Assembly (NCBI GenBank): GCA_049653105.1
Contig: JBASFQ010000017.1
Location: 3,304-67,303 of the forward strand
Direction of reading: 5' to 3'
DNA from: Alphaproteobacteria bacterium
GTDB lineage: Bacteria > Pseudomonadota > Alphaproteobacteria > UBA9219 > RFNS01
DNA length: 64,000 bases
The number at the start of each line of letters is the position of its first letter. Within the stretch, counting starts at the first letter, position 1. Shown here piece after piece: positions 1-64,000 of the stretch. Below the pieces are notes generated by a model that was given only the letters and a program-made list of their open reading frames with translations, did no database searches and was not told the DNA's origin. A program made the position numbers and the translations under genes.

Positions 1-957
1 TGCAGGAACTTCCTGCGCCCGCTGTGCAGCCAAAACAATGGTCTGCAAAAGCGATATCCTGATCAAGTGACGAGAAGGACGGAATGTCCCATATCGTCCT
101 CGATCTGAAATTCAAGGGAATTTCCAGCATCTGGTTGAAATCGCAATCATAGAGCTTTCCGTCCCAGCTGATGGAGACAAGCTGTTTGCACATCACTTCC
201 TGTGCGGCTTGCACATTGAAGTTATCGATCAGGAGCTGCATATACTGCTCGGCTAGACCATCGCGCTCCAGCATATGCGCAAAACGCTTTATTGGCATAT
301 TCGTGATCGTGAAAAGACTATTGAACACAAGGCCGAAGTTCTTGTGCAAATGCTCCTTATAGGCAGCCTCCAGCTTTTTCTGCTCCGGCGGCAAATGTGT
401 ACCGACAGGGTTATAGACAAGGTTCAAGATTAATCCGCTATCGGGCTTTCCGTATCCCAAGGCATTGAGCTTTTCGAGTGCGGCGATGCTTTTACCAAAC
501 ACGCCTTTGCCACGTTGCGCATTGACGTTGTCTTCGAGATAGCATGGCAGTGAAGCGACGATCTGCACCTTTTGTTCGGCCAGAAATTCCGCTGTATCTT
601 CCTGTCCCTTTTCAAAAAGAACCGTTAGGTTACAACGATCAATGACGTTCTTGCCCATGGCACGAATTTGCGTAACGAAAGTGCGAAAATGCGGATTAAG
701 CTCCGGCGCGCCGCCCGTGATATCGACAAGTGTAATATCCGGCTCCGTCTGCAAAAGCTCAACTATCCGGTCTATCGTCATCCGTTCCATATTTTCGGTG
801 CGGTTGGGGCCAGACTCGACATGGCAATGGTGGCACGCCTGATTGCACCTTTTGCCGATATTGACCTGTAGCGTCGTTATAACCTCGCGCTTGAACTTCA
901 GCCCACTGCGCGAAAGCGTTTCATCAAATCGATTGGTTCTGGAAAGACTCCCGTCCA
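1..957 (-). CDS. arsS: Radical SAM/Cys-rich protein, ArsS-like (arsenosugar-biosynthesis type radical SAM); 3' end runs off the window start
   Basis: Manual minus-strand translation from ATG at 955-957 gives MDGSLSRTNRFDETLSRSGLKFKREVITTLQVNIGKRCNQACHHCHVESGP..., with a CxxxCxxC radical-SAM cluster motif and a C-terminal Cys-rich segment (CDFNQM...CFGCTAGAGSSC). GGAGAA RBS about 10 nt upstream. It is absent from the ORF track only because it is truncated by the window edge. Confidence 0.6.
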
Positions 958-959
958 TT

Positions 960-2399
960 TTATGTTCTTCTCCATGCAAGGAATTTTTCAACGATCTTTA
1001 ATCCGAGTTTCGGCACATGCGCCTTACGCCAAACGCCAGCCGCATATTTGTTGGCCTCGCCGAGCGTTGGGTAGATGTGGATCGTACCGAGTATTTTATT
1101 CAGCCCTAGACCATGCTTCATGGCGAGGATGAATTCGGGGATAATGTCGCCTGCATGCGTGCCGACGATCGTCACGCCGAGAATTTTGTCTTTTCCTGGC
1201 ACTGTCAGGGCTTTGACGAACCCATGTGCTTCGCTGTCGGCGATTGCGCGATCAAGATCGTCGATACCGTATGTCGTGATCTCATAGGGAATATTCTTCT
1301 CTTTAGCGTCTTTCTCGTTGAGGCCGACACGCGCCACTTCGGGATCGGTGAACGTCGTCCATGGAATGACACGGTAATCGACCTTGAACCGCTTGAAGGG
1401 CGCAAAGAGCGCGTTTACGCTCGCGTACCAGGCTTGATGCGCGGCGGTATGGGTAAATTGATATGGCCCTGTGACGTCGCCGCAAACGTAAATGCCAGGG
1501 ATATTCGTTTCAAGAAAGGAATCGGCATCTACGGTTTTCCGTGGGGAGAGTTTTACGCCAAGCTCTTCAAGCCCGAACCCCGTCACATTTGCCTGCCGCC
1601 CAAGAGCGATGATGATTTGATCGAAAGCGATATCGACATCGCGTCCGGTATGTTCGCACGTCAATATTTTTTGTCCGCTATCCGCTCTGAACGATTTGGC
1701 TTTATGGTTTGTCAGAACCCGAATGCCTTCGGCCTGAAACTTGTTGGTGACAAAATCGATGACTTCAGCATCTTCGCGCACCAACAGGTGGGGGGCCATT
1801 TCGACGATGGTGACTTCCGATCCCAGCCTTGAGAAAGCCTGTGCCATTTCAGCACCAATTGGCCCACCGCCCAGAACAAGCAGTCGCTGCGGACGTTCCC
1901 GCAGATTCCAGACCGTATCGCTTGTTAGATAGTCGATTTGATCAAGACCTGGGATTGGTGGAACCATTGGCCGCGCACCCGTCGCTACGATGATGCTGCG
2001 TGCGGTCAGCGTCTTGCCGTTTACCTCGACACGGTTGGGGGCCACAATCTTGGCCGCACCTTCGATACAATCGACACCAAGCTGCGTATAGCGCTCAACG
2101 GAATCATGCGGCGCAATGGCCGTAATGACACTTTGGACGCGTTCCATCACCTTGGCGAAATCAAAATCGACTGTTGTTTTATTGAACCCGAACTCTTCAG
2201 CTCTGCGGGCATAGGACAACATTTTGGCTGACCGGAGCAACGCCTTGCTCGGTACACAGCCCGTATTCAGGCAATCGCCGCCCATTTTATGCTTTTCAAT
2301 CAGGGCAACCTTCGCCTTCAGTGCGGCGGCAATATAAGACGAAACCAGCCCTGCCGAGCCACCGCCGATAACGATTACATTGTAGTCGTATTTGCTCAT
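960..2399 (-). CDS. Class I pyridine nucleotide-disulfide oxidoreductase (mercuric reductase / dihydrolipoamide dehydrogenase-like flavoprotein)
   Basis: FAD fingerprint VIVIGGGSAGLVSSYIAAALKAKVALIEK; redox-active disulfide GGDCLNTGCVPSK; C-terminal dimerisation motif HIYPTLGEA. The likely true start is the internal ATG at 2399 (MSKYDYN), preceded by GGAGGAAAG. The 595-aa track ORF is an upstream extension in a different frame from the DedA gene. Confidence 0.8.
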   Translation of the reverse strand: MSKYDYNVIVIGGGSAGLVSSYIAAALKAKVALIEKHKMGGDCLNTGCVPSKALLRSAKMLSYARRAEEFGFNKTTVDFDFAKVMERVQSVITAIAPHDSVERYTQLGVDCIEGAAKIVAPNRVEVNGKTLTARSIIVATGARPMVPPIPGLDQIDYLTSDTVWNLRERPQRLLVLGGGPIGAEMAQAFSRLGSEVTIVEMAPHLLVREDAEVIDFVTNKFQAEGIRVLTNHKAKSFRADSGQKILTCEHTGRDVDIAFDQIIIALGRQANVTGFGLEELGVKLSPRKTVDADSFLETNIPGIYVCGDVTGPYQFTHTAAHQAWYASVNALFAPFKRFKVDYRVIPWTTFTDPEVARVGLNEKDAKEKNIPYEITTYGIDDLDRAIADSEAHGFVKALTVPGKDKILGVTIVGTHAGDIIPEFILAMKHGLGLNKILGTIHIYPTLGEANKYAAGVWRKAHVPKLGLKIVEKFLAWRRT

Positions 2400-3088
2400 G
2401 CTTTCCTCCGGCGGCGGATGGCCGCGACGATTTTTTTGGCAATCAAGGGAAACAACCCCAAAACAATAAAAGCCGCCAAAAGAGATGGCGACGCGATGTC
2501 GGAGAGAGACTGGATTTTTCCAAGCTCCGTACCTGCGTAAACATAAACCGCCGTCCCAGGCAGCATGCCAAGTTGGCTTGCGCCATAGAACTGACGTGTT
2601 TTGATCGGCATGACGCCCGTCAGGATATTGACAAGGAAAAATGGGAATACGGGGATCAGACGCAAGGCGAAAAGATAGAACGCGCCTTCCTTCATGAAGC
2701 CTTCGTTGAGCGTGGCCAGTTGCTTTTGGTAACGTCCTTGTATCCAATCTTTCAGTAAAAACCGTGATAAAAGAAAAGCCAGCGTGGCACCAATGGTGCT
2801 GGAGAAGGATACAGAGACCAAGCCTTGCCAGAAGCCGAACAACGCCCCGCCCAAAAGTGTCATGACGGCAGCTCCAGGCAACGACAGTGCGGCCACCGCG
2901 ACGCAGGCGGTAAAAAACAACCCCACGGTTATGAATGGATGTTCGTTATAGTAGCTCGCAATGGCGGCTTGCTGCGTACGGATAAATTCGAGGCTTAAGT
3001 AATCAGTGAGATGCAGCTTCCATGCCGCTATGACGGCAACAAGAAGGAACAAAACTATCATAAAGCGGATGAGTGTCTTCTTATTCAT
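2396..3088 (-). CDS. TVP38/TMEM64 (DedA-family) membrane protein
   Basis: About 6 predicted TM helices, a conserved glycine-rich re-entrant region (GGALFGFWQG ... PGTAVYVYAG), and a basic C-terminus. Its stop overlaps the downstream start as ATGA. Confidence 0.7.
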   Translation of the reverse strand: MNKKTLIRFMIVLFLLVAVIAAWKLHLTDYLSLEFIRTQQAAIASYYNEHPFITVGLFFTACVAVAALSLPGAAVMTLLGGALFGFWQGLVSVSFSSTIGATLAFLLSRFLLKDWIQGRYQKQLATLNEGFMKEGAFYLFALRLIPVFPFFLVNILTGVMPIKTRQFYGASQLGMLPGTAVYVYAGTELGKIQSLSDIASPSLLAAFIVLGLFPLIAKKIVAAIRRRRKA

Positions 3089-3759
3089 GCTTCTTTACCC
3101 TTAAGCATCCATCCCAAGACGTAGGCTCCAACAAGTGCTCCAGCCAGCTGGCAGATGATGAAAACCGGCGCAGAAGATGGCGCGATTCCGGCGAAGGTGT
3201 CTGAAAACATACGCGCGATTGTCACGGCAGGATTGGCAAACGAAGTCGATGCCGTGAACCAATAGGCCGATGTAATATAAAGCCCCACAGCGACCGGAAC
3301 AAAATCGGGTTTAAAGCGAACGCTGCCAAGAATGGTAGCAATAAGGCCGAATGTGGCGATAAACTCTGAAAACCCTAATGCCGATCCATCACGCAGTTTC
3401 GTTGAAATTTGTAAAACGGGTTCGGCAAACATGGTGTGAGCGATGAGGACGCCGACAATCCCGCCCGCAATTTGCGCTGAGAGGTAAGGGATAACAGCTT
3501 TTTTATCGAATTCTCTCCGCAAAAGGAAAGTTAGCGTTACGGCTGGATTAAAATGCGCGCCGGAAACGGGGCCAAAAATAGTAATGAGGACAACGAGAGC
3601 CGCACCCGTTGCAAGGGTATTGGCAAGGAGCGCGATGGCAACGTTCCCACCCGCGAGGTTCTCCCCCATAATGCCAGACCCGATGACGACAGTCAGCAGC
3701 AAGGACGTTCCAAGGAATTCACTACATAATCTTCTGCCGAGTGAGTATGACATGCGCAA
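3085..3759 (-). CDS. aqpZ: MIP-family aquaporin (AqpZ-like)
   Basis: Two NPA boxes (SGAHFNPAVT and FANPAVT) and six hydrophobic segments. The start may be the internal ATG at 3753 (MSYSL). ATGA overlap with the DedA gene. Confidence 0.85.
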   Translation of the reverse strand: MRMSYSLGRRLCSEFLGTSLLLTVVIGSGIMGENLAGGNVAIALLANTLATGAALVVLITIFGPVSGAHFNPAVTLTFLLRREFDKKAVIPYLSAQIAGGIVGVLIAHTMFAEPVLQISTKLRDGSALGFSEFIATFGLIATILGSVRFKPDFVPVAVGLYITSAYWFTASTSFANPAVTIARMFSDTFAGIAPSSAPVFIICQLAGALVGAYVLGWMLKGKEA

Positions 3760-3764
3760 TCCTG

Positions 3765-4538
3765 TTATCTTACAATTTTGTGACGACCCGCTGCGACAAT
3801 ACGGCCAGCGCGCATCTCTCTTAACAAGATTACAACATCATGAATGCCGTCCTCGTGTTGTAGGGGAAGGCTTATAGTGTTTGATGACTGGAATTCATGA
3901 GCGATATCGTCTAATGCAATCACCGGTGATGTGTAGAATACTGTGCGAGACCAATTTTCTCCTCGTTCGATATATTGATTGTGTGGTGCTCCAATTTTAA
4001 GCAACATCAAACGATATTGACTTTTTGCATCCTGCCAGTTGATGCTGGGCAGAGTTATATGCAAATTTTCTTCCTCGCGCCGGAGCAGAATCTCAGGAAC
4101 AGTTGTCGCCGACTTTAGTGCAGCCGCTGCTTTGTTGCCGTCAGAGCCAACAAATTCTTGCTCGCCATTCACCACCATTTGCGGGGTGTAAATTTGAGGA
4201 GCATTTCGTTCTGCGTTAAATTCTTTCTGCAGCTGAGTTGCGGCCGGTAGAGACAGTTTGTCTTTCCATGCCAAGTGATCCCAGTATGTTATATGATAGG
4301 CTAGAGTGATAGTATTTGTGTCTCGCGACATTATTTCCAGGATTTTATCGGCAGCAGGACACGAAGAGCATGATTGAGACGTATACAGTTCAACCACTTT
4401 GAAGGTTGGAGAATCCTGCGCCATAGACTGATTGTTCCCTACAATCATCATCACAAAACCCGTTAAGCCGATGAAGATTAAACGCCGGAAATGGCCATAA
4501 GCTGAGGTAAAACTGTTTCGCATCATTGTTTGCCCCAT
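3765..4538 (-). CDS. Secreted DUF1223-family protein (thioredoxin-like CxxC)
   Basis: N-terminal signal peptide, then the ELYTSQSCSSCPAAD motif typical of DUF1223. It overlaps the msrA stop by 16 nt. Confidence 0.55.
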   Translation of the reverse strand: MGQTMMRNSFTSAYGHFRRLIFIGLTGFVMMIVGNNQSMAQDSPTFKVVELYTSQSCSSCPAADKILEIMSRDTNTITLAYHITYWDHLAWKDKLSLPAATQLQKEFNAERNAPQIYTPQMVVNGEQEFVGSDGNKAAAALKSATTVPEILLRREEENLHITLPSINWQDAKSQYRLMLLKIGAPHNQYIERGENWSRTVFYTSPVIALDDIAHEFQSSNTISLPLQHEDGIHDVVILLREMRAGRIVAAGRHKIVR

Positions 4539-5119
4539 ACATCCTCAACACGCGCATCGCGGCCGCAGCGATAACGGTAGAATTTATATTGCAGAGGATT
4601 TTTCTCGGCATAGTCCTGATGGTAGTCTTCGGCTGCCCAAAATGCGGCACTTGGTAACAAGTCAACTGAGAAAGTTTTTTTAATCGCAGCCTCTCCCAAT
4701 TTTATCTCGGATTCTGCAAGGAATTTTTCAGCGTCAGAGGAAATAAAAATTGCGGGACGGTAATATGACCCGCGATCACAGAATTGGCCTTCACCGTCAG
4801 TCGGGTCAATTTTGCGAAGAAAATAACGTATAAGTTCTTTGGGGCTGATTACTGTGCTGTCATACTTTATTTCTACGACCTCAAGGTGAGCTGTTTTATA
4901 AGCCTCGGAAAGCTTGTTGTAATCTTGGTATGTTGGTTGTGGCCGATCACCGCCTGCATAGCCGGATTTTGCTTCAACAACCCCTTTGATCTGTTTCATA
5001 TCATGCTGCAGACACCAGAAACAGCCGCCCGCCAAAATCATCGTTTTGATTTCAGCACGCGCAAGTTGCGGCAACCCCAACATAATTGCTAAAGCCAGCA
5101 AAATCATAGAACGCATCAT
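4523..5119 (-). CDS. msrA: Peptide methionine sulfoxide reductase MsrA with signal peptide (periplasmic)
   Basis: GGCFWC active-site variant of the MsrA GCFWG motif and a C-terminal YHQDY motif. The likely start is ATG at 5119 ([22 protein letters not shown] signal peptide), with AAGGA 8 nt upstream. Confidence 0.8.
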
Positions 5120-5220
5120 TTGATATCCTTCTCTGCAGGAGTAAACTTGGGGGCTAAACCATTCATGCAATATCTCTTGCCCGTTGGCTCTGGTCCGTCA
5201 TCAAACACATGTCCCAAGTG

Positions 5221-5235
5221 CCCCCCCCCCCCCCC
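5221..5235. repeat. Homopolymeric C15 tract (G15 on the coding strand of the operon), about 100 nt upstream of msrA
   Basis: Read directly: 15 consecutive C between gtcccaagtg and acagcgacgg. Confidence 0.9.
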
Positions 5236-5803
5236 ACAGCGACGGCAGTGGACCTCTGTCCTTCATAAAAATAATAGGCACTGAGTTTTTTGGTTAACTA
5301 TCCCTCCACTGAACGTTTCTTTGGCATAACAGGATATCGGCAGAATATCTTGTGGAGGCCTCTTTCGAGCGTCTTACTAGGAGTAAATACGTTCCTTAGA
5401 GGGAGATGGTTACACCTGACTCAACATATTTTCTTCTGGGTGTAACCACGGGTTGATGTTAAAGTTTAGCAGCAACATATGGGACAATTCGATGAGTGCT
5501 GCTCTCTAAGGCGACACCTGGTGCAGGATACGTTGATAACTGTACTTGCAATGAGACAGACCACAGATACGAACTATCACTTTGCCCATGTATTGCGGCT
5601 ATCGTGCGGAATTTCTGGATTGAATCCACGCGCAAGACACTAAAATGCGTCAAATTAGAGCTGAATCAGGAGTTGTCATCTCAAGAGCATGATCTTGACG
5701 AGTGCGCCAAGCATGACGTCACTACTTTGCTGTACGTCGTCAGATAAATTTGGACAACTGAGCTAAAAAGATAAGGTGATGATCTGGCTCCCGTTGGTTG
5801 ATA

Positions 5804-6787
5804 TTAAGCTGCGGCTCGTTCGAGGTGCAACTGCTTTCGTAAAGCGATGGTCTTGCGTTTGATGGCATCGCGCTTTTTGAGGACGGCAACGCTTTGTCCG
5901 GTGAAGACGCATTCGGGCGTCAGGTTATTCAGACTTTCATGATATCTCCTTGTGTTGTAGTGGGTAACGAAGTCGTCCAGCTGTCGTTCGAGATCGCTCG
6001 GCAGGTAATGGTTCTCGAGCAGGATGCGGTCCTTCAGCGTGCGGTGCCAACGTTCGATCTTGCCCTGTGTCATTGGGTGATAGGGTTTGCCGCGCGTGTG
6101 CGGGATGCCGTTCTCACCGAGCCAAGCCCGCAGTTCCTGTGAGACGTAGCACGGCCCATTGTCGCTAAGCAGCCGAGGACGATGCCGGACATTGACGCGA
6201 CTAAGCCCCGTGGCATCCAAGGCATTCTGCAGCGTGTCAGCAACGTCTCTGGCACTCATTGATCGGCACAGCCGCCAAGCGATAATATAACGCGAGAAGT
6301 CATCCATCACCGTCGAGAGATAATACCAGCCCCAACCGATGATTTTGATGTAGGTAAAGTCTGTCTGCCAAAGCTGGTTGACCGCCGTGGTTGGGTTGAT
6401 GAACTTGTCAGCCGCCTTCATGACGATGAATGCCGGAGCTGTGATCAGATCGCGGCTCTTCAGGATGCGATACACCGATGATTCCGATAGATAATAGCGG
6501 TTTAGCTCGGTAAACCGCACCGCTAGCTCACGTGACGACAAGTCTGGCTCGGCAAGGGCCAGTGTCACCAGCTGTTCCGCAACGACATCGGGCACTTTGT
6601 TCCAGACAGGGCCAGGTGCCGGCTTTTTGTCCTCCAACCCGACAAGCCCATCCGCGACATAGCGGCCATACCAGTTATAGAAAGTCGAGCGCGAGATGCC
6701 GATTTGCGCCAGCGTCCGGCGCACCCCTAACGAAGATTGCTCCACCGTGCGGATGATCTCCAGCTTTTCCGAGGCGACATATCTCAT
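5804..6787 (-). CDS. IS3-family transposase OrfB (rve integrase core, DDE); expressed by -1 frameshift from OrfA
   Basis: DDE-type integrase core (WQTDFTYI ... SDNGPCYVS ... YNTRRYHESLNNLTPE). Confidence 0.8.
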   Translation of the reverse strand: MRYVASEKLEIIRTVEQSSLGVRRTLAQIGISRSTFYNWYGRYVADGLVGLEDKKPAPGPVWNKVPDVVAEQLVTLALAEPDLSSRELAVRFTELNRYYLSESSVYRILKSRDLITAPAFIVMKAADKFINPTTAVNQLWQTDFTYIKIIGWGWYYLSTVMDDFSRYIIAWRLCRSMSARDVADTLQNALDATGLSRVNVRHRPRLLSDNGPCYVSQELRAWLGENGIPHTRGKPYHPMTQGKIERWHRTLKDRILLENHYLPSDLERQLDDFVTHYNTRRYHESLNNLTPECVFTGQSVAVLKKRDAIKRKTIALRKQLHLERAAA

Positions 6788-7155
6788 ATGCCGAACTCCC
6801 CATCCGCGATCACGCTTTTTTTAAGCAGACGGTTTTCAAGTGTGGCCTCGGCAAGGGCTTCTTTCAGCTGTGCGGCTTCCGAGCGCAGGGATTTGACCTC
6901 ATCGCTCCCAGCTTCGCGGGTAACATCTCCGGCCAGACGTTTCTTACCTGCTTCCAGAAACTCTTTGCTCCAGCGGTAATACAGGTTCTGGTGCAGTCCT
7001 TCCTTGCGGCAGATCTCGGCAATGCTGTCTTCGCCCCTCAGGCCTTGCAGCACGATGCGGATTTTGTCTTCGGCTCCAAACTGACGGCGGGTGCGGCGTT
7101 TAATGTCACGGACGGTCTTCTCGACCGCGGCGCGGCTGTCTGGTTTCTCTCTCAT
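6784..7155 (-). CDS. IS3-family transposase OrfA (HTH)
   Basis: ...DKIRIVLQGLRGEDSIAEICRKEGLHQNLYYRWSKEF..., then a leucine-zipper-like C-terminus. Confidence 0.8.
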   Translation of the reverse strand: MREKPDSRAAVEKTVRDIKRRTRRQFGAEDKIRIVLQGLRGEDSIAEICRKEGLHQNLYYRWSKEFLEAGKKRLAGDVTREAGSDEVKSLRSEAAQLKEALAEATLENRLLKKSVIADGEFGI

Positions 7156-7232
7156 CTTCGTTCCTTTCGGTTCTACGATGAGCCAGAAATATCACCTTAG
7201 CAATATACCCCATTATGTCCAACTAGCCTTGA

Positions 7233-7535
7233 CGGCGTACAAATGGGGACGAAGAAGGCGCGAGTGATGTAGGCTATTGCTATCACGAAGGCGAAGGAAC
7301 GAAGTCGGATTTAAAAGCAGCTGCCTACTGGTACCGATTTGCTGCGGAAGCGGGTGTTCTCCGCGCACAATACAATCTTGGACTGTGTTATCTTCACGGC
7401 GACGGAGTAAGAAAAAACCGGACGTCTGCATTTAAGTGGTTAAGAAAAGCAGCGCGGCGTGGACACAAGGAAGCTGCAAAATTGTGTCGTGGTCAATCTA
7501 TGCGCGAACCTAAATTGGTAATTATTCATGGATGA
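7233..7535 (+). pseudogene. Sel1-repeat protein fragment (C-terminal about 100 aa) abutting the IS3 right end
   Basis: Manual translation: ...YCYHEGEGTKSDLKAAAYWYRFAAEAGVLRAQYNLGLCYLHGDGVRKNRTSAFKWLRKAARRGHKEAAKLC..., which matches the Sel1 consensus. There is no start codon, and an in-frame stop sits at the IS junction. Confidence 0.5.
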
Positions 7536-8154
7536 CAAAAATTGTTTCCGAAATGAGACATGGGACGGCACGATTGCTGACCATTTCTTTAAAAAACTCG
7601 GGCGAGCCAGAGGCAAAGCGCAATATTTAAAAATACAAGCTCGCTGTATTGCTAAATCCTATCCTGAGACCGCCCACCTTTTACTGAATCGCTATTTTGA
7701 ATTTCCAGTAGATATATTCAGGTCACAAGCTTTCACTATTCGAGCAGAAGCATATGTAGCGCAGGGCAAGATAGCGGAAGCTATTTCATCTTATGAGGAT
7801 GCTCTGGCCCGTGAAGCCGAATTTCCACACTCTCTCACACATGCGTACTTAGACCTTCCATTGCTCATAGTAAATCAGTCATTGGCAGACAAGTATCAGC
7901 GTGCCGTCGTAATTCTTATGATGAGCAAGAAGCGTTTAACGTTTCCGGTAGAACACTTTTTATGGAATGCAATAAATGCAACTATTGCAAAACAATCGTT
8001 GCAGCTTGGAGAGTCTCGTGAGTTTGCTTTGTGCGCCATGCAGGCCGCCCATGTCCAGCATTCAGGTTTTCGCTATCATCCAGACGTTGGCTTGGTGTCT
8101 GATAAATATTCTGATTTGCTTGAACGCGTAATATCCTTGGTTCATGGACGATGA
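7528..8154 (+). CDS. Hypothetical protein (low-GC), possibly an orphan immunity-like gene
   Basis: 208-aa ORF in an AT-rich segment with no recognisable motif. Confidence 0.35.
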   Translation: MDDKNCFRNETWDGTIADHFFKKLGRARGKAQYLKIQARCIAKSYPETAHLLLNRYFEFPVDIFRSQAFTIRAEAYVAQGKIAEAISSYEDALAREAEFPHSLTHAYLDLPLLIVNQSLADKYQRAVVILMMSKKRLTFPVEHFLWNAINATIAKQSLQLGESREFALCAMQAAHVQHSGFRYHPDVGLVSDKYSDLLERVISLVHGR

Positions 8155-8245
8155 TTTGCCTTTGCAAGGCGCGTGCATTGTTTTTTACTTATTTGTACAG
8201 CAGCTTCCACAGAGTGGGGGCCTAAGATGAAGGGATGTAAGGTAG

Positions 8246-8839
8246 GTGAAGATGACAGCATCACTCATGATCGGAGATCCAAAGAGATTTGCTATCGAGT
8301 CTTATATAAAAAACGCTTACGAGCAGCCGGGTCTGCTTGCGTGGGGGTATTTTGTGATTTACCTCAATGGAAAATGCTACGGAGTTCGAGAAAGGGACGC
8401 AACGCTTCTGGCATGTTCCTTCGGTGCTGTGGAAGATCGGATTGCCTGTCGGGGAAAACACGTCGTGCCGTTCAGTTCAGTGCCTAATCCTGTCGAAATT
8501 GCCGACGCGTATAGAAGAATAGAATACACTGGAGAGCATGACCCAGAAGAACTGTTTTTCGGCCTATCAGCGAAACAGTTCTCTTCCGCAGTCTCCAAGG
8601 GGAAGATTTCCTGGGCTCCCGATGGTGACGAAGCCTTTGACGACGGGAGCTATGTCCTACAGATGGATATCGGTGATAGAGTGCGCTTAATAGGGTTTAC
8701 TAGCCAAGAGAGCCACAAGGAAACACTCCAGTCCGTTTCTGAGTATTGGATGAGCGCGGAGGAGTACTACAAAATATTGTCTGAGTGGAGAGATCGATTC
8801 TTGGCTGAGTGGGCGGCGGCTCCCAAAGAAATGACATAG
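8246..8839 (+). CDS. Hypothetical protein (low-GC)
   Basis: 197-aa ORF with a GTG/ATG start and an AGGTAGGTGAAG RBS-like sequence; no motif recognised. Confidence 0.35.
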   Translation: MKMTASLMIGDPKRFAIESYIKNAYEQPGLLAWGYFVIYLNGKCYGVRERDATLLACSFGAVEDRIACRGKHVVPFSSVPNPVEIADAYRRIEYTGEHDPEELFFGLSAKQFSSAVSKGKISWAPDGDEAFDDGSYVLQMDIGDRVRLIGFTSQESHKETLQSVSEYWMSAEEYYKILSEWRDRFLAEWAAAPKEMT

Positions 8840-9144
8840 TGTGAACTTCCCTCGGTTTGCTAGACAAAAGTTAAGTTCTGTCAAACAGAGGTGCAAACAT
8901 TTTGTAAAACACCGTTGAACTTCTAAAAGCTCTGCGCAAGTTGCGTCCTACGTTTAACGGCAAGCCGTTGAACATAGAACATGCGAGCTGAAGCTCGGAG
9001 GCGTTTAAACGGATTTCTTCCCGGCTCACGGGCTCTGGCCGTCGGACAGGTGTTCGACAATGTGTCCGGCGATGTCAGCCAATATGTCTGACGGGCAAAA
9101 CGGCGCAAAAACGTGTTCGGCGCGCTGTATGCCGGATAAATCTG

Positions 9145-9483
9145 ATGGTTTCGCAGAAAAGGCACCTGTCTGGCGACCGTCCTCAAATTCTCAGAGATGT
9201 GACGGGCGTTGGCATTCTAAGTGAATATAGTTTTGTCGCCACAACGTCTCCAATATACGGACGACCAGGGCTTTACTTTCTGAATTGCAGAGCTAGCAAT
9301 ATGAAGCTACTCGTCGCGCCACAGTCCATCAACAAATCATACCCGGAGGGTGCTGATTATTTTGAACTCGAGAGCTTGGCGATGAATAAGATTTCATACT
9401 ACTACGGTGTTGATGTGGATAAAGTTGATTTTCTTAATTTCAGAACACCTAAATATATTAAGACCTATACATGTTTGAAATAA
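9145..9483 (+). CDS. Small hypothetical ORF (possible start at 9298, MKLLVAPQ...)
   Basis: ORF only; AT-rich. Confidence 0.2.
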   Translation: MVSQKRHLSGDRPQILRDVTGVGILSEYSFVATTSPIYGRPGLYFLNCRASNMKLLVAPQSINKSYPEGADYFELESLAMNKISYYYGVDVDKVDFLNFRTPKYIKTYTCLK

Positions 9484-9909
9484 TTCTGCCTACAATGACG
9501 GGTCGCAGTGTGTACCGTCAGGGGTCTTCAGCGACACAGAAGCACGCACACCGCGGCATTGAACGCATGAACCGTCGACGCATTCTCAGCATCGGATAAA
9601 TTCTCTGCTTTCGGCGACGATTACATTTTCCGCTCAGAGGAATATATGTTTATAGCGCTTGAGCTTTGCCGTAAGCTTAAATCTGGCGATCTTGTAGCTG
9701 GTGGTAATTGTTATGAGTATAAATCGAGGGCGAAAATAGTGAGATTATCGTAGGTGGCTTTGCTGGAGGTATGGCCTCACTGCTCACCAGGCTCAGCACC
9801 GTATCTTAGGGTTCCTTGCAGTCTCGCGTGCAATTGTGGGTTGATTTGTCAGTTGACATCGACGAGCATGTATTAATATATTGATATATAACGATAATAT
9901 GACTTTTAT

Positions 9910-9957
9910 TGGCGTCTCCTACGGGATTCGAACCCGTGTTACCGCCGTGAAAGGGCG
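9910..9957 (-). tRNA. tRNA-Glu(UUC) 3' fragment (anticodon arm to CCA, about positions 28-76): an att-core remnant, not a functional gene
   Basis: Reverse complement CGCCCTTTCACGGCGGTAACACGGGTTCGAATCCCGTAGGAGACGCCA nearly matches the 3' two-thirds of bacterial tRNA-Glu (anticodon loop CUUUCAC, T-arm GGTTCGAATCC, CCA encoded). The expected 5' acceptor/D-arm is absent upstream. Confidence 0.75.
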
Positions 9958-10062
9958 AAAAATAGCACATTCTGGAACATGCTGAAATTTCAAAAACCCA
10001 TGAAATCCCTATAAAACAGGCGTTTTGTGTTTCCTCTTGTATCAGGATGTTTCTCCCCGTAA

Positions 10063-10085
10063 GTTAGGCAAAAGTTAGGCAAAAA
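10063..10085 (+). promoter_or_regulatory. Tandem direct repeat GTTAGGCAAAA x2 immediately upstream of int (candidate integrase arm-type or regulatory site)
   Basis: Read directly: agttaggcaaaagttaggcaaaaa, 28 nt before the int start. Confidence 0.3.
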
Positions 10086-10112
10086 TTTTATGGCGTAAAA
10101 CAGGGGGTTTTC

Positions 10113-11402
10113 ATGGCTCGGCAGGTGCGGGATGTAAGCCTTGAGACACGGAACGCAAGACGGGCCGCGAAAGTCCGCGCCAAGCCCTATTGGCGGGCAC
10201 TGGATAGGGGATTGCACCTTGGCTACCGGAAGCGGGCAACCGGCGGCTCATGGATTGTGCGCCGCTTTACCGAAGCCGGGCGTTATTCTGAAAGCAAGCT
10301 GGGGCTGGCCGATGATATTCAAGATGCCGATGGCGTAAAAACGCTGAATTACCGGCAGGCGCAGCAAGCCGCCCGCGACTGGTATCATGCCGAAATCAGG
10401 ATTGAGCGCGGCTTAGACCCGGCCAGCACCGGCCCCTATACCGTCGCCAATGCCATGCGCGATTATCTGGCGCATTACCGCGTTGAAGGAAAGGCGGTGG
10501 TGGCAACCGAATCCGCCGTCAATTCCCATATATTGCCGGAACTGGGCGAAATTGAATTGGACAGGCTTTCGACCAAGCGCATTGCCGATTGGCACAAGGC
10601 ACTGGCAACCAGTCCGGCACGGCTTCGCACCGGCAAGGCCGCTGGCAAGCGTAACAGCCGGAAGCTGGCGACGGATGCCGAGAGCATTCGCCCGCGCCGG
10701 GCGACCGCCAATCGTGTCCTGAATATCCTGAAAGCCGCGCTTAATTATGCGTGGAAGGAAGGCCGGGTGGCCAGCGATACCGCTTGGCGCAAGGTCAAGC
10801 CTTTCAAGAATGTGGAAGCCCCCGTTATCCGCTATCTGACCGAAGCGGAATGCGTCCGGCTGGCCAATGCCTGCCCGCAGGATTTTCGGACGATGGTGCA
10901 GGCGGCAATGTTCACGGGATGCCGCTATGGGGAATTGGTGAAGCTGAAAGCGGCGGACTATAACCCCGACGCGGGCACGGTGGCGGTGCGGACAAGCAAG
11001 AGCGGCAAGCCGCGCCATGTTGTCCTGACCGATGAGGGGCGCGCACTTTTTGCACGGGCGGTGACGGGTAAAAACGGCGCGGAACTTATTTTCACCCATA
11101 ACGGCAATGCTTGGGGAAAATCGCACCAAAGCCGCCCGCTCATGCTGGCCTGCAAACAGGCGCAGATTGTTCCCGCCATATCCTTTCACGTCCTGCGGCA
11201 TACGCATGGCAGTCTGTTGGCGATGCAGGGCGTCCCGATGCCGGTGATTGCGAAACAACTTGGCCATGCCGACACGCGCATGACGGAAAAGCATTATGCC
11301 CACCTGTCACCATCCTATGTTGCCGATACCATCCGGCAGCATTTCCCGACGCTGGGCATGTTGTCCGCCAGCAACGTCGCCACGCTGGGGCGCAGGAAAT
11401 GA
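10113..11402 (+). CDS. int: Tyrosine-type site-specific integrase (phage integrase family)
   Basis: Catalytic-domain motifs RYGEL...HVLRHTHGSLLAMQGVP...LGHADTRMTEKHYAHL (R, HxxR, Y). Adjacent to the tRNA fragment. Confidence 0.9.
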   Translation: MARQVRDVSLETRNARRAAKVRAKPYWRALDRGLHLGYRKRATGGSWIVRRFTEAGRYSESKLGLADDIQDADGVKTLNYRQAQQAARDWYHAEIRIERGLDPASTGPYTVANAMRDYLAHYRVEGKAVVATESAVNSHILPELGEIELDRLSTKRIADWHKALATSPARLRTGKAAGKRNSRKLATDAESIRPRRATANRVLNILKAALNYAWKEGRVASDTAWRKVKPFKNVEAPVIRYLTEAECVRLANACPQDFRTMVQAAMFTGCRYGELVKLKAADYNPDAGTVAVRTSKSGKPRHVVLTDEGRALFARAVTGKNGAELIFTHNGNAWGKSHQSRPLMLACKQAQIVPAISFHVLRHTHGSLLAMQGVPMPVIAKQLGHADTRMTEKHYAHLSPSYVADTIRQHFPTLGMLSASNVATLGRRK

Positions 11403-11590
11403 GCAAGTCTATCCTGCAGTGTTTGAAAATTGCCTGTGCGCCGTGGGCTGATTTACCCCGCCTATTGCGTGTGTCGGGTGCGACGAAACGGATAACAAAC
11501 AGTTAAGCCAAGCGGCATCACGATGCCGATAATCACCTTGACACAAACAGCCCCATTGGGGCATATTGGGACACGCAGGGAAACAGACAG

Positions 11591-11929
11591 ATGCAGACTG
11601 TAGCCGAAACGGCTTATTACGCGCAGCGCGCCGCCAAATTGTTGTCCGGAGCCGAGCGGGATGCCGTCATTAAGACGGTGGCCGCCGATCCATTGGCGGG
11701 GGATTTGATACAGGGAACCGGCGGGCTGCGCAAACTGCGTTTCGGCAAAGGCGGGCGCGGCAAGAGTGGCGGGGTGCGGGTGATTTATTACTACTATGAT
11801 GAAGCGATGCCGATATTCATGGTTGATATATTCGGCAAGAACGAAAAAAGCGATTTAAGCCAAGCCGAGCGCAATAGTTTGGCCAAGCTGGTCGCGGTGA
11901 TGAAGGGCAACCGGAGGAGAGTATCATGA
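11591..11929 (+). CDS. Type II toxin, RelE/ParE superfamily (Gp49 / HigB-2-like)
   Basis: GGVRVIYYYYDEAMPIFMVDIFGKNEKSDLSQAERNSL is typical of Gp49-like killer proteins. 4-nt ATGA overlap with the downstream HTH gene. Confidence 0.7.
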   Translation: MQTVAETAYYAQRAAKLLSGAERDAVIKTVAADPLAGDLIQGTGGLRKLRFGKGGRGKSGGVRVIYYYYDEAMPIFMVDIFGKNEKSDLSQAERNSLAKLVAVMKGNRRRVS

Positions 11930-12228
11930 GCAAGAAAGCCTATGAAAGTATCGCCATGGGTTTGCGCGACGCTATCGCCTATGTGCATGGCGACAAGACC
12001 GCCGTTGCCCGCGTCGTCACCGTTAAACCTGTGGACATTAAGACTGCACGCAAGAGCTTGGGGTTAAGCCGCGACGCCTTCGCGCATACTTTCGGTCTTA
12101 GCCCGGCAACCCTGCGTAAATGGGAAAACGGCGAACGCCAACCCACCGGCGCGGCCCGCGCCTTGTTGACCATCATCGCCCGCGAACCGCAAGCGGCCTT
12201 GCGGGCGATAGGCGCAACGGGAGCGTGA
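11926..12228 (+). CDS. XRE-family HTH antitoxin (HigA-2-like)
   Basis: HTH segment LGLSRDAFAHTFGLSPATLRKWENGERQPTGAARALL; translationally coupled to the toxin gene. Confidence 0.7.
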   Translation: MSKKAYESIAMGLRDAIAYVHGDKTAVARVVTVKPVDIKTARKSLGLSRDAFAHTFGLSPATLRKWENGERQPTGAARALLTIIAREPQAALRAIGATGA

Positions 12229-12240
12229 AGGATTGCACAA

Positions 12241-12516
12241 ATGAAAACCGTGAAGCCGGTGGCGGCCAGCATCAAGAAATGGATGAAGGAACCGAAATTC
12301 CGCGCCGCCTATGACGCGCTGGAGCCGGAATACGCACTGGCGGGGGCGATGATTGAGGCGCGGGCGAAGTCCGGGTTAAGTCAGGCGCAATTGGCGCGGC
12401 GCACCGGCAGAGTAAGGCCGGAAATCGTGCAAGAACGCGCCGGAAAACCTTTCGCCGTGCCGCACATACGGGAACAGAAGCCAAGAAATTCTGAAGACAA
12501 GCCGGTGATTGAGTAA
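12241..12516 (+). pseudogene. Second XRE/HigA-like antitoxin gene with a degenerate C-terminus (probably frameshifted)
   Basis: The N-terminal 60 aa (MKTVKPVAASIKKWMKEPKFRAAYDALEPEYALAGAMIEARAKSGLSQAQLARRTG) look like the HigA N-terminus, but the second HTH helix is replaced by an unrelated basic tail. Confidence 0.4.
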
Positions 12517-12533
12517 AAACTTCGGATAGAGCC

Positions 12534-13223
12534 ATGACCAAAAAGCATCAAGAAGGAAACTTCTGCAAGGCTGTCTGCGATATGCCCCGGCTGCGGAGTA
12601 AATTACACGAATGCAAAGAATTACAACTATCAGAACGCACCATCCGCGAACTTGAATTGAGCACGCAAGAAGCAATCAAAATATATTTTGCTAAACCCAC
12701 CAAGCACCTACGACCATCTCATGTCGCACGGAAAATATCCGCTATGGCGAATAGCCTAAAGAAAGTGGCGGGAATAATGGAAGAAGTCGGAGAGCATGGG
12801 ATGATGTTTCTGTGGGCAGCATCTAATGTAAACCGAGAAGTGGATTCTATGGACTGGAAATGCCATTATGCATATCTGCATCGCATGGCGCGTTGGGCTG
12901 AAAGCGCAGCCATAACATCAAAAGAACATAGCGCGTCACAGGAAGATCACAAGGGTGGACGGACACCGGATGAAAACCTAAATAGCCTGATAGTTATTTT
13001 GATGAGTCGCTTCCACGAAGTCTTATCCCTGCGCCCGACACATACGGTCGCGCCAGAGACAGGATTAGGAACAAGCATTTTTGACATGTATGTCAAAGAG
13101 GCATTCGAGTGCTTCGCTCCCGACGCGGTGCCGGAATCCCGTTGCATAGATGAGGCAATTGTAAGAGCATTACCCAGCCGCGATTCTAAGCTATTTACTC
13201 CCCCGCCATTTCCTGATGAATAG
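12534..13223 (+). CDS. Hypothetical protein, low-GC cargo gene inside the GC-rich integrative element
   Basis: 229-aa ORF; local GC is clearly below the flanking phage-like genes; no motif recognised. Confidence 0.45.
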   Translation: MTKKHQEGNFCKAVCDMPRLRSKLHECKELQLSERTIRELELSTQEAIKIYFAKPTKHLRPSHVARKISAMANSLKKVAGIMEEVGEHGMMFLWAASNVNREVDSMDWKCHYAYLHRMARWAESAAITSKEHSASQEDHKGGRTPDENLNSLIVILMSRFHEVLSLRPTHTVAPETGLGTSIFDMYVKEAFECFAPDAVPESRCIDEAIVRALPSRDSKLFTPPPFPDE

Positions 13224-13323
13224 CGTGCAATTTTGTCTGAGTTCGTGCTTTAGCTTTTTTCCGCAGGAATTTTAACTTGGCTCCGTAAACACCGCGCTGT
13301 GCGGTGAAGCTACGGAGGACAAC

Positions 13324-13521
13324 ATGAACAACATCGAACGGGAATTGCTTCCAATCCCGGAATTTATTGCCAAATTCGCTATCAGCAGAACAAGCGTCTA
13401 TCGGGAAATCGCCGCCGGGCGTTTGCGGATGACCAAACGCGGATCGCGCAGCTTTATCGCCCGGCAAGACGCACAGACATGGCTTGAAACCTTGCGCACG
13501 AATAGCGGGGGGCGGCCATGA
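13324..13521 (+). CDS. alpA: AlpA-family DNA-binding protein (excisionase/regulator-like)
   Basis: 65 aa: ...PEFIAKFAISRTSVYREIAAGRLRMTKRGSRSFIARQDAQTWLE (MerR/AlpA-type HTH). Overlaps the downstream primase gene. Confidence 0.6.
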   Translation: MNNIERELLPIPEFIAKFAISRTSVYREIAAGRLRMTKRGSRSFIARQDAQTWLETLRTNSGGRP

Positions 13522-14408
13522 CCCTGCAAAAAGAAAGCCGCGCCGGTGCGAACGGCGCGGCTTCACTTCAGCAAAATAAGCCTGTAAATCTTAGCGTTTC
13601 TGAAGAAAAAAGCAAGATTATCACGCCACAAACTCCAATGTTGGCAATAGCACTTGAGCTTACCAAACAAGGCTTGCCGGTCTTCCCTTGTTCGGCATCA
13701 AAAGTGCCAACTTGTCCCAGCGGGTTCAAGGCAGCCTCCAGTAATCCCGACGAAGTGCGGCGACTGTGGGCACAATATCCCGGCATTCTTGCCGGAGTGC
13801 CCACCGGAACTATTTCCGGGATTGCTGCACTTGATATTGACCCGCGTCATGGCGGCAACCAATGGCTGGCTGAATACGCACCCAAGCTACCAAAAACACG
13901 CACCAATCGGACGCGCAGCGGTGGGGTACACTTTATTTTTCAGCACCCAAGTGGATTGCGGAACTCCACCAGTCGCATTGCCCCCGGCGTCGATGTTCGC
14001 GCTGAAGGTGGTTGCGTTATTTGGTGGCCTGCCGCCGGTTTGCCTATCCTTGACGACACGCCACCAGCCCCTTGGCCAGAATGGCTGCTAACGATGGCAT
14101 TGCCCCCACCGCTGCCGCCGCCGCAACACAACCCTGTGCCATCGGTTGATTATGGCAATGTTGGAAATGCTTATGCCCACGCTGCATTGCGTCGCGCAGC
14201 AGCGAACGTGGCGGCGGCAGCAGAAGGAACGCGCAACAGCACGTTAAACCGCGAAAGCTGGGCACTTATGCGCTTTGTCGCCACCGGCTTGCTTGATCCC
14301 CAAGCCGTTGCCGATACGCTAACCACGGCAGCATTTTCTGCCGGACTTAGTCGCGGGGAAACCATCGCCACCCTAACCAGCGTTTTACGCGCCAGGGGGA
14401 TTGCATGA
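13518..14408 (+). CDS. Bifunctional DNA primase/polymerase (PrimPol) N-terminal domain protein
   Basis: LPVFPC...GIAALDIDPRHGG...GGVHFIFQHP...GVDVRAEGGCVIWWPAAG, then a Pro-rich linker. This is the typical P4-like/integrative-element replication gene. Confidence 0.65.
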   Translation: MTLQKESRAGANGAASLQQNKPVNLSVSEEKSKIITPQTPMLAIALELTKQGLPVFPCSASKVPTCPSGFKAASSNPDEVRRLWAQYPGILAGVPTGTISGIAALDIDPRHGGNQWLAEYAPKLPKTRTNRTRSGGVHFIFQHPSGLRNSTSRIAPGVDVRAEGGCVIWWPAAGLPILDDTPPAPWPEWLLTMALPPPLPPPQHNPVPSVDYGNVGNAYAHAALRRAAANVAAAAEGTRNSTLNRESWALMRFVATGLLDPQAVADTLTTAAFSAGLSRGETIATLTSVLRARGIA

Positions 14409-15955
14409 TGGACAAAGCGGAACAGATTGCCAGACAGGCGGCGCAATTTTCGGAAAATCCCCATAGTCCAGCGGCGTGGCCGGAACCACTGCCACTATTG
14501 GCACAGATAGCACCAGAGCCTTACCCTTTGGATGCCCTGCCCACGACGATGCAAGCGGCGGTCAAGGAAGTGCAAGCCTTCACCAAAACGCCAGTTGCGC
14601 TTGTGGCGGCTTCGGCACTGGGCGCATTGTCGGTTGCGGCGCAGGCCTATGTTGATGTGAAACGCGCTGAAAAACTCTGTGGTTCCGTCGGTGTGTTTCT
14701 GCTGACCATAGCGGATAGCGGTGAACGCAAAACCACCCTTGACGGTTTTTTCACTTCGGCAATTCGTGACTATGAACGCAACCAAGCGTTGTTAGCTAAA
14801 CCCGTGTTGGATAAATACAGGGTGGATATTGATATTTGGGCAACCGAACGCGCCGGGTTGCTGGAGAAAATCAAGCAAGGCATTAAAAAACAAACCGACA
14901 CCAGCGAGCAGAGAACACGGTTGCACACGCTAGAGGCAAGAAAACCGATGCCGCCGCGTGTTCCCCAGTTGTTGCGCGGCGATGATACGCCAGAAAATCT
15001 GGCCTGGGTCTTGGCGCAACAATGGCCTTCGGCTGGGGTAATTTCAAGCGAAGCGGGCATCATCTTCGGCGCACATAGCATGGGGCAAGATTCGATCATG
15101 CGGAATCTGGCCTTGCTGAATATTCTTTGGGATGGCGGTACGTTGTCTATCGGGCGGCGCACTTCCGAATCCTTTACCGTGCAAGGGGCGCGGTTGACGG
15201 TAGGTCTGCAAATTCAGCAAAGCACTTTGCGAAGTTTTTTCAGCCGTTCCGGTGGCTTGCCGCGTGGCACGGGTTTTCTTGCAAGGATGCTGCTGTCATG
15301 GCCTGTATCCACGCAAGGATACCGTCCTTTTACCGAACCACCCGAAGAGTGGCCAGCCTTGGCCGCATTTAACCAGCGCATTGCCGCGATATTGGCAAAT
15401 CCCGCGCCGGTGGATGCAATGGGCGCACTTAGTCCGGCAATACTGACCATGACGCCGGAAGCAAAAGCGGGATGGGTCATTTTCCACGACACCATAGAAC
15501 GCGAACTTAGAAAAGGTGGTGAACTTTACGACGTGCGCGATGTGGCGGCAAAAACCGCCGATAATGCCGCACGACTGGCGGCACTATTTCATGTCCTGGA
15601 ATATGGCTTAGACGGAACTATCGGCACAGAATCTTTCAACGGCGCAAGCCGCATTGCCGCATGGCATTTGAATGAGGCGCGGCGGTTCTTCGGGGAACTC
15701 GCTTTGTCCGAAGCGGCAGCGGATTCAATTCAGCTGAATAACTGGCTGCTGGATTATTGCCACAAAGCTGGCGCGAACAGCGTTTCACGCCGCGAAGTGC
15801 AACAATTTATCACTCCGACGCATTTGCGCGAACGGGAAAAGCTTAACCGGGCTTTGCTGGAATTGACTGAATTAGAACGCATTCGGGAAATCAGCACCGG
15901 AAAGCGAAAGGATATTTTGGTCAATCCCTGCTTACTGAGAAAGGCCAGCCAATGA
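14405..15955 (+). CDS. DUF3987-domain protein (primase-associated, helicase-like replication protein of integrative elements)
   Basis: 516 aa, overlapping the PrimPol stop. The conserved block GSVGVFLLTIADSGERKTTLDGFFTS and the overall architecture resemble YfjI/DUF3987 proteins that follow PrimPol genes. Confidence 0.6.
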   Translation: MMDKAEQIARQAAQFSENPHSPAAWPEPLPLLAQIAPEPYPLDALPTTMQAAVKEVQAFTKTPVALVAASALGALSVAAQAYVDVKRAEKLCGSVGVFLLTIADSGERKTTLDGFFTSAIRDYERNQALLAKPVLDKYRVDIDIWATERAGLLEKIKQGIKKQTDTSEQRTRLHTLEARKPMPPRVPQLLRGDDTPENLAWVLAQQWPSAGVISSEAGIIFGAHSMGQDSIMRNLALLNILWDGGTLSIGRRTSESFTVQGARLTVGLQIQQSTLRSFFSRSGGLPRGTGFLARMLLSWPVSTQGYRPFTEPPEEWPALAAFNQRIAAILANPAPVDAMGALSPAILTMTPEAKAGWVIFHDTIERELRKGGELYDVRDVAAKTADNAARLAALFHVLEYGLDGTIGTESFNGASRIAAWHLNEARRFFGELALSEAAADSIQLNNWLLDYCHKAGANSVSRREVQQFITPTHLREREKLNRALLELTELERIREISTGKRKDILVNPCLLRKASQ

Positions 15956-16503
15956 GGTTAGCGGAACTTATCAAGCATGGCGTTACCGTCGGAGTTGCTA
16001 CAGCTACACCCGCTACAATGGCTACACACGGCGAACAATTGGCCGCTAGTGTAGCGACAGTAGCAATTGTAGCTGTAGCGAAAGCTGAAAACTCAATTTC
16101 GCAAGAAGCCTGGGATGAACGTGCGGCAATCATCGCCGCCAATGGAATTCCTGACGCTTGGGCGGAAGGCTATGCCACGCTTTGCACCATGCCCTGCCCA
16201 GCGGCCTTTGTGCCGGAACGATGGCAACAGTTGGTGGACGATGGCGGGTACTTTCTTGACCGCTGGGGCAGGCAAGCGGCGTTGCTGGGCTGGCGGGCGG
16301 TGGACGTGTTCGGCGTCGATCCGGTAAGGCCGGAGACCGTTTACCGCAGCATGGGGCTTGTGTCGCTACTCGCTGGTAGGGCCGTCTGCGCCATTACCAC
16401 AGACGCGGCACGAATTGACTGCGGAAATGGGATCACACAATCATTCCGTCGTCGTGCAACATCGTGCGGTGCGGTTTCGCTCTGGAATCTTGAGCGCGGT
16501 TAA
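15952..16503 (+). CDS. Hypothetical phage-related protein
   Basis: 183-aa ORF translationally coupled to the DUF3987 gene. Confidence 0.4.
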   Translation: MRLAELIKHGVTVGVATATPATMATHGEQLAASVATVAIVAVAKAENSISQEAWDERAAIIAANGIPDAWAEGYATLCTMPCPAAFVPERWQQLVDDGGYFLDRWGRQAALLGWRAVDVFGVDPVRPETVYRSMGLVSLLAGRAVCAITTDAARIDCGNGITQSFRRRATSCGAVSLWNLERG

Positions 16504-16544
16504 TAAGGTAAATTGCCGTTTGAATTTAATCAAAGGAAATCAAA

Positions 16545-16910
16545 ATGTCAGGTCGAGGTGGTGCAAGGGCAAGAGCCGGACGAAAGAAGGGCAGCTTGAC
16601 GACTCGCACCCGGAAGATTGCGGAAGAAGCCATAGAAGACGGTATAACTCCGCTGGAGGTTATGCTGAAAGCGATGCGGCTTTACCTGCGGCAGGGCAAC
16701 CTGCTTGAAGCGGTGGTCATCGCAAGGCATGCCGCGCCCTATGTGTATCCAAGAATTGCTCCCAGCGAAACGACGAAGGAACAATGGGAAGAAGAACGGC
16801 GGCGAGAACAAGAGCGAAACATGGAATCTGCCATGAAAGCAGCTGAAGCTGCGATCAAGGCTTCGAGAAAGCATTTTGAGGAAATACAGTCTCCCGAAAA
16901 GGGTTCGTAA
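16545..16910 (+). CDS. Hypothetical small basic protein (possible DNA-binding / small-terminase-like)
   Basis: Basic N-terminus MSGRGGARARAGRKKGS, an acidic helical C-terminus, and AGGAAATCAAA before the ATG. Confidence 0.35.
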   Translation: MSGRGGARARAGRKKGSLTTRTRKIAEEAIEDGITPLEVMLKAMRLYLRQGNLLEAVVIARHAAPYVYPRIAPSETTKEQWEEERRREQERNMESAMKAAEAAIKASRKHFEEIQSPEKGS

Positions 16911-16978
16911 ATCCCCACACCATACAGCCGCATCCAATTCTGTCACTGAAACTAATTTTTACCCGACCCGCCAATTTT

Positions 16979-17425
16979 TTACTTCTTGTTCTTATGCTTC
17001 TTTGGCGCTGGGGCTTCAACCACAGGCGGCGGTGGGGGCGGCGGCAACGGATTCAACGTCAGATTGACGGGGCTATCATATTTGTTATCCGCACCCGTCG
17101 CGCTATCAACGCCCCAGCCAATGAGGCCACCAGCAACTATGTTGCCAACCGTTGCGCCAGCCACGCCAGATTTGTTCATGTAGGTGGCCTTGTCATAGCC
17201 CTCTTTCGCACATTCGATGGTCATATCGTATTTCGTTTTTTCGATATAAATCCCCCCAGGCGTTGGATTCACATGACCAAGCGGTGTACCGTTGCGTATC
17301 AGGGTGCAATCCGCACCTGCGGGGTTCGTGTTGATCGTGATTTGCTGCGAACGGCCTTCAATGATGCTCGCGCAGCCGCTAAGCAGTATAACGCAAGCCA
17401 ATGCGCCGCCAATGCGTGGGGTCAT
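16979..17425 (-). CDS. Lipoprotein (lipobox LLSGC)
   Basis: Start likely MTPRIGGALACVILLSGC, with a C-terminal poly-Pro/Lys tail. Confidence 0.5.
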   Translation of the reverse strand: MTPRIGGALACVILLSGCASIIEGRSQQITINTNPAGADCTLIRNGTPLGHVNPTPGGIYIEKTKYDMTIECAKEGYDKATYMNKSGVAGATVGNIVAGGLIGWGVDSATGADNKYDSPVNLTLNPLPPPPPPPVVEAPAPKKHKNKK

Positions 17426-17523
17426 GTCAATCTCTGGGGAACGATGTTTCCACTTATTCAAGGCTCCAGCGTTGCACTGGCGCAAAATGAGATTATGATT
17501 AAGACGGTGCTTGAGTCAATTCA

Positions 17524-18591
17524 CTAAGTCTGGCCGTGGTCGTGTTGTATTTTATTGCGAGGGTATAATAATCGATAAATGAGAAACCCTGCCCCTGCTC
17601 GTACCAAGCCCAAAAATAATGCGAATAAGCTTCCAAGGATCGCCCACCCTCTATGAACGTAAGCGCGAACGTTGTCTTCTGTCCAGCACTCCCTCTCCCT
17701 GCTGATGCCGTCACAGACCAGAACTCCGTCCTGGATTGATGTGTGGGACAAAAACAACGCATCGTGAAGTGGATCGGTGGCAAAGCTCAAGGCGAAATAG
17801 ACGACAACCGCCGAAATTATCGCAATTGTCGGTCTGATTTTTTCTATGCGTAATCCGATCCTCTTCATCAATGGCATGGCGTCGTGCAGTGGGACGGTCG
17901 GCTGTGGCGTAGGGAACGGTGCTGGATTGCGCGGCAACACAATCTCTGGTGGCGCGGCTGGCGGGCTAGGGGGCGTGGTCGTGGCTGGCGTGGCATCGCC
18001 GACACCATTAAGCGCGTTGAGTGTTGCTAAGACATCATCGCCATACAACCCGGTTCTGACCCGGTTCCCGGCTTGATCTACAATAAAAAAGTCGTATGTT
18101 TCAAAATTGTAAACAGGCCGGTATTTCGGTTGCGCCGAAGATGACGTGGCTGGGGGCGGCGGTTCCGGCGCAACGCCTTCTCCCGACGGCGGCGGTTCAG
18201 GGACGATTCCCTCGTCGAAAATGGGCATCTGTCTGTTGCTAATAAAACCCCGCACCACTGGAACGAGCGCACAAACGAATGTTACGAGCGACGCAGTAAC
18301 TCCGATTTCAGGAATGTATCCAAAATAAAACACGCTCCCAAGTGTGAGAGCTGCCGCTGCACCTAACGCAGCATATGCCCACTGAAGGCGCAATGATGGC
18401 TGAATCTTCAGCATTGCCGCCTCTGCAAAGATTGAGCCAATGAGCGAGGAGAGAAACGCAACAAGTCCTTGCGAAGCTGTCTTGCTCGGACTTACATCCC
18501 AGAACCAAAAACCGAATATTTGCCCGAACAGGAAAATGATCAGCCATACGGCAAAGCCAGCCGCCATCGTTAATGGAGTTTTATCTATCAT
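17524..18591 (-). CDS. Membrane protein with a Pro-rich linker
   Basis: About 5 N-terminal TM helices, a PEPPPS/PPSPPAAPP low-complexity linker, and 2 C-terminal TM helices. Confidence 0.45.
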   Translation of the reverse strand: MIDKTPLTMAAGFAVWLIIFLFGQIFGFWFWDVSPSKTASQGLVAFLSSLIGSIFAEAAMLKIQPSLRLQWAYAALGAAAALTLGSVFYFGYIPEIGVTASLVTFVCALVPVVRGFISNRQMPIFDEGIVPEPPPSGEGVAPEPPPPATSSSAQPKYRPVYNFETYDFFIVDQAGNRVRTGLYGDDVLATLNALNGVGDATPATTTPPSPPAAPPEIVLPRNPAPFPTPQPTVPLHDAMPLMKRIGLRIEKIRPTIAIISAVVVYFALSFATDPLHDALFLSHTSIQDGVLVCDGISRERECWTEDNVRAYVHRGWAILGSLFALFLGLVRAGAGFLIYRLLYPRNKIQHDHGQT

Positions 18592-18718
18592 GCTGCCACG
18601 TCAAGCCCTTCCTTGATCCGATTTCCGTCTTTTTGATCTCAGAAAAATCAATGGCATAAAAATTGAAAATTGTTCGATATTCCGGCGTGACTATTTGATG
18701 CGGCATCTTCAATCCGCG

Positions 18719-19477
18719 TCATTCTTTGCGATCAGAACAAATAACGAAAGCAATTGCACCAACCACGAGGGTCACGAACAACTGTATGCGAAGCATTTCT
18801 TTATCAACTGCCTCTACAGCCCCTGTTATTGAACTACCGACAACATGGGACGGCGGAAAAAGCAGCATTCCCAACATCACTGCGGCAATGACAATAAGAA
18901 TCTGTCTGCGCTGTTTACCCATGTTTATGCCTATGGGAATTTGCTTTCTGCCCCATTTCTCGATCAACTCGGTCAGGCCATGGTCGGGCGGATCGGGCAG
19001 CGTGACCCTGAACCGGACATAGAAATCCCCGGCGGGGTTCCGGCCATAGGGCGGCAAGCCCTTGCCGCGCAGGCGCAGCAACGTGCCGGTGCTCACGCCC
19101 TTCGGCACCTTTACCATCGTCGTGCCGTCGAGGGTTGACACCTTGATGTTCGCTCCAAGTAGCACCTCGGTCAAACTGACCGTCGCATCAAGGTAAATGT
19201 CGCGGTTGACGCGGGTAAAATGCGGATGCGACGCGACTGCAATTTCAACGATGGCGTCTCCCGCACCATCCAGCCCGGCCAGCCCTTGGCCCTTCAGTCG
19301 TAGCTTGGTGCCGTTTTCGGAGCCAGGAGGGATATTGACATCGAGGGCCTTGCCGGAAGACAGCGTAACGCGCTGCTTGGATCCAAGGCACGACTCGACA
19401 AAACCGACCGCCAGCGCATAGGTCACATCGCCGCCGAAGCCCCCGCGCTTTCTTCTGCCGAACAGCTCGGCGAACAT
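18719..19477 (-). CDS. DnaJ C-terminal-domain (CTD I/II) protein with a C-terminal TM anchor; no J domain
   Basis: G/F-like segment DIFAEMFAELFGRRKRGGFGG, then DnaJ-CTD-like beta repeats (VTYALAVGFVESCLGSKQRVTLSSGKALDVNIPPGSENGTKLRLKGQGL ... YLDATVSLTEVLLGANIKVSTLDGTTMVKVPKGVSTGTLLRLRGKGLP ... GDFYVRFRVTLP), then two hydrophobic helices. The upstream 195 nt overlap the preceding lipoprotein gene in another frame, so there is no room for a J domain. Start placed at an internal ATG. Confidence 0.5.
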   Translation of the reverse strand: MFAELFGRRKRGGFGGDVTYALAVGFVESCLGSKQRVTLSSGKALDVNIPPGSENGTKLRLKGQGLAGLDGAGDAIVEIAVASHPHFTRVNRDIYLDATVSLTEVLLGANIKVSTLDGTTMVKVPKGVSTGTLLRLRGKGLPPYGRNPAGDFYVRFRVTLPDPPDHGLTELIEKWGRKQIPIGINMGKQRRQILIVIAAVMLGMLLFPPSHVVGSSITGAVEAVDKEMLRIQLFVTLVVGAIAFVICSDRKE

Positions 19478-19542
19478 CTCGGCAAAAATATCATGGGTGG
19501 TAGATTCGCCAATCGGATCGCCGTCGCCCTTTGTGCGCCATT

Positions 19543-20178
19543 TCACCGCTTCGCCATTTTCTTGGTTTCCCAATCTCTCAGTCCTTCGCGGATATAAAGG
19601 GCGGTATTCTGAACAATCTCCTGAACGGCGGATTGCCCGGCTTTGGCGACGGCCTCGCCAATGGCGGGACAACTCAGGTGAACTTCGACAGCACCAGAAC
19701 CTTTGCCGATTGGGGAATACTGATAGACCAGTCCGGTTTTGTCGGTGATGGCCAGAGTCGTGGTCAAGACAATATCGCTGTTCGCTGTGGCACTGAACAA
19801 GGCCGGGACAACAACCAGCTTGCTGTCCGCATTGCCTTGATAGATGGTGATCTGAGCGTCATATTTGTTTTTTTGAAGCTGTTCCGGTGACAATGCGCCC
19901 GGCACGAAAGTAATTTTTCCTACCGACTTGGTCAGCACATCACGCATGGCGCTTTCGTAAGGGGCGTTAATGTCGGCATTAAAACTCATGATGGCGCAAT
20001 TCATGCCTTGTGGATCGACTTTCAGTGCCCAGCCGCCAGTTTGTATCGTAGCGGCAAAATTTCCGGGTATAGGGGTTAGCCCGGTCGGGGTTTGCACATT
20101 GACCGGAGGGATGGTCAACCGGCTGGTGCAGCCAGTCAGAATTAGGGCAACGCATAGAATAAGGATGTTGCGTGTCAT
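19543..20178 (-). CDS. Lipoprotein (lipobox LTGC)
   Basis: MTRNILILCVALILTGCTS...; no other motif recognised. Confidence 0.5.
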   Translation of the reverse strand: MTRNILILCVALILTGCTSRLTIPPVNVQTPTGLTPIPGNFAATIQTGGWALKVDPQGMNCAIMSFNADINAPYESAMRDVLTKSVGKITFVPGALSPEQLQKNKYDAQITIYQGNADSKLVVVPALFSATANSDIVLTTTLAITDKTGLVYQYSPIGKGSGAVEVHLSCPAIGEAVAKAGQSAVQEIVQNTALYIREGLRDWETKKMAKR

Positions 20179-20192
20179 GGCATGTCACCTTT

Positions 20193-20627
20193 TTAATTTA
20201 TGAAATTGACGCCTTCGGGACGTTTGATCTGCACGGGAAGCTGGATAGCGGACAGCACCCGTTGGTAGCCGCCGTAATTTTGGATCATAACTCGTTCTCC
20301 CGATGCCATAATCCGTTCGCCGGTCGGGGTCTCCTGAACGATTGTGAGCGTTACGCCTGACTCCAGCGTGACGGTGTATTCCACGCCCCTGCGGTTCGAT
20401 AATGCCTGTTCTGCAAGCCCAACAGCGACGGCACCGAGTATCAATCCGCCAGCTACGGCTCCCGCATTGCCTGCGCCAGAGCCAATTTGACTGCCGATCG
20501 CTGCGCCACCTGCGGCACCGCCTAATGCGCCAAGGCCGGCATTTTTTCCGGTAATATCAACCATGCGGGTGCTGATAATGGTGCCGAAACTGACGGCGGA
20601 GGATTTGCCGACTTCGTCATAATTATA
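20193..20627 (-). pseudogene. SlyB-like glycine-zipper outer-membrane lipoprotein gene, 5'-truncated by the IS5-family insertion
   Basis: The glycine zipper (GLGALGGAAGGAAIGSQIGSGAGNAGAVAGGLILGAVAVG) and the preceding VSFGTIISTRMV resemble SlyB. The reading frame continues upstream without a start, straight into the IS inverted repeat, and no signal peptide or lipobox remains. Confidence 0.55.
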
Positions 20628-20645
20628 AGAGTCCGTACCGGAACA

Positions 20646-21002
20646 TTACGAAGGATTACAAAGCCGCCTGAGCATAAGGCGGATTGAGGCGAGGCGAATG
20701 TAAGCAAGTGCTGAGCGGGTGAGATTTTCCCAATCCTTGGCAAGACGACGGCAACGATTGAGCCAAGCAAAAGTGCGCTCAACCACCCAACGGCGCGGCA
20801 AAACCTCGAAGCCCTTGGCTTTGTCAGAGCGTTTGATAATTTCCGTTTTTAGTTGCGGCATAACTTTCGCCAACGCCTTCTGGAACTGTGGCCCCTGATA
20901 ACCACCATCGGCAAAAAGCTTTTCCAAAAACGGGAACATGCCGAACAACGTCGACAGCACCAATTTACCGCCATCACGATCCTGAATGTCTGCGGGATGC
21001 AC
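20646..21002 (-). CDS. IS5-family transposase, C-terminal DDE ORF
   Basis: DDE_Tnp_1-like C-terminus (GGYQG ... VVERTFAWL). Confidence 0.75.
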   Translation of the reverse strand: MHPADIQDRDGGKLVLSTLFGMFPFLEKLFADGGYQGPQFQKALAKVMPQLKTEIIKRSDKAKGFEVLPRRWVVERTFAWLNRCRRLAKDWENLTRSALAYIRLASIRLMLRRLCNPS

Positions 21003-21022
21003 GATGGCGTGCAGCAGAAAGC

Positions 21023-21484
21023 CTAGCGTATCGACAAGAATATGCCGCTTTTTGCCTTTGATCTTTTTTCCCGCATCAAAGCCGTTCGGGTCAATTTGCG
21101 CCCCCCTTTTTCTGCGCTTTTCACGCTTTGGCTATCAATCACGCAGGCGGTAGGGCTGGCTTCGCGCCCAATCTGTTCGCGACACTGCACATAAAGCGCG
21201 TGATGGATGCGCTCCAGCGTGCCGTCGTAATTCCAGAGATCAAAATAGCGGTGCAGCGTCGTCTTGGATGGAAAATCTTTGGGCACATAGCGCCATTGGC
21301 AACCGGTGCTCAGCACATACATAATGCCGTTGACTACTTCACGCATGTTCACGCGGCGCTTGCCACCACCCGATTTGGCGGGCGGTATGAATGGTGCAAT
21401 ATGCGACCATTCGTCGTCGGTCAGATCACTTGGGTAACGCAGCTTATCCCGGTTGTAGCGCGGGCGGTTTTCTCGTGTCCACAT
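21023..21484 (-). CDS. IS5-family transposase, N-terminal ORF
   Basis: WSHIAPFIPPAKSGGGKRRVNMREVVNGIMYVLSTGCQWRYVPKDFP (DUF4096-type). Confidence 0.75.
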   Translation of the reverse strand: MWTRENRPRYNRDKLRYPSDLTDDEWSHIAPFIPPAKSGGGKRRVNMREVVNGIMYVLSTGCQWRYVPKDFPSKTTLHRYFDLWNYDGTLERIHHALYVQCREQIGREASPTACVIDSQSVKSAEKGGRKLTRTALMREKRSKAKSGIFLSIR

Positions 21485-21565
21485 CAGCAGCCCCTCCTAT
21501 CGGGCTGCCTATATATGAATCACAAATGATTCATTCAATTCAACAAGTTTCGGAACGGACACTTA

Positions 21566-21948
21566 CAGCAAAAGAAACGCGGGAACTGACCGCTGAGGAA
21601 AGAGAATTCAGGAGCAAACGAAAGTTGGTGCAAGAAAAGCTCATCAAGTTTGCTACGCGAATCCCGGCTTTCATGTATCTCACCGACTTCCGTGAAAACA
21701 CTGTGCAGGATGTTATCACAAAGATCGAACCTGATCTATTCCGCACGGTCACAGGCCTTACTGTCCAAGATTTTCACCTGCTGGTAAAACTACGCGTGTT
21801 CAATACCGAGCAGATGAACCAAGCGGTGTTTGCCTTCCGGAGATACGAGGATGCTTCACTAAGATACACAGGCATCGAAAGCCACCAAGGCCTTAGTCAC
21901 TATGGCTTGTACGATACAGTTGTCGCAAAGGAAGCAGTTCGTTACTGA
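21566..21948 (+). CDS. Small hypothetical ORF immediately upstream of the ATPase gene (start uncertain, candidates GTG about 21627 or ATG about 21672); possibly clipped by the IS
   Basis: The frame opens only 45 nt left of the IS and has no ATG before the IS. The C-terminal 100 aa (IPAFMYLTDFRENTVQDVITKIEPDLF...) are unrecognised. Confidence 0.3.
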
Positions 21949-21984
21949 GTGTATGTAGACAGAGCCTGAATTTAAGAGGAAGCG

Positions 21985-24264
21985 ATGCTGAAAAAAATAG
22001 TCACAATTAAGAATGTTGGCCGTTTTCGTAATTCAGCAGCCGCAGGCGTGCCAGAATTTGCAAAGCACAGCTTTATATTCGGTGCAAATGGTCATGGCAA
22101 AACAACAATATGTGCAATCCTCAGATCGGTAAAAACCGGCGAGGCGTCGCATGTTGTCGGCAGGAAGACATTAGGAGTTGCTGATTCCGTAGGCATCGAT
22201 ATCCTAACGAATAGCGGATTGGTCAAATTCAGAGGGGCGGCATGGGATAGTGCCAAACCAGAAATAGCCATCTTCGACAGCAGTTTTGTTTCTGATAACG
22301 TTCATTCTGGCGATATTGTCGATAGCGACCAGAAGAGAAATCTTTATCGCGTCATCATAGGAGAGGTCGGCGTTGCGCTGGCCGTAAAGGAAAAAGCTCT
22401 TGCAGAAGAGAGCCGAACAAAAACAACGGAGATAACGCACTCTGCCGCAGCACTTCAGCCGCATATGGTCGGCATGAAGGCAGATGAGTTCGTAGCGCTT
22501 CGGCAGATCGATGAAATCGACCAGAAGATTGCAGCGCAGGAGAGCACGCTAACCGCCATCAGAGAAGCCGACTCTATCAAGAAGCAGAAGGAGCTGACTA
22601 AAGTTATTATCCCTGACCTTCCGGCCTACTTCGCTGGTCTTATGGCCAAGACAATAGACGACATTGCGAAGGATGCAGAGCAGCAGGTTAGAACACATTT
22701 TGAAGCCCACGGCATGACAACAAAAGACGGCGCGAATTGGGCCGTACAACAGATCGACCACACTGCCGATTCCTGTCCTTTTTGCGGCCAGGATACTAAG
22801 GGCCTTTCTCTGATCGCAGCCTATAAATCTGTCTTCAGTGACCAATATAAGGTGCTGCGCCGCGATATTAAAGTAATGAAGGACGGTATAGACCAGGCTA
22901 TGGGTGAAACGGCCATAGCTAAGCTCGAAACTTTTACCGTGACCCATAAGGCCACACTTGAGTTCTGGACCAAATACTGCCTTCTGAGCCAGACCGACTT
23001 ACAACTTCCCGCTGACTTGGCACAGGCTATCACGGGCATGCACTCAGCTGCCACTGTTCTTATTGAAAGGAAAGCATTAGCTCCATTGGAGGCCATAGCA
23101 ACCGATCAAAGTTTTTTACATGCGCAAGCCGCCTATGAGGCTATTAAAGATAAGGTTATCAACTTCAATCAAGCAGTTGAGACTGCCAACTCTCTTCTTG
23201 TCGCTCAAAAGGCCGCGGCCGGGACGGCCGATCTAGCCGTTGCTACCACGGAGATGAACAGACTGAAAACCAACAAGGCCCGTTTCGACGCCGCTGTAAT
23301 TCCGCTATGCGCAAATTATCAAGCTCTTGTGACCGCCCAAATAGAACTTGAGACACAAAAAAAAGCGATTAGAGATCAGCTAGACCAGCATACGAAAACC
23401 GTTGTCACACCATATCAGAAGCGGATTAATGAACTTCTTGAGAATTTTAATGCAGAATTCTCTATTGCTGAGACAAAACATAGCTATGTCGGAGGCTCCG
23501 CCACATCGACATATAGGCTTGTTATAAATAGAACGCCGATTGATATTGGCGGCGGAAATACGCCGATAGATACACCTAGCTTTAAAAACACTCTAAGTGC
23601 AGGTGACCGCTCGACCCTTGCCTTGGCGTTCTTTTTCGCTCACCTGGAACGCGATCCAGGTCTTACTCAGAAGGTTGTTATCTTTGACGATCCATTTAAT
23701 AGTCAGGATGCCTTCCGCCGTCGGCAAACCATCCTTGAGATTGTCAAACTCGGCAAACAATGTGCGCAGATCATCGTGCTCTCGCATGACCCTACATTTC
23801 TGAAACAGATTTGGGATAAATGCCTTCCGGTAGAGCGCGTCGCGCTTGCGCTTGCCGATCACGGGCAGCAAGGCACCAAAATCATGGCGCATGACCTAGA
23901 ACGGGCGTGCCAGGGAAGGACGGCAACAGAGACAGATGACCTGCAGGCTTTTATGACCCTTGGCACAGGACACCATATTGACATTATTCGCAAAATGCGG
24001 ACTGTCTTGGAAACCTACATGAAGACAACTTATCCAGCGCTTTTTAGTGATACGGATTGGCTAGGAGATATTGTTGGGAAAATACGAGCTGGCGGGGCCA
24101 CATACCCAGCTGTCTGCCTTTATGACGAGCTAGACGCAATCAACGACTACACCAAGCCTTATCATCACGGAGAAAAAATCACGGACAGGACCCCAGATAC
24201 GATTGATTCATCAGAACTGCGTGGCTTCACTAAACGGACATTGCGCATCGTTAACGCGATCTAG
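21985..24264 (+). CDS. AAA_13/RloC-like Rad50-type ATPase: split ABC head with a long coiled-coil insertion and a CxxC zinc hook; possible anticodon-nuclease-like C-terminus
   Basis: Walker A FGANGHGKTTICAIL at the N-terminus. About 400 aa of heptad-rich sequence with a central CPFCGQD. ABC signature/Walker B/H-loop near the C-terminus (LSAGDRSTLALAFFFAHL ... KVVIFDDPFNSQD ... IVLSHD). About 160 aa follow the H-loop. Confidence 0.55.
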   Translation: MLKKIVTIKNVGRFRNSAAAGVPEFAKHSFIFGANGHGKTTICAILRSVKTGEASHVVGRKTLGVADSVGIDILTNSGLVKFRGAAWDSAKPEIAIFDSSFVSDNVHSGDIVDSDQKRNLYRVIIGEVGVALAVKEKALAEESRTKTTEITHSAAALQPHMVGMKADEFVALRQIDEIDQKIAAQESTLTAIREADSIKKQKELTKVIIPDLPAYFAGLMAKTIDDIAKDAEQQVRTHFEAHGMTTKDGANWAVQQIDHTADSCPFCGQDTKGLSLIAAYKSVFSDQYKVLRRDIKVMKDGIDQAMGETAIAKLETFTVTHKATLEFWTKYCLLSQTDLQLPADLAQAITGMHSAATVLIERKALAPLEAIATDQSFLHAQAAYEAIKDKVINFNQAVETANSLLVAQKAAAGTADLAVATTEMNRLKTNKARFDAAVIPLCANYQALVTAQIELETQKKAIRDQLDQHTKTVVTPYQKRINELLENFNAEFSIAETKHSYVGGSATSTYRLVINRTPIDIGGGNTPIDTPSFKNTLSAGDRSTLALAFFFAHLERDPGLTQKVVIFDDPFNSQDAFRRRQTILEIVKLGKQCAQIIVLSHDPTFLKQIWDKCLPVERVALALADHGQQGTKIMAHDLERACQGRTATETDDLQAFMTLGTGHHIDIIRKMRTVLETYMKTTYPALFSDTDWLGDIVGKIRAGGATYPAVCLYDELDAINDYTKPYHHGEKITDRTPDTIDSSELRGFTKRTLRIVNAI

Positions 24265-24382
24265 GCATAAATCGAAATATAGACCTGAGAGAAGAAGGCC
24301 GATGCAAGCTCTTCACAATGAAGCGAGTTAAAGGTTCCCAAGGAGTAGACCCGATACCGAACTCTAGAGTCTGCATGATAGG

Positions 24383-25663
24383 TTGCCTATGCATTTTGCT
24401 TCAGAGGTTAACACAAACGAACTGCGGTGCATTCTCTCGCGGTTTTTATCTATTATTGGCTACATAAAATTAAAGCCACGTTTGGAGCAGATTGAGAAAC
24501 AAGCAAGAAACTCGGAATGGATGCGCTATTCTAAAGAGCGTCTTGGATTAGAGACGGCTCTAATTGAGGTTCTGTCTTACCAGAAATCTACGAATCGTAT
24601 TCTTTGGCCCCCTAGAAATCCAAGCCAGTATCGCTTGTACTCATTTATATCAACTGTTGTAAAAGTTTATAACCGCCTTCCTTCTCCAGCAAAAGTGAGG
24701 CTCACTGGAGAACTAAACAAATGCATTAACCAAGAAGATGGCTTTGGGCCTCTTGCATTTGAAATGAATATGGCAACTCATCTTATGTCGGCAGGATTTG
24801 ACGTCACATTCTCTGATCTTGAAGGACAAGCGCAATTTGATTTACTGGCTTGTAAAGACAATTGTGTTGTTGAGGTCGAATGCAAGTTCGTCTCAGCGGA
24901 TATAGGCCGGAAAATTCATCAGAGAAAATTTCTTCAACTGGCTGAACACCTCAGGCCATCGCTAGAAAATATTATTGAAAAGTCAGACGGGGGTACCTTC
25001 ATAAAAGTAGAACTAGTCGATAGGTTGTCTGCCAGCACGGAAGAGTTTGAACTAATTCGCAACAGTCTAGAAGAGGTTTTAAGAGGACAGGAAACAAATT
25101 CTCTGCGGCTGTCGGTGACAAAAAATAGATTTAACTTTTCTGAAAGCCCGATTGTTTCAGGCACAAGGAACCCTAGAATGCTTTTGGATTTGCAGGAGTA
25201 TGTCGCTAAATATTTTAACGTGAATAACTCGCACATCATGTTGCGGGCAGACATGAGCAGGGCAACTGCCTTACTTTTATCGGTGAGCAGCAAAAAACCC
25301 GATAGGGTCTTAAATAGTATATACGAAAAGCATTTACGTGAATCATCCAGACAATTAACAGGAACGAGAACAGGTATAGCATGCCTCTATTTTGCAGATT
25401 TAAGCGAAGATCAACTCCATGAGGTGGCTGGAACCGAATCCCATCTAATCAATGTCGTAAATCATATCCTAAGAAGAAGACCTAAGATGTATGGCGTTGT
25501 TCTAATGACGAGTGGAACAGTAAGGCAAAAAGACAGTAGGTTGCTATATGTACCGACGGTCACAAATGAAACCGGACCTGCTTACTCTTTTCGCAACCCA
25601 TTCGCTTCACCAGATGAAGCTGCAAGCGACGTATTCAATAAAATATTTGGCACCCATAATTGA
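24383..25663 (+). CDS. Hypothetical protein with a PD-(D/E)xK restriction-endonuclease-like core
   Basis: E(AFEMNMATHL)-x27-D(FDLLA)-x10-EVECK matches the E...D...ExK arrangement. Low GC. 118 nt downstream of the ATPase gene. Confidence 0.45.
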   Translation: MPMHFASEVNTNELRCILSRFLSIIGYIKLKPRLEQIEKQARNSEWMRYSKERLGLETALIEVLSYQKSTNRILWPPRNPSQYRLYSFISTVVKVYNRLPSPAKVRLTGELNKCINQEDGFGPLAFEMNMATHLMSAGFDVTFSDLEGQAQFDLLACKDNCVVEVECKFVSADIGRKIHQRKFLQLAEHLRPSLENIIEKSDGGTFIKVELVDRLSASTEEFELIRNSLEEVLRGQETNSLRLSVTKNRFNFSESPIVSGTRNPRMLLDLQEYVAKYFNVNNSHIMLRADMSRATALLLSVSSKKPDRVLNSIYEKHLRESSRQLTGTRTGIACLYFADLSEDQLHEVAGTESHLINVVNHILRRRPKMYGVVLMTSGTVRQKDSRLLYVPTVTNETGPAYSFRNPFASPDEAASDVFNKIFGTHN

Positions 25664-25722
25664 GTGTATCGCCATCAAAGGCAATAGCCTGAACTTTTAG
25701 AAGGCAGCCGCTGAGGAATAGC

Positions 25723-26706
25723 ATGGGCATCTTATCATTTTTGTTTGGACGTAACAGCCGGAAGTCACCCCATCGCATTGGTCAGAATAGCGCTCATTCG
25801 GTCACTTTTGATGAAAACCTTCTGCACATAGGTTCATTGAACTATTTTGGTTTTTATGAAACTTCTGAAACTGGAGAATGGGTAGTTAGCTGGCTAGATT
25901 CTGATCGTGAAAACCATGTGGGTGGATTTCGTGAACAAGGTCATGGTCGGTTCATATTGTACAATAAAATTGAGGATACAATCATTTTAGATAGCAAATT
26001 TGAGCGGCCAAATCATGGACACGTTGCTAATACTGGATTCTGCACGGTCGAAGATTGGATGTTTGGAAATGGACTAATGGGAACATTCTACGCTCTCTCG
26101 CCAGTAGGCGAAGTAGTAATTGAACGATATTTTGAGGCTAACATTTATAATAGTGCCATTTCGCCTAAAGGTATTCTTGCAGTATGCCAAACCTGTAACG
26201 CTAAGTGCGATGATGGCAATAAGTTGACTGCATTCGAGATCTCATCTGGAAGACAACTATTTTCTGTTACCCCATCAACAGGATGGGCTGATAGATACGA
26301 ATTTGATGAAGACAGTTATCAAATAATCGTTGTTCATGACCGTATAGGTAAATTCAGGTATGACATAAAGGGAACATTTCTCGATACGCAAAAATTCGAT
26401 GCCGACAAACTAATGTCGGATGATTCTGTATCCATTCTTTTAACAGTCGAGCAAAATCTGAAAACAGAGACGTCACAAGAAGAACTTGAATATCTGCTTA
26501 AATCGACTCTCCGTGCAAAATCTTTGCAAGTTAAAGAGCCAAATGGCTGGGATTCCGTCGCGCTTAAACTTGAAGGCATAACCCTTGAAAAATTGGGAAG
26601 AATAGATAAAGCTATTGTTGCTTACCAAGAAGCTCTATCTTTAAATCCTAAAATTGGTGTGGCCAAGCGCCTCTCGACATTGCAGAAGAAATTAAAGGCC
26701 GAATGA
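25723..26706 (+). CDS. Hypothetical protein with a C-terminal TPR-like helix pair
   Basis: 327-aa ORF 59 nt after the previous gene; the C-terminal ...IDKAIVAYQEALSLNPKIGVAKRL is TPR-like. Otherwise unrecognised. Confidence 0.4.
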   Translation: MGILSFLFGRNSRKSPHRIGQNSAHSVTFDENLLHIGSLNYFGFYETSETGEWVVSWLDSDRENHVGGFREQGHGRFILYNKIEDTIILDSKFERPNHGHVANTGFCTVEDWMFGNGLMGTFYALSPVGEVVIERYFEANIYNSAISPKGILAVCQTCNAKCDDGNKLTAFEISSGRQLFSVTPSTGWADRYEFDEDSYQIIVVHDRIGKFRYDIKGTFLDTQKFDADKLMSDDSVSILLTVEQNLKTETSQEELEYLLKSTLRAKSLQVKEPNGWDSVALKLEGITLEKLGRIDKAIVAYQEALSLNPKIGVAKRLSTLQKKLKAE

Positions 26707-26718
26707 TCTTCTTTAAAA

Positions 26719-27927
26719 TTATTTTTGCTTCACTTTTGACGTAAGACCAAGGCGAGACAATAATTCTTCACCGCTGATTGGTTCTTCGTATGGAACATCA
26801 GTCATGTAGAAAGCTGTGCGAGTCAGTATTTCACGTAAGAGTTGTCCATTTGATTCCTGATCTACGGCGATAACATCATCATCTTCCTCTACGCCGTACT
26901 TTTTAAATACTTCATTCGTAATTCGATCAAGTTCACGCTTTCTGCCAGAGCTGAGATAATATTTTATAACTTCTTCTATACGGGACTTAGCCTTCTGCAA
27001 TTGATGGTCGGGTTTTTCTAGCCATTCCGAGTCAATATTTATCTCTTCAGCAATTTGATCTGACCAAACAGACGGGTCAATAGGATTAGAAATCAATCCT
27101 ATTTTCTTGTTGGGTGTGCCGCCGCTCTCTGCGAGAACTACGCACCAGCTAACCATGTTGTACAGTGTGAAGTGACCTACCACTCGACCTGCATCGTTGC
27201 TCGTCACATAAATGAAATTGAACAATGGACCATAATCAGTGCTGAGCTTTTCAGATTGTGGAAGTAGCCGTGAGTCAAGAAAAGACCTATTTCTATTGAA
27301 ATTATCATCACCATTTTTCACAAAATGTCTTACATGGCTATATGGAGGCGATCTCAATTCTTCATTTCCGACTAGTGTGGCCCACAATACCATGCATGAT
27401 TTAGAAATTGAACGAATTGGCTCGGGCCCACCAAATGACAACGGAAAATGGACAGCTCCAAGGTTCTGTGAGACAAACATAGCTTGGCTATTTTGAAGAT
27501 TTTCTATTAGTTTTTCCTCAGTGCATCCTATTTGAGCGGCGATATGAGGCAGAAAACGCTTAATGTCCTCAATATTCTGCACTGTTATTTGAATTTGTGT
27601 ATTACCATCTGCATCTGTTGAAGTTAGAAATGGACGTATATTTAGTTCGGGGCTCCCGTCATTTCGTAGATTGAATTTATCATCCCCGGCTTGAATATTT
27701 TTTATCATTGGGGGTGCCTTGCCTGTCCCCGAATCGAGCTGCAGCATATTCCTTAAAATAGGAACTTGGGCGGTTATTACTTTGTCGATACTATCGCCAA
27801 AGTCGTGGTTGCATTGAGAACAATCGACTTGCGTGGTTGTCTTTCTTCCGCCCAACGCATTTAATAAAATATGTTCTGGTGGTGTGTTGGGGCCTAAGTC
27901 ATTTTCGCAGAAGATGCATTTTATCAT
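26719..27927 (-). CDS. HNH endonuclease-domain protein (HNH_5-type N-terminus; 402 aa with an unassigned C-terminal domain)
   Basis: N-terminus MIKCIFCENDLGPNTPPEHILLNALGG...CSQCNHDFG: CxxC, catalytic His in PEHIL, second CxxCNH. This is the motif arrangement of PtuB-like and Abi-associated HNH nucleases. Confidence 0.65.
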   Translation of the reverse strand: MIKCIFCENDLGPNTPPEHILLNALGGRKTTTQVDCSQCNHDFGDSIDKVITAQVPILRNMLQLDSGTGKAPPMIKNIQAGDDKFNLRNDGSPELNIRPFLTSTDADGNTQIQITVQNIEDIKRFLPHIAAQIGCTEEKLIENLQNSQAMFVSQNLGAVHFPLSFGGPEPIRSISKSCMVLWATLVGNEELRSPPYSHVRHFVKNGDDNFNRNRSFLDSRLLPQSEKLSTDYGPLFNFIYVTSNDAGRVVGHFTLYNMVSWCVVLAESGGTPNKKIGLISNPIDPSVWSDQIAEEINIDSEWLEKPDHQLQKAKSRIEEVIKYYLSSGRKRELDRITNEVFKKYGVEEDDDVIAVDQESNGQLLREILTRTAFYMTDVPYEEPISGEELLSRLGLTSKVKQK

Positions 27928-28086
27928 AATTGACCACTCAAGAATTGCGGGTAACAGCTCCCCAAATAGGTAAAACCACTAGATTTCAGCGGAGTCGGCA
28001 TGAGACCAAGACGCTCAATAAGTAGCCAATAACAGGGGGGTTTGAGTCAATGAGAGGCTTGTGGAAATGTAAGATTGTAGATTAGG
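27845..28086. repeat. Direct repeat copy 1 (about 242 bp): HNH gene 5' end (first about 25 codons) plus its upstream region, ending at the J-domain gene stop
   Basis: About 88% identical to 32646-32899 by eye alignment. Confidence 0.75.
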
Positions 28087-28816
28087 CGCACGATTTAAGT
28101 TTTTTTTCCACAATCTGCTTCTTCAGTTCATCCGCCAATTTGCCAAGAGGATCAAGCCCGTTTGCTTCTTGCTCTTCTATGGTTTTCTTAAGCCGATAGA
28201 TATCAGTTTTTAAAAGTGCTTCCACTTCCTGCTTTATTTCATCGGCTCTGCGCCGCAGTTGTGAATTACGGCGAATGGTCTTAACGATTCGAGAAGCTAC
28301 ATCTTCCCCAACGATTGCCTCAGGGTCCGCGCCGTATTCTTTGATAAGTCTTTCAATTGAAGCCAAATCACCTCTGTGGTAGGCGAGGTTTATCTGGGCC
28401 ATTAGTGACGTGCGCCTTAGACGCTCCTTCTCAGTCAATGCGAGATCAGGATGCATTTGTTTGACCGCGCGCCGGTATGCCTGTTTGAGTATCGGGGTAA
28501 TTTCAGGCTTTGAATTGGGTTGAGGTTCAATCAAGCCAGCTTCTTCAGCCGTTAGTTTTGCACGCTCTTCAGAAGCTTTTGCGTAAGCTCTAACATCGGG
28601 ATCATCGGGTGCCTGTTTTAGGCGTTCATTGGAAATCTTCACCTCTAGCTCATCGAGCTCAGCGTATAGGCGTCCCACTGTGTGAAAATAGCGTTGTTTG
28701 AACCGTTCTGTTTCTGTCGCAGTTGTTTCTAAAGATAGTTCTGCCGACACAAGCTGTTCTTCAAGCTCTTTTTGCTGCGCATCCAGCCGGGCTAGTTCTT
28801 CTTCTTCAGGAAGCAC
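28082..28816 (-). CDS. J-domain (DnaJ-like, HPD motif) protein with flanking coiled-coil segments
   Basis: Central J domain (residues about 105-165): ITPILKQAYRRAVKQMHPDLALTEKERLRRTSLMAQINLAYHRGDLASIERL, with helix II plus the HPD loop. GTG start overlapping the Sel1 gene stop by 11 nt. Confidence 0.65.
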   Translation of the reverse strand: MLPEEEELARLDAQQKELEEQLVSAELSLETTATETERFKQRYFHTVGRLYAELDELEVKISNERLKQAPDDPDVRAYAKASEERAKLTAEEAGLIEPQPNSKPEITPILKQAYRRAVKQMHPDLALTEKERLRRTSLMAQINLAYHRGDLASIERLIKEYGADPEAIVGEDVASRIVKTIRRNSQLRRRADEIKQEVEALLKTDIYRLKKTIEEQEANGLDPLGKLADELKKQIVEKKLKSCA

Positions 28817-30290
28817 TTATAGCCAGCCCTTCTTCAGCAAGTTCGGCATAATCACGAGACGAGAAGGCAATAACTTTCAATGCATTGGTTGCAAGTTGAC
28901 GGGCTTCAGCAATATCAGATGAAGTCATTTTTTTTGCAAGTTCGTCGCGCATCTTTATGGCATCAGCATGAAACTCTCTAATTCCTGGCTTCCCATACGA
29001 ACATGCGACGGCTAACAGAAACCACTTATAGGCTTGCACATAATCCTTCGGCACTCCATTTCCGGACTCATAGATTGCGCCAAGGCCTCTCTGAGAAAAA
29101 TAACATCCTTGATCAGCGGCTTTCAGGTACCACTTTACAGCCTCGGCGTAATTCGGAGAGTCATCGTTGTTGTGTTCATAAAAGTAACCTAGATCGTATT
29201 GGCTTAGCCGCTTGCTACTATCACGGTTCTCATAAGCCATTTTCAGCCAATGGAGGGCGGCAGCCGCATCTTTTCTCAGTCGCTTACCTGACGTGTATTC
29301 ACGAGCGAGCAATCTTTGCGAGTCGAGATTTCCCGCATTTGCGGCTTCTAGTAACATTCGCTCGGCGCGGCCCAAGTCTTGATCTAGGTGGTCGCCAGAG
29401 AGATACAGTGTGGCCAACGAAGAAGTGCCAGAGAATGCGCCAGATTTTTTATCTAACTCGATTTCACGCTCGTACCAAGTGACGGCTGCCTTCTTATCCG
29501 GCGTGATAAGTTGTGAAATTTTGGCTCCATGTGTTTGCTTGTAGCTCGCCGCTGCATTTCCGTACAAACAAAGGTTACCCAGCTGACGGCATGCCCATTT
29601 CCCTCCCAATTTGGCCGCACGAGACAGCCAGAAGATGCCGCGCTCGGTATTGTGTTGTGGATCTTTGTCGTCAAGTAGCCAGGAGCCAAGCACCTCGCAA
29701 GCATGCTCATGATCCTGCTCTGCAGCTGCTATCATCCATCGCATAGCTTCCATAGGATTGTATGGTCTTATTTTTCTTTTCCTATACTGCATAGCATATT
29801 CATATTGATCAGCTGGATCACCTGCCCTTGCTCGTTCCTCGTACCAGGCTAATGCTTGGCGATACAGCAGTGTTTCGTCGTGGTTCGGATTCCCAAGGTG
29901 GTTAGCTACCCTGGTTTCGGAGAGGTTTTCTGCAAGATACAATTGCGCTGGACCAAAGCAGAGTGATGCTGATTTTTCCAACCATTTAACTGCTTCTGGA
30001 TACTCGCTAATCTCTTCGAGGAGCAAGCTCAATTCAAACTGAGCTTCGGTGTGATTTAATTTGGCTGCAGCCAACAAATATGAGCGCGCTTGATCAAAGT
30101 TGGGTGTTTGGCTTTCATCATTTCTGTAGCGCATTCCCATCTTAAAGAGGCTGTCAGCGTCTTGTTTCTCAGGCACAGTAAGGGACTGTTGGATCGCCAC
30201 CAGACCGCGAGTGACGAGGCTAGTCGACTGCGCCTGAGGCAGAGTCGAATTCGTGTGTACCGTTGCTGGGAGTTGCTCGTTTTTGGGCAT
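28806..30290 (-). CDS. Sel1-repeat (TPR-like) protein, 494 aa
   Basis: At least 8 Sel1-like repeats, for example AEAVKWYLKAADQGCYFSQRGLGAIYESGNGVPKDYVQAYKWFLLA and AQFELSLLLEE...AVKWLEKSA. Translationally coupled to the J-domain gene. Confidence 0.7.
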   Translation of the reverse strand: MPKNEQLPATVHTNSTLPQAQSTSLVTRGLVAIQQSLTVPEKQDADSLFKMGMRYRNDESQTPNFDQARSYLLAAAKLNHTEAQFELSLLLEEISEYPEAVKWLEKSASLCFGPAQLYLAENLSETRVANHLGNPNHDETLLYRQALAWYEERARAGDPADQYEYAMQYRKRKIRPYNPMEAMRWMIAAAEQDHEHACEVLGSWLLDDKDPQHNTERGIFWLSRAAKLGGKWACRQLGNLCLYGNAAASYKQTHGAKISQLITPDKKAAVTWYEREIELDKKSGAFSGTSSLATLYLSGDHLDQDLGRAERMLLEAANAGNLDSQRLLAREYTSGKRLRKDAAAALHWLKMAYENRDSSKRLSQYDLGYFYEHNNDDSPNYAEAVKWYLKAADQGCYFSQRGLGAIYESGNGVPKDYVQAYKWFLLAVACSYGKPGIREFHADAIKMRDELAKKMTSSDIAEARQLATNALKVIAFSSRDYAELAEEGLAISAS

Positions 30291-30390
30291 ATGAGAGATG
30301 GACTATTGTTTCTAATTTTTTTGAGCTTAAATCATACATGGAATATAGCGCAACAGGCAATAAAACTATCAACAATGCCATAGCTGTAGC

Positions 30391-31722
30391 TTAGGTAATA
30401 ATACCTTTTAAAAATACCGTGGTGGCTCGCAGGGCATCCTTGAAGAAGGATGCAGCCTCTGGGGTATGAAGCCCCTCCGCTTGACCATATATAAAGTGTA
30501 CGCCGATCTGGAATTGAATGTTCGAATTCTTTTCTTTCAGCAGTTGATAGCAGAAAGTTGTCCATTCTGGTTGTTTCCGAATGGCTGGAATTTTACCATC
30601 AGCTAGACGCCCAACAAGAGTCCTTAAATCAAATGTTAGCGAGCCATCAATTGCGTAGACCTCGCGCATGGTGCGATATCGGCGCTGTTTCATTACAATG
30701 CATGGCTGAAATCCAGCCTTGTTAAGTCCGCGCCGGTCAAGCTCTATAAGAAACGCTTCTATCGACTGTTCAAAGATGCGTACATCGTTGTCTTTTATAA
30801 ATCTCCGCAGTTTTTTAAACTCATCGCTGGCATGGGGGATCGTCAGCATAGCGGTTGCATGCCCGGTGGCGATGCCGATTGTGAAATGGTAGCCGCTAAT
30901 ATGATGATCGTCTTGCCCTAACGGTGACAGATAATCCCAAACTGCGTCGGCAGCCTCAATACTACCACGTCGCCGTGGTTTCTGGTCTTTTGCAAAGCCG
31001 AGATCGGCCAGTAGTTTTTTATCTTCTTCAAGATTATCCACCAAAGCCAACAGATGGCGCTTTGCTTGATTGGGATCATATGCGTGTTCAGAGTTGGGAG
31101 TTTTCTTCGTGCGCGGGTTCTTGAAGGGGATGCCAGTGAAAGTCGTTAGCTTGACTTTGCTGTCCATATCTTTATCTCCTCTTTGCCCTGCAACTATGCC
31201 GAGATAGTCGGCTAGGTCTTTCGACCACTCACAATGCGACTTCAGGTGGTTGGCAATCTCATAGATTCTCGTCCATGCGATGTGTTGCCATGTTTTGTGA
31301 ATAAGGTTCTTTTTCCAGTCCGCAATTTTCTCCGCATCAATTTCGCGGCCAGTAATGGCGTACTTACCGACAATCGCGACACCATAATCTATCGCACGCG
31401 CCTCATGGCGCTGAAGTTGAAGTAGATTAAGACTGGAGCCGACCTTCGCCTCGAAGACAAGCCCACGCCGACCACTGGCATCGACAAGCAAAAGGTCGGG
31501 GATCGCTGTTTCCGCTAAGCCATCACTCGATCGCATGACTACTTGGATCTCGACCCTTACGTCCTTCCCAAGCAGTCGTTTGGCATCACACAAATTTACA
31601 AAAGATTCCATAAACTGCGGGCTGCGCTCAAGAGTAATCGCTAGGGCATGCGTGAGCCTGTTTTCATCACCATCATACTGGTTGAATGGATTGAGCATTT
31701 GCGATCTAACTGCCAAAGGCAA
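30391..31722 (-). CDS. Hypothetical 443-aa protein with an N-terminal PD-(D/E)xK nuclease core
   Basis: ...LTHALAITLER...IPDLLLVDASGRRGLVFEAKVGS... is a classic D-x12-EAK after a Glu-containing helix. The C-terminal 300 aa are unassigned. Confidence 0.5.
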   Translation of the reverse strand: MPLAVRSQMLNPFNQYDGDENRLTHALAITLERSPQFMESFVNLCDAKRLLGKDVRVEIQVVMRSSDGLAETAIPDLLLVDASGRRGLVFEAKVGSSLNLLQLQRHEARAIDYGVAIVGKYAITGREIDAEKIADWKKNLIHKTWQHIAWTRIYEIANHLKSHCEWSKDLADYLGIVAGQRGDKDMDSKVKLTTFTGIPFKNPRTKKTPNSEHAYDPNQAKRHLLALVDNLEEDKKLLADLGFAKDQKPRRRGSIEAADAVWDYLSPLGQDDHHISGYHFTIGIATGHATAMLTIPHASDEFKKLRRFIKDNDVRIFEQSIEAFLIELDRRGLNKAGFQPCIVMKQRRYRTMREVYAIDGSLTFDLRTLVGRLADGKIPAIRKQPEWTTFCYQLLKEKNSNIQFQIGVHFIYGQAEGLHTPEAASFFKDALRATTVFLKGIIT

Positions 31723-31886
31723 ACTAATGATTTTGGATCATTCGCTATCATATAGTAGGTTGCGATAGGACTACAGAGTAGCCCTGATGAGAGGTTAGAA
31801 GATAGTAAGATTAACAGCTCTCCAGCCACCAGAGAATGAGCTCTGACTGGCCAGCTGTATTGTTCGTGTTGATCGGGGAAAATCTT

Positions 31887-32591
31887 ATGCGCCGGTTGCT
31901 CTCTCTGAATATCAGGCATGGTGGGGGCAGTCGCATACCGCGTGTTCTGGAATGGATTGAAGGTCAGCATCCAGATTTGGTTGTTTTGCTTGAATGGAGG
32001 GCCTCTAACGACCAATTACTATCAGTCACCTTGAAGCATAAAGGATTCGAACTTGCCAAGTTTTCAAAAAGTGGGGCTAGGGATAATGGGATAGTCGTTG
32101 CTGCCAAAGACTTCATCCGTGCAGAAAGAATTACACCAAAAGGTGCGGATAAGGGGGAGCTGGTTCTCGTCAGTTTGCATGAGCTAAGCTTATGCGCTGC
32201 CTACTTCCCTCAAGGGAATAATAAGGCAACATATTTCCAAGAGTTATTTGAATTGGCGGTACGTCATACAGACGTGCCATTTTTGGTAGTCGGGGACATA
32301 AACACTGGTAACAATCAGGTGGATTTGCCCAACGGTGCTACCCGATTTGCTTGCTCAAATATGTTTGATGCACTTTCGCGTGAACATGGGATGACCGACC
32401 TGTGGCGGCGGCAACATGGACCTCAAGCGCAGGAATGGACTTGGCATTCAGCCAAAAACGGCTTCCGTATAGACCACGCTTTTGCCAACCATACCTTTCT
32501 GGCTACTTTCCCGCGAGCGAGCTGCTATTATAATCACGACCCAAAGAAACTAAAAATTACAGACCACAGCGCCTTAATCATAGACTTCTAA
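31887..32591 (+). CDS. Endonuclease/exonuclease/phosphatase (EEP, ExoIII-like) family protein
   Basis: MRRLLSLNIRHGGG ... LVVGDINTGNN ... GFRIDHAF ... ITDHSALIIDF. Start probably at the internal ATG (track ORF begins at 31836). Confidence 0.6.
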   Translation: MRRLLSLNIRHGGGSRIPRVLEWIEGQHPDLVVLLEWRASNDQLLSVTLKHKGFELAKFSKSGARDNGIVVAAKDFIRAERITPKGADKGELVLVSLHELSLCAAYFPQGNNKATYFQELFELAVRHTDVPFLVVGDINTGNNQVDLPNGATRFACSNMFDALSREHGMTDLWRRQHGPQAQEWTWHSAKNGFRIDHAFANHTFLATFPRASCYYNHDPKKLKITDHSALIIDF

Positions 32592-32645
32592 TTGAGGTGA
32601 GCTTGATGCCAACATCAGCACGCTCTGTGCGTTTAGTCCCATGTT

Positions 32646-32899
32646 CTTACGCCCAACTCATTTTATAAAATGTGTTCTAGTGGTGTGTTGGAGCCTAAGT
32701 CATTTTAGCAGAAGATGCATTTTATCAGAATTGACCACTCAAGAATTGCGGCGAACTGCTCCCCAAACTGCTCCCCAAATAGGTAAAACCACTAGATTTC
32801 AGCAGAGACGGCATGAGACAAAGATGCTCAAAAAGTAGCCAATAATAAGGGGTTATGGGTCAATTAGAGACTTGTGGAAATGTAAGATTGAAGATTAGG
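32646..32899. repeat. Direct repeat copy 2 (about 254 bp): degenerate HNH 5' end (premature stop) plus upstream region, with an internal 12-bp tandem duplication (AACTGCTCCCCA x2); ends inside a tRNA anticodon loop
   Basis: Aligned by eye with 27845-28086. The reverse complement of 32700-32730 gives ATGCATCTTCTGCTAAAATGA (MHLLLK*), against MIKCIFCEND in copy 1. Confidence 0.75.
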
Positions 32900-32933
32900 A
32901 AACCGATGCTCTATCCAGCTGAGCTACGGGCGC
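32895..32933 (-). tRNA. tRNA 5' fragment (acceptor, D-arm, anticodon 5' stem and loop), tRNA-Arg(CCU)-like, truncated exactly at the anticodon loop
   Basis: Reverse complement GCGCCCGTAGCTCAGCTGGATAGAGCATCGGTTTCCTAA shows acceptor GCGCCCG, D-arm GCTC/GAGC and loop UUCCUAA. The 3' stem, T-arm and CCA are absent; what follows is repeat copy 2. Confidence 0.55.
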
Positions 32934-33009
32934 GCACCAATGAAATCATAGTGTTAGATGGCTTTTGAGGGAAGCAAAATCCGCTTTGCCGCCGAATTTG
33001 CCGCCGAAA

Positions 33010-33384
33010 TTAACTTCGGCGACCGACGACTAGGGTAACCCGCGGCAAATCTGGTCGCTTCTTATACAGTTTCATAAACTCGTGCGTGAGCGATGAAGGC
33101 CAGAGCAGTTTGCCGTCATATCGGGCGCAAACAAGTGTCTCTGAGGTATGCACTATATTCAGACGGGCTAACCTTTCGGTCTGAAGCTCCTTATGGCGGC
33201 GAAGCTCTTCAACGGCATACTCAGGCAGTAAGATTGCACGGGTTCTATTTGTTTTTGGCGATTTGAAACGCGTTCCGGCTTTGGTTTGCTCAATACTCTC
33301 CACGACACGTATTGTCTTGTTGTCGAAATCTACATTCTTCCAGCGCAAAGCGACGATTTCACCACGGCGCATACCCGTAGCCAT
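33010..33384 (-). pseudogene. Tyrosine integrase internal fragment (about 120 aa of the catalytic domain; lacks the N-terminal domain and the HxxR/Tyr C-terminus)
   Basis: MATGMRRGEIVALRWKNVDFDNKTIRVV...TRAILLPEYAVEELRRH is a box-I/Arg region only. Confidence 0.6.
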
Positions 33385-33674
33385 TGGCTAATTGGAGACC
33401 AACGTTGGGGGGGATCGCTTCACTCCGATATATGGATGGGTACTGCGGCGCAGCTAGCTGCCTGTGGACTAATAGCCGTGTAGCCGCGCAGTGGCTCTAT
33501 GATTATAACCATGTGCGGCCACATAGCAGCCTGAACTATCTGACCCCGATGCAGTTCATTCAGCAGCAAGAGGCTGGCGGCTTCGGACTCGTGGCGGTCA
33601 CGCCGCCAGCCTCTTGCCGCCCCCAACCGCTGGCGCTAGATTACCCAAAGACTCTACATCCCCGTGGTACATAA
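33384..33674 (+). pseudogene. DDE transposase C-terminal remnant (IS3/IS481-type integrase-core end)
   Basis: ...AAQWLYDYNHVRPHSSLNYLTPMQFIQQ is a characteristic transposase C-terminus; the upstream catalytic part is absent. Confidence 0.5.
33568..33617. repeat. Perfect 14-bp inverted repeat (CAAGAGGCTGGCGG / CCGCCAGCCTCTTG) with a 22-nt loop; strong hairpin at the end of the transposase remnant
   Basis: Read directly at 33568-33581 and 33604-33617. Confidence 0.6.
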
Positions 33675-33805
33675 ATGGGGAGCAGGTCACAGCCGAATTG
33701 CGCATCGATCAAAAGAACCGATGCTCTGGCCCTTACTGATAAGGGGAAATTTTATACAGGTCCCGACAGGAGCGCAATCTGCCCTGGGGAGCTTCGTGAC
33801 ATCCC

Positions 33806-34696
33806 ATGGTATTTACCATTTTTTTCTCCGGAAGGATCGCAGTTCTGCCTTCCGGGAAACAGAAAAGGCTAGCAGAGGGCGCAAATACCAGGATCGCGCC
33901 TCTCCCTGTTACAGACACGCTTCATTTTAGCTATTTTTTTGTATCTTCATTCAATTTTACTGGACAAAATCGACTTTGCGGTGTTATTTCACGGAACATG
34001 GTTGACCGGGAACAATTCGCTTCCTCAGTAGATAAAGTTGTTGAAGAGGCCATTTCGGCAATCAGCAAACGGTCGGTCGTTCCCCCTCCCGGACAAACTG
34101 CCAAGCAACAGCAAGAGACGCATACGAGCTGTTGGAAAGATTATGCCGAAGCCCTGACTAAAAGGAAAAGAGAGCTGGACGAGCAAGACCAGATCGTTGC
34201 GACGTATTTCAAGGATCCGGGGTTCAATACCAATACATGGCGTATGATAGCGTGGGTCGATACCGAGCAACTCCAAAAAGACATCGTACAGACGCCTCCC
34301 CTATCCGCTGATCATGGGTTAGAGGCCATGCCGATGCAGCATCGGAATGGCGGCCATTTTTCTGTCAAACACGGTGAAATCGCCTTTAATGACGAAACTG
34401 CCAGCCGCAGCTTTGAACTCCTGGATACGAGCATGCAGCATGTCAAGAATGCATGGAACGGCACACGGATTCAGCTCACCGGGGATCAACAATTTAAAGA
34501 TATCAGTTGGGCCTTGGCACAAAAACATGGGATCAAGGTTGAAGGTTTCATGCCCGACAGCGCCGTCAAGATGACGGAAAAAGAGCGCAAGGATCTGGCG
34601 GAGCGCATGATCGCCGATTATCAGAAAAACAAACAGGAACCGAAGCGCCCCGAGTTCCTTTCTTGGCCAACACTAAATGAAAAGCTGGCAGCCTGA
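33806..34696 (+). CDS. Hypothetical protein (true start possibly about 33998, MVDREQF...); C-terminal region weakly reminiscent of relaxase-associated LPD7-like domains
   Basis: ORF only; GC is lower than the core. The LPD7 resemblance (IQLTGDQQFKDISWALAQKHGIKVEG) is weak. Confidence 0.3.
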   Translation: MVFTIFFSGRIAVLPSGKQKRLAEGANTRIAPLPVTDTLHFSYFFVSSFNFTGQNRLCGVISRNMVDREQFASSVDKVVEEAISAISKRSVVPPPGQTAKQQQETHTSCWKDYAEALTKRKRELDEQDQIVATYFKDPGFNTNTWRMIAWVDTEQLQKDIVQTPPLSADHGLEAMPMQHRNGGHFSVKHGEIAFNDETASRSFELLDTSMQHVKNAWNGTRIQLTGDQQFKDISWALAQKHGIKVEGFMPDSAVKMTEKERKDLAERMIADYQKNKQEPKRPEFLSWPTLNEKLAA

Positions 34697-34740
34697 ACTC
34701 CTGACCGTCGTGTGCCCCCTTGATCGTCTTGGGCACCGAT

Positions 34741-34959
34741 TCAGAAGTCTTTCCCAAGCGCCGCAACAAGAAGAAACAGCGCCACGGCAACCCCTTGCAA
34801 GATAAGGCGGGCACGCATCAGACGATTACCGTATTTCTTATTAAACTCCCCGCCTTTGGCCATGGAAAACACGCCCAGCCCAAGCACGGCAACAACAGCC
34901 GCCAGTGCGGTAAACATACAAATGGTAATAAAGACAGGCATGAGGGTATTGTAGGCCAT
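34741..34959 (-). CDS. Small two-TM membrane protein (DUF2909/HIG1-like)
   Basis: 72 aa with two hydrophobic helices and a central KGGEFNKKYGNRLMRARL. Confidence 0.4.
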   Translation of the reverse strand: MAYNTLMPVFITICMFTALAAVVAVLGLGVFSMAKGGEFNKKYGNRLMRARLILQGVAVALFLLVAALGKDF

Positions 34960-34982
34960 GATTAATCTCTTGGCGAGAATAA

Positions 34983-35990
34983 ATGGTTGTTTTAGGCATT
35001 GAAACCAGTTGCGATGAAACAGCGGTCGGTATCGTGGACGGTGATCGCCGGATTCTGGCGAACCGGGTCGCCAGCCAGCTAGACGCGCACCGCCCCTATG
35101 GGGGCGTTGTACCTGAAATCGCAGCGCGCGCGCACTTACAGCATCTTGATCACCTGGTGCAGGAAGCGCTCGTGGAATCCAGGCTGGAACTGACCCGGAT
35201 CGATGCTATCGCCGCAACCTGCGGCCCTGGTCTCATCGGAGGCGTCATGGTTGGCGCCATGTTTGGCAAGGGCATCGCCGCCGCATGCGGCCTGCCATTT
35301 ATCGCGATAAATCACCTGGAAGCGCATGCGCTCACGGCGCGGTTGACCCACGACGTTGCCTTCCCTTACCTGCTGCTGCTGATTTCCGGCGGTCATTGCC
35401 AGTTGCACCTGGCAAACGATGTCGGCAAGTTTGAACTGCTGGGTGCAACCATGGATGACGCCGTTGGCGAATGCTTCGACAAAACAGCGAAGCTGCTCGG
35501 CCTGCCCTACCCCGGCGGACCGGAAATCGAAGCGCTGGCCTGTTCCGGCAACGCCGCGCGTTTCAAATTGCCGCTGCCGCTTCTGGATCATGATCATTGT
35601 GACTTTTCCTTCTCGGGGCTGAAAACTGCCGTACGCCACCTGATTGAACGCACCCCTGATGCCGACACCCAGTTCCGCGCCGATCTTGCCGCCAGCCTGC
35701 AGCAAGCGATTGCCGTGATTCTTGCCACCAAGACTTCCCGTGCGTTGCAGCGCGCCTTACCCCGGAAACCGACCGCTCTGGTCGTTGCCGGCGGAGTTGC
35801 CGCCAATATGGCATTACGGGCGAGTCTGGCGGCTACGGCCGAAGATTATGGGCTGCCGCTCATCGCGCCCCCCCCTGCTTTATGCACCGATAATGGGGTC
35901 ATGATCGCCTGGGCTGGGCTGGAACGGCTGCGATTGGGCATGACCGATGGTCTTGATGCCGCTGCCCGCCCGCGCTGGCCGCTCGCATAG
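34983..35990 (+). CDS. tsaD: tRNA N6-adenosine threonylcarbamoyltransferase TsaD
   Basis: MVVLGIETSCDETAVGIV ... AINHLEAH ... typical Kae1/TsaD family. Confidence 0.9.
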   Translation: MVVLGIETSCDETAVGIVDGDRRILANRVASQLDAHRPYGGVVPEIAARAHLQHLDHLVQEALVESRLELTRIDAIAATCGPGLIGGVMVGAMFGKGIAAACGLPFIAINHLEAHALTARLTHDVAFPYLLLLISGGHCQLHLANDVGKFELLGATMDDAVGECFDKTAKLLGLPYPGGPEIEALACSGNAARFKLPLPLLDHDHCDFSFSGLKTAVRHLIERTPDADTQFRADLAASLQQAIAVILATKTSRALQRALPRKPTALVVAGGVAANMALRASLAATAEDYGLPLIAPPPALCTDNGVMIAWAGLERLRLGMTDGLDAAARPRWPLA

Positions 35991-36061
35991 GCGCGTTTTT
36001 ATTACTGACGACACCCCCATATCACGCTACAAAATCGCCAGCATGAGCAGATAACGGGCCT

Positions 36062-37072
36062 GTGATCGTGACGCATTCTCCTTTCCAGCATTTCGGCATT
36101 ATCGGTGGTGGCGCCTGGGGCACGGCGCTGGGACTGGCGCTACTGCGCAGCGGACTGCGCGTCACCCTATGGGCGCGCAGTGCCGCCATTGTTGACGCCA
36201 TCAATACCCGGCACGAGAATCCGGTTTACCTTCCCAACACGCCGCTCGATCACGGATTGCATGCCACCACCGATCTTGGTGTCGTCACAGGCTGCGATGC
36301 GGTGCTCCTTGCTACGCCGGCACAACGCTTGCGAACCGTCACAGAAACGCTGCAAGGACTCGCCCCTCAAACGCCGTTGATTATTTGCGCCAAAGGGATT
36401 GAACAACAGACACTGGCCTTGATGAGCGAAGTCTTGCAAGCGACGCAGCCGCGCCAGCCGGTCGCCGTTCTTTCCGGACCTACATTCGCCACCGAAGTTG
36501 CGCGCGGCATGCCTACGGCGATAACTCTGGCAACACGCGACCAGACTCTGGGGATGAATCTGGCAACCGCGCTCGGCAACAAAACCCTGCGCCCGTATCT
36601 TTCGGACGACGTCGTCGGCACGCAAATCGGTGGTGCGATCAAGAATGTTCTGGCTGTCGCCTGCGGCATCGTCGAAGGGCGCGGTTTTGGCGACAATGCC
36701 CGTGCCGCGATCATCACCCGAGGCCTGAGCGAAATGACCCGACTCGGCAGCGCCCTGGGCGGCAAGATGGAAACCGCGATGGGGCTATCCGGCATCGGCG
36801 ATCTGGTGCTGACCTGCACCGGCGCGCAATCGCGCAATATGTCCCTGGGCCACGCCCTGGGTCAGGGACGGGCGCTGGCGGATATATTGGCCGAACGCAA
36901 AAGTGTTGCCGAAGGTGTTTTCACCGCCGAAGCCGCCGTCGCTTTGGCCGCCATGCATCGTGTCGAATTGCCAATTTGCGCGGCGGTTGACCGGATTCTG
37001 AACCGTAATGCCGCCATCGACGCGGAAATTGCCGGTCTTTTGACCCGCCCGCTTAAGCAGGAAGGCAAATAG
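36062..37072 (+). CDS. gpsA: NAD(P)H-dependent glycerol-3-phosphate dehydrogenase
   Basis: GIIGGGAWGTALGLAL Rossmann motif and the typical GpsA C-terminus. Confidence 0.9.
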   Translation: MIVTHSPFQHFGIIGGGAWGTALGLALLRSGLRVTLWARSAAIVDAINTRHENPVYLPNTPLDHGLHATTDLGVVTGCDAVLLATPAQRLRTVTETLQGLAPQTPLIICAKGIEQQTLALMSEVLQATQPRQPVAVLSGPTFATEVARGMPTAITLATRDQTLGMNLATALGNKTLRPYLSDDVVGTQIGGAIKNVLAVACGIVEGRGFGDNARAAIITRGLSEMTRLGSALGGKMETAMGLSGIGDLVLTCTGAQSRNMSLGHALGQGRALADILAERKSVAEGVFTAEAAVALAAMHRVELPICAAVDRILNRNAAIDAEIAGLLTRPLKQEGK

Positions 37073-37073
37073 C

Positions 37074-37493
37074 ATGGCCTATTGGCTGATGAAATCCGAA
37101 CCCACCGTCTATTCATGGAACAAGTTGGTCAAAGAAAAACGCACGGCATGGAATGGCGTACGGAATTATCAGGCCGCCAATAACATGCGCGCCATGCAGA
37201 TCGGCGACGAAGCCTTTTTCTATCATTCCAACGAGGGGTTAGAGATTGTTGGGATCATGAAAATAATCAAGACAGCCTATCCCGACCCGACCGACACCAC
37301 CGGAAAATTCGTCATGGTCGATGTCGCGCCGGTGCGCGCGCTGAAGCGTCCGGTCACGTTACAGGAAATTAAAGCTGATAAAACGCTTGGTCAGATGGCG
37401 ATGGTCAGACAAATGCGCCTGTCCGTCACGCCGGTGACAAAAACAGAGTGGCAGAAAATTCTTTCCAGATCAGAAACAGTCCCTTCCTTATGA
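37074..37493 (+). CDS. EVE (PUA-like) domain protein
   Basis: MAYWLMKSEPTVYSW ... typical EVE N-terminus. Confidence 0.8.
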   Translation: MAYWLMKSEPTVYSWNKLVKEKRTAWNGVRNYQAANNMRAMQIGDEAFFYHSNEGLEIVGIMKIIKTAYPDPTDTTGKFVMVDVAPVRALKRPVTLQEIKADKTLGQMAMVRQMRLSVTPVTKTEWQKILSRSETVPSL

Positions 37494-37712
37494 GGAAAGG
37501 GTACCATTGATATATGCGCGTCTTGCGGACATAAGGCGTTCCAGATCTTTTCTTGAGGGTGATTTCATGCGCGCGACGCTCCCTAGCAGACCGTTAAGTT
37601 GCGACGGGGTTACCAACGCTTTTACCCCCTGCGCGAACTTCAGCTCTACTTTCTCGCCTTTTCCGAAGGTAAAACTTTTGATCACGTCCTTTTCCATAAC
37701 TCCCCCAAACAC
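37488..37712 (-). CDS. Small hypothetical protein
   Basis: 74-aa ORF; no motif. Confidence 0.3.
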   Translation of the reverse strand: MFGGVMEKDVIKSFTFGKGEKVELKFAQGVKALVTPSQLNGLLGSVARMKSPSRKDLERLMSARRAYINGTLSS

Positions 37713-37830
37713 ACACTGTTGCCAATGCCTGTGAGGCTAACTTATGATTTTTTGAAAGTAAAACCTAAAATACGGAACAACATCCCAAATCGGGACATTG
37801 CCGTAAACGTACCGTCAATATATCAGATAT

Positions 37831-38064
37831 TTAGCGCCGCGATGGCGGCAAGGTCATGCCCACTTCCTGCGCCGCGCGCAGGATACGTTCGCCGATTGAG
37901 CCGACTCGGGCGGCGGCGGCGGCATAACCGCCCTGGGTTCTGCGGATGGCCGACAGGGTCTTGTCCAGCGCCACCAGATTGGTCTGGTTCGTCATCGACA
38001 CAAGCCGGTCAAGCGTCTCGTCGGTTGACGGAACTGCCGGTCTGAATTCTGGTCCGTGTGCCAT
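37831..38064 (-). CDS. Small hypothetical protein
   Basis: 77-aa ORF; no motif. Confidence 0.3.
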   Translation of the reverse strand: MAHGPEFRPAVPSTDETLDRLVSMTNQTNLVALDKTLSAIRRTQGGYAAAAARVGSIGERILRAAQEVGMTLPPSRR

Positions 38065-38373
38065 GCGCCTAACCTCAAAAAACCGAAGCTGCTACTGCCG
38101 ATTTGCTATGCGCCGACACTAACAGTGATTCTTAAATGAGCCGTTAATTAAGGGCTGTTTCACCGGAATGACGACGCATCGGAACATGCACCAGTCATTT
38201 ACCATAACAGCCCCCAATTCTTTGCCCTTCATGCCACCGCCTGTGCCCGGCCACGTTACCCGTCATGATAACCGACGCATTAACCAAACCAGGCGCAAAA
38301 ACCCATAGCAAGCGGAGCAATCAAGCGGAAATCCCTTGAGATTCTCTTAACGCTCGCACGTTATAATCATGGC

Positions 38374-38772
38374 ATGACGGAAATATACCGGACAGCCTTG
38401 TCAGGCCTCTTTGCCGCCGGCGCGCGAATCGCCAATAATGCGAATAATATCGCCAATATTTATTCGACGGGGCGTTTGCCCACAAACCCCGGCGAAGCTT
38501 CCGGTGCCTATGCCCCGACGCGGGCAGGAACACAGACGGCTCCCAGCGGCGGCGTTATCGTCGATATTACGCCGGTGACGCCGGCCTATAATGTCGTCTC
38601 AGAGCCGGATTCACCCGAAGCCAATGCCGATGGCCTGGTGGCCGCGCCCAATATTGATTTGGCGAATGAGCTGGTCGACCTTAAACTTGCTTCGGTGCTT
38701 TACGCGGCCAATGCCGCTGTCATCAAGACCCAAAGCGACAATGAAAAAAAGTTGCTGGACACGCTTGCCTGA
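38374..38772 (+). CDS. flgC: Flagellar basal-body rod protein FlgC-like (orphan)
   Basis: The N-terminal rod motif ALSGLFAAGARIANNANNIAN and the C-terminal APNIDLANELVDLKLASVLYAANAAV match the FlgC termini. Confidence 0.55.
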   Translation: MTEIYRTALSGLFAAGARIANNANNIANIYSTGRLPTNPGEASGAYAPTRAGTQTAPSGGVIVDITPVTPAYNVVSEPDSPEANADGLVAAPNIDLANELVDLKLASVLYAANAAVIKTQSDNEKKLLDTLA

Positions 38773-38810
38773 TTCCCTTTCCGCTTCCTCGCTCAAACGT
38801 TCGGCCTGCC

Positions 38811-39269
38811 ATGAACGCCCATAATTTCCATGCCACCTGTGTTGCCTTTCCGCAATTCAACAATCCGGGAGTACTTTTAACCGGCGCGCCCGGTATCGGA
38901 AAATCAAGCCTCGCTTTGCAGCTCATGGACCGTGGCGCCAAACTGGTGAGCGACGATCAGACACTGCTTCAACCCGGGGCGCAGGGTTTGATTGCCACCG
39001 CCCCCGAAGGATTGCGCCAATTAATCGAAATCAACGGCTATGGTATCGTCCAGTTACCTGATGCCGCCTGCGCACCCTCGGCTGTCCTGGCTCTCTATGT
39101 CGCCTTGTATCCCACCGAACAAGCCATCGACCGGATGCCGGAGAAGCTCATCCATCAGGTTTTAACCATACCCTTGCGACGCGCCAATCTGCATGCTCAT
39201 GACCCGGCGGCGGTGGCAAAAATTTTTGCGATCCTGTCTTATCGTCTGCTAGATTACACGGATGCCTAG
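38811..39269 (+). CDS. hprK: HPr kinase/phosphorylase, short alphaproteobacterial form (C-terminal kinase domain only)
   Basis: VLLTGAPGIGKSSLALQLMDRGAKLVSDD P-loop. Confidence 0.8.
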   Translation: MNAHNFHATCVAFPQFNNPGVLLTGAPGIGKSSLALQLMDRGAKLVSDDQTLLQPGAQGLIATAPEGLRQLIEINGYGIVQLPDAACAPSAVLALYVALYPTEQAIDRMPEKLIHQVLTIPLRRANLHAHDPAAVAKIFAILSYRLLDYTDA

Positions 39270-40173
39270 CTTCACTCTTGTCGAAACCCCTCCGGTTCCT
39301 CCTGTACGCAGGATTGTATTCATCACCGGAATATCCGGCGCGGGCATGTCAACGGCGCTGAAGACCCTTGAAGATCTGGGCTATGCTGCCGTCGACAATC
39401 TGCCGCAAAGCATGATCGGCGCACTGGTTGCCCATCGCAGCAGCGCCGAAAAATCCCTGGCCGTCAGCATCGACAGCCGCAATGCCGACTTCAGCGTTTC
39501 GGACTTGCTCCAGCAATACGCCCGACTGCGCGATGACTCGACCTTGCATATCACGCTGGTCTTCCTTGATTGCGATGATGAAGCCCTGCTGCGACGGTTT
39601 AGCGAAACACGCCGGCGGCATCCTCTGGCCATCGACCGGCCGGTCATTGACGGCATCCGGCGCGAACGCGCCTTGCTGACCCCCCTGATGGAACAGGCGG
39701 ATCAGGTGATCGACACCTCATTGCTGTCAATCCGCGAATTGCGGCGCGTTTTGGTCGGTAATTATCGGCTCGACCGCACGACCGGACTGAGCGTCTTCGT
39801 CACTTCTTTTGCCTTTCGGCACGGCGTGCCGCGCGAAGCTGATCTGGTGTTCGATGTGCGTTTCCTGACCAACCCGCATTGGGAGCCTGAGCTGCGCCCC
39901 CTGACCGGACGCGACCTGGAAATCGCTAATTTTATCGCCCGCGACCCCGATTATGCACCATTTATGAAGCACTTGCTGGCACTGATCACCCCCCTCTTGC
40001 CACGCTTCACACAAGAGGGCAAAAGTTACCTGACGATTGCCATCGGGTGCACGGGCGGCAAACACCGTTCTGTGCTGGTGGCCGAACAGTTGGCGATGGC
40101 GCTCGCAGCCCAAGGCTATATTGTCGGCATCGACCACCGCGACATCGATCGTACTGTCAAAGAAACAAGATAA
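39262..40173 (+). CDS. rapZ: RNase adapter protein RapZ (YhbJ)
   Basis: ITGISGAGMSTALKTLEDLGY...DNLP Walker A and RapZ architecture. Confidence 0.9.
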   Translation: MPSFTLVETPPVPPVRRIVFITGISGAGMSTALKTLEDLGYAAVDNLPQSMIGALVAHRSSAEKSLAVSIDSRNADFSVSDLLQQYARLRDDSTLHITLVFLDCDDEALLRRFSETRRRHPLAIDRPVIDGIRRERALLTPLMEQADQVIDTSLLSIRELRRVLVGNYRLDRTTGLSVFVTSFAFRHGVPREADLVFDVRFLTNPHWEPELRPLTGRDLEIANFIARDPDYAPFMKHLLALITPLLPRFTQEGKSYLTIAIGCTGGKHRSVLVAEQLAMALAAQGYIVGIDHRDIDRTVKETR

Positions 40174-40258
40174 CACCACGTCTTTTTTTGTTAATCGCCC
40201 CGGAGCAAGTCGCGCGTCCGGTTCTCCGAAAACCCCAAGGGATTCCAAGAGGCATATT

Positions 40259-40657
40259 ATGATTGGCATTGTTCTTATCACCCATGGTCGTCTGGGCGCC
40301 GAAATGCTGGCCGCGCTGGAGCACGTCGTGGGGCCGCAACAACAGGCCATGGCGATAAGTATCGGCCCCGATGACGATATTGATAAAAGGCGCGCCGACT
40401 TGCTGGCGGCGATTGCGGCGTGTGAGCGTGGCAAAGGCGTCGTGGTTCTGACCGACATGTTCGGCGGCACGCCCAGCAATCTTGCGATCTCGGCGCTTGG
40501 CCAGGCCAAAGTTGAGGTTATTGCAGGGGTCAATCTTCCGATGCTGATCAAACTCGCCTCTGTCCGCGCCGACAAAAACCTCGCCACGGCGATTGCCGAA
40601 GCGCAGGATGCGGGTCGGAAATATATCAATGTTGCCTCGGCCCTTCTGAATGGGTGA
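40259..40657 (+). CDS. PTS EIIA, mannose family (ManX-like / EIIA-Ntr-type partner)
   Basis: MIGIVLITHGRLGAEMLAALEHVVG with the phospho-His in THG. Start taken at the internal ATG 40259. Confidence 0.8.
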   Translation: MIGIVLITHGRLGAEMLAALEHVVGPQQQAMAISIGPDDDIDKRRADLLAAIAACERGKGVVVLTDMFGGTPSNLAISALGQAKVEVIAGVNLPMLIKLASVRADKNLATAIAEAQDAGRKYINVASALLNG

Positions 40658-40694
40658 CTCGATGACCGCTCCGAACTACGGCGAACTGTGCGAA

Positions 40695-40949
40695 ATGGTA
40701 ACTGTCGTGAATCAGCGCGGATTGCATGCGCGCGCGGCGGCGAAGTTCGTGAAAATCGCGCTTCAGTACACGGCCGACATTCAGGTCGTCAAAGACGGCG
40801 CACGCGTTTCGGGCAAATCCATCATGGGGTTGATGATGCTGGCGGCGGGACGCGGTACGATGCTGAAAATCTGCGTATCGGGATCTGATGCCAACGACGT
40901 CCTGACGATCTTGAGTGACCTGGTCAAACGGGGCTTTGATGAAACGTGA
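40695..40949 (+). CDS. ptsH: Phosphocarrier protein HPr/NPr
   Basis: MVTVVNQRGLHARAAAKFV with the His in GLHARAA. Start at the internal ATG. Confidence 0.75.
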   Translation: MVTVVNQRGLHARAAAKFVKIALQYTADIQVVKDGARVSGKSIMGLMMLAAGRGTMLKICVSGSDANDVLTILSDLVKRGFDET

Positions 40950-42711
40950 ACCGCGCGTTCTTTCCGGCATCGGCGTCGCGCCCGGCATCGCCATCGGCCC
41001 GGCCTATGTCATCGGCGCGTTTGGCATCAATGTGCCGGAATACGCTATTGGCGCACATCAGGTCGCCGATGAAGTCACGCGTTTTGACCGCGCGACCGAG
41101 CAGGCGCGCAAACAAATCAAACAACTGCAGAACCGGACCGAATCCTTGCCCGCCGGCGCAGCCGAGGAAATCAACATTCTGCTCGAGGCGCACCATGCCA
41201 TGTTGTCCGGCTCGCGCCTGGTGCGTGGCGTCGAGACGCTGATCCGGAACGCACGGATCAATGCCGAGGCCGCCATCGAGCGGCAGATCGCCGAAATCGG
41301 TGCCGGTTTTGCCAGCATGGACGACAGCTATCTGGCGTCGCGGATTGCCGATATTCGCGAAGTCGGTCAACGTCTGCTACGCAACCTGCTCCAGCAACAT
41401 TACCATCCTTTCGCCAATGCCCCCGTAGGCAGCATCCTGATCGCCGACGAAATTACGCCCGCCGACACGGCCTTGATGGATCCCAAGAAAATCGCCGGAT
41501 TCGCCGCCGTTCTGGGCGGCGCCGAGGGTCACGCCGCAATCATGGCACGCGCGCTCGGCCTGCCCGCTGTTCTCGGCGTAACCGCCTTACTGCAAGGCGT
41601 GAACCAGAATGATCCGATTATCATTGACGGTTATCGCGGCGAAATCATCGTCCATCCGAATGCCGCGCAAATCCGCGTTGCCAAACAACTGCTGCAGAAA
41701 CAGACGGCTGAACACGGCAAATTACGCGCGTTGAAACGGCTGGCAGCGACGACGCGGGATGATGTCACCATCACGCTGCACGCCAATCTGGAGCTGCCCC
41801 GTGAACTGGGCGCCGCGTTGGATGCAGGGGCGCAAGGCATCGGCCTGCTCCGCACCGAATTCATGTTCATGAACCGCCCCGACTTGCCGGACGAAGATGA
41901 GCAATATGCCGCCCTGCGTACGCTGGTCGACGGCTTGAATGGCAAGCCTTTGACCGTACGCACACTTGATGTTGGCGGTGAAAAACTGGCAGGCGCGATG
42001 GGCCAATTGGGCACAGGCAGCGCCAATCCGGCTTTAGGTCTGCGTGCCATCCGGCTCGGGCTAAAAATGCCCAAGATTCTGGAAGCGCAATTGGCAGCGA
42101 TTCTGCGTGCCGCCGCGCATGGCCCCATAAGAATCCTGATCCCGATGATTTCCACTGTCGATCAGATGCAGCAAGTACGCCACATCATGCATCAGGTCGC
42201 CAAGAAATTGCAGCGACGCAACGTCAAACTTCCCGCCCAATTGCCGCCTTTGGGAGCGATGATAGAAATCCCCGGAGCTGCTTTGGCGGCTGATGCCCTG
42301 GCGCAAGTCAGCGATTTTTTCGCCATCGGTTCCAACGATCTGACTCAATACACGCTAGCCATTGATCGTGGCGATGAACAGGTGGCCGAACTCTACAACC
42401 CCCTGCATCCGGCAGTCTTGCGCCTGATCCAGTTCACCACTGTCGCCGCGCTGCGCGCGCGCATCGGTGTCAGTTTGTGCGGCGAAATGGCGGGCGATCC
42501 AAATTACACCGCGCTGCTGCTCGGACTGGGGTTACACGAACTCTCCATGTCGCCAGCACGTTTGCCGCGCGTCAAACAGAATATCCGCAGCCTTGAACTG
42601 GCGACGGCCAGTGGTCTGGCTGAACGTATTATGGCACAAAGCGACGAGGCCGAGATCAAGCGCATGGTGCATGAATACACCGCAATGCCCTCGCGCCACG
42701 GCCGCCGTTGA
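40939..42711 (+). CDS. ptsI: Phosphoenolpyruvate-protein phosphotransferase (Enzyme I)
   Basis: GGAEGHAAIMARALGLPAV phospho-His motif and PEP-utilising C-terminus. No GAF domain, so EI rather than EI-Ntr. Confidence 0.85.
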   Translation: MKREPRVLSGIGVAPGIAIGPAYVIGAFGINVPEYAIGAHQVADEVTRFDRATEQARKQIKQLQNRTESLPAGAAEEINILLEAHHAMLSGSRLVRGVETLIRNARINAEAAIERQIAEIGAGFASMDDSYLASRIADIREVGQRLLRNLLQQHYHPFANAPVGSILIADEITPADTALMDPKKIAGFAAVLGGAEGHAAIMARALGLPAVLGVTALLQGVNQNDPIIIDGYRGEIIVHPNAAQIRVAKQLLQKQTAEHGKLRALKRLAATTRDDVTITLHANLELPRELGAALDAGAQGIGLLRTEFMFMNRPDLPDEDEQYAALRTLVDGLNGKPLTVRTLDVGGEKLAGAMGQLGTGSANPALGLRAIRLGLKMPKILEAQLAAILRAAAHGPIRILIPMISTVDQMQQVRHIMHQVAKKLQRRNVKLPAQLPPLGAMIEIPGAALAADALAQVSDFFAIGSNDLTQYTLAIDRGDEQVAELYNPLHPAVLRLIQFTTVAALRARIGVSLCGEMAGDPNYTALLLGLGLHELSMSPARLPRVKQNIRSLELATASGLAERIMAQSDEAEIKRMVHEYTAMPSRHGRR

Positions 42712-42771
42712 GTTTCCTGCCCGAAACTGTTACAAGCCGCCTGAATCAGCCGCATCCCGAAAGGAATCTCC

Positions 42772-44085
42772 ATGGCCCAGACCGCAGCCAAGACCACCTT
42801 CAGCGATTATAAAGTCAAGGATATGAGCCTCGCCGCCTGGGGCCGCAAGGAGATCAGCCTGGCCGAAACCGAAATGCCGGGTCTGATGGCCGTCCGTGAA
42901 GAATATAAGGGAAAGTTTCCATTGAAAGGCGCGCGAATCACCGGCTGCCTGCATATGACAATCCAAACCGCCGTTCTGATCGAAACGCTGACGGCGCTTG
43001 GCGCCGAAGTCCGTTGGTCGTCTTGCAACATCTTTTCAACGCAGGATCATGCGGCCGCCGCCATTGCTGCCGCAGGCATTCCCGTGTTTGCCTGGAAAGG
43101 CATGGACGAAAAGGAATACTGGGCTTGTATCGAACAGACCATAACCGGCCCCGGCGGCTGGAAACCCAATATGCTGCTCGATGACGGTGCCGATTTGACC
43201 CTGATGATGCATGAAAAGCATCCCGACATGCTGAAGGACGTACGCGGCGTGTCGGAAGAAACCACGACGGGCGTGCATCGCCTGCACGCGCTGGCCAAGA
43301 AGGGCAAGCTCCTGATCCCCGCCATCAATATCAATGACAGCGTGACAAAATCGAAATTCGATAATCTTTATGGCTGCCGCGAAAGTCTGGTTGACGGCAT
43401 TCGTCGCGCAACCGACGTCATGATGGCAGGAAAAATCGCCATGGTCTGTGGCTATGGCGATGTCGGCAAAGGCTCGGCCGCCAGCCTGCGTTCAGCCGGC
43501 GCGCGCGTGATGGTCTCCGAAGTCGACCCCATCAATGCGTTGCAAGCGGCGATGGAGGGTTACGAGGTCGTGACCATGGATGATGCCGCACCCCAGGCTG
43601 ATATATTCGTGACCGCCACCGGCAATGCCGACGTCATTACGCTGGATCATATGCGGAAAATGAAAGACCGCGCCATCGTTTGCAACATCGGCCACTTCGA
43701 TACCGAGATTCAGATCGAAGCGCTGCGCAACCTGAAATGGGATGAAGTCAAGCCGCAGGTCGACGAAGTGACCTTCCCCGATGGCAAGCGTCTGATCGTC
43801 CTGGCACAAGGGCGCCTTGTCAATCTGGGCTGCGCGATGGGTCATCCGAGCTTCGTCATGAGTGCGTCTTTCACCAATCAGGTCATGGCGCAGATCGAGC
43901 TATGGTCGAATTCCGGTAAATACAAGGTTCAGGTCTATGTTTTGCCCAAACACCTGGATGAAAAGGTTGCGCGCCTGCACCTGACTAAACTTGGCGCAAA
44001 GTTAACGACCTTAACAGCCAAACAGGCTGAATATATCGGCGTTCTCGAAGAAGGCCCATACAAATCAGATAGTTACCGCTACTAG
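42772..44085 (+). CDS. ahcY: Adenosylhomocysteinase
   Basis: Typical N-terminus ([28 protein letters not shown]) and NAD-binding GYGDVGKG. Confidence 0.95.
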
Positions 44086-44173
44086 CCCACAGCTTCGCGT
44101 TGGCACGCTCCACGGACGCTTTGCGTATCCGGGCTGCGGCTGTTACGCTCCAAGGCATGGCTATTGATCGTGT

Positions 44174-46678
44174 GTGTCAGGGTGTTGCGGTCGTCATGCA
44201 TTGTCGCCTATTGATTTTATCGTGATGCAGTTTATCCGCTTTCATAGTGCGCGCGTTGGCACGCTGAGCCTGTTACTGGCGTTTCTCGCGGCATTAAGTG
44301 CTATCGCGGGTGTCCTGGATATGACGATGGCACTGGCCGTGGTCATGCTGTTTACGACCGGTCTGGCCGGGCTCCTGCTCCTCTCTTATTTTGATATGAC
44401 AAAACTGCAAGCCTCGCACGTCCTGCTTCAGGACAGGCTGCAACAATATACGGCCGTATTCGCCACCGATTCTGACGGATGGTGTTTGTTCAACGCGCAA
44501 AACCTGCTGATCGCGGCCAGCTTGTTTGAAAAAGGACTATTCCAGCAAAAAATGGGGCATTTCGACGATCTCGTTGTCGCGCTGGAAGATGGCAGTGCCC
44601 TGATAGAGAAATATCGCCTCCTGCAACAAACCGGTCGGCCCTTCACGTTGTTTCTTAAATTACGCAATACCGAAAAAACCTTGATGGTGCGTGGCCAGCG
44701 CTATCCGGAACAAACCGACACACGCTATATCATCCTGCACATCCGTGATGTCGGCGCCATTCTGGAGGATGCCGATTCAATTCAGGAAGCGCGCGGTCAA
44801 AAGCAGGAAACTTTGCGCCTGCATGCGATTCACCAGGCGCTTGATGCCCTGGCAACGCCGGTCTGGCTACGCGACCGCGCCTTGAACCTGGTCTGGTGCA
44901 ATACAGTCTATGCGCACTGGCAAGACCAATCGCGTGAAAAAATCCTTGCGGGACAGCTTGAACTCTGTCCGCCGCAACCCGACGTCAGTGGCAGCAAAGA
45001 TCTGGCGCAACGCGCCCACGCCGCAGGACAGCTCTATGAGCGGTGGCATCTGATCATCAATAGCCAGCGGCGGTTGGTCGAATGTGTGGAAACCGCCGTC
45101 GCCGGCGACGATGGTTTCGGCATGATTGGCACGGCTTATGACGTGACATCGATTGAAGAAACCCAGAGTGAACTCCAGCGTCATATCGCGGCGCATCACG
45201 AGGTTCTGGAAAATCTCGGTACACCAATTGCCATCTACGGCCCAGATCAACGGCTGGAATTTTACAATCGCGCCTATGTCCGCTTGTGGGACTGCGACGA
45301 GAGTTTTCTCAGTTCCAAACCAGGGTTCAGCGAAATTCTGGAAGATTTGCGTGCCCGGCGACGCTCGCCGGAACAGGTCGATTTCCAACGCTACAAACGC
45401 GAACGTCTCTCTTTGTTCACCTCTTTGCTGGAATCCCGCGAAGACATGCTGCATCTCCCCGACGGCACGACCCTGCGCGTCGTGGTCGTACCGCACCCGT
45501 TCGGTGGCCTGATGTTCATGCATGAAGATGTGACCGACAAGCTGGCGCTTGAATCATCCTATAACACTTTGATCGCTGTACAGCGCGAAACGCTGGATAA
45601 TCTCGCCGAAGGCATCGCCGTCTTTGGTCCCGACGGTAAGCTCAAGCTCTTCAACCCCGCCTTTGCCCGCACCTGGCGGCTGACGGCGGATGATCTGGCA
45701 CGTGAACCGCACATCAACGAGTTGGTCGAACAGGTCAAGGCTCTGGCGCGCCCGGAACAGTGGGCGGAATTCCGCCGTAACATGATTGCCTATGCACTGG
45801 AACGGCAACCCCATGAGGGCCGCATCGAGCGCGCCGATGGAACCATGCTCGCCTTCCACACCGTACCACTGCCCGACGGCGCGGTTCTGAACAGCTATGT
45901 CGACGTTACGGATTCGATCAAGGTCGAACAAACACTGCGCGAAAGCAACGCCGCGCTGGCCGCCGCCGACCGCCTGAAGTCAGAATTCGTTGCCAATGTA
46001 TCCTATCAGCTCCGCACGCCGATTAATACCATCATGGGTTTTGCTGAAATTCTTGCCAACCAGTATTTCGGCACGCTGAACGAGCGGCAACTGGAATATG
46101 CGCGTACCATGGTGGAATCCAGCAAACGCCTCAAATTGCTGATTGACGATGTCGTTGATCTGGCCATCGTCGATGCCGGGCGCATGGTTCTCAACCGCCG
46201 CGAAGTCGCCATCGCACCGCTCTTGCAGGCTGTCACCGGCATGATGGGAGAATGGGCACGCCAGCAGTCTTTGGAGCTGGTCATCGATGCAGAGAATGGC
46301 ATCGGTTCGTTTAATGTTGATGAGAAGCGCATCAAGCAGGTCCTGTTCAATCTGGTCAGCAACGCAATCCAGTACACACCGCACGGCGGACATATCACCC
46401 TGCGGGCGCGCCGTGACAAAAATGCAGTCCTCCTTAGCGTTATCGATACGGGCATCGGCATTCCACAGCATGACCAGGAGCGCATTTGGAACAAGTTCGA
46501 GCGCACCAACGTCGCGGCGCGGCAAAGTGGCGCCGGCCTGGGTCTTGCTTTGGTGCGCAACTTTATTGAACTGCATGGCGGTGAAGTCCAGATTACCAGC
46601 CACGTCAATCGCGGTACACAGGTGACCTGCGTTCTACCGCTCCATGCATCGCCGCCACACCCCATTGCTAACACCTAG
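44174..46678 (+). CDS. PAS-domain sensor histidine kinase (HisKA + HATPase_c)
   Basis: N-terminal TM helices, several PAS-like modules, the H-box SEFVANVSYQLRTPIN, and G-boxes near the C-terminus. Start may be at 44228. Confidence 0.8.
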   Translation: MSGCCGRHALSPIDFIVMQFIRFHSARVGTLSLLLAFLAALSAIAGVLDMTMALAVVMLFTTGLAGLLLLSYFDMTKLQASHVLLQDRLQQYTAVFATDSDGWCLFNAQNLLIAASLFEKGLFQQKMGHFDDLVVALEDGSALIEKYRLLQQTGRPFTLFLKLRNTEKTLMVRGQRYPEQTDTRYIILHIRDVGAILEDADSIQEARGQKQETLRLHAIHQALDALATPVWLRDRALNLVWCNTVYAHWQDQSREKILAGQLELCPPQPDVSGSKDLAQRAHAAGQLYERWHLIINSQRRLVECVETAVAGDDGFGMIGTAYDVTSIEETQSELQRHIAAHHEVLENLGTPIAIYGPDQRLEFYNRAYVRLWDCDESFLSSKPGFSEILEDLRARRRSPEQVDFQRYKRERLSLFTSLLESREDMLHLPDGTTLRVVVVPHPFGGLMFMHEDVTDKLALESSYNTLIAVQRETLDNLAEGIAVFGPDGKLKLFNPAFARTWRLTADDLAREPHINELVEQVKALARPEQWAEFRRNMIAYALERQPHEGRIERADGTMLAFHTVPLPDGAVLNSYVDVTDSIKVEQTLRESNAALAAADRLKSEFVANVSYQLRTPINTIMGFAEILANQYFGTLNERQLEYARTMVESSKRLKLLIDDVVDLAIVDAGRMVLNRREVAIAPLLQAVTGMMGEWARQQSLELVIDAENGIGSFNVDEKRIKQVLFNLVSNAIQYTPHGGHITLRARRDKNAVLLSVIDTGIGIPQHDQERIWNKFERTNVAARQSGAGLGLALVRNFIELHGGEVQITSHVNRGTQVTCVLPLHASPPHPIANT

Positions 46679-46684
46679 AACGCC

Positions 46685-47152
46685 ATGGCGCGCGCATGGA
46701 ATCATCGCCTTTTTCTTCCTGACCCGGCAGCGACGGCGCGTTGCGGCACCCAGCTTGCCTCCATTTTGCGCCCCGGCGATGTCGTGGCGCTGCACGGCGA
46801 CCTTGGCGCTGGGAAAACTGCCTTGGCGCGCGCAATCATCGGCGGCCTGATGGGCACTGATGTAACCGTGCCCAGCCCGACCTTTACACTGTTGCAACAT
46901 TATACCGCCCCCAACGGCACAATCTGGCATTTCGATCTTTACCGGATCAGACAAGCCGAAGAAATCTTCGAACTGGGATGGGAGGATGCGCTGACCGACG
47001 GCATCGTCCTGGTGGAATGGGCCGAACGGGCGGCGGGATATATCCCTGCGATAGCACTGCATTGCACCCTGTCCGGTGCCTCAGAAACCGGCCGCGCCCT
47101 CACATTTACAGGTCATGAATCATGGGAGGAACGCCTGCGCGGCATTTTCTAA
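46685..47152 (+). CDS. tsaE: tRNA threonylcarbamoyladenosine biosynthesis protein TsaE
   Basis: VALHGDLGAGKTALARAII P-loop; about 150 aa. Confidence 0.85.
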   Translation: MARAWNHRLFLPDPAATARCGTQLASILRPGDVVALHGDLGAGKTALARAIIGGLMGTDVTVPSPTFTLLQHYTAPNGTIWHFDLYRIRQAEEIFELGWEDALTDGIVLVEWAERAAGYIPAIALHCTLSGASETGRALTFTGHESWEERLRGIF

Positions 47153-48130
47153 ATGAAGAAACCCGGCTATAGTTGCCGGATGATTCCCGAACCCGCATTA
47201 TTTTTGGCCGCCCACGGCTGGCAAGACGCCGAAGTAACGCCCTTCCCTGCCGACTGGTCAACGCGCAGTTACGCGCGGTTGCGCCGTGCCGGGGGAAGAC
47301 CCGAACGCGCAATCCTGATGCACACGACTCCGGATGCGGATTTTCATAGTTTCATCCGGATCGCCGCCATGCTGCGCGGTCTGGAAGCATCGGCGCCCCT
47401 TATTTACGAAATTGACGCCGAACGCGGCATGATGCTGCTGGAAGATTTTGGCGACCGAAATTTCGGTCGTCTGATCGACAATGGCGCGGATCAAGAATCC
47501 TTGCTTTGCCGGGCGGCCACAACCTTGGCCGAACTGCACACCCGTTATATTGCGCAGCCACGTGATGCCACGACGTTGCGGCGCTATGATAGTTCCGCCT
47601 TCATTGAACTTCTGCATCCCCTGCTGCATAATTTTACCTATACCGACCATGCAGCGGCACAAACGGCGTTCCACGAAGCATGGTCGTGCTTGCGCACGCC
47701 GCTGGAAGCGCAGCCACAAAGCCTGATGCTCCGCGATTTCATGGCCGATAATCTGATGGATTTGCCAGAGCGGCATGGCTGGAAATCCGTAGGAATCCTC
47801 GATTTCGAACTGACGGGCATCGGCCCCGCAGCCTATGATCTCGCATCCCTGACCGAACAAGTGCGACGCGATATTCCCGATGCTGTCCGCACCCGCGTTA
47901 TTCAACAATATCTGGGCATGCGTCCAGACATCGCGCCGGAACCATTCCATACCGCGCTCCGGATCATGGCGGCACACCGACATCTGCGCATCTTCGCGCG
48001 ACTGCAAAAACTGCCAAAACCGTTTTTCCTGCGTCGCACCCACGACTATCTACGCACTTTATTTACGCATCCCGATCTGCATCCCGTGCAGAAGTGGTGT
48101 CAAACATATTTGCCGCAGCATTTCGCATGA
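47153..48130 (+). CDS. amgK: Aminoglycoside-phosphotransferase-fold kinase (AmgK-like MurNAc/GlcNAc kinase)
   Basis: APH-type fold (Brenner-like DFMADNLMDL). The conserved synteny tsaE-amgK-murU is from established knowledge. Confidence 0.55.
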   Translation: MKKPGYSCRMIPEPALFLAAHGWQDAEVTPFPADWSTRSYARLRRAGGRPERAILMHTTPDADFHSFIRIAAMLRGLEASAPLIYEIDAERGMMLLEDFGDRNFGRLIDNGADQESLLCRAATTLAELHTRYIAQPRDATTLRRYDSSAFIELLHPLLHNFTYTDHAAAQTAFHEAWSCLRTPLEAQPQSLMLRDFMADNLMDLPERHGWKSVGILDFELTGIGPAAYDLASLTEQVRRDIPDAVRTRVIQQYLGMRPDIAPEPFHTALRIMAAHRHLRIFARLQKLPKPFFLRRTHDYLRTLFTHPDLHPVQKWCQTYLPQHFA

Positions 48131-48864
48131 CCGGCGCCGGCATCCCGCATACAGCGATGATTCTTGCCGCCGGCTACGGCAAACGCATGCAGCCCCTAAC
48201 CCTCGCAACGCCCAAACCCTTGCTGCACGTGGGTGGCAAGGCAATGCTTGACCATGTTTTGGATCGCCTGCGCGAAGTCGGGGTCATGCGCGCCGTCGTG
48301 AATGCCGGTTATCTCGGCGACCAGATTGTGGCGCATGTTGCGTCATGCCGCGATCCTGCCATCATCATCTCGCGTGAAATGCCGCCCCTTGAAACCGGCG
48401 GCGGCGTCAAACTGGCCTTACCTCTACTTGGCGACGACCCAATTTATGTGCTGAACGCAGATTTGCCATGGCAAGACGCGACCATACCCGCCCTGCAACG
48501 GATGCGTGCGGCCTGGGACAGCGCCCGCATGGATGTCCTTCTGCTCCTGATGCCCGCGGAGCGCACCAACGGTTTCAGCCCGAAGGGAGATTTCGATCTT
48601 TCCCCCGATGGCCACGCACAACGGCATCATCATCCACCGCCTTACTCTCATGTTTTTATCGGCGTTTTTATCGTCAAGCCGCAGCTTTACCGCGCCATGA
48701 CGGCAGAAACATTTTCCAACAACGTCATTTTCGATCAAGCTGAAGCGGCCAATCGCTTATTCGCATGCGTCCATGACGGCACTTGTTACCATGTCGGAAC
48801 GCCCGAAGATCTCGCGCAGGCCAATGCCCTGCTGATGTCCGGACGCGGATGGAACAAGCCATGA
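48127..48864 (+). CDS. murU: Sugar-phosphate nucleotidyltransferase (MurU-like)
   Basis: MILAAGYGKRMQPLTLATPKPLL. ATGA overlap with the kinase gene. Confidence 0.55.
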   Translation: MTGAGIPHTAMILAAGYGKRMQPLTLATPKPLLHVGGKAMLDHVLDRLREVGVMRAVVNAGYLGDQIVAHVASCRDPAIIISREMPPLETGGGVKLALPLLGDDPIYVLNADLPWQDATIPALQRMRAAWDSARMDVLLLLMPAERTNGFSPKGDFDLSPDGHAQRHHHPPPYSHVFIGVFIVKPQLYRAMTAETFSNNVIFDQAEAANRLFACVHDGTCYHVGTPEDLAQANALLMSGRGWNKP

Positions 48865-51824
48865 GCATGCCGCGTGTTTTTACGATCGCGCCGGATGCAG
48901 ACTTTACCCAACAGCTGGCACATGGAATCTTTGACGACAGCCAGCAAAAAAAGATCCCGCTCCCGGATTACCTTATCTTGCTCCCCACGCGCCGCGCCTG
49001 TGTCATTTTGCGCGAGGCGCTGCGCGAAGCCGCCGCGGGGCAAGCCCTCTTGTTGCCGCGCATGCAACCTATCGGCGACATGAATGCCGAGGAACTGACT
49101 TTATCGGAACTAGGGCATGCCCCCGGCAATATTCATGACATTCCCGGCGCTATCACACCACTGGCGCGCGCTCTGGAACTATGCAATCTGCTCCGCAGCC
49201 ATGATCCGGCGTTGACGGCGGACGCGGCCTGGTTGCAGGCCGGGGGCTTGGCCGCTCTGCTCGACCAGACGCAAATTGAGCGGCTGGATTTCAAGGCCTT
49301 GCGTGGTCTCGTGCGCGAAGATCTGGCGGAGCACTGGCAAAAAATTCTCGACTTCCTTGAAGTTATCACCGTTGCCTGGCCACGGCATCTGGCAGAACGC
49401 GGCCTTGTCGATCCGGCCACGCAGCGCGATGCATTGATCACCCGTCGCGTCGCGCTGTGGACCGCACATCCTCCCCAGCATCCGGTGATTGCCGCAGGAT
49501 CGACCGGTTCCATGCCCGCCACGGCGGATCTTCTGGCCGTAATTGCCGGATTGCCGCACGGCGCCGTCATTCTTCCCGGACTTGATCAAACCAGCTCTCC
49601 CGAGATCTGGGATACGATTACCGATCCAACCCATCCCCAATTCCTGCTCAAACATCTCTTGCAGAAAATCGGATGCCGGCGCGACCAAGTGAAAGTCTGG
49701 TATGGGCAACCCAGCAATGACAGCCGCGCCGCCATGTTGCATACGGCTTTTGATCCGCCAGAAGGGGCGGCGCAGTGGCGCATGGCATCAATACCAGAAA
49801 CGGCATGGCATGGCATCGACCAATATTCCTGTGAAACACTGGAAGAAGAAGCCGGAACCATCGCGCTGGCCTTGCGCGCGGCTCTGGAAACACCCGGCAA
49901 GACAGCGGCTCTGGTCACGCGCGACCGACAACTGGCTGCCCGCGTCACGGCACAGATTCAACGTTGGAACATTCGGATTGACGATTCGGCAGGGCAGGAT
50001 CTCACCACAACGCCCTGCGGCGCATTTTTGCTTCTGATCCTCGCCGCAGCGCAGCGTGATGCGGGCGCCGTCGATTTACTGGCCTTGCTGCAACACCCGC
50101 TGACCGCCCTACGCGGCGATCCGGCGCTTTGCCGCGCACGCGGTCGCCTGGCGGAACGTCTGCTCTGGCGTGATCGCCGTCTGCGCGGGTCTGTTGCCGT
50201 TCACGCGCACGCAGCCGCAGAACTGGCGCGTACCGGCGCGATTGCACCACATGACGCGCAAGAACTGGTGGAACTATTTTCCGGTCTGGAGCAGGCGTTG
50301 CAGCCTTTGGCGGCTCATTTCGATTGCGCGGCTCCCGTCTCGCTTGCCACCATGCTGACCGCACACATGGAGACCGCAGCAAATCTGGCCACAACATCCG
50401 ATCAAGACGGCGCACTGCGTCTCTGGCGTCGTGATGACGGCGTCGCAGCGGCAGCATTATTACATGAATTAACGCAAGCTGCCGAGGCAGCCGATAGCGC
50501 GCTGACCGGACATGAATATCCCTCCTTGTTACGGCAGATATTCGCAGAGCAGGTCGTACGTCCGCGTTTTGGCACGCACCCGCGTCTCAGCATTCTCGGA
50601 CCTCTGGAAGCGCGGTTTGTGCGCGCCGATCTGGTCATCCTCGGCGGCATGAATGAAGGATCGTGGCCGCCCGCATCCGTTACTGATCCCTGGTTGTCGC
50701 GCCCGATGCGTCAGAATTTCGGCCTGCCCGCTTTCGAGCGCCAGATTGGGCAGGCAGCGCATGATTTCGTACAGTTGGCCAGCCGGGGTCATGTCATCAT
50801 GACCCGTTCTCGGCGCGTGGGCAATGCACCGACGTCGCCGTCGCGCTTCCTCCTGCGTCTCGACACCTTGTGGGCGGCCTGCTCCCGGCACCACGTGACA
50901 CCTTCTCCTGATTTTCTGGCCTGGGCACGGCAACTGGACGCGCCCGCCACAGTCACACCTATGCCCGCACCGCGACCAAGCCCGGCGGTGGCGCGACGTC
51001 CCACGCATTTCTCCGTCACCGAAATTGGCCGCTGGCGACGCAACCCTTATGGCTTCTATGCGAAACATGTGTTGCGTCTCAAACCTCTGGGTGAGCTTGA
51101 TCCGGATTTCAGCCATGCGGAACATGGGACAATTCTTCATGACGTCTTGCATCGTTTTATCGAACATCACTTAAACGATTTTCCTCCCCCCACCATTGCG
51201 TTGGAAGAGCTGCGCGACCTTGGCCAGGCCGCTTTCGCGTCGATGCAGGATCAACCTGCGATATATGCCACGTGCCGGGCGCGTTTTGAAAACTCCGCGC
51301 GCTGGTTCATCACCGCCGAGAGCGCCTTGCGGACAACCTTGCGACCAGCCCTGCTGGAAACCCAGGGACAGCTCCCGATTGTTGTTGACGGCATAACATA
51401 TTATTTGCGCGGCAAACCCGACCGTATCGATTTTGGCCCGGACGGCTTGATCATCAGCGATTATAAAACCGGCAGCCCGCCTTCAGACTCACAGATCAGA
51501 TTCGGTTATGAACCGCAACTGCCGCTGCTTGGCATGATGGCGCAGCAAAGTGCCTTCTCCGGTCTCGCGGCACGGCAGGTTACCGCATTGCGTTATCTGC
51601 ACCTCAAAGGTCGCGCCAACGCCACCGACACTTATAAAAACACCAAGGAACCGCAAGAGAGGATCAAGGAAGCACAAGCAATGCTGGAGAAAATGCTGCG
51701 CATATTTTCCGATCCTGCCATGCCATATCTTGTCTGTCCCCAGCCGCGCTTTATTCCCGATTACGACGATTACGCACATCTGGGGCGCATTGATGAATGG
51801 GGCGCCCCAGGAGAAGCCGCATGA
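48861..51824 (+). CDS. addB: Double-strand break repair protein AddB (alphaproteobacterial type)
   Basis: About 990 aa; C-terminal RecB-like nuclease motif GKPDRIDF...ISDYKTG; translationally coupled to addA. Confidence 0.85.
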   Translation: MSMPRVFTIAPDADFTQQLAHGIFDDSQQKKIPLPDYLILLPTRRACVILREALREAAAGQALLLPRMQPIGDMNAEELTLSELGHAPGNIHDIPGAITPLARALELCNLLRSHDPALTADAAWLQAGGLAALLDQTQIERLDFKALRGLVREDLAEHWQKILDFLEVITVAWPRHLAERGLVDPATQRDALITRRVALWTAHPPQHPVIAAGSTGSMPATADLLAVIAGLPHGAVILPGLDQTSSPEIWDTITDPTHPQFLLKHLLQKIGCRRDQVKVWYGQPSNDSRAAMLHTAFDPPEGAAQWRMASIPETAWHGIDQYSCETLEEEAGTIALALRAALETPGKTAALVTRDRQLAARVTAQIQRWNIRIDDSAGQDLTTTPCGAFLLLILAAAQRDAGAVDLLALLQHPLTALRGDPALCRARGRLAERLLWRDRRLRGSVAVHAHAAAELARTGAIAPHDAQELVELFSGLEQALQPLAAHFDCAAPVSLATMLTAHMETAANLATTSDQDGALRLWRRDDGVAAAALLHELTQAAEAADSALTGHEYPSLLRQIFAEQVVRPRFGTHPRLSILGPLEARFVRADLVILGGMNEGSWPPASVTDPWLSRPMRQNFGLPAFERQIGQAAHDFVQLASRGHVIMTRSRRVGNAPTSPSRFLLRLDTLWAACSRHHVTPSPDFLAWARQLDAPATVTPMPAPRPSPAVARRPTHFSVTEIGRWRRNPYGFYAKHVLRLKPLGELDPDFSHAEHGTILHDVLHRFIEHHLNDFPPPTIALEELRDLGQAAFASMQDQPAIYATCRARFENSARWFITAESALRTTLRPALLETQGQLPIVVDGITYYLRGKPDRIDFGPDGLIISDYKTGSPPSDSQIRFGYEPQLPLLGMMAQQSAFSGLAARQVTALRYLHLKGRANATDTYKNTKEPQERIKEAQAMLEKMLRIFSDPAMPYLVCPQPRFIPDYDDYAHLGRIDEWGAPGEAA

Positions 51825-54800
51825 CGCATCCTGACGCCACAGCACTTGTCGCGGAAGCCACACGGCGGCAGATTCGCGCGGCTGACCCAGAAATTTCAGC
51901 ATGGGTCGTGGCGTCTGCAGGATCCGGGAAAACCCGTGTCTTGATCAACCGCTTCATCCGGTTACTCCTGACCGGTACCAAGCCCCAGCATATTCTGTGC
52001 CTGACCTATACGCGGGCGGCGGCGGCAGAAATGTCCGACCGCATCATGCAGGAGCTGAGTCAATGGGCCGTCTGTTCCCATAGCGATCTGACGAAAAGGG
52101 TCACGGACATAACCGGCGGCAACGTGAATGACGCAACTCTGGACAAAGCCCGGGGGTTGTTTGCCCAGGTTCTGGATTGTCCGGGTGGTTTGAAAATCAA
52201 GACCTTCCATGCTTTTGCCCAGGAAATCCTTGCGCGTTTCCCGCTTGAGGCTGCCCTTGCCCCGCATTTCACCCTGCTGGATGAACCGGAGGCTCAGGAC
52301 CTGCAAAGCGCAGCATTGGATCACATCCTCGCCGATGCGGATGATGTTGCGACGCGCGCGGCCTGGGCGCACCTGGTCGGCGTGGTGGGCGCAGAAAAGA
52401 TCGTCACTTGCCTGCATAGCTTCATGCACGAATCCGACAAATACGCGGCGGCGCTTCGCGAACATGGAACGGCGGAGAATCTCGCGATCGCCTTATGCGT
52501 CTTTCTCGACGTCGATCCGGCCAAGACACCGGAAAATTATCGCCGCCATCTTTGTACCGACCCGCAATTACCTCTGGAGCTGCTGCGAAAAATCATCGCG
52601 GTCGTCGCAACTGATGCAGATGCCGCCGCAACGACCAAAACTGCCGTCACAGAACTTGCTGCGTGGCTGGAGCAAACCGATGCCGCCCGCGCCACGACAT
52701 ATGATGACTTTCTGAACTTTTTCCTGACCAAAGAAAGCGGCCATTTTTGTGATGTCCGCAAAAACATTCCGAACAAGAAGTTCGCCGTCAAACATCCTGA
52801 TCTCGTGGCATCATGGATAGCAGCGGCCGAGACCGTGCGGCACCAATTGCAACATTATCGTACCTTGCAACGTGTTGCCACGACACGCGCGATCCTGCAT
52901 CTTGGGCACAAGTTGCGGCAAGCCTATCAGTCCGCCAAGAACACCACCGCCGCCGTGGATTATGACGACATCATCAGCAAGACTGAAGCCTTGCTGCATG
53001 AACCCGGCGTCGCACCATGGATTTTATGGAAACTCGACGGTGGTATCGATCACATCATGATCGACGAAGCGCAGGATACCAGCCCTGCGCAATGGCGGAT
53101 TATCCGTGCGCTGACAGAGGAGTTTTTCTCTGGTCTCGGCGCACGCGACAAGAACCGCACGCTTTTTGTGGTCGGCGATGAAAAACAATCCATTTACAGT
53201 TTTCAGCATGCCGATCCTGCCGAATTCCTTCGGCAACGCAACTATTTCAAGATTGCCACAACCCGGGCGGGGCAGACGTTCGAGACGATTGAGCTGAACA
53301 TCTCGTTTCGTTCAGCGCCACAGATTTTACGCACCGTCGACGATATTTTCCGTCCCGAAACCGTCCGCACGGGGGTTAGCACCCTTCCTATCCTGCACGC
53401 CGCCCAGAAACAGGAAGCGCAAGGTTATGTTGAGTTATGGCCGATTTTGCGTCCACCTGCGGACGACGATGATGACTCCAACATTTGGGAACCGCGCACA
53501 GAATATCGCTCCACAGAAGCACCGCATGCACGGCTGGCGTCTGTCATTGCCGCGCGCATCGCAACCTGGTGCGCGGCTGGCCAGAGCATTGATGGACATC
53601 TCCGCAGCGTTAAACCCGGCGACATCATGATTCTAGTCAGCCGCCGCAACGAGCTGGTGCAAGCCCTTGTGCGTGAACTTAAGGAACGCAGTGTGCCGGT
53701 TTCCGGCGTTGATCGCATGCAAATCAATGCGCAAATCGGCGTGCGCGATCTGCTCGCTTTAATCCAGTGCGCCTTACTACCGGAAGATGATCTCAATCTG
53801 GCCTGCGTCTTGCGCGGCCCAATGATCGGCATGGACGATCTGACCCTTGAGGATATTTGTCATTCGCGTACGCGCCATTTATGGCAAGCCTTGCGCGATG
53901 CCGCCGCGCCGCATGCACGCGCCGCTTATTCCTGGCTTGATAACTTACGTGACCGGGCGGATCGCCTGACTCCTTACGATTTTCTGACTCATGTTCTGAC
54001 ACAACCATGCCCAGCCGCGCGCAGCGGACGTCTGGCAATGCGCATGCGTCTGGGTGCCGACGCAGCCGATCCCGTCGATGAACTCCTGAACCGCGCCCAG
54101 GAATATGGCCAACGCCATACACCAGCCCTGCAAAGTTTTCTGTGCGCCATGCGCCGCAATGACAGCGAAATCAAACGCGAACTTGATCGTGGCGGCGGTG
54201 AAGTCCGTATTATGACGGTGCATGCGGCCAAAGGATTACAGGCCCCTATCGTCATCCTGCCCGATACCTGTGCCGTGCCGCAGGCGCAAAAAATACCGGC
54301 CTTGCAGTGGGATCCGGCGACGCGCCTGCCTTATTATACCGACGGAACCGCCGAAACCCGCGATGCCTTCGCCAACCAGCTGCGCCAAACCGCCCAGGAA
54401 GAACGTCACGCAGAGCACCGCCGTCTGCTTTATGTGGCTCTGACCCGCGCCGAGAATCAACTTTATATTTATGGCTATAAAGGCAAGAGCGGCGCGACCA
54501 GCAATTTCTGGCATCAATATATTCAAAATGCCCTGGCGCCTGACGCCAAACCTGAGCCGGAACAGCCCTTGGTGACGCTTATGGATCCGATTCTCCCGAG
54601 TGCCACAAAAAGTGAGCAAGCCCTGCCCTCAGTCTCTTCATCGACTTTACCGGATTGGATTTTCACGGCGGCCTCTCCTGAAGCTATGTCCCACAGTCTT
54701 CGTCCGTCACAGTTCAGTGCGGTGGATGACGGCCCGGCCAGTCCAACGCAGCGCGTAGGGCGAGATCAAGCGACGCGCGGCAAGATGCTGCACATGCTGT

Positions 54801-55267
54801 TACAATACCTGCCGGATATTCCGGAAGCCACACGCACAGAATCTGCGCTGCGCTTCATGGAACGCCATGCCTCTTATGCCACACCAGCGCAGCGCGCGGA
54901 ATCCGTGGCCGAAGTCATGAAAATCCTCGGCGACCCACGCTATGCGGCACTCTTCGCCGCCAGGAGTCGTGCCGAAGTCAGCATCGCGGGCACAGTTCAT
55001 GGCGTGCCGATCAGTGGCCAGATCGACCGCCTGGTCGAACATGAAAAGAGCGTGATGATCGTGGATTATAAGACGACGCGCCCTCCGCCCGCGCATGTGC
55101 ATCACGTGCCGGAACATTATTTACGGCAAATGGCGGCCTATCGGGCGTTGCTGCGGCAGATCACGCCGGACAAGTCTGTGCGCTGCTTCCTGCTATGGAC
55201 TTATACAGGACAAATCATGGAGTTACCTGAATACGACCTGGCTGCGCTTGACCTTGCGGCGGCCTGA
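51821..55267 (+). CDS. addA: Double-strand break repair helicase AddA (UvrD-like helicase with C-terminal nuclease)
   Basis: Walker A ASAGSGKTRVL, UvrD motifs, and the C-terminal nuclease GQIDRLVEHEKSVMIVDYKT. Confidence 0.85.
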   Translation: MTHPDATALVAEATRRQIRAADPEISAWVVASAGSGKTRVLINRFIRLLLTGTKPQHILCLTYTRAAAAEMSDRIMQELSQWAVCSHSDLTKRVTDITGGNVNDATLDKARGLFAQVLDCPGGLKIKTFHAFAQEILARFPLEAALAPHFTLLDEPEAQDLQSAALDHILADADDVATRAAWAHLVGVVGAEKIVTCLHSFMHESDKYAAALREHGTAENLAIALCVFLDVDPAKTPENYRRHLCTDPQLPLELLRKIIAVVATDADAAATTKTAVTELAAWLEQTDAARATTYDDFLNFFLTKESGHFCDVRKNIPNKKFAVKHPDLVASWIAAAETVRHQLQHYRTLQRVATTRAILHLGHKLRQAYQSAKNTTAAVDYDDIISKTEALLHEPGVAPWILWKLDGGIDHIMIDEAQDTSPAQWRIIRALTEEFFSGLGARDKNRTLFVVGDEKQSIYSFQHADPAEFLRQRNYFKIATTRAGQTFETIELNISFRSAPQILRTVDDIFRPETVRTGVSTLPILHAAQKQEAQGYVELWPILRPPADDDDDSNIWEPRTEYRSTEAPHARLASVIAARIATWCAAGQSIDGHLRSVKPGDIMILVSRRNELVQALVRELKERSVPVSGVDRMQINAQIGVRDLLALIQCALLPEDDLNLACVLRGPMIGMDDLTLEDICHSRTRHLWQALRDAAAPHARAAYSWLDNLRDRADRLTPYDFLTHVLTQPCPAARSGRLAMRMRLGADAADPVDELLNRAQEYGQRHTPALQSFLCAMRRNDSEIKRELDRGGGEVRIMTVHAAKGLQAPIVILPDTCAVPQAQKIPALQWDPATRLPYYTDGTAETRDAFANQLRQTAQEERHAEHRRLLYVALTRAENQLYIYGYKGKSGATSNFWHQYIQNALAPDAKPEPEQPLVTLMDPILPSATKSEQALPSVSSSTLPDWIFTAASPEAMSHSLRPSQFSAVDDGPASPTQRVGRDQATRGKMLHMLLQYLPDIPEATRTESALRFMERHASYATPAQRAESVAEVMKILGDPRYAALFAARSRAEVSIAGTVHGVPISGQIDRLVEHEKSVMIVDYKTTRPPPAHVHHVPEHYLRQMAAYRALLRQITPDKSVRCFLLWTYTGQIMELPEYDLAALDLAAA

Positions 55268-55308
55268 ACCTACATTAGCCTCAGATGATCCAATTGGAGA
55301 AAAACATT

Positions 55309-55635
55309 ATGAGTCATGCAACCAAAGCCGTCGGCGATGCCAATTTTGAACAAGACGTTTTGAAAGCGTCCGAACCTGTCCTCGTTGATTTCTGGGCCGA
55401 ATGGTGTGGCCCATGCAAAATGATCGGTCCGATCCTCGAAGAGCTTGCCGCCGAAATGCAGGGCAAGGTGACGATTGCCAAGCTGAATGTGGACGACGCG
55501 CCGATGACCGCAAGTAAATTCGGCATCCGAAGCATTCCAACCTTGATGCTGTTCAAGAATGGGCAGTCGGTTGCCACCAAAATCGGCGGCGCGCCGAAGG
55601 CGCAATTGCAGAGCTGGATCGAATCGGCGCTCTGA
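55309..55635 (+). CDS. trxA: Thioredoxin
   Basis: WAEWCGPCK. Confidence 0.9.
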
Positions 55636-55658
55636 TTTTTTTTCATACTGCCCAGATC

Positions 55659-55690
55659 AACGCCGTTGCCCCGCAACGGCGTTTCTCTTT
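55659..55690 (+). terminator. Rho-independent terminator after trxA
   Basis: Perfect 10-bp stem AACGCCGTTG/CAACGGCGTT with a 5-nt loop, then TCTCTTT. Confidence 0.55.
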
Positions 55691-55845
55691 GCGTCACCTG
55701 CAAAGAACGCTGTCAGATATATGATGGTATTTCCGCAAGAATGCCCGAGTATGCATTAATAGATGCTTAGATAAATCTTGATTTTATGCTGGCTTAAGGC
55801 AGCGCTCTTCTGCCTGTCGCACAATCCTCCTTCCAGGGTCGCGCC

Positions 55846-57699
55846 ATGTCCAGCTTACTCGCCAAGATGAAAATTTCATGGATTATCACAATCAACAATT
55901 TGTTGATCCTGGCAAGTTTCATGACAATTTTCAGCCTGTTCATGAGCAGCCTGAACGAAATAAAGATCAACGGACCGCATTACACGCGCCTGAGAAATAT
56001 CGCCGACCTTACCGCCGATATTATGCCGCCACCCATGTTCGTGGTTGAAGCTCATCTCGCGGTTCATAAACTCGAAGCCGCAGAAAGTCCTGACGCCATC
56101 CAGGGATTCAAGAACGATCTTATGCGCCAGGAACAAGAATTATCGGCACGCATTGAATATTGGCGGGAACGCGAAATAAATCCCGAAGTTAAAGATTTTT
56201 TGCTCAGCAAAGTCGTGCCCGACGCCAAAAACTTCTTTGCCGTTATCAACCAGAAACTTTTTCCCGCTCTCGTGCAGCGCAATCAAGCTGCAGTCACTGC
56301 CGCTGGAAGTGAAATTGACACCATTTATGCCCGGCACAAAGACACGATCTTCCAACTGAATTTGATGCTGCAAAAGATCCAGGCGGATGCCGAAACGTCA
56401 GTTCAGACTATTGAAGAACAGAGCCTGCACAACATCTATGTCCTTTCTTATACAACAGCAGGAGTTGTTGTTCTTCTTGGCGGACTCGTTTTCTTATGCC
56501 TGCGCGGCATGATGCGCGAAGCCTATCGGCACAAGCAAATGCTGGACGAACTCCCGGTTAATGTCATGGTCGCCGATCCACAGACCGGCATCATCACCTA
56601 CGCCAACAACACGACCGTCAATACGCTGGTGCCTTTAGAGACCCATCTGCCGGTCAAGGCGGCCCAACTTGTTGGCACCGATTGCGGGATCTTTCTCAAA
56701 GATGCTGCCCCATTACGGGCAGCTATCGCCAATGCACAACTTCTGCCCTGGAAAACTCAAATCAAGATTGGCCCTGAAACCCTGGCTCTGAACGTATCCG
56801 CAATTCGTGACGCGCACGGCGACTATCTCGCGCCGATGCTGACCATGACGATCATTACGCAGCAGGAGACCATAATCCAGGAGTTCGAGACCGGTGTCGC
56901 CGCAGCAGTCAGCACTGTCAGCAAGGCTGCCACGGAAATGCACAGCCTGGCCGACAGCATGCGCCTGAGCAGCGGCAAAGCCGTTCAGCTCTCGGCTCAG
57001 GTGACCTCCAGTGCCACCAGAGTCAACACCAATGTCGAAACCGTCGCCGCAGCCGCCGAAGAACTTAACGCTTCAATCTCTGAAATCACACGTCAAGTCG
57101 GCACAACGGCGCAGTTGGCGCAGGAAGCGGTCACACAAACCCAGCGCTCCAACACGACCATCGCACAATTATCTGCGGCAGCCGAACGCATCGGCAACGT
57201 GACGGAACTTATCAGCCGGGTGGCGGAAAAAACTAATCTCCTTGCGCTTAACGCCACGATTGAAGCCGCGCGCGCCGGCGAGGCTGGTAAAGGATTTGCG
57301 GTTGTCGCGGTCGAAGTCAAAAACCTCGCCGGCCAGACGGCTAAAGCGACCGCTGAAATTGCGGCACAAATCTCCGCTATCCAGAGCGCCACACAGGCTA
57401 CCGTGATCGATGTTCAGGAAATCGCCCAGACGATCACAAAAATCAGCGCAATCGCCTCCTCCGTGGCCACCGCGGCTGAAGAGCAGGGCACTGCAACGAA
57501 AGAAATCTCACGTAACATTCAGGCTGCCGCGACAGGTACGCGCGAAGTCACTCAGGCAACTGAAACCGTCACAGCCGCAAGCACGGAAACCGGGAATTCT
57601 TCAGAATCCGTGCTCCGCGCTTCCGTCAGCGTTACGGCACAATTCGAACTTATGATGCAGTCGGTCGATAAATTTCTCAAAATCGTCAAAAAAGCCTAG
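55846..57699 (+). CDS. Methyl-accepting chemotaxis protein
   Basis: Two N-terminal TM helices, a HAMP-like segment, and the highly conserved signalling domain ([34 protein letters not shown]). Confidence 0.85.
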
Positions 57700-58367
57700 C
57701 CGAATTCGGTTGGCGGCGGATCAATCGGGATGTTCAGTTCTTCAAGCAATAATTCTTCATTGGTCAGCTTCATCTGACCAATGGTGAAATGCTCGTTTTC
57801 CTCAAGCTCCGCGTCATAAGCGTCCATTTCCATGGGCGCGACCTTGATGTCTGTACGGAACAAGGCATTTTTGAAAACCACGGTTCCGGTCAGGGTAAAC
57901 AAATTGTCCCGTCCGATCCCCTTATAGGTGACGTTGAGCAACCGCTCATTGAGCTTTTGTCTTTCTTCCGGCGTCGCCTTAGAATCCCAGGTCACTTCTT
58001 CGGGCTTTTCGACGATGATAAAGCGCCCCAACTGCCCGCGCACAAAATGGAAAAAGAATTTGGCATAAGGAATGATCGTCTTGCGGTCGAGCTTGATTGG
58101 TGCCTTGTCATTGACCCGATAAATCGGCTCGTTTGTCCAGTTCATCAGATGAACGTCACCGGGCTTATAGATCATAAACCGTTCATTCGGCTGCGGCAGC
58201 GTCGCATCTGCCATGTTGTAGAGCTTATATTCGTCATAGAACGGCAACGCCGCTTCCTTGACCTTGGTCTTTCCCTCCGGCAGTTGGTAAGGCGCCTCAG
58301 CATTCACCTCGGCGATAATCGGCGCCGCCGCGTCATGCCCTAGTTCCTGCCAGTCCAGATAAATCAT
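57696..58367 (-). CDS. Conserved hypothetical protein
   Basis: 223-aa ORF convergent with the MCP gene; no motif recognised. Confidence 0.4.
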
Positions 58368-58630
58368 CCATGCACTCCCTAAAAAAAACGCTCAATCCGG
58401 CTCCGCAAAACTATGCTCTTCCCCAAGCGCCAGCAAGTTTATTTTACAGCTTACGATGCGGCGAAACCAGGACAATGCCTTGAAAACACTTATTTTCCCT
58501 AAATCCCCGCGGCAGCGCAAGCCGCAGCACATACCGGGACACTGCGCTTAAACCTTCATTAAACGCCATGGTTTATGATAGTATAGGGTAGGTAGCCTGG
58601 GCGAACACATAATGATCGCCTGAATGCTGT

Positions 58631-59086
58631 GTGCCAAGATTTGGATTTAGCGATCATGGCTTGATTATGGTCAGAAAGCTCATTTCAGGCCCCGGGCATA
58701 AGGGGCAAGCATTTAGGTGGCGCAGGTTGTTTTCCACAGCCGCCATTCTGGTTATCTGGCCAGTTTTTGTCTCTGCCGCCAGCATCGTTGCGGCTGAAAC
58801 CCCCAAAGTTGAACAGTTGAGTGGCCTCCCGATCTTTAACCATGGCGGGCCGCTCTGCACCAATGCTGTCACCGTCTGTGCCCGCGCCTTACAACCCCTC
58901 AGCGTCGCGATTGGCGGAACGGTAACTGTCAGAATCGCCGATCACCATAAATCAGTCTATGAATGCCGGATGATCAACGGCGTTCCCACATGGCTGCCGA
59001 CTTCGGTCGAAGGCAGTTGTGAAGCGCAGCCCGTCATCATGCTGCCCGCCAAATATGATGCCAGCGAAGCGTGGAACGTCGGATAA
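58631..59086 (+). CDS. Small secreted hypothetical protein
   Basis: Signal-peptide-like LFSTAAILVIWPVFVSAASIVAA; Cys-containing mature part. Confidence 0.35.
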   Translation: MPRFGFSDHGLIMVRKLISGPGHKGQAFRWRRLFSTAAILVIWPVFVSAASIVAAETPKVEQLSGLPIFNHGGPLCTNAVTVCARALQPLSVAIGGTVTVRIADHHKSVYECRMINGVPTWLPTSVEGSCEAQPVIMLPAKYDASEAWNVG

Positions 59087-61759
59087 TCACGTTTTGGAAA
59101 TAGTTGCCAACTCAGTCGTCGCGTCACTGGCCGTGATGGCGATGCGTGCATCCAAAAGCTGCGCGACGATCTTGCGCAGAGCTTTAAGATCCTTCGCACT
59201 CCGCTTCACATTGCCGTCCTGAATTAACCGGTTGAACTCCACTTGATCCGGGAACAGATAAAGCTCTTTCTGCAACCGATCGAACCACATTGTCACATAG
59301 GTATCGTCGCGCCAAGCCGCCGCAAAGAAAATGTCGCGCATTTCAGCAAAGAAGCGGTCGGCATCGGCAAAGGCTTCCGGCGCTCCGTCATCGATGATTT
59401 TCTGCACTTTATCGGCAAAACCCTCAAACCGTTCGACCTCGATCTTTTCAGCCTGCCCACGCGCCAAGCGGTTGAAGATCGCCACCAGCTTGCCGAGTTG
59501 CCGCTGCATCATCTGGCTCCGGTATTTTTTACCGAAACGCGCGATATCCTGCCGCACCAAACGCGACTCTTCGCTCACCTTACGGATTAGCTCGGAATCC
59601 TGCCCGGCTTCCTGTAAAATTTCCTTCTGATCGCTGATCCGCAGACGCAGGACGTCAAGTTCTTTGCCCGCCTCCGGCCCCAACGCCGCCATCAGATCGC
59701 CCCACTCTTCTTCCGCCTGACGCAACACGGCACCGGCAAATTGCCCGCCCTTCTCGGCATCAAAGCTCATCTCGCCCGCCTGGGGCGAATAGAAGCGCGG
59801 CGCATGCAATTCGATTGCCACCTTGCCGTCCGCCTGCGGCAAGGTCACGGTAGCCTGGAGAATTCCGCTTTCCAGCATCTTCCAGTTAAAGACAATATCG
59901 TCTCCGGCCTTGACGGTATAGCGTGCGGGCAGATCGCTGCCAGCTATACGGAAAACACCGACGCACAGATTCAGCTCAATACGCTCGGGATATTCAACCT
60001 GAAACAGTTCAAAACTGACATAGGCGCTTGACCCTGCGACCAATTCGCGGGCGCTTCTAAATTGCATCTTGCCGCGCACAGGCAATGTGGCGCCTTTCTC
60101 GATAATCGACACCAGGACATTGGACTGACCACGCAGATGATCCAGCGCCTTGACCGCGATGCTATGCGTTGCCCGTATTTTAGGCATCGGCGTATCACTG
60201 CGCGTCACAGTGAATTTCTGCTCATACATGTCCAGCAGACGGTCACGCGCGTCATAATAGCGCACGTTGTAATCATTGGCGCCCAGCTTCCTGACCGGCA
60301 CAACAACCTCGGCGTCAGCCTTTATCTCTACGAAATCAGAAGCCCAGCCATCCGCAGCCTCGACCTGCAACGACGCCACTTCACCCAGGTTGCCAATAGC
60401 GTGCAAATAAACTGTGACCTCTTGATCAGCGGTGGGGGTCGTATAATCCAGCTCGACCGGCGGGGTTTCTGCGGATTTTGCTGCAACGATGGGTGAAGGT
60501 TTTCTGTTCTCTTCCGGCGATGGTGATGCCGATGCGGTGACCTTGGTGGTGCCCCTATTATCATCTTCATCTTCGACGTCGTCCGCCGCGGCCTCTTCAT
60601 GATCGGATGCTGCCTCGGGCTTATCGCTCTTGATAATGCCGGGCTGCGGCGCCAAACCACCCCAGTCATGTACCGTGGCATAATGCACTGCGCCGATGGC
60701 GACGGAGGTCAATGGATCGACCTTAAGGTCGGTCTGCACGCCTAGCTCCGTCGCCACCATCGCGCGGATCAAGGGCGTCCGACTCGGGCCGCCAATGAAA
60801 ATGAGTTTGTCGATATCTTCATGCTTGTAGTTATTTTCTTCCATGACCTGCCGCGCCAGATCAATCGTCTGCATGATCGGTTCGCGGATCAGATCTTCAT
60901 ATTGCTTGCGCGTTACGGTCACTTCGATAAAGATATCCGTGCCGCTGTTATCAACCAGACGCACTTCATCATCGCTGGCAAAAATCGTCGCCTGCTCCAG
61001 CGTCGAAAGGTCGATCTTGGCTTTTTCTGCGGCCAAATGCGCAATGCGGATCAGGCGATGATATTGCGGGTCGCGCTGGAAATTGTCCGGCATATCAAAA
61101 TTGGTAATCAACCAGGGGCGCACGATTTCGTTGACCAGCATCCGGTCAAAATCGCGGCCGCCGAGCATATTGATGCCCTGGTGCGCGACAACATTGATAC
61201 GCCCCTCAACCGCATCAACCAGAGCCAGATCGAACGTCCCGCCCCCCAGATCGTAAATCAGATATTGCCCGGAACGGCGCTGTGTCCCCAGCGCCGACAT
61301 CGCCGCCGCAACCGGCTCCTGAAGCAAAGTGACATTGCTCAATCCGGCCAGTGTCGCGGCGCGCATGGTCGCCTCGCGCTGCAACTGATTAAACGCGGCG
61401 GGAATCGTAACGACCGCGCCGTGAATCTGCTCATTGCCCGTTTCCGTCGCCGCCTGCCCCAAAAGCTGGCGCAAAATCTCGGCAGTGCATTCCTCAGGCG
61501 TGAGCGTCAAACCAAGCGCCGGGATCTGAATCGGTGTCGAGGTTCCCATCAACCGCTTGAAGCCCATCGCCACGGCATCAGGCTGAAGCATTGCCTGGTC
61601 ATAAGCACGGCGCCCATAAAGTCGCAGCCCGCGCTTGTCGAAATAAATCACCGACGGCAACACGTCTCCGCCATCGACAGGACGAAATACCTTGACCTCG
61701 CCGTCGACAATGCCAGCAATAACGGAGTTTGAGGTTCCTAAATCAATCCCGAGATACAT
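59087..61759 (-). CDS. Hsp70-family protein: actin-like NBD (about 385 aa) fused to a non-canonical ~450-aa C-terminal domain (no recognisable Hsp70 substrate-binding domain)
   Basis: MYLGIDLGTSNSVIAG ... LIYDLGGGTFDLALVD ... IFIGGPSRTPLIRAMV are Hsp70 NBD phosphate/connect motifs. An acidic linker (DHEEAAADDVEDEDDN) is followed by an unrelated beta/alpha region. Confidence 0.75.
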   Translation of the reverse strand: MYLGIDLGTSNSVIAGIVDGEVKVFRPVDGGDVLPSVIYFDKRGLRLYGRRAYDQAMLQPDAVAMGFKRLMGTSTPIQIPALGLTLTPEECTAEILRQLLGQAATETGNEQIHGAVVTIPAAFNQLQREATMRAATLAGLSNVTLLQEPVAAAMSALGTQRRSGQYLIYDLGGGTFDLALVDAVEGRINVVAHQGINMLGGRDFDRMLVNEIVRPWLITNFDMPDNFQRDPQYHRLIRIAHLAAEKAKIDLSTLEQATIFASDDEVRLVDNSGTDIFIEVTVTRKQYEDLIREPIMQTIDLARQVMEENNYKHEDIDKLIFIGGPSRTPLIRAMVATELGVQTDLKVDPLTSVAIGAVHYATVHDWGGLAPQPGIIKSDKPEAASDHEEAAADDVEDEDDNRGTTKVTASASPSPEENRKPSPIVAAKSAETPPVELDYTTPTADQEVTVYLHAIGNLGEVASLQVEAADGWASDFVEIKADAEVVVPVRKLGANDYNVRYYDARDRLLDMYEQKFTVTRSDTPMPKIRATHSIAVKALDHLRGQSNVLVSIIEKGATLPVRGKMQFRSARELVAGSSAYVSFELFQVEYPERIELNLCVGVFRIAGSDLPARYTVKAGDDIVFNWKMLESGILQATVTLPQADGKVAIELHAPRFYSPQAGEMSFDAEKGGQFAGAVLRQAEEEWGDLMAALGPEAGKELDVLRLRISDQKEILQEAGQDSELIRKVSEESRLVRQDIARFGKKYRSQMMQRQLGKLVAIFNRLARGQAEKIEVERFEGFADKVQKIIDDGAPEAFADADRFFAEMRDIFFAAAWRDDTYVTMWFDRLQKELYLFPDQVEFNRLIQDGNVKRSAKDLKALRKIVAQLLDARIAITASDATTELATISKT

Positions 61760-61959
61760 AAAATGCCAATCTACTTTTGTGCCTGCCCCTTGTTTTAACT
61801 TGAAAATAAAACACTTGCCAACAAAACCTGCGGTTGATCCTGGTTAATGAGCCCCCGCCCACCCTAAAAATGACCCGCAGAGAAAGAGTTTATTACTTTC
61901 ACGCGCGCATGATAAAATCGCCGGTAAAATCATGGCATTTATTTTAATGGATTGCGCCG

Positions 61960-63606
61960 ATGACCAAGGCAACGAACAAAGAAATTCATACTTTATGGCG
62001 CACCGCTGCGGCTGTCATAACAGCAGCCTCAATCTATCTGGCTGGCGCGCCCCACAGCGCGGCACAAGTCGCAGGAAATGACCTTCGGAAAGCAGAACCA
62101 TTGCCACCCTGTACCGTCATCGGCGTGCCGGGACTTTCTCCATTTTCCCACACGGATCCACGGGCTTTCCTCGAACAACACACCACATGCCTGAGTGCCA
62201 ATGACATAAAAAACATTGTCGGCAGTCCGCCGACGCCCGATCTGCTTGAGCGGTTCAGCAAGATAGAATCGATTGCGGATCACAAACCGACAGTGATGAC
62301 GCAGCCCGACGCCGTCACCCTGGGGCGCTGGGCCAATGGCCTGGTACAGTTACACATCCTCACTTTTGATTCTTCAATCAGCACGCGTCCCACAGGCAAT
62401 GCAATGTTCGGCTTTAATCCGGATCCAAGCGCCAAGGATTCGGTCAAGAACATGTTACTCAAGGCCGAAGTTTCACATGGGAAGGCATCTGTGCCTCGTG
62501 ACAAAGATTTCTCGATTGCCTGGACGGTTTTGCCCAGTCAGCTTGGCCGTTATCCGTTTAATTTCCTTCGTGCAGATACGGATATTTTCCAGGAAAACTA
62601 TCAAGCCCTGCTGCAGATCCATAAGAATAAACTTGTAACTCCCGAAGGAAAAATTGACCTTGCAAGACTAGGTCCCGATCTAAAAGAAATCGGCGCAAAG
62701 TTGCATGCTCATATGGAAGAACGCAACTGGTCCATACTTCCCCATCAGCCGCCGATTGCCATGTCGCACCCGCCCTTCACCCCGGCTCAGGTTGCTGCTT
62801 TGGATCTGGCAGCCTATCCGCCGAATAAATCAGGCTATGGGTATGTCTTTATCGGCACGGATGATCATCATACCTATAAAGAGAGCGGCGCTCAATCTGT
62901 TGGGCACCGCATGCGAGATATCCTCAATGAATTTTATTACGATATACCTGGCCGCTATATCAAAGCGCCCCTGCCCGATCCAACGCTTTACTCAAATGTC
63001 TTAAAATTTGCCGGGAATGTTCGCGCAGCCACGGTGGCCTCTCTCTCTCACGCGCATAAAGCTACCTCTCCACAAGATCCCCCACAGAGCGGAAACGTGA
63101 CTCCTCCCCTCATGCCGTCGCCCGGCGCAACCACGGGACCGTCAACATCATCAGTTCCCATACCGCTGACGAACGAAGAAATGAACGATATTCGCCATAT
63201 TCGCCGCGCCGTTGCCGAGATTTTGGGAATCCCCCTTAATCAAGCTTTAGGATTGTTCCAGAGCAAGGCCGGATATCTCGGCCCGGTCGCAACGGGAGCT
63301 GAACAGATCCTGCCCCCGATCTCCAAAGACGATGCACAAAAATTTTTCGCCTGTTATAAGGATCCTTCTTGTTACGCCAGAAAGAGTGGCAAAGGCTCCC
63401 ATAAAGATTGGGGGTTTAAAGCTCCATCGCAAGCGCCCGCGCCACATAAACAATCCCTGGCACCATCAACGTCACATCCGGCATTTCACAGGCTCCCTGA
63501 CATTCTGACTACACCCCACGGAGGGACTAATACTGCCGAACTTTTGGCGCCCTATCGGGGACGCCGGCCACAAACCAGGTTCGTCACCAAAAATCCCGAC
63601 AGATAA
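61960..63606 (+). CDS. Secreted hypothetical protein with Pro-rich segments
   Basis: Signal peptide AAVITAASIYLAGAPHSAA; 548 aa; no motif. Confidence 0.4.
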   Translation: MTKATNKEIHTLWRTAAAVITAASIYLAGAPHSAAQVAGNDLRKAEPLPPCTVIGVPGLSPFSHTDPRAFLEQHTTCLSANDIKNIVGSPPTPDLLERFSKIESIADHKPTVMTQPDAVTLGRWANGLVQLHILTFDSSISTRPTGNAMFGFNPDPSAKDSVKNMLLKAEVSHGKASVPRDKDFSIAWTVLPSQLGRYPFNFLRADTDIFQENYQALLQIHKNKLVTPEGKIDLARLGPDLKEIGAKLHAHMEERNWSILPHQPPIAMSHPPFTPAQVAALDLAAYPPNKSGYGYVFIGTDDHHTYKESGAQSVGHRMRDILNEFYYDIPGRYIKAPLPDPTLYSNVLKFAGNVRAATVASLSHAHKATSPQDPPQSGNVTPPLMPSPGATTGPSTSSVPIPLTNEEMNDIRHIRRAVAEILGIPLNQALGLFQSKAGYLGPVATGAEQILPPISKDDAQKFFACYKDPSCYARKSGKGSHKDWGFKAPSQAPAPHKQSLAPSTSHPAFHRLPDILTTPHGGTNTAELLAPYRGRRPQTRFVTKNPDR

Positions 63607-63834
63607 ATACCTTAATCCGGCATCTGCCCGAAAAATCTTGACTCTTTCGGTGCCGGGAATTACCAAGCCAGCTTCAGTCGCGTTCAAAGCGGCGGAAGCC
63701 CAGATGGCGGAATTGGTAGACGCGCAGGTTTCAGGTACCTGTGGCAGAAATGTCGTGGAAGTTCGAGTCTTCTTCTGGGCACCATCGAGACAGGCATATT
63801 CTGCCGCACAGTTTCCGCGTTCCCGGGATAGCGT

Positions 63835-64000
63835 ATGATCACACTTCACCAAGGCGATATTCCCGCAACGCTGGATTTCGGCGATGCTGTCGCCATCGAT
63901 ACCGAATCGCTGGGGCTGAGATGGGAACGCGACCGGCTTTGCCTGGTACAGCTGTCGGCTGGTGACGGCAACGCGCATCTGGTGCAGTTTCGTCGCGGCC
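63835..64000 (+). CDS. rnd: Ribonuclease D (N-terminus; continues beyond the window)
   Basis: MITLHQGDIPATLDFGDAVAIDTESLGLRWERDRLCLVQLS is the DEDDy exonuclease Exo I motif. Confidence 0.7.
   Translation, partial: MITLHQGDIPATLDFGDAVAIDTESLGLRWERDRLCLVQLSAGDGNAHLVQFRRG

Follow-up and report, generated by a model that had tools for sequence, protein, structure and literature searches.

The window, a 64,000-nucleotide stretch of an alphaproteobacterial contig, contained an IS5-family transposase gene on the minus strand, followed on the plus strand by the end of a restriction gene and by genes for an ATPase, a PD-(D/E)xK protein and a TPR protein. The last three had been noted in the preliminary description as consecutive same-strand reading frames, and their positions and spacing were verified, with gaps of 118 nt between the ATPase and PD-(D/E)xK genes and 59 nt between the PD-(D/E)xK and TPR genes. 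The features of the locus are as follows.

20646-21484, minus strand: IS5-family transposase in two frames, with a DUF4096 part at 21023-21484 (Pfam 8.8e-28) and a DDE_Tnp_1 part at 20646-21002 (8.9e-18).
21511-21948, plus strand: 3' remnant of a restriction subunit (ResIII helicase / GIY-YIG), residues 704-846 of an 846/847-aa protein, with 21511-21936 also given as its extent.
21985-24264, plus strand: probable RloC-family protein of 759 aa, with a split ABC ATPase head, a zinc-hook helical insert and a putative C-terminal anticodon-nuclease (HEPN-like) domain.
22081-22107, plus strand: Walker A motif GANGHGKTT, residues 33-41; K39 invariant in 183/183 homologues.
22774-22785, plus strand: zinc hook CPFC, residues 264-267; C264 and C267 invariant in 183/183 homologues.
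23593-23790, plus strand: C-lobe ABC motifs, comprising the signature LSAGD (537-541), Walker B VVIFDD (564-569) and the H-loop H601.
23920-24261, plus strand: predicted all-helical C-terminal domain with the putative anticodon nuclease (ACNase) triad, ~residues 646-759.
23998-24000, 24010-24012 and 24163-24168, plus strand: codons of the putative triad residues R672, E676 and H727/H728, respectively.
24383-25663, plus strand: orphan PD-(D/E)xK protein from a TTG start (426 aa), or 24389-25663 from the ATG start used by NCBI (424 aa); E127, D153 and E164-V-E166-C-K168 in TTG numbering.
25723-26706, plus strand: 327-aa protein with a single C-terminal TPR (Pfam TPR_1 2.6e-07, residues 280-310).

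The 759-aa ATPase had the split ABC head and single central hook that were first read from its sequence. Walker A, signature, Walker B/D-loop and linchpin His were all present, and CPFC at 264-267 was the sole CxxC of the protein, within the long insert that splits the head. Nine residues (K39, C264, C267, S538, D568, H601, R672, E676 and H728) were invariant across 183/183 homologues. The presumably helical insert, which was low in Pro and Gly, lay between an N-lobe ending before ~125 and a C-lobe beginning after ~480; its presence was as described, but its length was ~350 aa (~125-480) and not the ~400 aa of coiled coil originally estimated. A PDB search matched residues 537-604 to the signature-to-H-loop segment of Rad50, and the match was confined to that segment. 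C-terminal to H601 we counted 158 aa, for which ~160 had been given, and this part contained R672-x3-E676-x50/51-H727/H728 with Tyr-His-His at the His end.

RloC, for restriction-linked ORF C, is an anticodon nuclease that excises the wobble nucleotide (Davidov & Kaufmann 2008, PMC2610378; COG4694). Its orthologues were screened by ABC motifs, CXXC and a triad of the form Arg-X3-Glu-X36-52-His, and ranged in size from 658 to 897 aa (PMC2610378). The ABC motifs and the single CxxC hook of the 759-aa ATPase agree with this description, and its triad falls within the Arg-X3-Glu-X36-52-His spacing. Full-length homology came from BLASTP against a 770-aa plasmid protein of Rhodoferax ferrireducens T118 (residues 1-756, E 1e-87, 29% identity), in which the zinc hook (CPFCGQ), R-x3-E and HH lined up with those of the ATPase. 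We equated this protein, itself uncharacterised, with entry 39 of the published RloC orthologue table by organism, length and flanking helicase (Table S1 in PMC2610378).

Profile searches gave further evidence on family membership. Pfam AAA_13, one of the profiles that the preliminary description had named for checking, matched residues 11-614 (E 1.1e-34). PADLOC, named there as a further check, assigned the ATPase to PDC-S06, with model PDLC04895 as the best match (residues 1-683, E 4.4e-64) and ten further PDC-S06 models also matching, and left the two downstream proteins unmatched. The 328 homologues at E <= 1e-10 were nearly all 759-763 aa long, and several carried the JGI/NCBI name 'wobble nucleotide-excising tRNase'. 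PDC-S06 seems to be a second label for the AAA_13/RloC-like group. Judged from its sequence, the ATPase is likely a typical protein of the already known RloC family and a self-contained defence enzyme with predicted tRNase activity. The earlier suggestion that it carries its own RloC-like C-terminus is borne out by the triad spacing and by the full-length alignment to a listed orthologue.

Upstream of the ATPase, the small ORF noted earlier was not a gene but the last 143 codons of a restriction subunit, with its stop codon 36 nt before the ATPase start and the IS5-family transposase gene directly upstream. tblastn of the remnant found plasmid genes of Rhizobium, Pseudosulfitobacter, Sphingopyxis, Deinococcus and others at 77-82% identity. 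Its intact relatives were annotated as DEAD/DEAH helicase or GIY-YIG nuclease, the intact protein matched Pfam ResIII, and in pRphaN671a the intact version of the gene comes after an Eco57I-type methylase. No other piece of the subunit was present elsewhere in the window, and a search for clear terminal inverted repeats at the IS5-family element found none. The restriction gene was presumably cut off by insertion of this element. The rloC gene is full length and sits inside an integrase-bearing genomic island, with its restriction partner lost.

The closest relatives of the ATPase usually keep a restriction gene close by. In five of the six closest (65-81% identity), a same-strand type III-like Res gene lay 8-21 nt upstream (L166, 81% identity; L001, 72%; L174, 70%; L002, 70%; L172, 65%). 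At the other locus (L170, 69%), Res and Mod genes were ~3.5 kb upstream on the other strand, and ArdC was also present. The upstream slot in this subclade was filled by Res genes of at least three unrelated kinds. Among more distant loci, same-strand genes adjoining on the upstream side encoded a type IIG Eco57I/MmeI-like enzyme (four loci), type I HsdR or type III Res; most of the distant homologues had no adjacent R-M gene. In this subclade rloC usually comes straight after a type III-like restriction helicase gene, an arrangement that suggests a back-up role behind restriction and supports a cooperation of RloC with restriction systems, long proposed but thinly documented.

E. coli PrrC is an anticodon nuclease whose gene lies within the type Ic EcoprrI hsd locus. 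We tentatively raise the possibility, which we regard as somewhat doubtful, that the subclade formed by the 65-81% relatives and the window copy is a regular 3' partner of type III-like Res genes in a Res-then-RloC operon. Such an arrangement would carry over to type III-like systems what PrrC does in type Ic ones, where a tRNA nuclease stands guard over a restriction enzyme and is set off once that enzyme is put out of action, and would make the window copy a natural "orphaned guard". If this is true, the survival of the orphaned rloC would show that the nuclease can remain silent when its restriction partner is missing.

The orphaned copy may instead be inactive if its subclade needs that partner. 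We consider it unlikely that a type III-like restriction enzyme encoded in cis both silences and triggers the nuclease, in the way EcoprrI controls PrrC, and that the window copy is a non-functional or unexpressed relic. The 8-21 nt spacing behind Res in five of the six closest relatives suggests co-transcription, but the three unrelated kinds of Res upstream argue against a specific protein-protein fit, and dependence of this sort sits poorly with the distant homologues, most of which have no R-M neighbour. With just 143 R codons left beside the transposase, the native promoter may have been lost; the rloC reading frame is nevertheless full length with every putative catalytic residue intact, and the active RloC of Geobacillus kaustophilus has a transposase and the C-half of an R subunit as its own flanking neighbours. 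PrrC provides the precedent for such control (PMC2610378, PMC3710099), whereas the internal zinc-hook/ATPase switch of RloC permits transfer without a silencer (PMC3458546).

The C-terminal domain of the ATPase was modelled by AlphaFold2 as a five-helix bundle with pLDDT > 90 over most of its length. Many HEPN domains were among its top Foldseek neighbours in the PDB, none of them significant (best E 0.5); 2hsb, a HEPN structure, matched with probability 0.90 and TM 0.53/0.60, again short of significance. The C-terminal 150 aa alone matched no Pfam family, including the C-terminal part of AAA_13. The nucleases of RloC and PrrC are classed as HEPN (PMC3710099). The putative nuclease assignment in the 759-aa protein rests on the motif, its invariance and homology over the whole length to an orthologue that is listed but uncharacterised.

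We judge it quite improbable that this domain is something other than an anticodon nuclease. On that reading, the AAA_13/PDC-S06 ATPase would act through some other output, for instance by cleaving RNA in general, binding DNA or recruiting another factor. The R-x3-E-x50/51-H arrangement conforms to the published pattern and does not vary across 183/183 homologues, the triad residues pair with their counterparts in the listed RloC orthologue, and HEPN folds dominate the structural matches, weak as these are. A different output would be in keeping with a domain that has neither a Pfam match nor a significant structural match, and with the status of PDC-S06 as a computational single-gene PADLOC candidate for which we found no published mechanism and which two papers list without reporting a test. 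It would also accord with the label 'poor ACNase triad' given to several orthologues in the RloC table (Table S1 in PMC2610378).

The two downstream genes have a different character. The 426-aa protein has the E...D...EVECK core described earlier, and E127, D153 and E164-V-E166-C-K168 were invariant in all nine family members found (9/9). The motif, together with a local superposition on Hjc, identifies a PD-(D/E)xK catalytic core: the core of the model aligned with archaeal Hjc resolvase at a probability of up to 0.98 and an rmsd of 1.4-2.2 Å over ~50 columns, with global E-values of 0.14-0.3, and Pfam Hjc matched the protein at E 0.08. In other genomes the homologous genes stand alone among metabolic genes. 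The description of the 327-aa protein as TPR-like holds for its one TPR at residues 280-310, but not for its first ~260 aa, a conserved domain with no Pfam match. Its family is widespread and uncharacterised (159 cluster representatives at E <= 1e-30) with variable neighbourhoods; in front of its closest relative lies the gene of an unrelated 432-aa protein, and neither of the two loci of that relative contained an ATPase or PD-(D/E)xK homologue.

The preliminary description had proposed that the three proteins form an SMC-type sensor/nuclease defence cluster, and gave uniformly low GC as one of its grounds. The ATPase gene (48.5% GC) is close to the upstream remnant (47.5%), and both differ from the PD-(D/E)xK gene (41.5%) and the TPR gene (40.0%), in a window of 52.9%; GC3 was 49% in the ATPase gene versus 38% and 33% in the PD-(D/E)xK and TPR genes. 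Relatives of the PD-(D/E)xK or TPR protein were found at 0/80 loci of ATPase homologues, ATPase or TPR partners at 0/3 PD-(D/E)xK loci, and ATPase or PD-(D/E)xK partners at 0/80 TPR-protein loci, and the loci of the six closest ATPase relatives were without both downstream genes. Since the homologues were not co-localised at the other loci sampled, and given the differing base composition and the lack of PADLOC matches to the downstream proteins, we reject the three-gene cluster.

The Lamassu-like version of this proposal, with inverted gene order, the ATPase sensing DNA, the PD-(D/E)xK protein as nuclease effector and the TPR protein as adaptor, is very improbable: the shared strand, the short gaps of 118 and 59 nt with no terminator detected between genes, the intact and invariant PD-(D/E)xK residues and a weak LmuB match of the ATPase (2.4e-15) favour it, but the partners do not co-occur at ATPase (0/80), PD-(D/E)xK or TPR (0/80) loci, PD-(D/E)xK homologues occur alone among metabolic genes, the closest TPR relative has different neighbours, the base composition of the ATPase gene differs from that of the downstream genes, PADLOC matches neither downstream protein, and the ATPase has a conserved putative effector domain of its own. 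A search for an intrinsic terminator in the 118-nt gap after the ATPase detected none, and transcription may read through from the ATPase into the PD-(D/E)xK gene. The PD-(D/E)xK, TPR-tailed and convergent HNH proteins are independent low-GC cargo and not partners of the ATPase. The main value of this analysis is a correction, in that a supposed new three-gene defence system becomes a known single-gene enzyme, probably RloC, with unrelated cargo, and the trio is not worth pursuing as a novel system.

RloC excises the wobble nucleotide under regulation by its zinc hook, ATP and DNA (PMC2610378, PMC3458546). By homology with G. kaustophilus RloC, we propose that the Rad50-like ABC head of the 759-aa protein, with its zinc-hook-tipped helical arm, would hold the C-terminal HEPN-like RNase domain silent. 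DNA ends or another perturbation of DNA during phage attack, together with ATP hydrolysis, would release the nuclease, which would then cut tRNA anticodon loops and shut down translation in the infected cell. The tRNase activity, the DNA/ATP switch and any functional coupling to restriction are predictions.

Among known systems, Lamassu LmuB and Rad50-SbcC share the ABC head and helical insert with the 759-aa protein, and the zinc hook also occurs in Rad50. Lamassu was rejected because the LmuB match was partial (profile 269-590 of 611) and far weaker than that of PDC-S06 (2.4e-15 vs 4.4e-64), neither LmuA nor LmuC lies beside the ATPase, no neighbour matches PADLOC, and the candidate effector did not co-occur with the ATPase at the other loci sampled. 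Rad50/SbcC was rejected on an NCBIfam Rad50 score of 13.3 bits against a cutoff of 1000 and on the lack of an adjacent phosphoesterase (Mre11/SbcD) partner; Rad50, SbcC and T4 gp46 lack any equivalent of the nuclease-type domain fused at the C-terminus (PMC2610378). PrrC resembles the 759-aa protein in joining an ABC ATPase N-domain to a C-terminal nuclease that bears an Arg-Glu-His triad, and in adjoining a restriction enzyme gene as a presumed second line of defence behind restriction. It differs in having no coiled-coil/zinc-hook insert and in always lying within a type Ic hsd locus (PMC2610378, PMC3458546). The 759-aa protein, with its 350-aa zinc-hook insert, has as its neighbour the now cut-off remnant of a type III-like/helicase-type R gene and not hsdMSR, and PrrC was likewise rejected. 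The best PDC-S06 model matches residues 1-683, although PDC-S06 is a computational single-gene candidate; for specialists, this uncharacterised PADLOC candidate appears to cover RloC-type proteins. RloC itself has the same split ABC head, single-CxxC helical insert and Arg-x3-Glu-x(36-52)-His C-domain, a size range that includes 759 aa (658-897), and a similar mobile-DNA setting near transposase, resolvase and R-M genes. Compared with described RloC proteins, the 759-aa protein is just 29% identical to the Rhodoferax T118 orthologue and has Tyr before the putative catalytic His where the published triad often has Ser. Its subclade is also as a rule linked in cis to type III-like Res, whereas R-M linkage was reported for just 8/72 RloC orthologues (PMC2610378).

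By its sequence, the 759-aa ATPase is a member of the RloC family (PADLOC candidate PDC-S06). The genes discussed with it lie in the window as follows.

20646-21484 (-): IS5-family transposase, directly upstream of the remnant
21391-21948: upstream ORF, a restriction subunit remnant (homologous part 21511-21936)
21985-24264 (+): RloC-family ATPase, 759 aa
24383-25663 (+): PD-(D/E)xK protein, 426 aa from a TTG start (public annotation: ATG at 24389, 424 aa)
25723-26706 (+): TPR-tailed protein, 327 aa
26719-27927 (-): HNH protein, 402 aa, with an N-terminal HNH_5 domain (5.9e-10)

The ATPase contained Walker A (GANGHGKTT, residues 33-41), signature (LSAGD, 537-541) and Walker B (VVIFDD, 564-569) motifs, an H-loop histidine (H601) followed by 158 residues, and CPFC (264-267) as its sole CxxC. 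The published screen for RloC orthologues used ABC motifs, a CXXC hook and an Arg-X3-Glu-X36-52-His triad, in proteins of 658-897 aa (PMC2610378). The preliminary description had offered an RloC-like C-terminus as one of two readings of this protein, and this reading was supported, as R672-x3-E676-x50/51-H727/H728 fits the published pattern and aligns with an orthologue from that screen. This orthologue, a 770-aa AAA ATPase on a plasmid of Rhodoferax ferrireducens T118, was recovered by tblastn of plasmids and corresponds to Table S1 entry 39 of the same paper by organism, length and "helicase-like" flank. BLASTP aligned it with residues 1-756 of the ATPase (E 1e-87), with CPFCGQ, R-x3-E and HH in register. 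Residues K39, C264, C267, S538, D568, H601, R672, E676 and H728 were invariant in 183/183 aligned homologues. At E <= 1e-10, a large protein database yielded 328 homologues, of which nearly all measure 759-763 aa and several are named "wobble nucleotide-excising tRNase". Pfam assigned residues 11-614 to AAA_13 (1.1e-34), and the best PDC-S06 model covered residues 1-683 at 4.4e-64, while the PADLOC LmuB model matched partially at just 2.4e-15. NCBIfam returned no more than ABC matches far below threshold, and no work after 2019 on phage and the RloC zinc hook emerged from a literature search.

The C-terminal 148 aa, modelled with AlphaFold2 from a shallow alignment of 28 closer sequences, formed a five-helix bundle with pLDDT >90 across most of residues 646-759. 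Foldseek found no significant PDB match for this model, with HEPN domains frequent among the top 50 (2hsb, 1ufb, 1o3u, 7ae6, 6m6u, 8xeh and Csx1). The RloC and PrrC nucleases have been classed as HEPN (PMC3710099), and these non-significant matches to a predicted structure are consistent with that class, short of proof. At E <= 10, the C-terminal 150 aa searched by themselves against Pfam matched nothing but DUF6357, a meaningless hit.

The preliminary description had joined the ATPase, the PD-(D/E)xK protein and the TPR protein into a defence cluster. The three ORFs are exactly where it placed them, on the + strand with gaps of 118 and 59 nt, but the claimed three-gene system found no counterpart elsewhere. 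None of 80 genomic loci encoding ATPase homologues (33-72% identity, flanks up to 8 kb) contained the PD-(D/E)xK, TPR, HNH or other neighbours from the window, and clustering all neighbours at these loci gave no conserved downstream partner. Neither downstream gene accompanied any of the six closest ATPase relatives (65-81% identity). Conversely, 80 metagenomic TPR-family loci, found with an alignment of 8 closer sequences, included no PD-(D/E)xK gene, HNH gene or credible ATPase homologue (0/80); one locus (L131) had a chance-level ABC-ATPase match on the opposite strand. AAA_13 and TPR genes were also absent from all three PD-(D/E)xK family loci with context, among 9 members detected. Since the preliminary description itself made the trio depend on homologues being co-localised in other genomes, we conclude that it is not a real system. 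Nor is GC uniformly low, as had been stated: the ATPase (48.5%) and the upstream remnant (47.5%) differ from the PD-(D/E)xK (41.5%), TPR (40.0%) and HNH (41.2%) genes, and GC3 is 49% in the ATPase vs 38%, 33% and 37% in these three. The PD-(D/E)xK, TPR and convergent HNH genes are thus a lower-GC block apart from the ATPase and remnant. PADLOC and NCBIfam returned nothing for the products of these three genes or the upstream ORF, and the segment 21391-27927 had no megablast match in plasmids or E. coli genomes. A terminator/promoter scan found fewer sites than in shuffled sequence and none in the intergenic gaps.

The PD-(D/E)xK family is very rare, with 9 proteins at 28-52% identity in a database of 5.8 billion sequences. 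Its nuclease core (E127...D153...E164-V-E166-C-K168) and a downstream S-x-D-x-G-R-x-x-H motif were invariant, and in 3/3 loci with context the homologue stood alone amid housekeeping or metabolic genes. The model (pLDDT 76) superposed locally on archaeal Hjc, and the protein also has a helical N-terminal and an alpha/beta C-terminal domain, neither with an assignment. The TPR family is widespread and uncharacterised (159 cluster representatives at E <= 1e-30), with a conserved N-terminal domain that has no Pfam match. The TPR-like character noted previously comes down to a single TPR at residues 280-310. The closest relative (61% identity; two loci, L167:6001-7632 and L168:1171-2802) follows an unrelated 432-aa protein, which had no BLASTP similarity to the 426-aa PD-(D/E)xK protein as a possible diverged form, and precedes a DUF6338 gene 19 nt downstream that is missing from the window. 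The HNH gene is convergent with the TPR gene, 12 nt away, and its GC is similarly low (41%); beyond HNH_5, the remaining 350 aa of its product had no assignment.

The PD-(D/E)xK, TPR and HNH genes are low-GC cargo of a larger mobile genomic island, marked by three genes at its start (10113-16503).

10113-11402: tyrosine integrase
13518-14408: Prim-Pol
14405-15955: DUF3987 protein

Its right edge likely falls before tsaD (34983) and gpsA (36062), within 34983-37072, where GC rises to ~0.6 (about 0.61). Neither att sites nor a flanking tRNA could be identified for the island, the only tRNA being tRNA-Leu at 63698. The distal end encodes an Exo_endo_phos family nuclease/phosphatase (31836-32591) and an LPD7-domain protein (33806-34696), LPD7 being a domain that polyvalent proteins from conjugative elements typically carry. 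The products of two overlapping genes at 28082-30290 (-) are a coiled-coil protein, weakly matching the J-domain, and a Sel1-repeat protein of 494 aa. One RloC homologue likewise has a Sel1-repeat ORF in its vicinity (L170:10103-10705), a resemblance that may be mere repeat-family similarity. The ORF at 18719-19672 (-) strongly matched the DnaJ C-terminal domain (2e-36), but its N-terminus is atypical, with a TTG start and no J-domain match, and its tail is hydrophobic. This ORF may represent a dnaJ-like gene that has diverged or been truncated. Upstream of the island, 8246-8839 encodes an Imm42 immunity-protein homologue (4.5e-15), and 5804-6787 (-) encodes a separate transposase of the rve type (IS481/IS3-like).

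The small ORF reported upstream of the ATPase is present, not as a gene of its own but as a fragment of a restriction subunit gene. Its homologous part shares 77% identity (82% over the best 130 residues) with residues 704-846 of an 846/847-aa ResIII protein annotated as DEAD/DEAH helicase or GIY-YIG nuclease; an Eco57I-type methylase precedes the ResIII helicase gene on pRphaN671a. No other part of the helicase gene was found in the window. We infer that the restriction gene was cut off by the IS5-family element, whose ends were not revealed by an inverted-repeat search. The remnant proved unrelated to the Res (restriction helicase) genes upstream of the closest ATPase homologues.

Among those homologues, a same-strand, type III-like Res gene preceded the ATPase gene by 8-21 nt in L166, L001, L174, L002 and L172 (81, 72, 70, 70 and 65% identity to the ATPase, respectively), and these Res genes were of two unrelated kinds. 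In L170 (69%), Res and Mod genes form a pair on the opposite strand, 3.5 kb upstream, with ArdC nearby; this ArdC-type anti-restriction gene (L170:11088-12227) is downstream of the RloC homologue at a distance of 1.8 kb, at the locus with the type III R-M pair. At more distant loci, the same-strand gene immediately upstream encoded a type IIG Eco57I/MmeI-like enzyme (L006, L024, L040, L051), type I HsdR (L041) or type III Res (L068), and an EcoRII-C family protein was 1 among 29 upstream neighbours scanned together. We read the neighbour clusters as placing an R-M-type gene <=4.5 kb from the ATPase homologue in about one third of the 80 loci. Resolvase, RepA, ParA and coupling-protein genes were also frequent, which indicates that the RloC gene travels on plasmids and transposons.

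By homology with published RloC work, from which all steps are drawn (PMC2610378, PMC3458546), the ATPase head and zinc hook would keep the C-terminal nuclease silent until DNA ends and ATP hydrolysis release it, and the nuclease would then cut tRNA anticodon loops and arrest translation in the infected cell. RloC's conserved place after a restriction gene suggests that it may be a back-up behind restriction. RloC of this subclade might conceivably be silenced, like PrrC, by a specific restriction partner, but three unrelated Res types fill the upstream slot and the window copy is intact without one, which favours an internal RloC switch. The flanks listed for the characterised G. kaustophilus RloC nearly match those of the window ATPase, and the RloC-ArdC association was already remarked in the 2008 RloC paper (PMC2610378). 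Relative to these known systems, the regular Res-then-RloC gene order in the ATPase's subclade is the sole mildly new point.

Follow-up and report, generated by a model that had tools for sequence, protein, structure and literature searches.

Direct repeats beside a tRNA-Arg(CCU) half in an alphaproteobacterial genomic island: probable remnants of two sister integrative elements in series

In the 64,000-nt alphaproteobacterial stretch analysed here (the window), two diverged direct repeats flank a 4.6-kb block of genes, and one of them adjoins the 5' half of a tRNA-Arg(CCU) gene that breaks off in its anticodon loop. The anatomy of this locus, a breakpoint that recurs in other genomes and an arm-site motif common to related loci are direct observations, and they probably reflect two sister integrative elements lying in series at tRNA-Arg(CCU), the 4.6-kb block being the remnant of the tRNA-proximal one. 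The structure is an ordinary but neatly readable case of genomic-island decay, of a known kind.

BLASTN within the window delimits the repeats as R1 (27843-28086, minus strand, 244 nt) and R2 (32644-32899, minus strand, 256 nt), two direct copies spaced 4.8 kb apart, with no third copy in the window. They match at 222 of 244 aligned bases (E = 6e-78, 22 mismatches; 24 differences in a global alignment), are set apart by a single 12-nt indel, and have 34 nt as their longest common exact stretch. The direct repeats proposed in the original prediction are therefore real, and its figure of about 88% identity is replaced by 90-91% over aligned bases, or 86% with gap columns included. Their right edges are exact, each copy terminating in GATTAGG (CCTAATC on the minus strand); to the left of both, weaker similarity may extend for about 20 nt more. 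R1 takes in the stop codon of a J-domain-like gene (28082-28084), a non-coding stretch of 159 nt and then codons 1-28 of an HNH gene. Both copies have one layout: a CCTAA(TC) core, then an element-side (P') arm about 150 nt long, then 85 nt from the start of the HNH coding sequence. A scan for promoters and terminators within the two copies gave nothing above chance.

The HNH_5 gene behind R1 is intact (26719-27927, minus strand, 402 aa), and, as had been predicted, HNH is the first gene behind the arm in both copies. Behind the intact gene lies further cargo on the plus strand (21985-26706), consisting of genes for an AAA_13 ATPase (PADLOC candidate PDC-S06), a 426-aa protein and a TPR protein. 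The HNH remnant in R2 (32644-32728) is dead, as claimed, but in a different manner: in the true frame CTG stands in place of ATG and codons 8 and 22 are stops, while the MHLLLK-stop mini-ORF described earlier is an out-of-frame reading whose R1 counterpart is MHLLRK-stop. Substitutions between the copies are evenly distributed (16 of 159 non-coding and 8 of 85 coding positions), and seven of the eight coding changes alter or end the HNH protein: the stub in R2 has drifted freely. HNH was also considered as a marker of tRNA-adjacent elements and was rejected as such, since three HNH homologue loci, situated in defence islands or an ICE, have no nearby tRNA.

Of greatest consequence for the origin of the repeats is the DNA that R2 adjoins. 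Bases 32895-32933 (minus strand) match positions 1-38 of the intact tRNA-Arg(CCU) gene of 21 genomes at 39 of 39 bases, and the break comes immediately behind CCTAA in the anticodon loop. In two of the loci compared, L027 and L044, the intact gene is named by ARAGORN; the half itself is called neither by ARAGORN nor by Rfam, which do not recognise half tRNAs, and its identification is by direct comparison with the intact genes and not by automatic calling. In three other alphaproteobacterial loci (L013, L024 and L028) tRNA-Arg(CCU) breaks at the same base and continues into unrelated DNA, and one genome carries both forms, broken at L028 and intact at L027. The window thus shares its crossover base with three other genomes, as at an anticodon-centred site, and the segment at 32895-32933 is a displaced tRNA fragment of the kind found at tDNA-integrated genomic islands (Islander). 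Two earlier claims are borne out here, namely that a truncated tRNA-Arg-like gene is present and that the repeat edge coincides with an att crossover in its anticodon loop. Within the window's 32.9 kb downstream there is neither a tRNA-Arg gene nor a tRNA 3' half, and hence no intact cognate at the other end. The compared loci do not allow a core-type site to be defined, as the bases that follow CCTAA at the start of the element-side arm vary from locus to locus. Viral matches to the tRNA half are whole phage-borne tRNA genes and not a free attachment site.

Both sides of the crossover carry short tandem sequences that qualify as putative arm-type sites and would presumably be bound by the integrase. 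On the element side, R2 holds the pair TTTGGGGAGCAG x2 (32756-32779, minus strand) at +115 and +127 from the core end. The same pair, identical at 27 of 27 bases including one flanking base on each side, occurs in L044 at the mirror offset of -114 and -102, where it is followed by intact tRNA-Arg(CCU) and is preceded, 5 nt upstream, by the end of a full-length integrase gene. R1 keeps a lone putative site, TTTGGGGAGCTG (27955-27966, minus strand), its second site being absent through the 12-nt gap. What had been described as a 12-bp tandem duplication in R2 is accordingly the normal putative arm-site pair of related loci, and, because an identical pair stands at the mirror offset in the L044 integrase/tRNA locus, it is R1 that has lost one site, by a 12-nt deletion, and not R2 that has gained one. 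Upstream of the tRNA half, a P arm block (32934-33009, minus strand) that is 91% identical to the region upstream of the intact tRNA at L031 carries a differing putative pair, TTCGGCGGCAAA x2 (32985-33008), at -114 and -102. The P and P' arms on either side of the tRNA half differ in their site sequences, so this junction is a hybrid of two elements. Nine alphaproteobacterial loci, the window included, have sites of the form TTYGGNNGCAA, 11-12 nt long and in tandem, at positions -114/-102 or +113 to +139; these are found at none of 10 non-alphaproteobacterial loci and are absent from most other alphaproteobacterial loci compared. Pairs of repeated sites at fixed offsets, the R2 pair being that of L044, are the arrangement characteristic of the att site of a heterobivalent integrase.

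A tyrosine integrase pseudogene fragment (33010-33384, minus strand), only 124 aa long and part of the neighbouring remnant, lies beside the tRNA half. It aligns at 62% identity with a 395-aa integrase over residues 207-322 and lacks both the N-terminal portion and the catalytic C-terminal one; it is cut off by a C-terminal fragment of an IS transposase (rve_3; 33384-33674, plus strand). The full 395-aa protein is encoded upstream of the intact tRNA at L027, on the same strand, and the L044 integrase is a 71% relative of it, while a second close homologue, L046, has no tRNA beside it. No integrase gene lies between R2 and R1, or behind R1 as far as about 21 kb; the intact integrase gene at 10113-11402 pairs with a tRNA-Glu fragment. 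An integrase-side arm with TTTGGGGAGC sites was likewise not found in the window. The notion that L013 and L044 represent two ends of one element type was rejected on comparison. A viral-contig search with a related integrase returned a single distant match.

The block between the repeats has a G+C content of 0.475, against 0.44 on the HNH/cargo side, and contains four genes. An endonuclease/exonuclease/phosphatase-family (EEP) gene (31836-32591, plus strand) ends 52 nt before R2. It is followed, on the minus strand, by a gene for a 443-aa protein with no family match (30391-31722), for which searches of PADLOC, PHROGs and PDB sequences were empty and whose putative PD-(D/E)xK label derives from a visible PD...ExK motif (IPDLLLVD...FEAK). 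A 494-aa Sel1-repeat gene (28806-30290) then overlaps the full-length, 244-aa J-domain-like gene (28082-28816), both on the minus strand; the Sel1-J pair is conserved in other mobile elements. The J stop codon is contained in the CCTAA pentamer (28082-28086, minus strand) at the joint with R1. Given that the J protein is full length and that its homologues terminate in gcctga or ccctaa, this pentamer is native to the J gene. The CCTAATC heptamer previously noted at the close of R1 is indeed there, but the J gene itself ends in this CCTAA, which is no second tRNA site. In a clean tandem array this joint would include a tRNA 5' half; it has none, and for that reason an extra event must be assumed. 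As the joint lies inside the shared CCTAA, this event may have been a secondary-site crossover or a short deletion through microhomology.

The order of events and the mechanism behind the J-R1 joint can be proposed as follows. Each repeat would be the element-side half of an att site, with its CCTAA core, P' arm of about 150 nt and HNH gene start. The element family would be moved by a tyrosine integrase whose gene lies just upstream of a copied tRNA promoter region and 5' half, such that integration swaps the 5' half of the tRNA gene and the displaced half comes to lie at the element's opposite end. Of the tRNA-proximal element only R2, the dead HNH stub and the EEP, 443-aa, Sel1 and J genes would remain; its sister, about 10% diverged, would begin at R1 and retain the intact HNH gene. 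At the J-R1 joint, the integrase may have used the end of the J gene (GCGCCTAA) as a secondary site, in a nested integration or an aberrant excision, or else a short deletion between two CCTAA copies may have removed the integrase-side arm of the first element. R1 and R2, each with core, P' arm and first gene, have the layout of elements in series that each possess their own arm; an integrase and a tRNA fragment for every member, as in a full tandem array, are not seen, the window holding one tRNA-Arg fragment.

The same layout could have arisen in another order, along the lines of the original prediction, which we consider unlikely: a single HNH-led element occupied the tRNA half, and a circular 4.8-kb mini-element consisting of the core, an R-like arm with truncated HNH, and the EEP, 443-aa, Sel1 and J genes entered it, either through the integrase at the core or by one single homologous crossover in R, duplicating R in the process. 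Such an insertion predicts the exact order of tRNA half, R2, block, R1 and HNH, and a block with its own G+C and without an integrase resembles a deletion derivative mobilised in trans. The circle would, however, already need the J-CCTAA-R joint, merely shifting the unexplained step to an earlier time, and the divergence of about 10% together with the difference in arm sites would in any case derive the incoming arm from a diverged sister; moreover, no free or alternative form was found. That the block entered between two copies of a single sequence, as originally proposed, is one reading only: the divergence, arm-site count and G+C fit sister elements at least equally well. This scheme and that of sister elements in series overlap, and differ only in the order of events. 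For the further proposal, of the repeats as a point of cassette exchange, no evidence was found: plasmid, JGI metagenome, viral and phage searches yielded no block-less allele with a single repeat, no other block and no free circle, and no further copy of the arm was found in plasmid records (searched with R1), JGI metagenomes or viral contigs (the JGI metagenome and viral-contig search used exact 20-23-mers from the repeat). Against phage records, the R2 region matches through the tRNA half only. Other contigs encoding the exact HNH and Sel1 proteins come from the same sample only, have the same joints and break inside the repeats. That the 4.8-kb unit can still be mobilised by a P0242-type integrase encoded elsewhere, and reinserted at the core or at CCTAA-like sites, is improbable; if it were so, sister elements would trade att-proximal defence cargo as cassettes.

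Two further explanations fare worse. Were the HNH promoter region simply duplicated in place through slippage or unequal exchange, with no part played by site-specific recombination, the CCTAA match would be coincidental, and CCTAATC, with four occurrences on the two strands of the window, is not rare by itself. Yet the repeat edge is, to the base, the breakpoint of three other genomes, the arm-site pair that goes with a related integrase stands within the repeat at the offset expected for it, and the copies have diverged by about 10%, all of which makes such a duplication very improbable. An assembly artefact, in which two strain variants of a metagenome were chained through the common 34-nt run, deserves thought for a metagenome-assembled genome, the more so as k=31 Logan contigs end within that run and the pairing of flanks is ambiguous at this k. 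Nevertheless, both inner joints are reproduced at 100% identity in the independent Logan assembly of run SRR28011564, where one contig holds the EEP-R2 and J-R1 joints together; the submitted contig spans both copies; and the 24 differing positions let ordinary reads distinguish R1 from R2. We regard an artefact as extremely unlikely.

Att sites of lambda-type heterobivalent integrases carry arm-type sites, and those of the window are alike in comprising short direct-repeat sites about 100-130 nt from the core on both arms; the motif, however, is unrelated in sequence, and here the arm sites are putative and core-type sites undefinable. Accretion of ICEs with cis-mobilisable elements is known in Streptococcus thermophilus. 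As in such accreted or tandem arrays, the window has related elements in series, the same type of arm first in each, and an internal junction formed from arms of different elements; it differs in that the J-R1 joint lacks a tRNA copy and an integrase-side arm, and that the member nearest the tRNA lacks an integrase. Recorded classes (PMC4383910) include islands that retain a 5' tDNA fragment, sites centred on the anticodon and tandem arrays. The window resembles these Islander tDNA islands in the involvement of a tyrosine integrase family, its anticodon-loop crossover, the 5' tRNA fragment at one end and a replacement 5' half borne by the element together with its upstream region, but it differs in having neither an intact tRNA-Arg(CCU) nor a working cognate integrase, and consists of one att junction and decayed remnants. 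Experiments on Pelagibacter phages have shown att sites that lie downstream of the integrase gene and include a tRNA's 5' part, and HTVC120P uses tRNA-Arg (10.1101/410191). HTVC019P-type podophages are similar to the window's element family in that the att site, with its tRNA 5' part, directly follows the integrase gene, and the tRNA half of the window has a 39-nt match beside an HTVC019P-type phage integrase gene in the same orientation; the integrases, however, are remote (39% identity over a 54-residue stretch), and the window's cargo is of defence and mobilisation type and not a phage genome.

The structure leaves the understanding of island integration unchanged. It shows defence-type cargo (HNH, the Sel1-J pair and nuclease-like genes) accumulating and decaying at one tRNA hotspot, and documents, with a readable att site, the less common type of tRNA targeting in which the 5' half of the gene is swapped. 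Metagenomes are very rich in this integrase family, with 4763 relatives at E <= 1e-40, and automatic mapping of such islands could therefore draw on the arm-site motif and the constancy of its offsets.

Two sister elements probably lie in series at the split tRNA-Arg(CCU) gene, with the 4.6-kb block as the remnant of whichever element is closest to the old tRNA half. Tandem arrays of integrative elements that target tRNAs are a known kind of structure, of which this is a decayed example, and it represents the rarer type, in which the tRNA 5' half is replaced. Among 3919 islands in the Islander survey, 2083 are anticodon-centred, 125 occur in tandem arrays and 159 have a 5' fragment, so that the 5'-half-replacing configuration is a minority (159/3919) (PMC4383910).

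Two direct repeat copies, R1 (27843-28086, 244 nt) and R2 (32644-32899, 256 nt), bracket the block, and the window holds no third copy. As originally predicted, these are repeats of about 250 nt (BLASTN E = 6e-78), their global alignment showing a single 12-nt indel and 24 mismatches over 244 aligned positions; the substitutions are transversion-rich (15 transversions vs 9 transitions), which is unusual under neutral drift. Both right edges are sharp and terminate in GATTAGG, or CCTAATC on the minus strand, on which the relevant genes lie throughout. Read on that strand, each copy consists of CCTAATC, about 150 nt of non-coding sequence and the initial 85 nt of an HNH_5 gene, which is intact behind R1 (26719-27927, minus strand, 402 aa). 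The predicted dead HNH 5' end in R2 holds, in that the stub starts with CTG in place of ATG, has stops at codons 8 and 22, and carries eight substitutions of which seven alter or terminate the protein; the predicted mini-ORF MHLLLK is out of frame and occurs in both copies. At three other loci, homologues of the HNH gene are ordinary cargo of defence islands or an ICE and have no tRNA beside them.

The claim that R2 runs into the anticodon loop of a truncated tRNA-Arg was borne out by comparison with other genomes. The adjoining tRNA-Arg(CCU) 5' half (32895-32933, minus strand; GCGCCCGTAGCTCAGCTGGATAGAGCATCGGTTTCCTAA) is a 39-mer found at 25 loci in a scan of one genome per species, and at 21 of these it runs on as a normal tRNA-Arg(CCU) (ACCGGRGGTC...CGGGCGCACCA), with ARAGORN identifying intact genes in the comparison loci L027 and L044. 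At three loci from alphaproteobacterial MAGs (L013, L024, L028) the tRNA ends after CCTAA, at the same base as in the window, and unrelated sequence follows; in a single genome the broken copy (L028) coexists with an intact one (L027). A breakpoint recurring to the base in independent genomes is the signature of site-specific crossover in the anticodon loop. Neither a tRNA-Arg 3' half nor an intact tRNA-Arg is present in the window. A 39-nt match to the tRNA half also adjoins, in the same orientation, a pelagiphage integrase gene whose product is only a remote relative of the window integrase.

The latter survives as a 124-aa fragment just upstream of the tRNA half (33010-33384, minus strand), 62% identical to residues 207-322 of the full 395-aa L027 integrase and belonging to a family of 4763 relatives (E <= 1e-40); an rve_3 C-terminal fragment (33384-33674) truncates this pseudogene. 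In L027 the integrase gene precedes the intact tRNA-Arg and shares its strand, and in L044 a 71% integrase relative ends 5 nt ahead of a tandem TTTGGGGAGCAG TTTGGGGAGCAG, with the intact tRNA-Arg(CCU) starting 52 nt past the pair. From this order, one side of the attachment site in these elements is made up of the integrase gene, then a short arm, then a duplicate of the tRNA upstream region and 5' half. Integration swaps out the host tRNA 5' half and leaves the old half at the element's far end.

Paired sites on the two arms link R to such an element. Counting from the end of the CCTAA core, TTTGGGGAGCAG occurs twice in R2, at +115 and +127, and once in R1; the R2 pair matches the integrase-side pair of L044 (-114 and -102) at 27/27 bases, one flanking base on each side included. 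The 12-nt indel together with this match indicates that R is the core, the element-side (P') arm and the first gene of an element. What had been taken for a 12-bp tandem duplication in R2 is therefore the normal two-site state, and one site is missing from R1 by loss. The window, L027 and L031 have similar tandem 11-12-mers (TTYGGNNGCAA) at -114/-102, a distinct pair lies at -117 in L018, and looser or single sites occupy the upstream-arm offset in L013, L017, L024, L028 and L032. Downstream-arm sites are found at +113 to +139 in R2, L028, L024 and L013. Tandem sites of the TTYGGNNGCAA type occur at none of 10 non-alphaproteobacterial loci and are absent from most remaining alphaproteobacterial ones. 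An identical site sequence can stand on the upstream arm of one genome and the downstream arm of another, TTCGGTAGCAA being found in L027 and L024, and TTCGGCGGCAA in the window's upstream arm and L013. The site classes, drawn from L013, L017, L018, L024, L027, L028, L031, L032, L044 and window 32756-33008, are TTCGGTAGCAA, TTCGGCGGCAA, TTTGGGGAGCAG and TTGGGGGGCAAA, which recur across genomes, on one arm or the other, at constant distances from the anticodon-loop core (about -114/-102 and +113 to +139); L024 has an additional site at +41. We infer that the tandem 11-12-mers are putative arm-type integrase sites and that the R-bearing element's integrase would have had the arm specificity of the L044 enzyme. 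A useful by-product is that the attachment-site layout used by an abundant family of alphaproteobacterial integrases becomes readable.

Upstream of the tRNA half, the arm bears another pair, TTCGGCGGCAAA twice (32985-33008). Because it differs from the R2 pair, the tRNA-half junction is a hybrid with arms from two different elements. Repeated integrations would leave such a hybrid, since every new element would supply its own upstream arm. Nowhere else in the window is there an arm bearing TTTGGGGAGC sites, and the array's far end lies outside the window.

The inner joint sets the start of R1 on the stop codon of a full-length J-domain-like gene (28082-28816, minus strand). The gene's 687 relatives (244-255 aa) align end to end and finish in KAYA-stop (gcctga) or KAFP-stop (ccctaa), as against KSCA-stop (gcctaa) in the window. 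Given the full length and the similar endings, CCTAA, which closes R1, is the J gene's own ending rather than a further tRNA site. The joint thus falls within a pentamer that both partners previously had. Three routes fit it: a second element could have integrated at a secondary site at the J end; the integrase could have made an aberrant deletion from the J-end site to the next core; or slippage between two CCTAA copies could have deleted the integrase-side arm of the first element along with its copy of the tRNA.

Serial integration shares its map with a version of the original prediction in which a circular mini-element inserted beside a single resident element. The two differ only in the order of events, and the mini-element, which would still require a pre-made J-CCTAA-R joint, is an unlikely though not negligible account. 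Much less probable is a plain segmental duplication, since the repeat edge falls on a crossover point that recurs in other genomes and arm sites lie at the expected offset. An assembly artefact is marginally less credible again. In an independent Logan assembly (run SRR28011564), contigs that match window 21692-27986 and 27961-32784 at 100% identity terminate in a 34-nt run, the longest exact identity between R1 and R2; both inner joints lie on one Logan contig, and the copies are distinguishable at 24 positions.

The att-site interpretation in the original prediction largely stands; its order of insertion is the less favoured one, and its exchange role finds no support. Searches of plasmids, phages, viral contigs and JGI metagenomes found neither a block-free allele nor a different block between R1 and R2, nor any further copy of R, and hence no sign of a cassette exchange point. 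Homologous deletion between the 90%-identical copies, whose common exact runs are 34, 23, 20 and 20 nt, is possible but should be inefficient.

Four genes lie in the block. One, on the plus strand, is of the EEP family (31836-32591); the others, on the minus strand, are a 443-aa gene that matches no family but in which a PD...ExK motif can be seen (30391-31722), a Sel1-repeat gene (28806-30290) and J. Sel1 (about 500 aa) and J (244-254 aa) form a conserved overlapping pair (window 28082-30290; L035 3695-5933; L038 6491-8735), which conjugative or mobilisable elements carry at their ends as cargo. The pair comes after a SIR2_2 gene and adjoins tRNA-Gly in L035, and in L038 it stands between relaxase genes and ArdC; its upstream neighbour varies, being SIR2_2 in L035 vs the 443-aa PD...ExK-like protein in the window. 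The pair, which has no PADLOC match, may be an undescribed defence-type module. G+C is 0.475 in the block, 0.44 in the HNH-side cargo and 0.57 in the core genes resuming at 34741. An LPD7-domain protein (33806-34696), of a kind typically found on conjugative elements, stops 45 nt short of the first core gene (a twin transmembrane helix protein, 34741-34959), with tsaD next at 34983; the sequence separating the tRNA half from the core genes is accordingly mobile-element debris too.

On the HNH side, a 759-aa AAA_13 ATPase (21985-24264) matches PDC-S06, a candidate defence family in PADLOC (E = 4e-64), and a 426-aa protein without family match and a 327-aa TPR protein follow downstream. An IS5-type DUF4096 fragment (21023-21484), where one Logan contig also ends, may mark the junction of the tRNA-Arg array with a second, satellite-like island. 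The latter comprises a tRNA-Glu(UUC) 3' fragment (9912-9959, minus strand; 94% identity over 50 nt with an annotated tRNA-Glu of E. coli), an intact integrase gene (10113-11402), Prim-Pol (13518-14408) and DUF3987 (14405-15955). The window has no intact tRNA-Glu, so the other end of this island is missing or rearranged. The window's left half also holds a full rve-type transposase gene (5804-6787) and, as accessory cargo, an Imm42 immunity-protein gene (8246-8839) and a DnaJ C-terminal-domain gene (18719-19672) between ORFs without family match.
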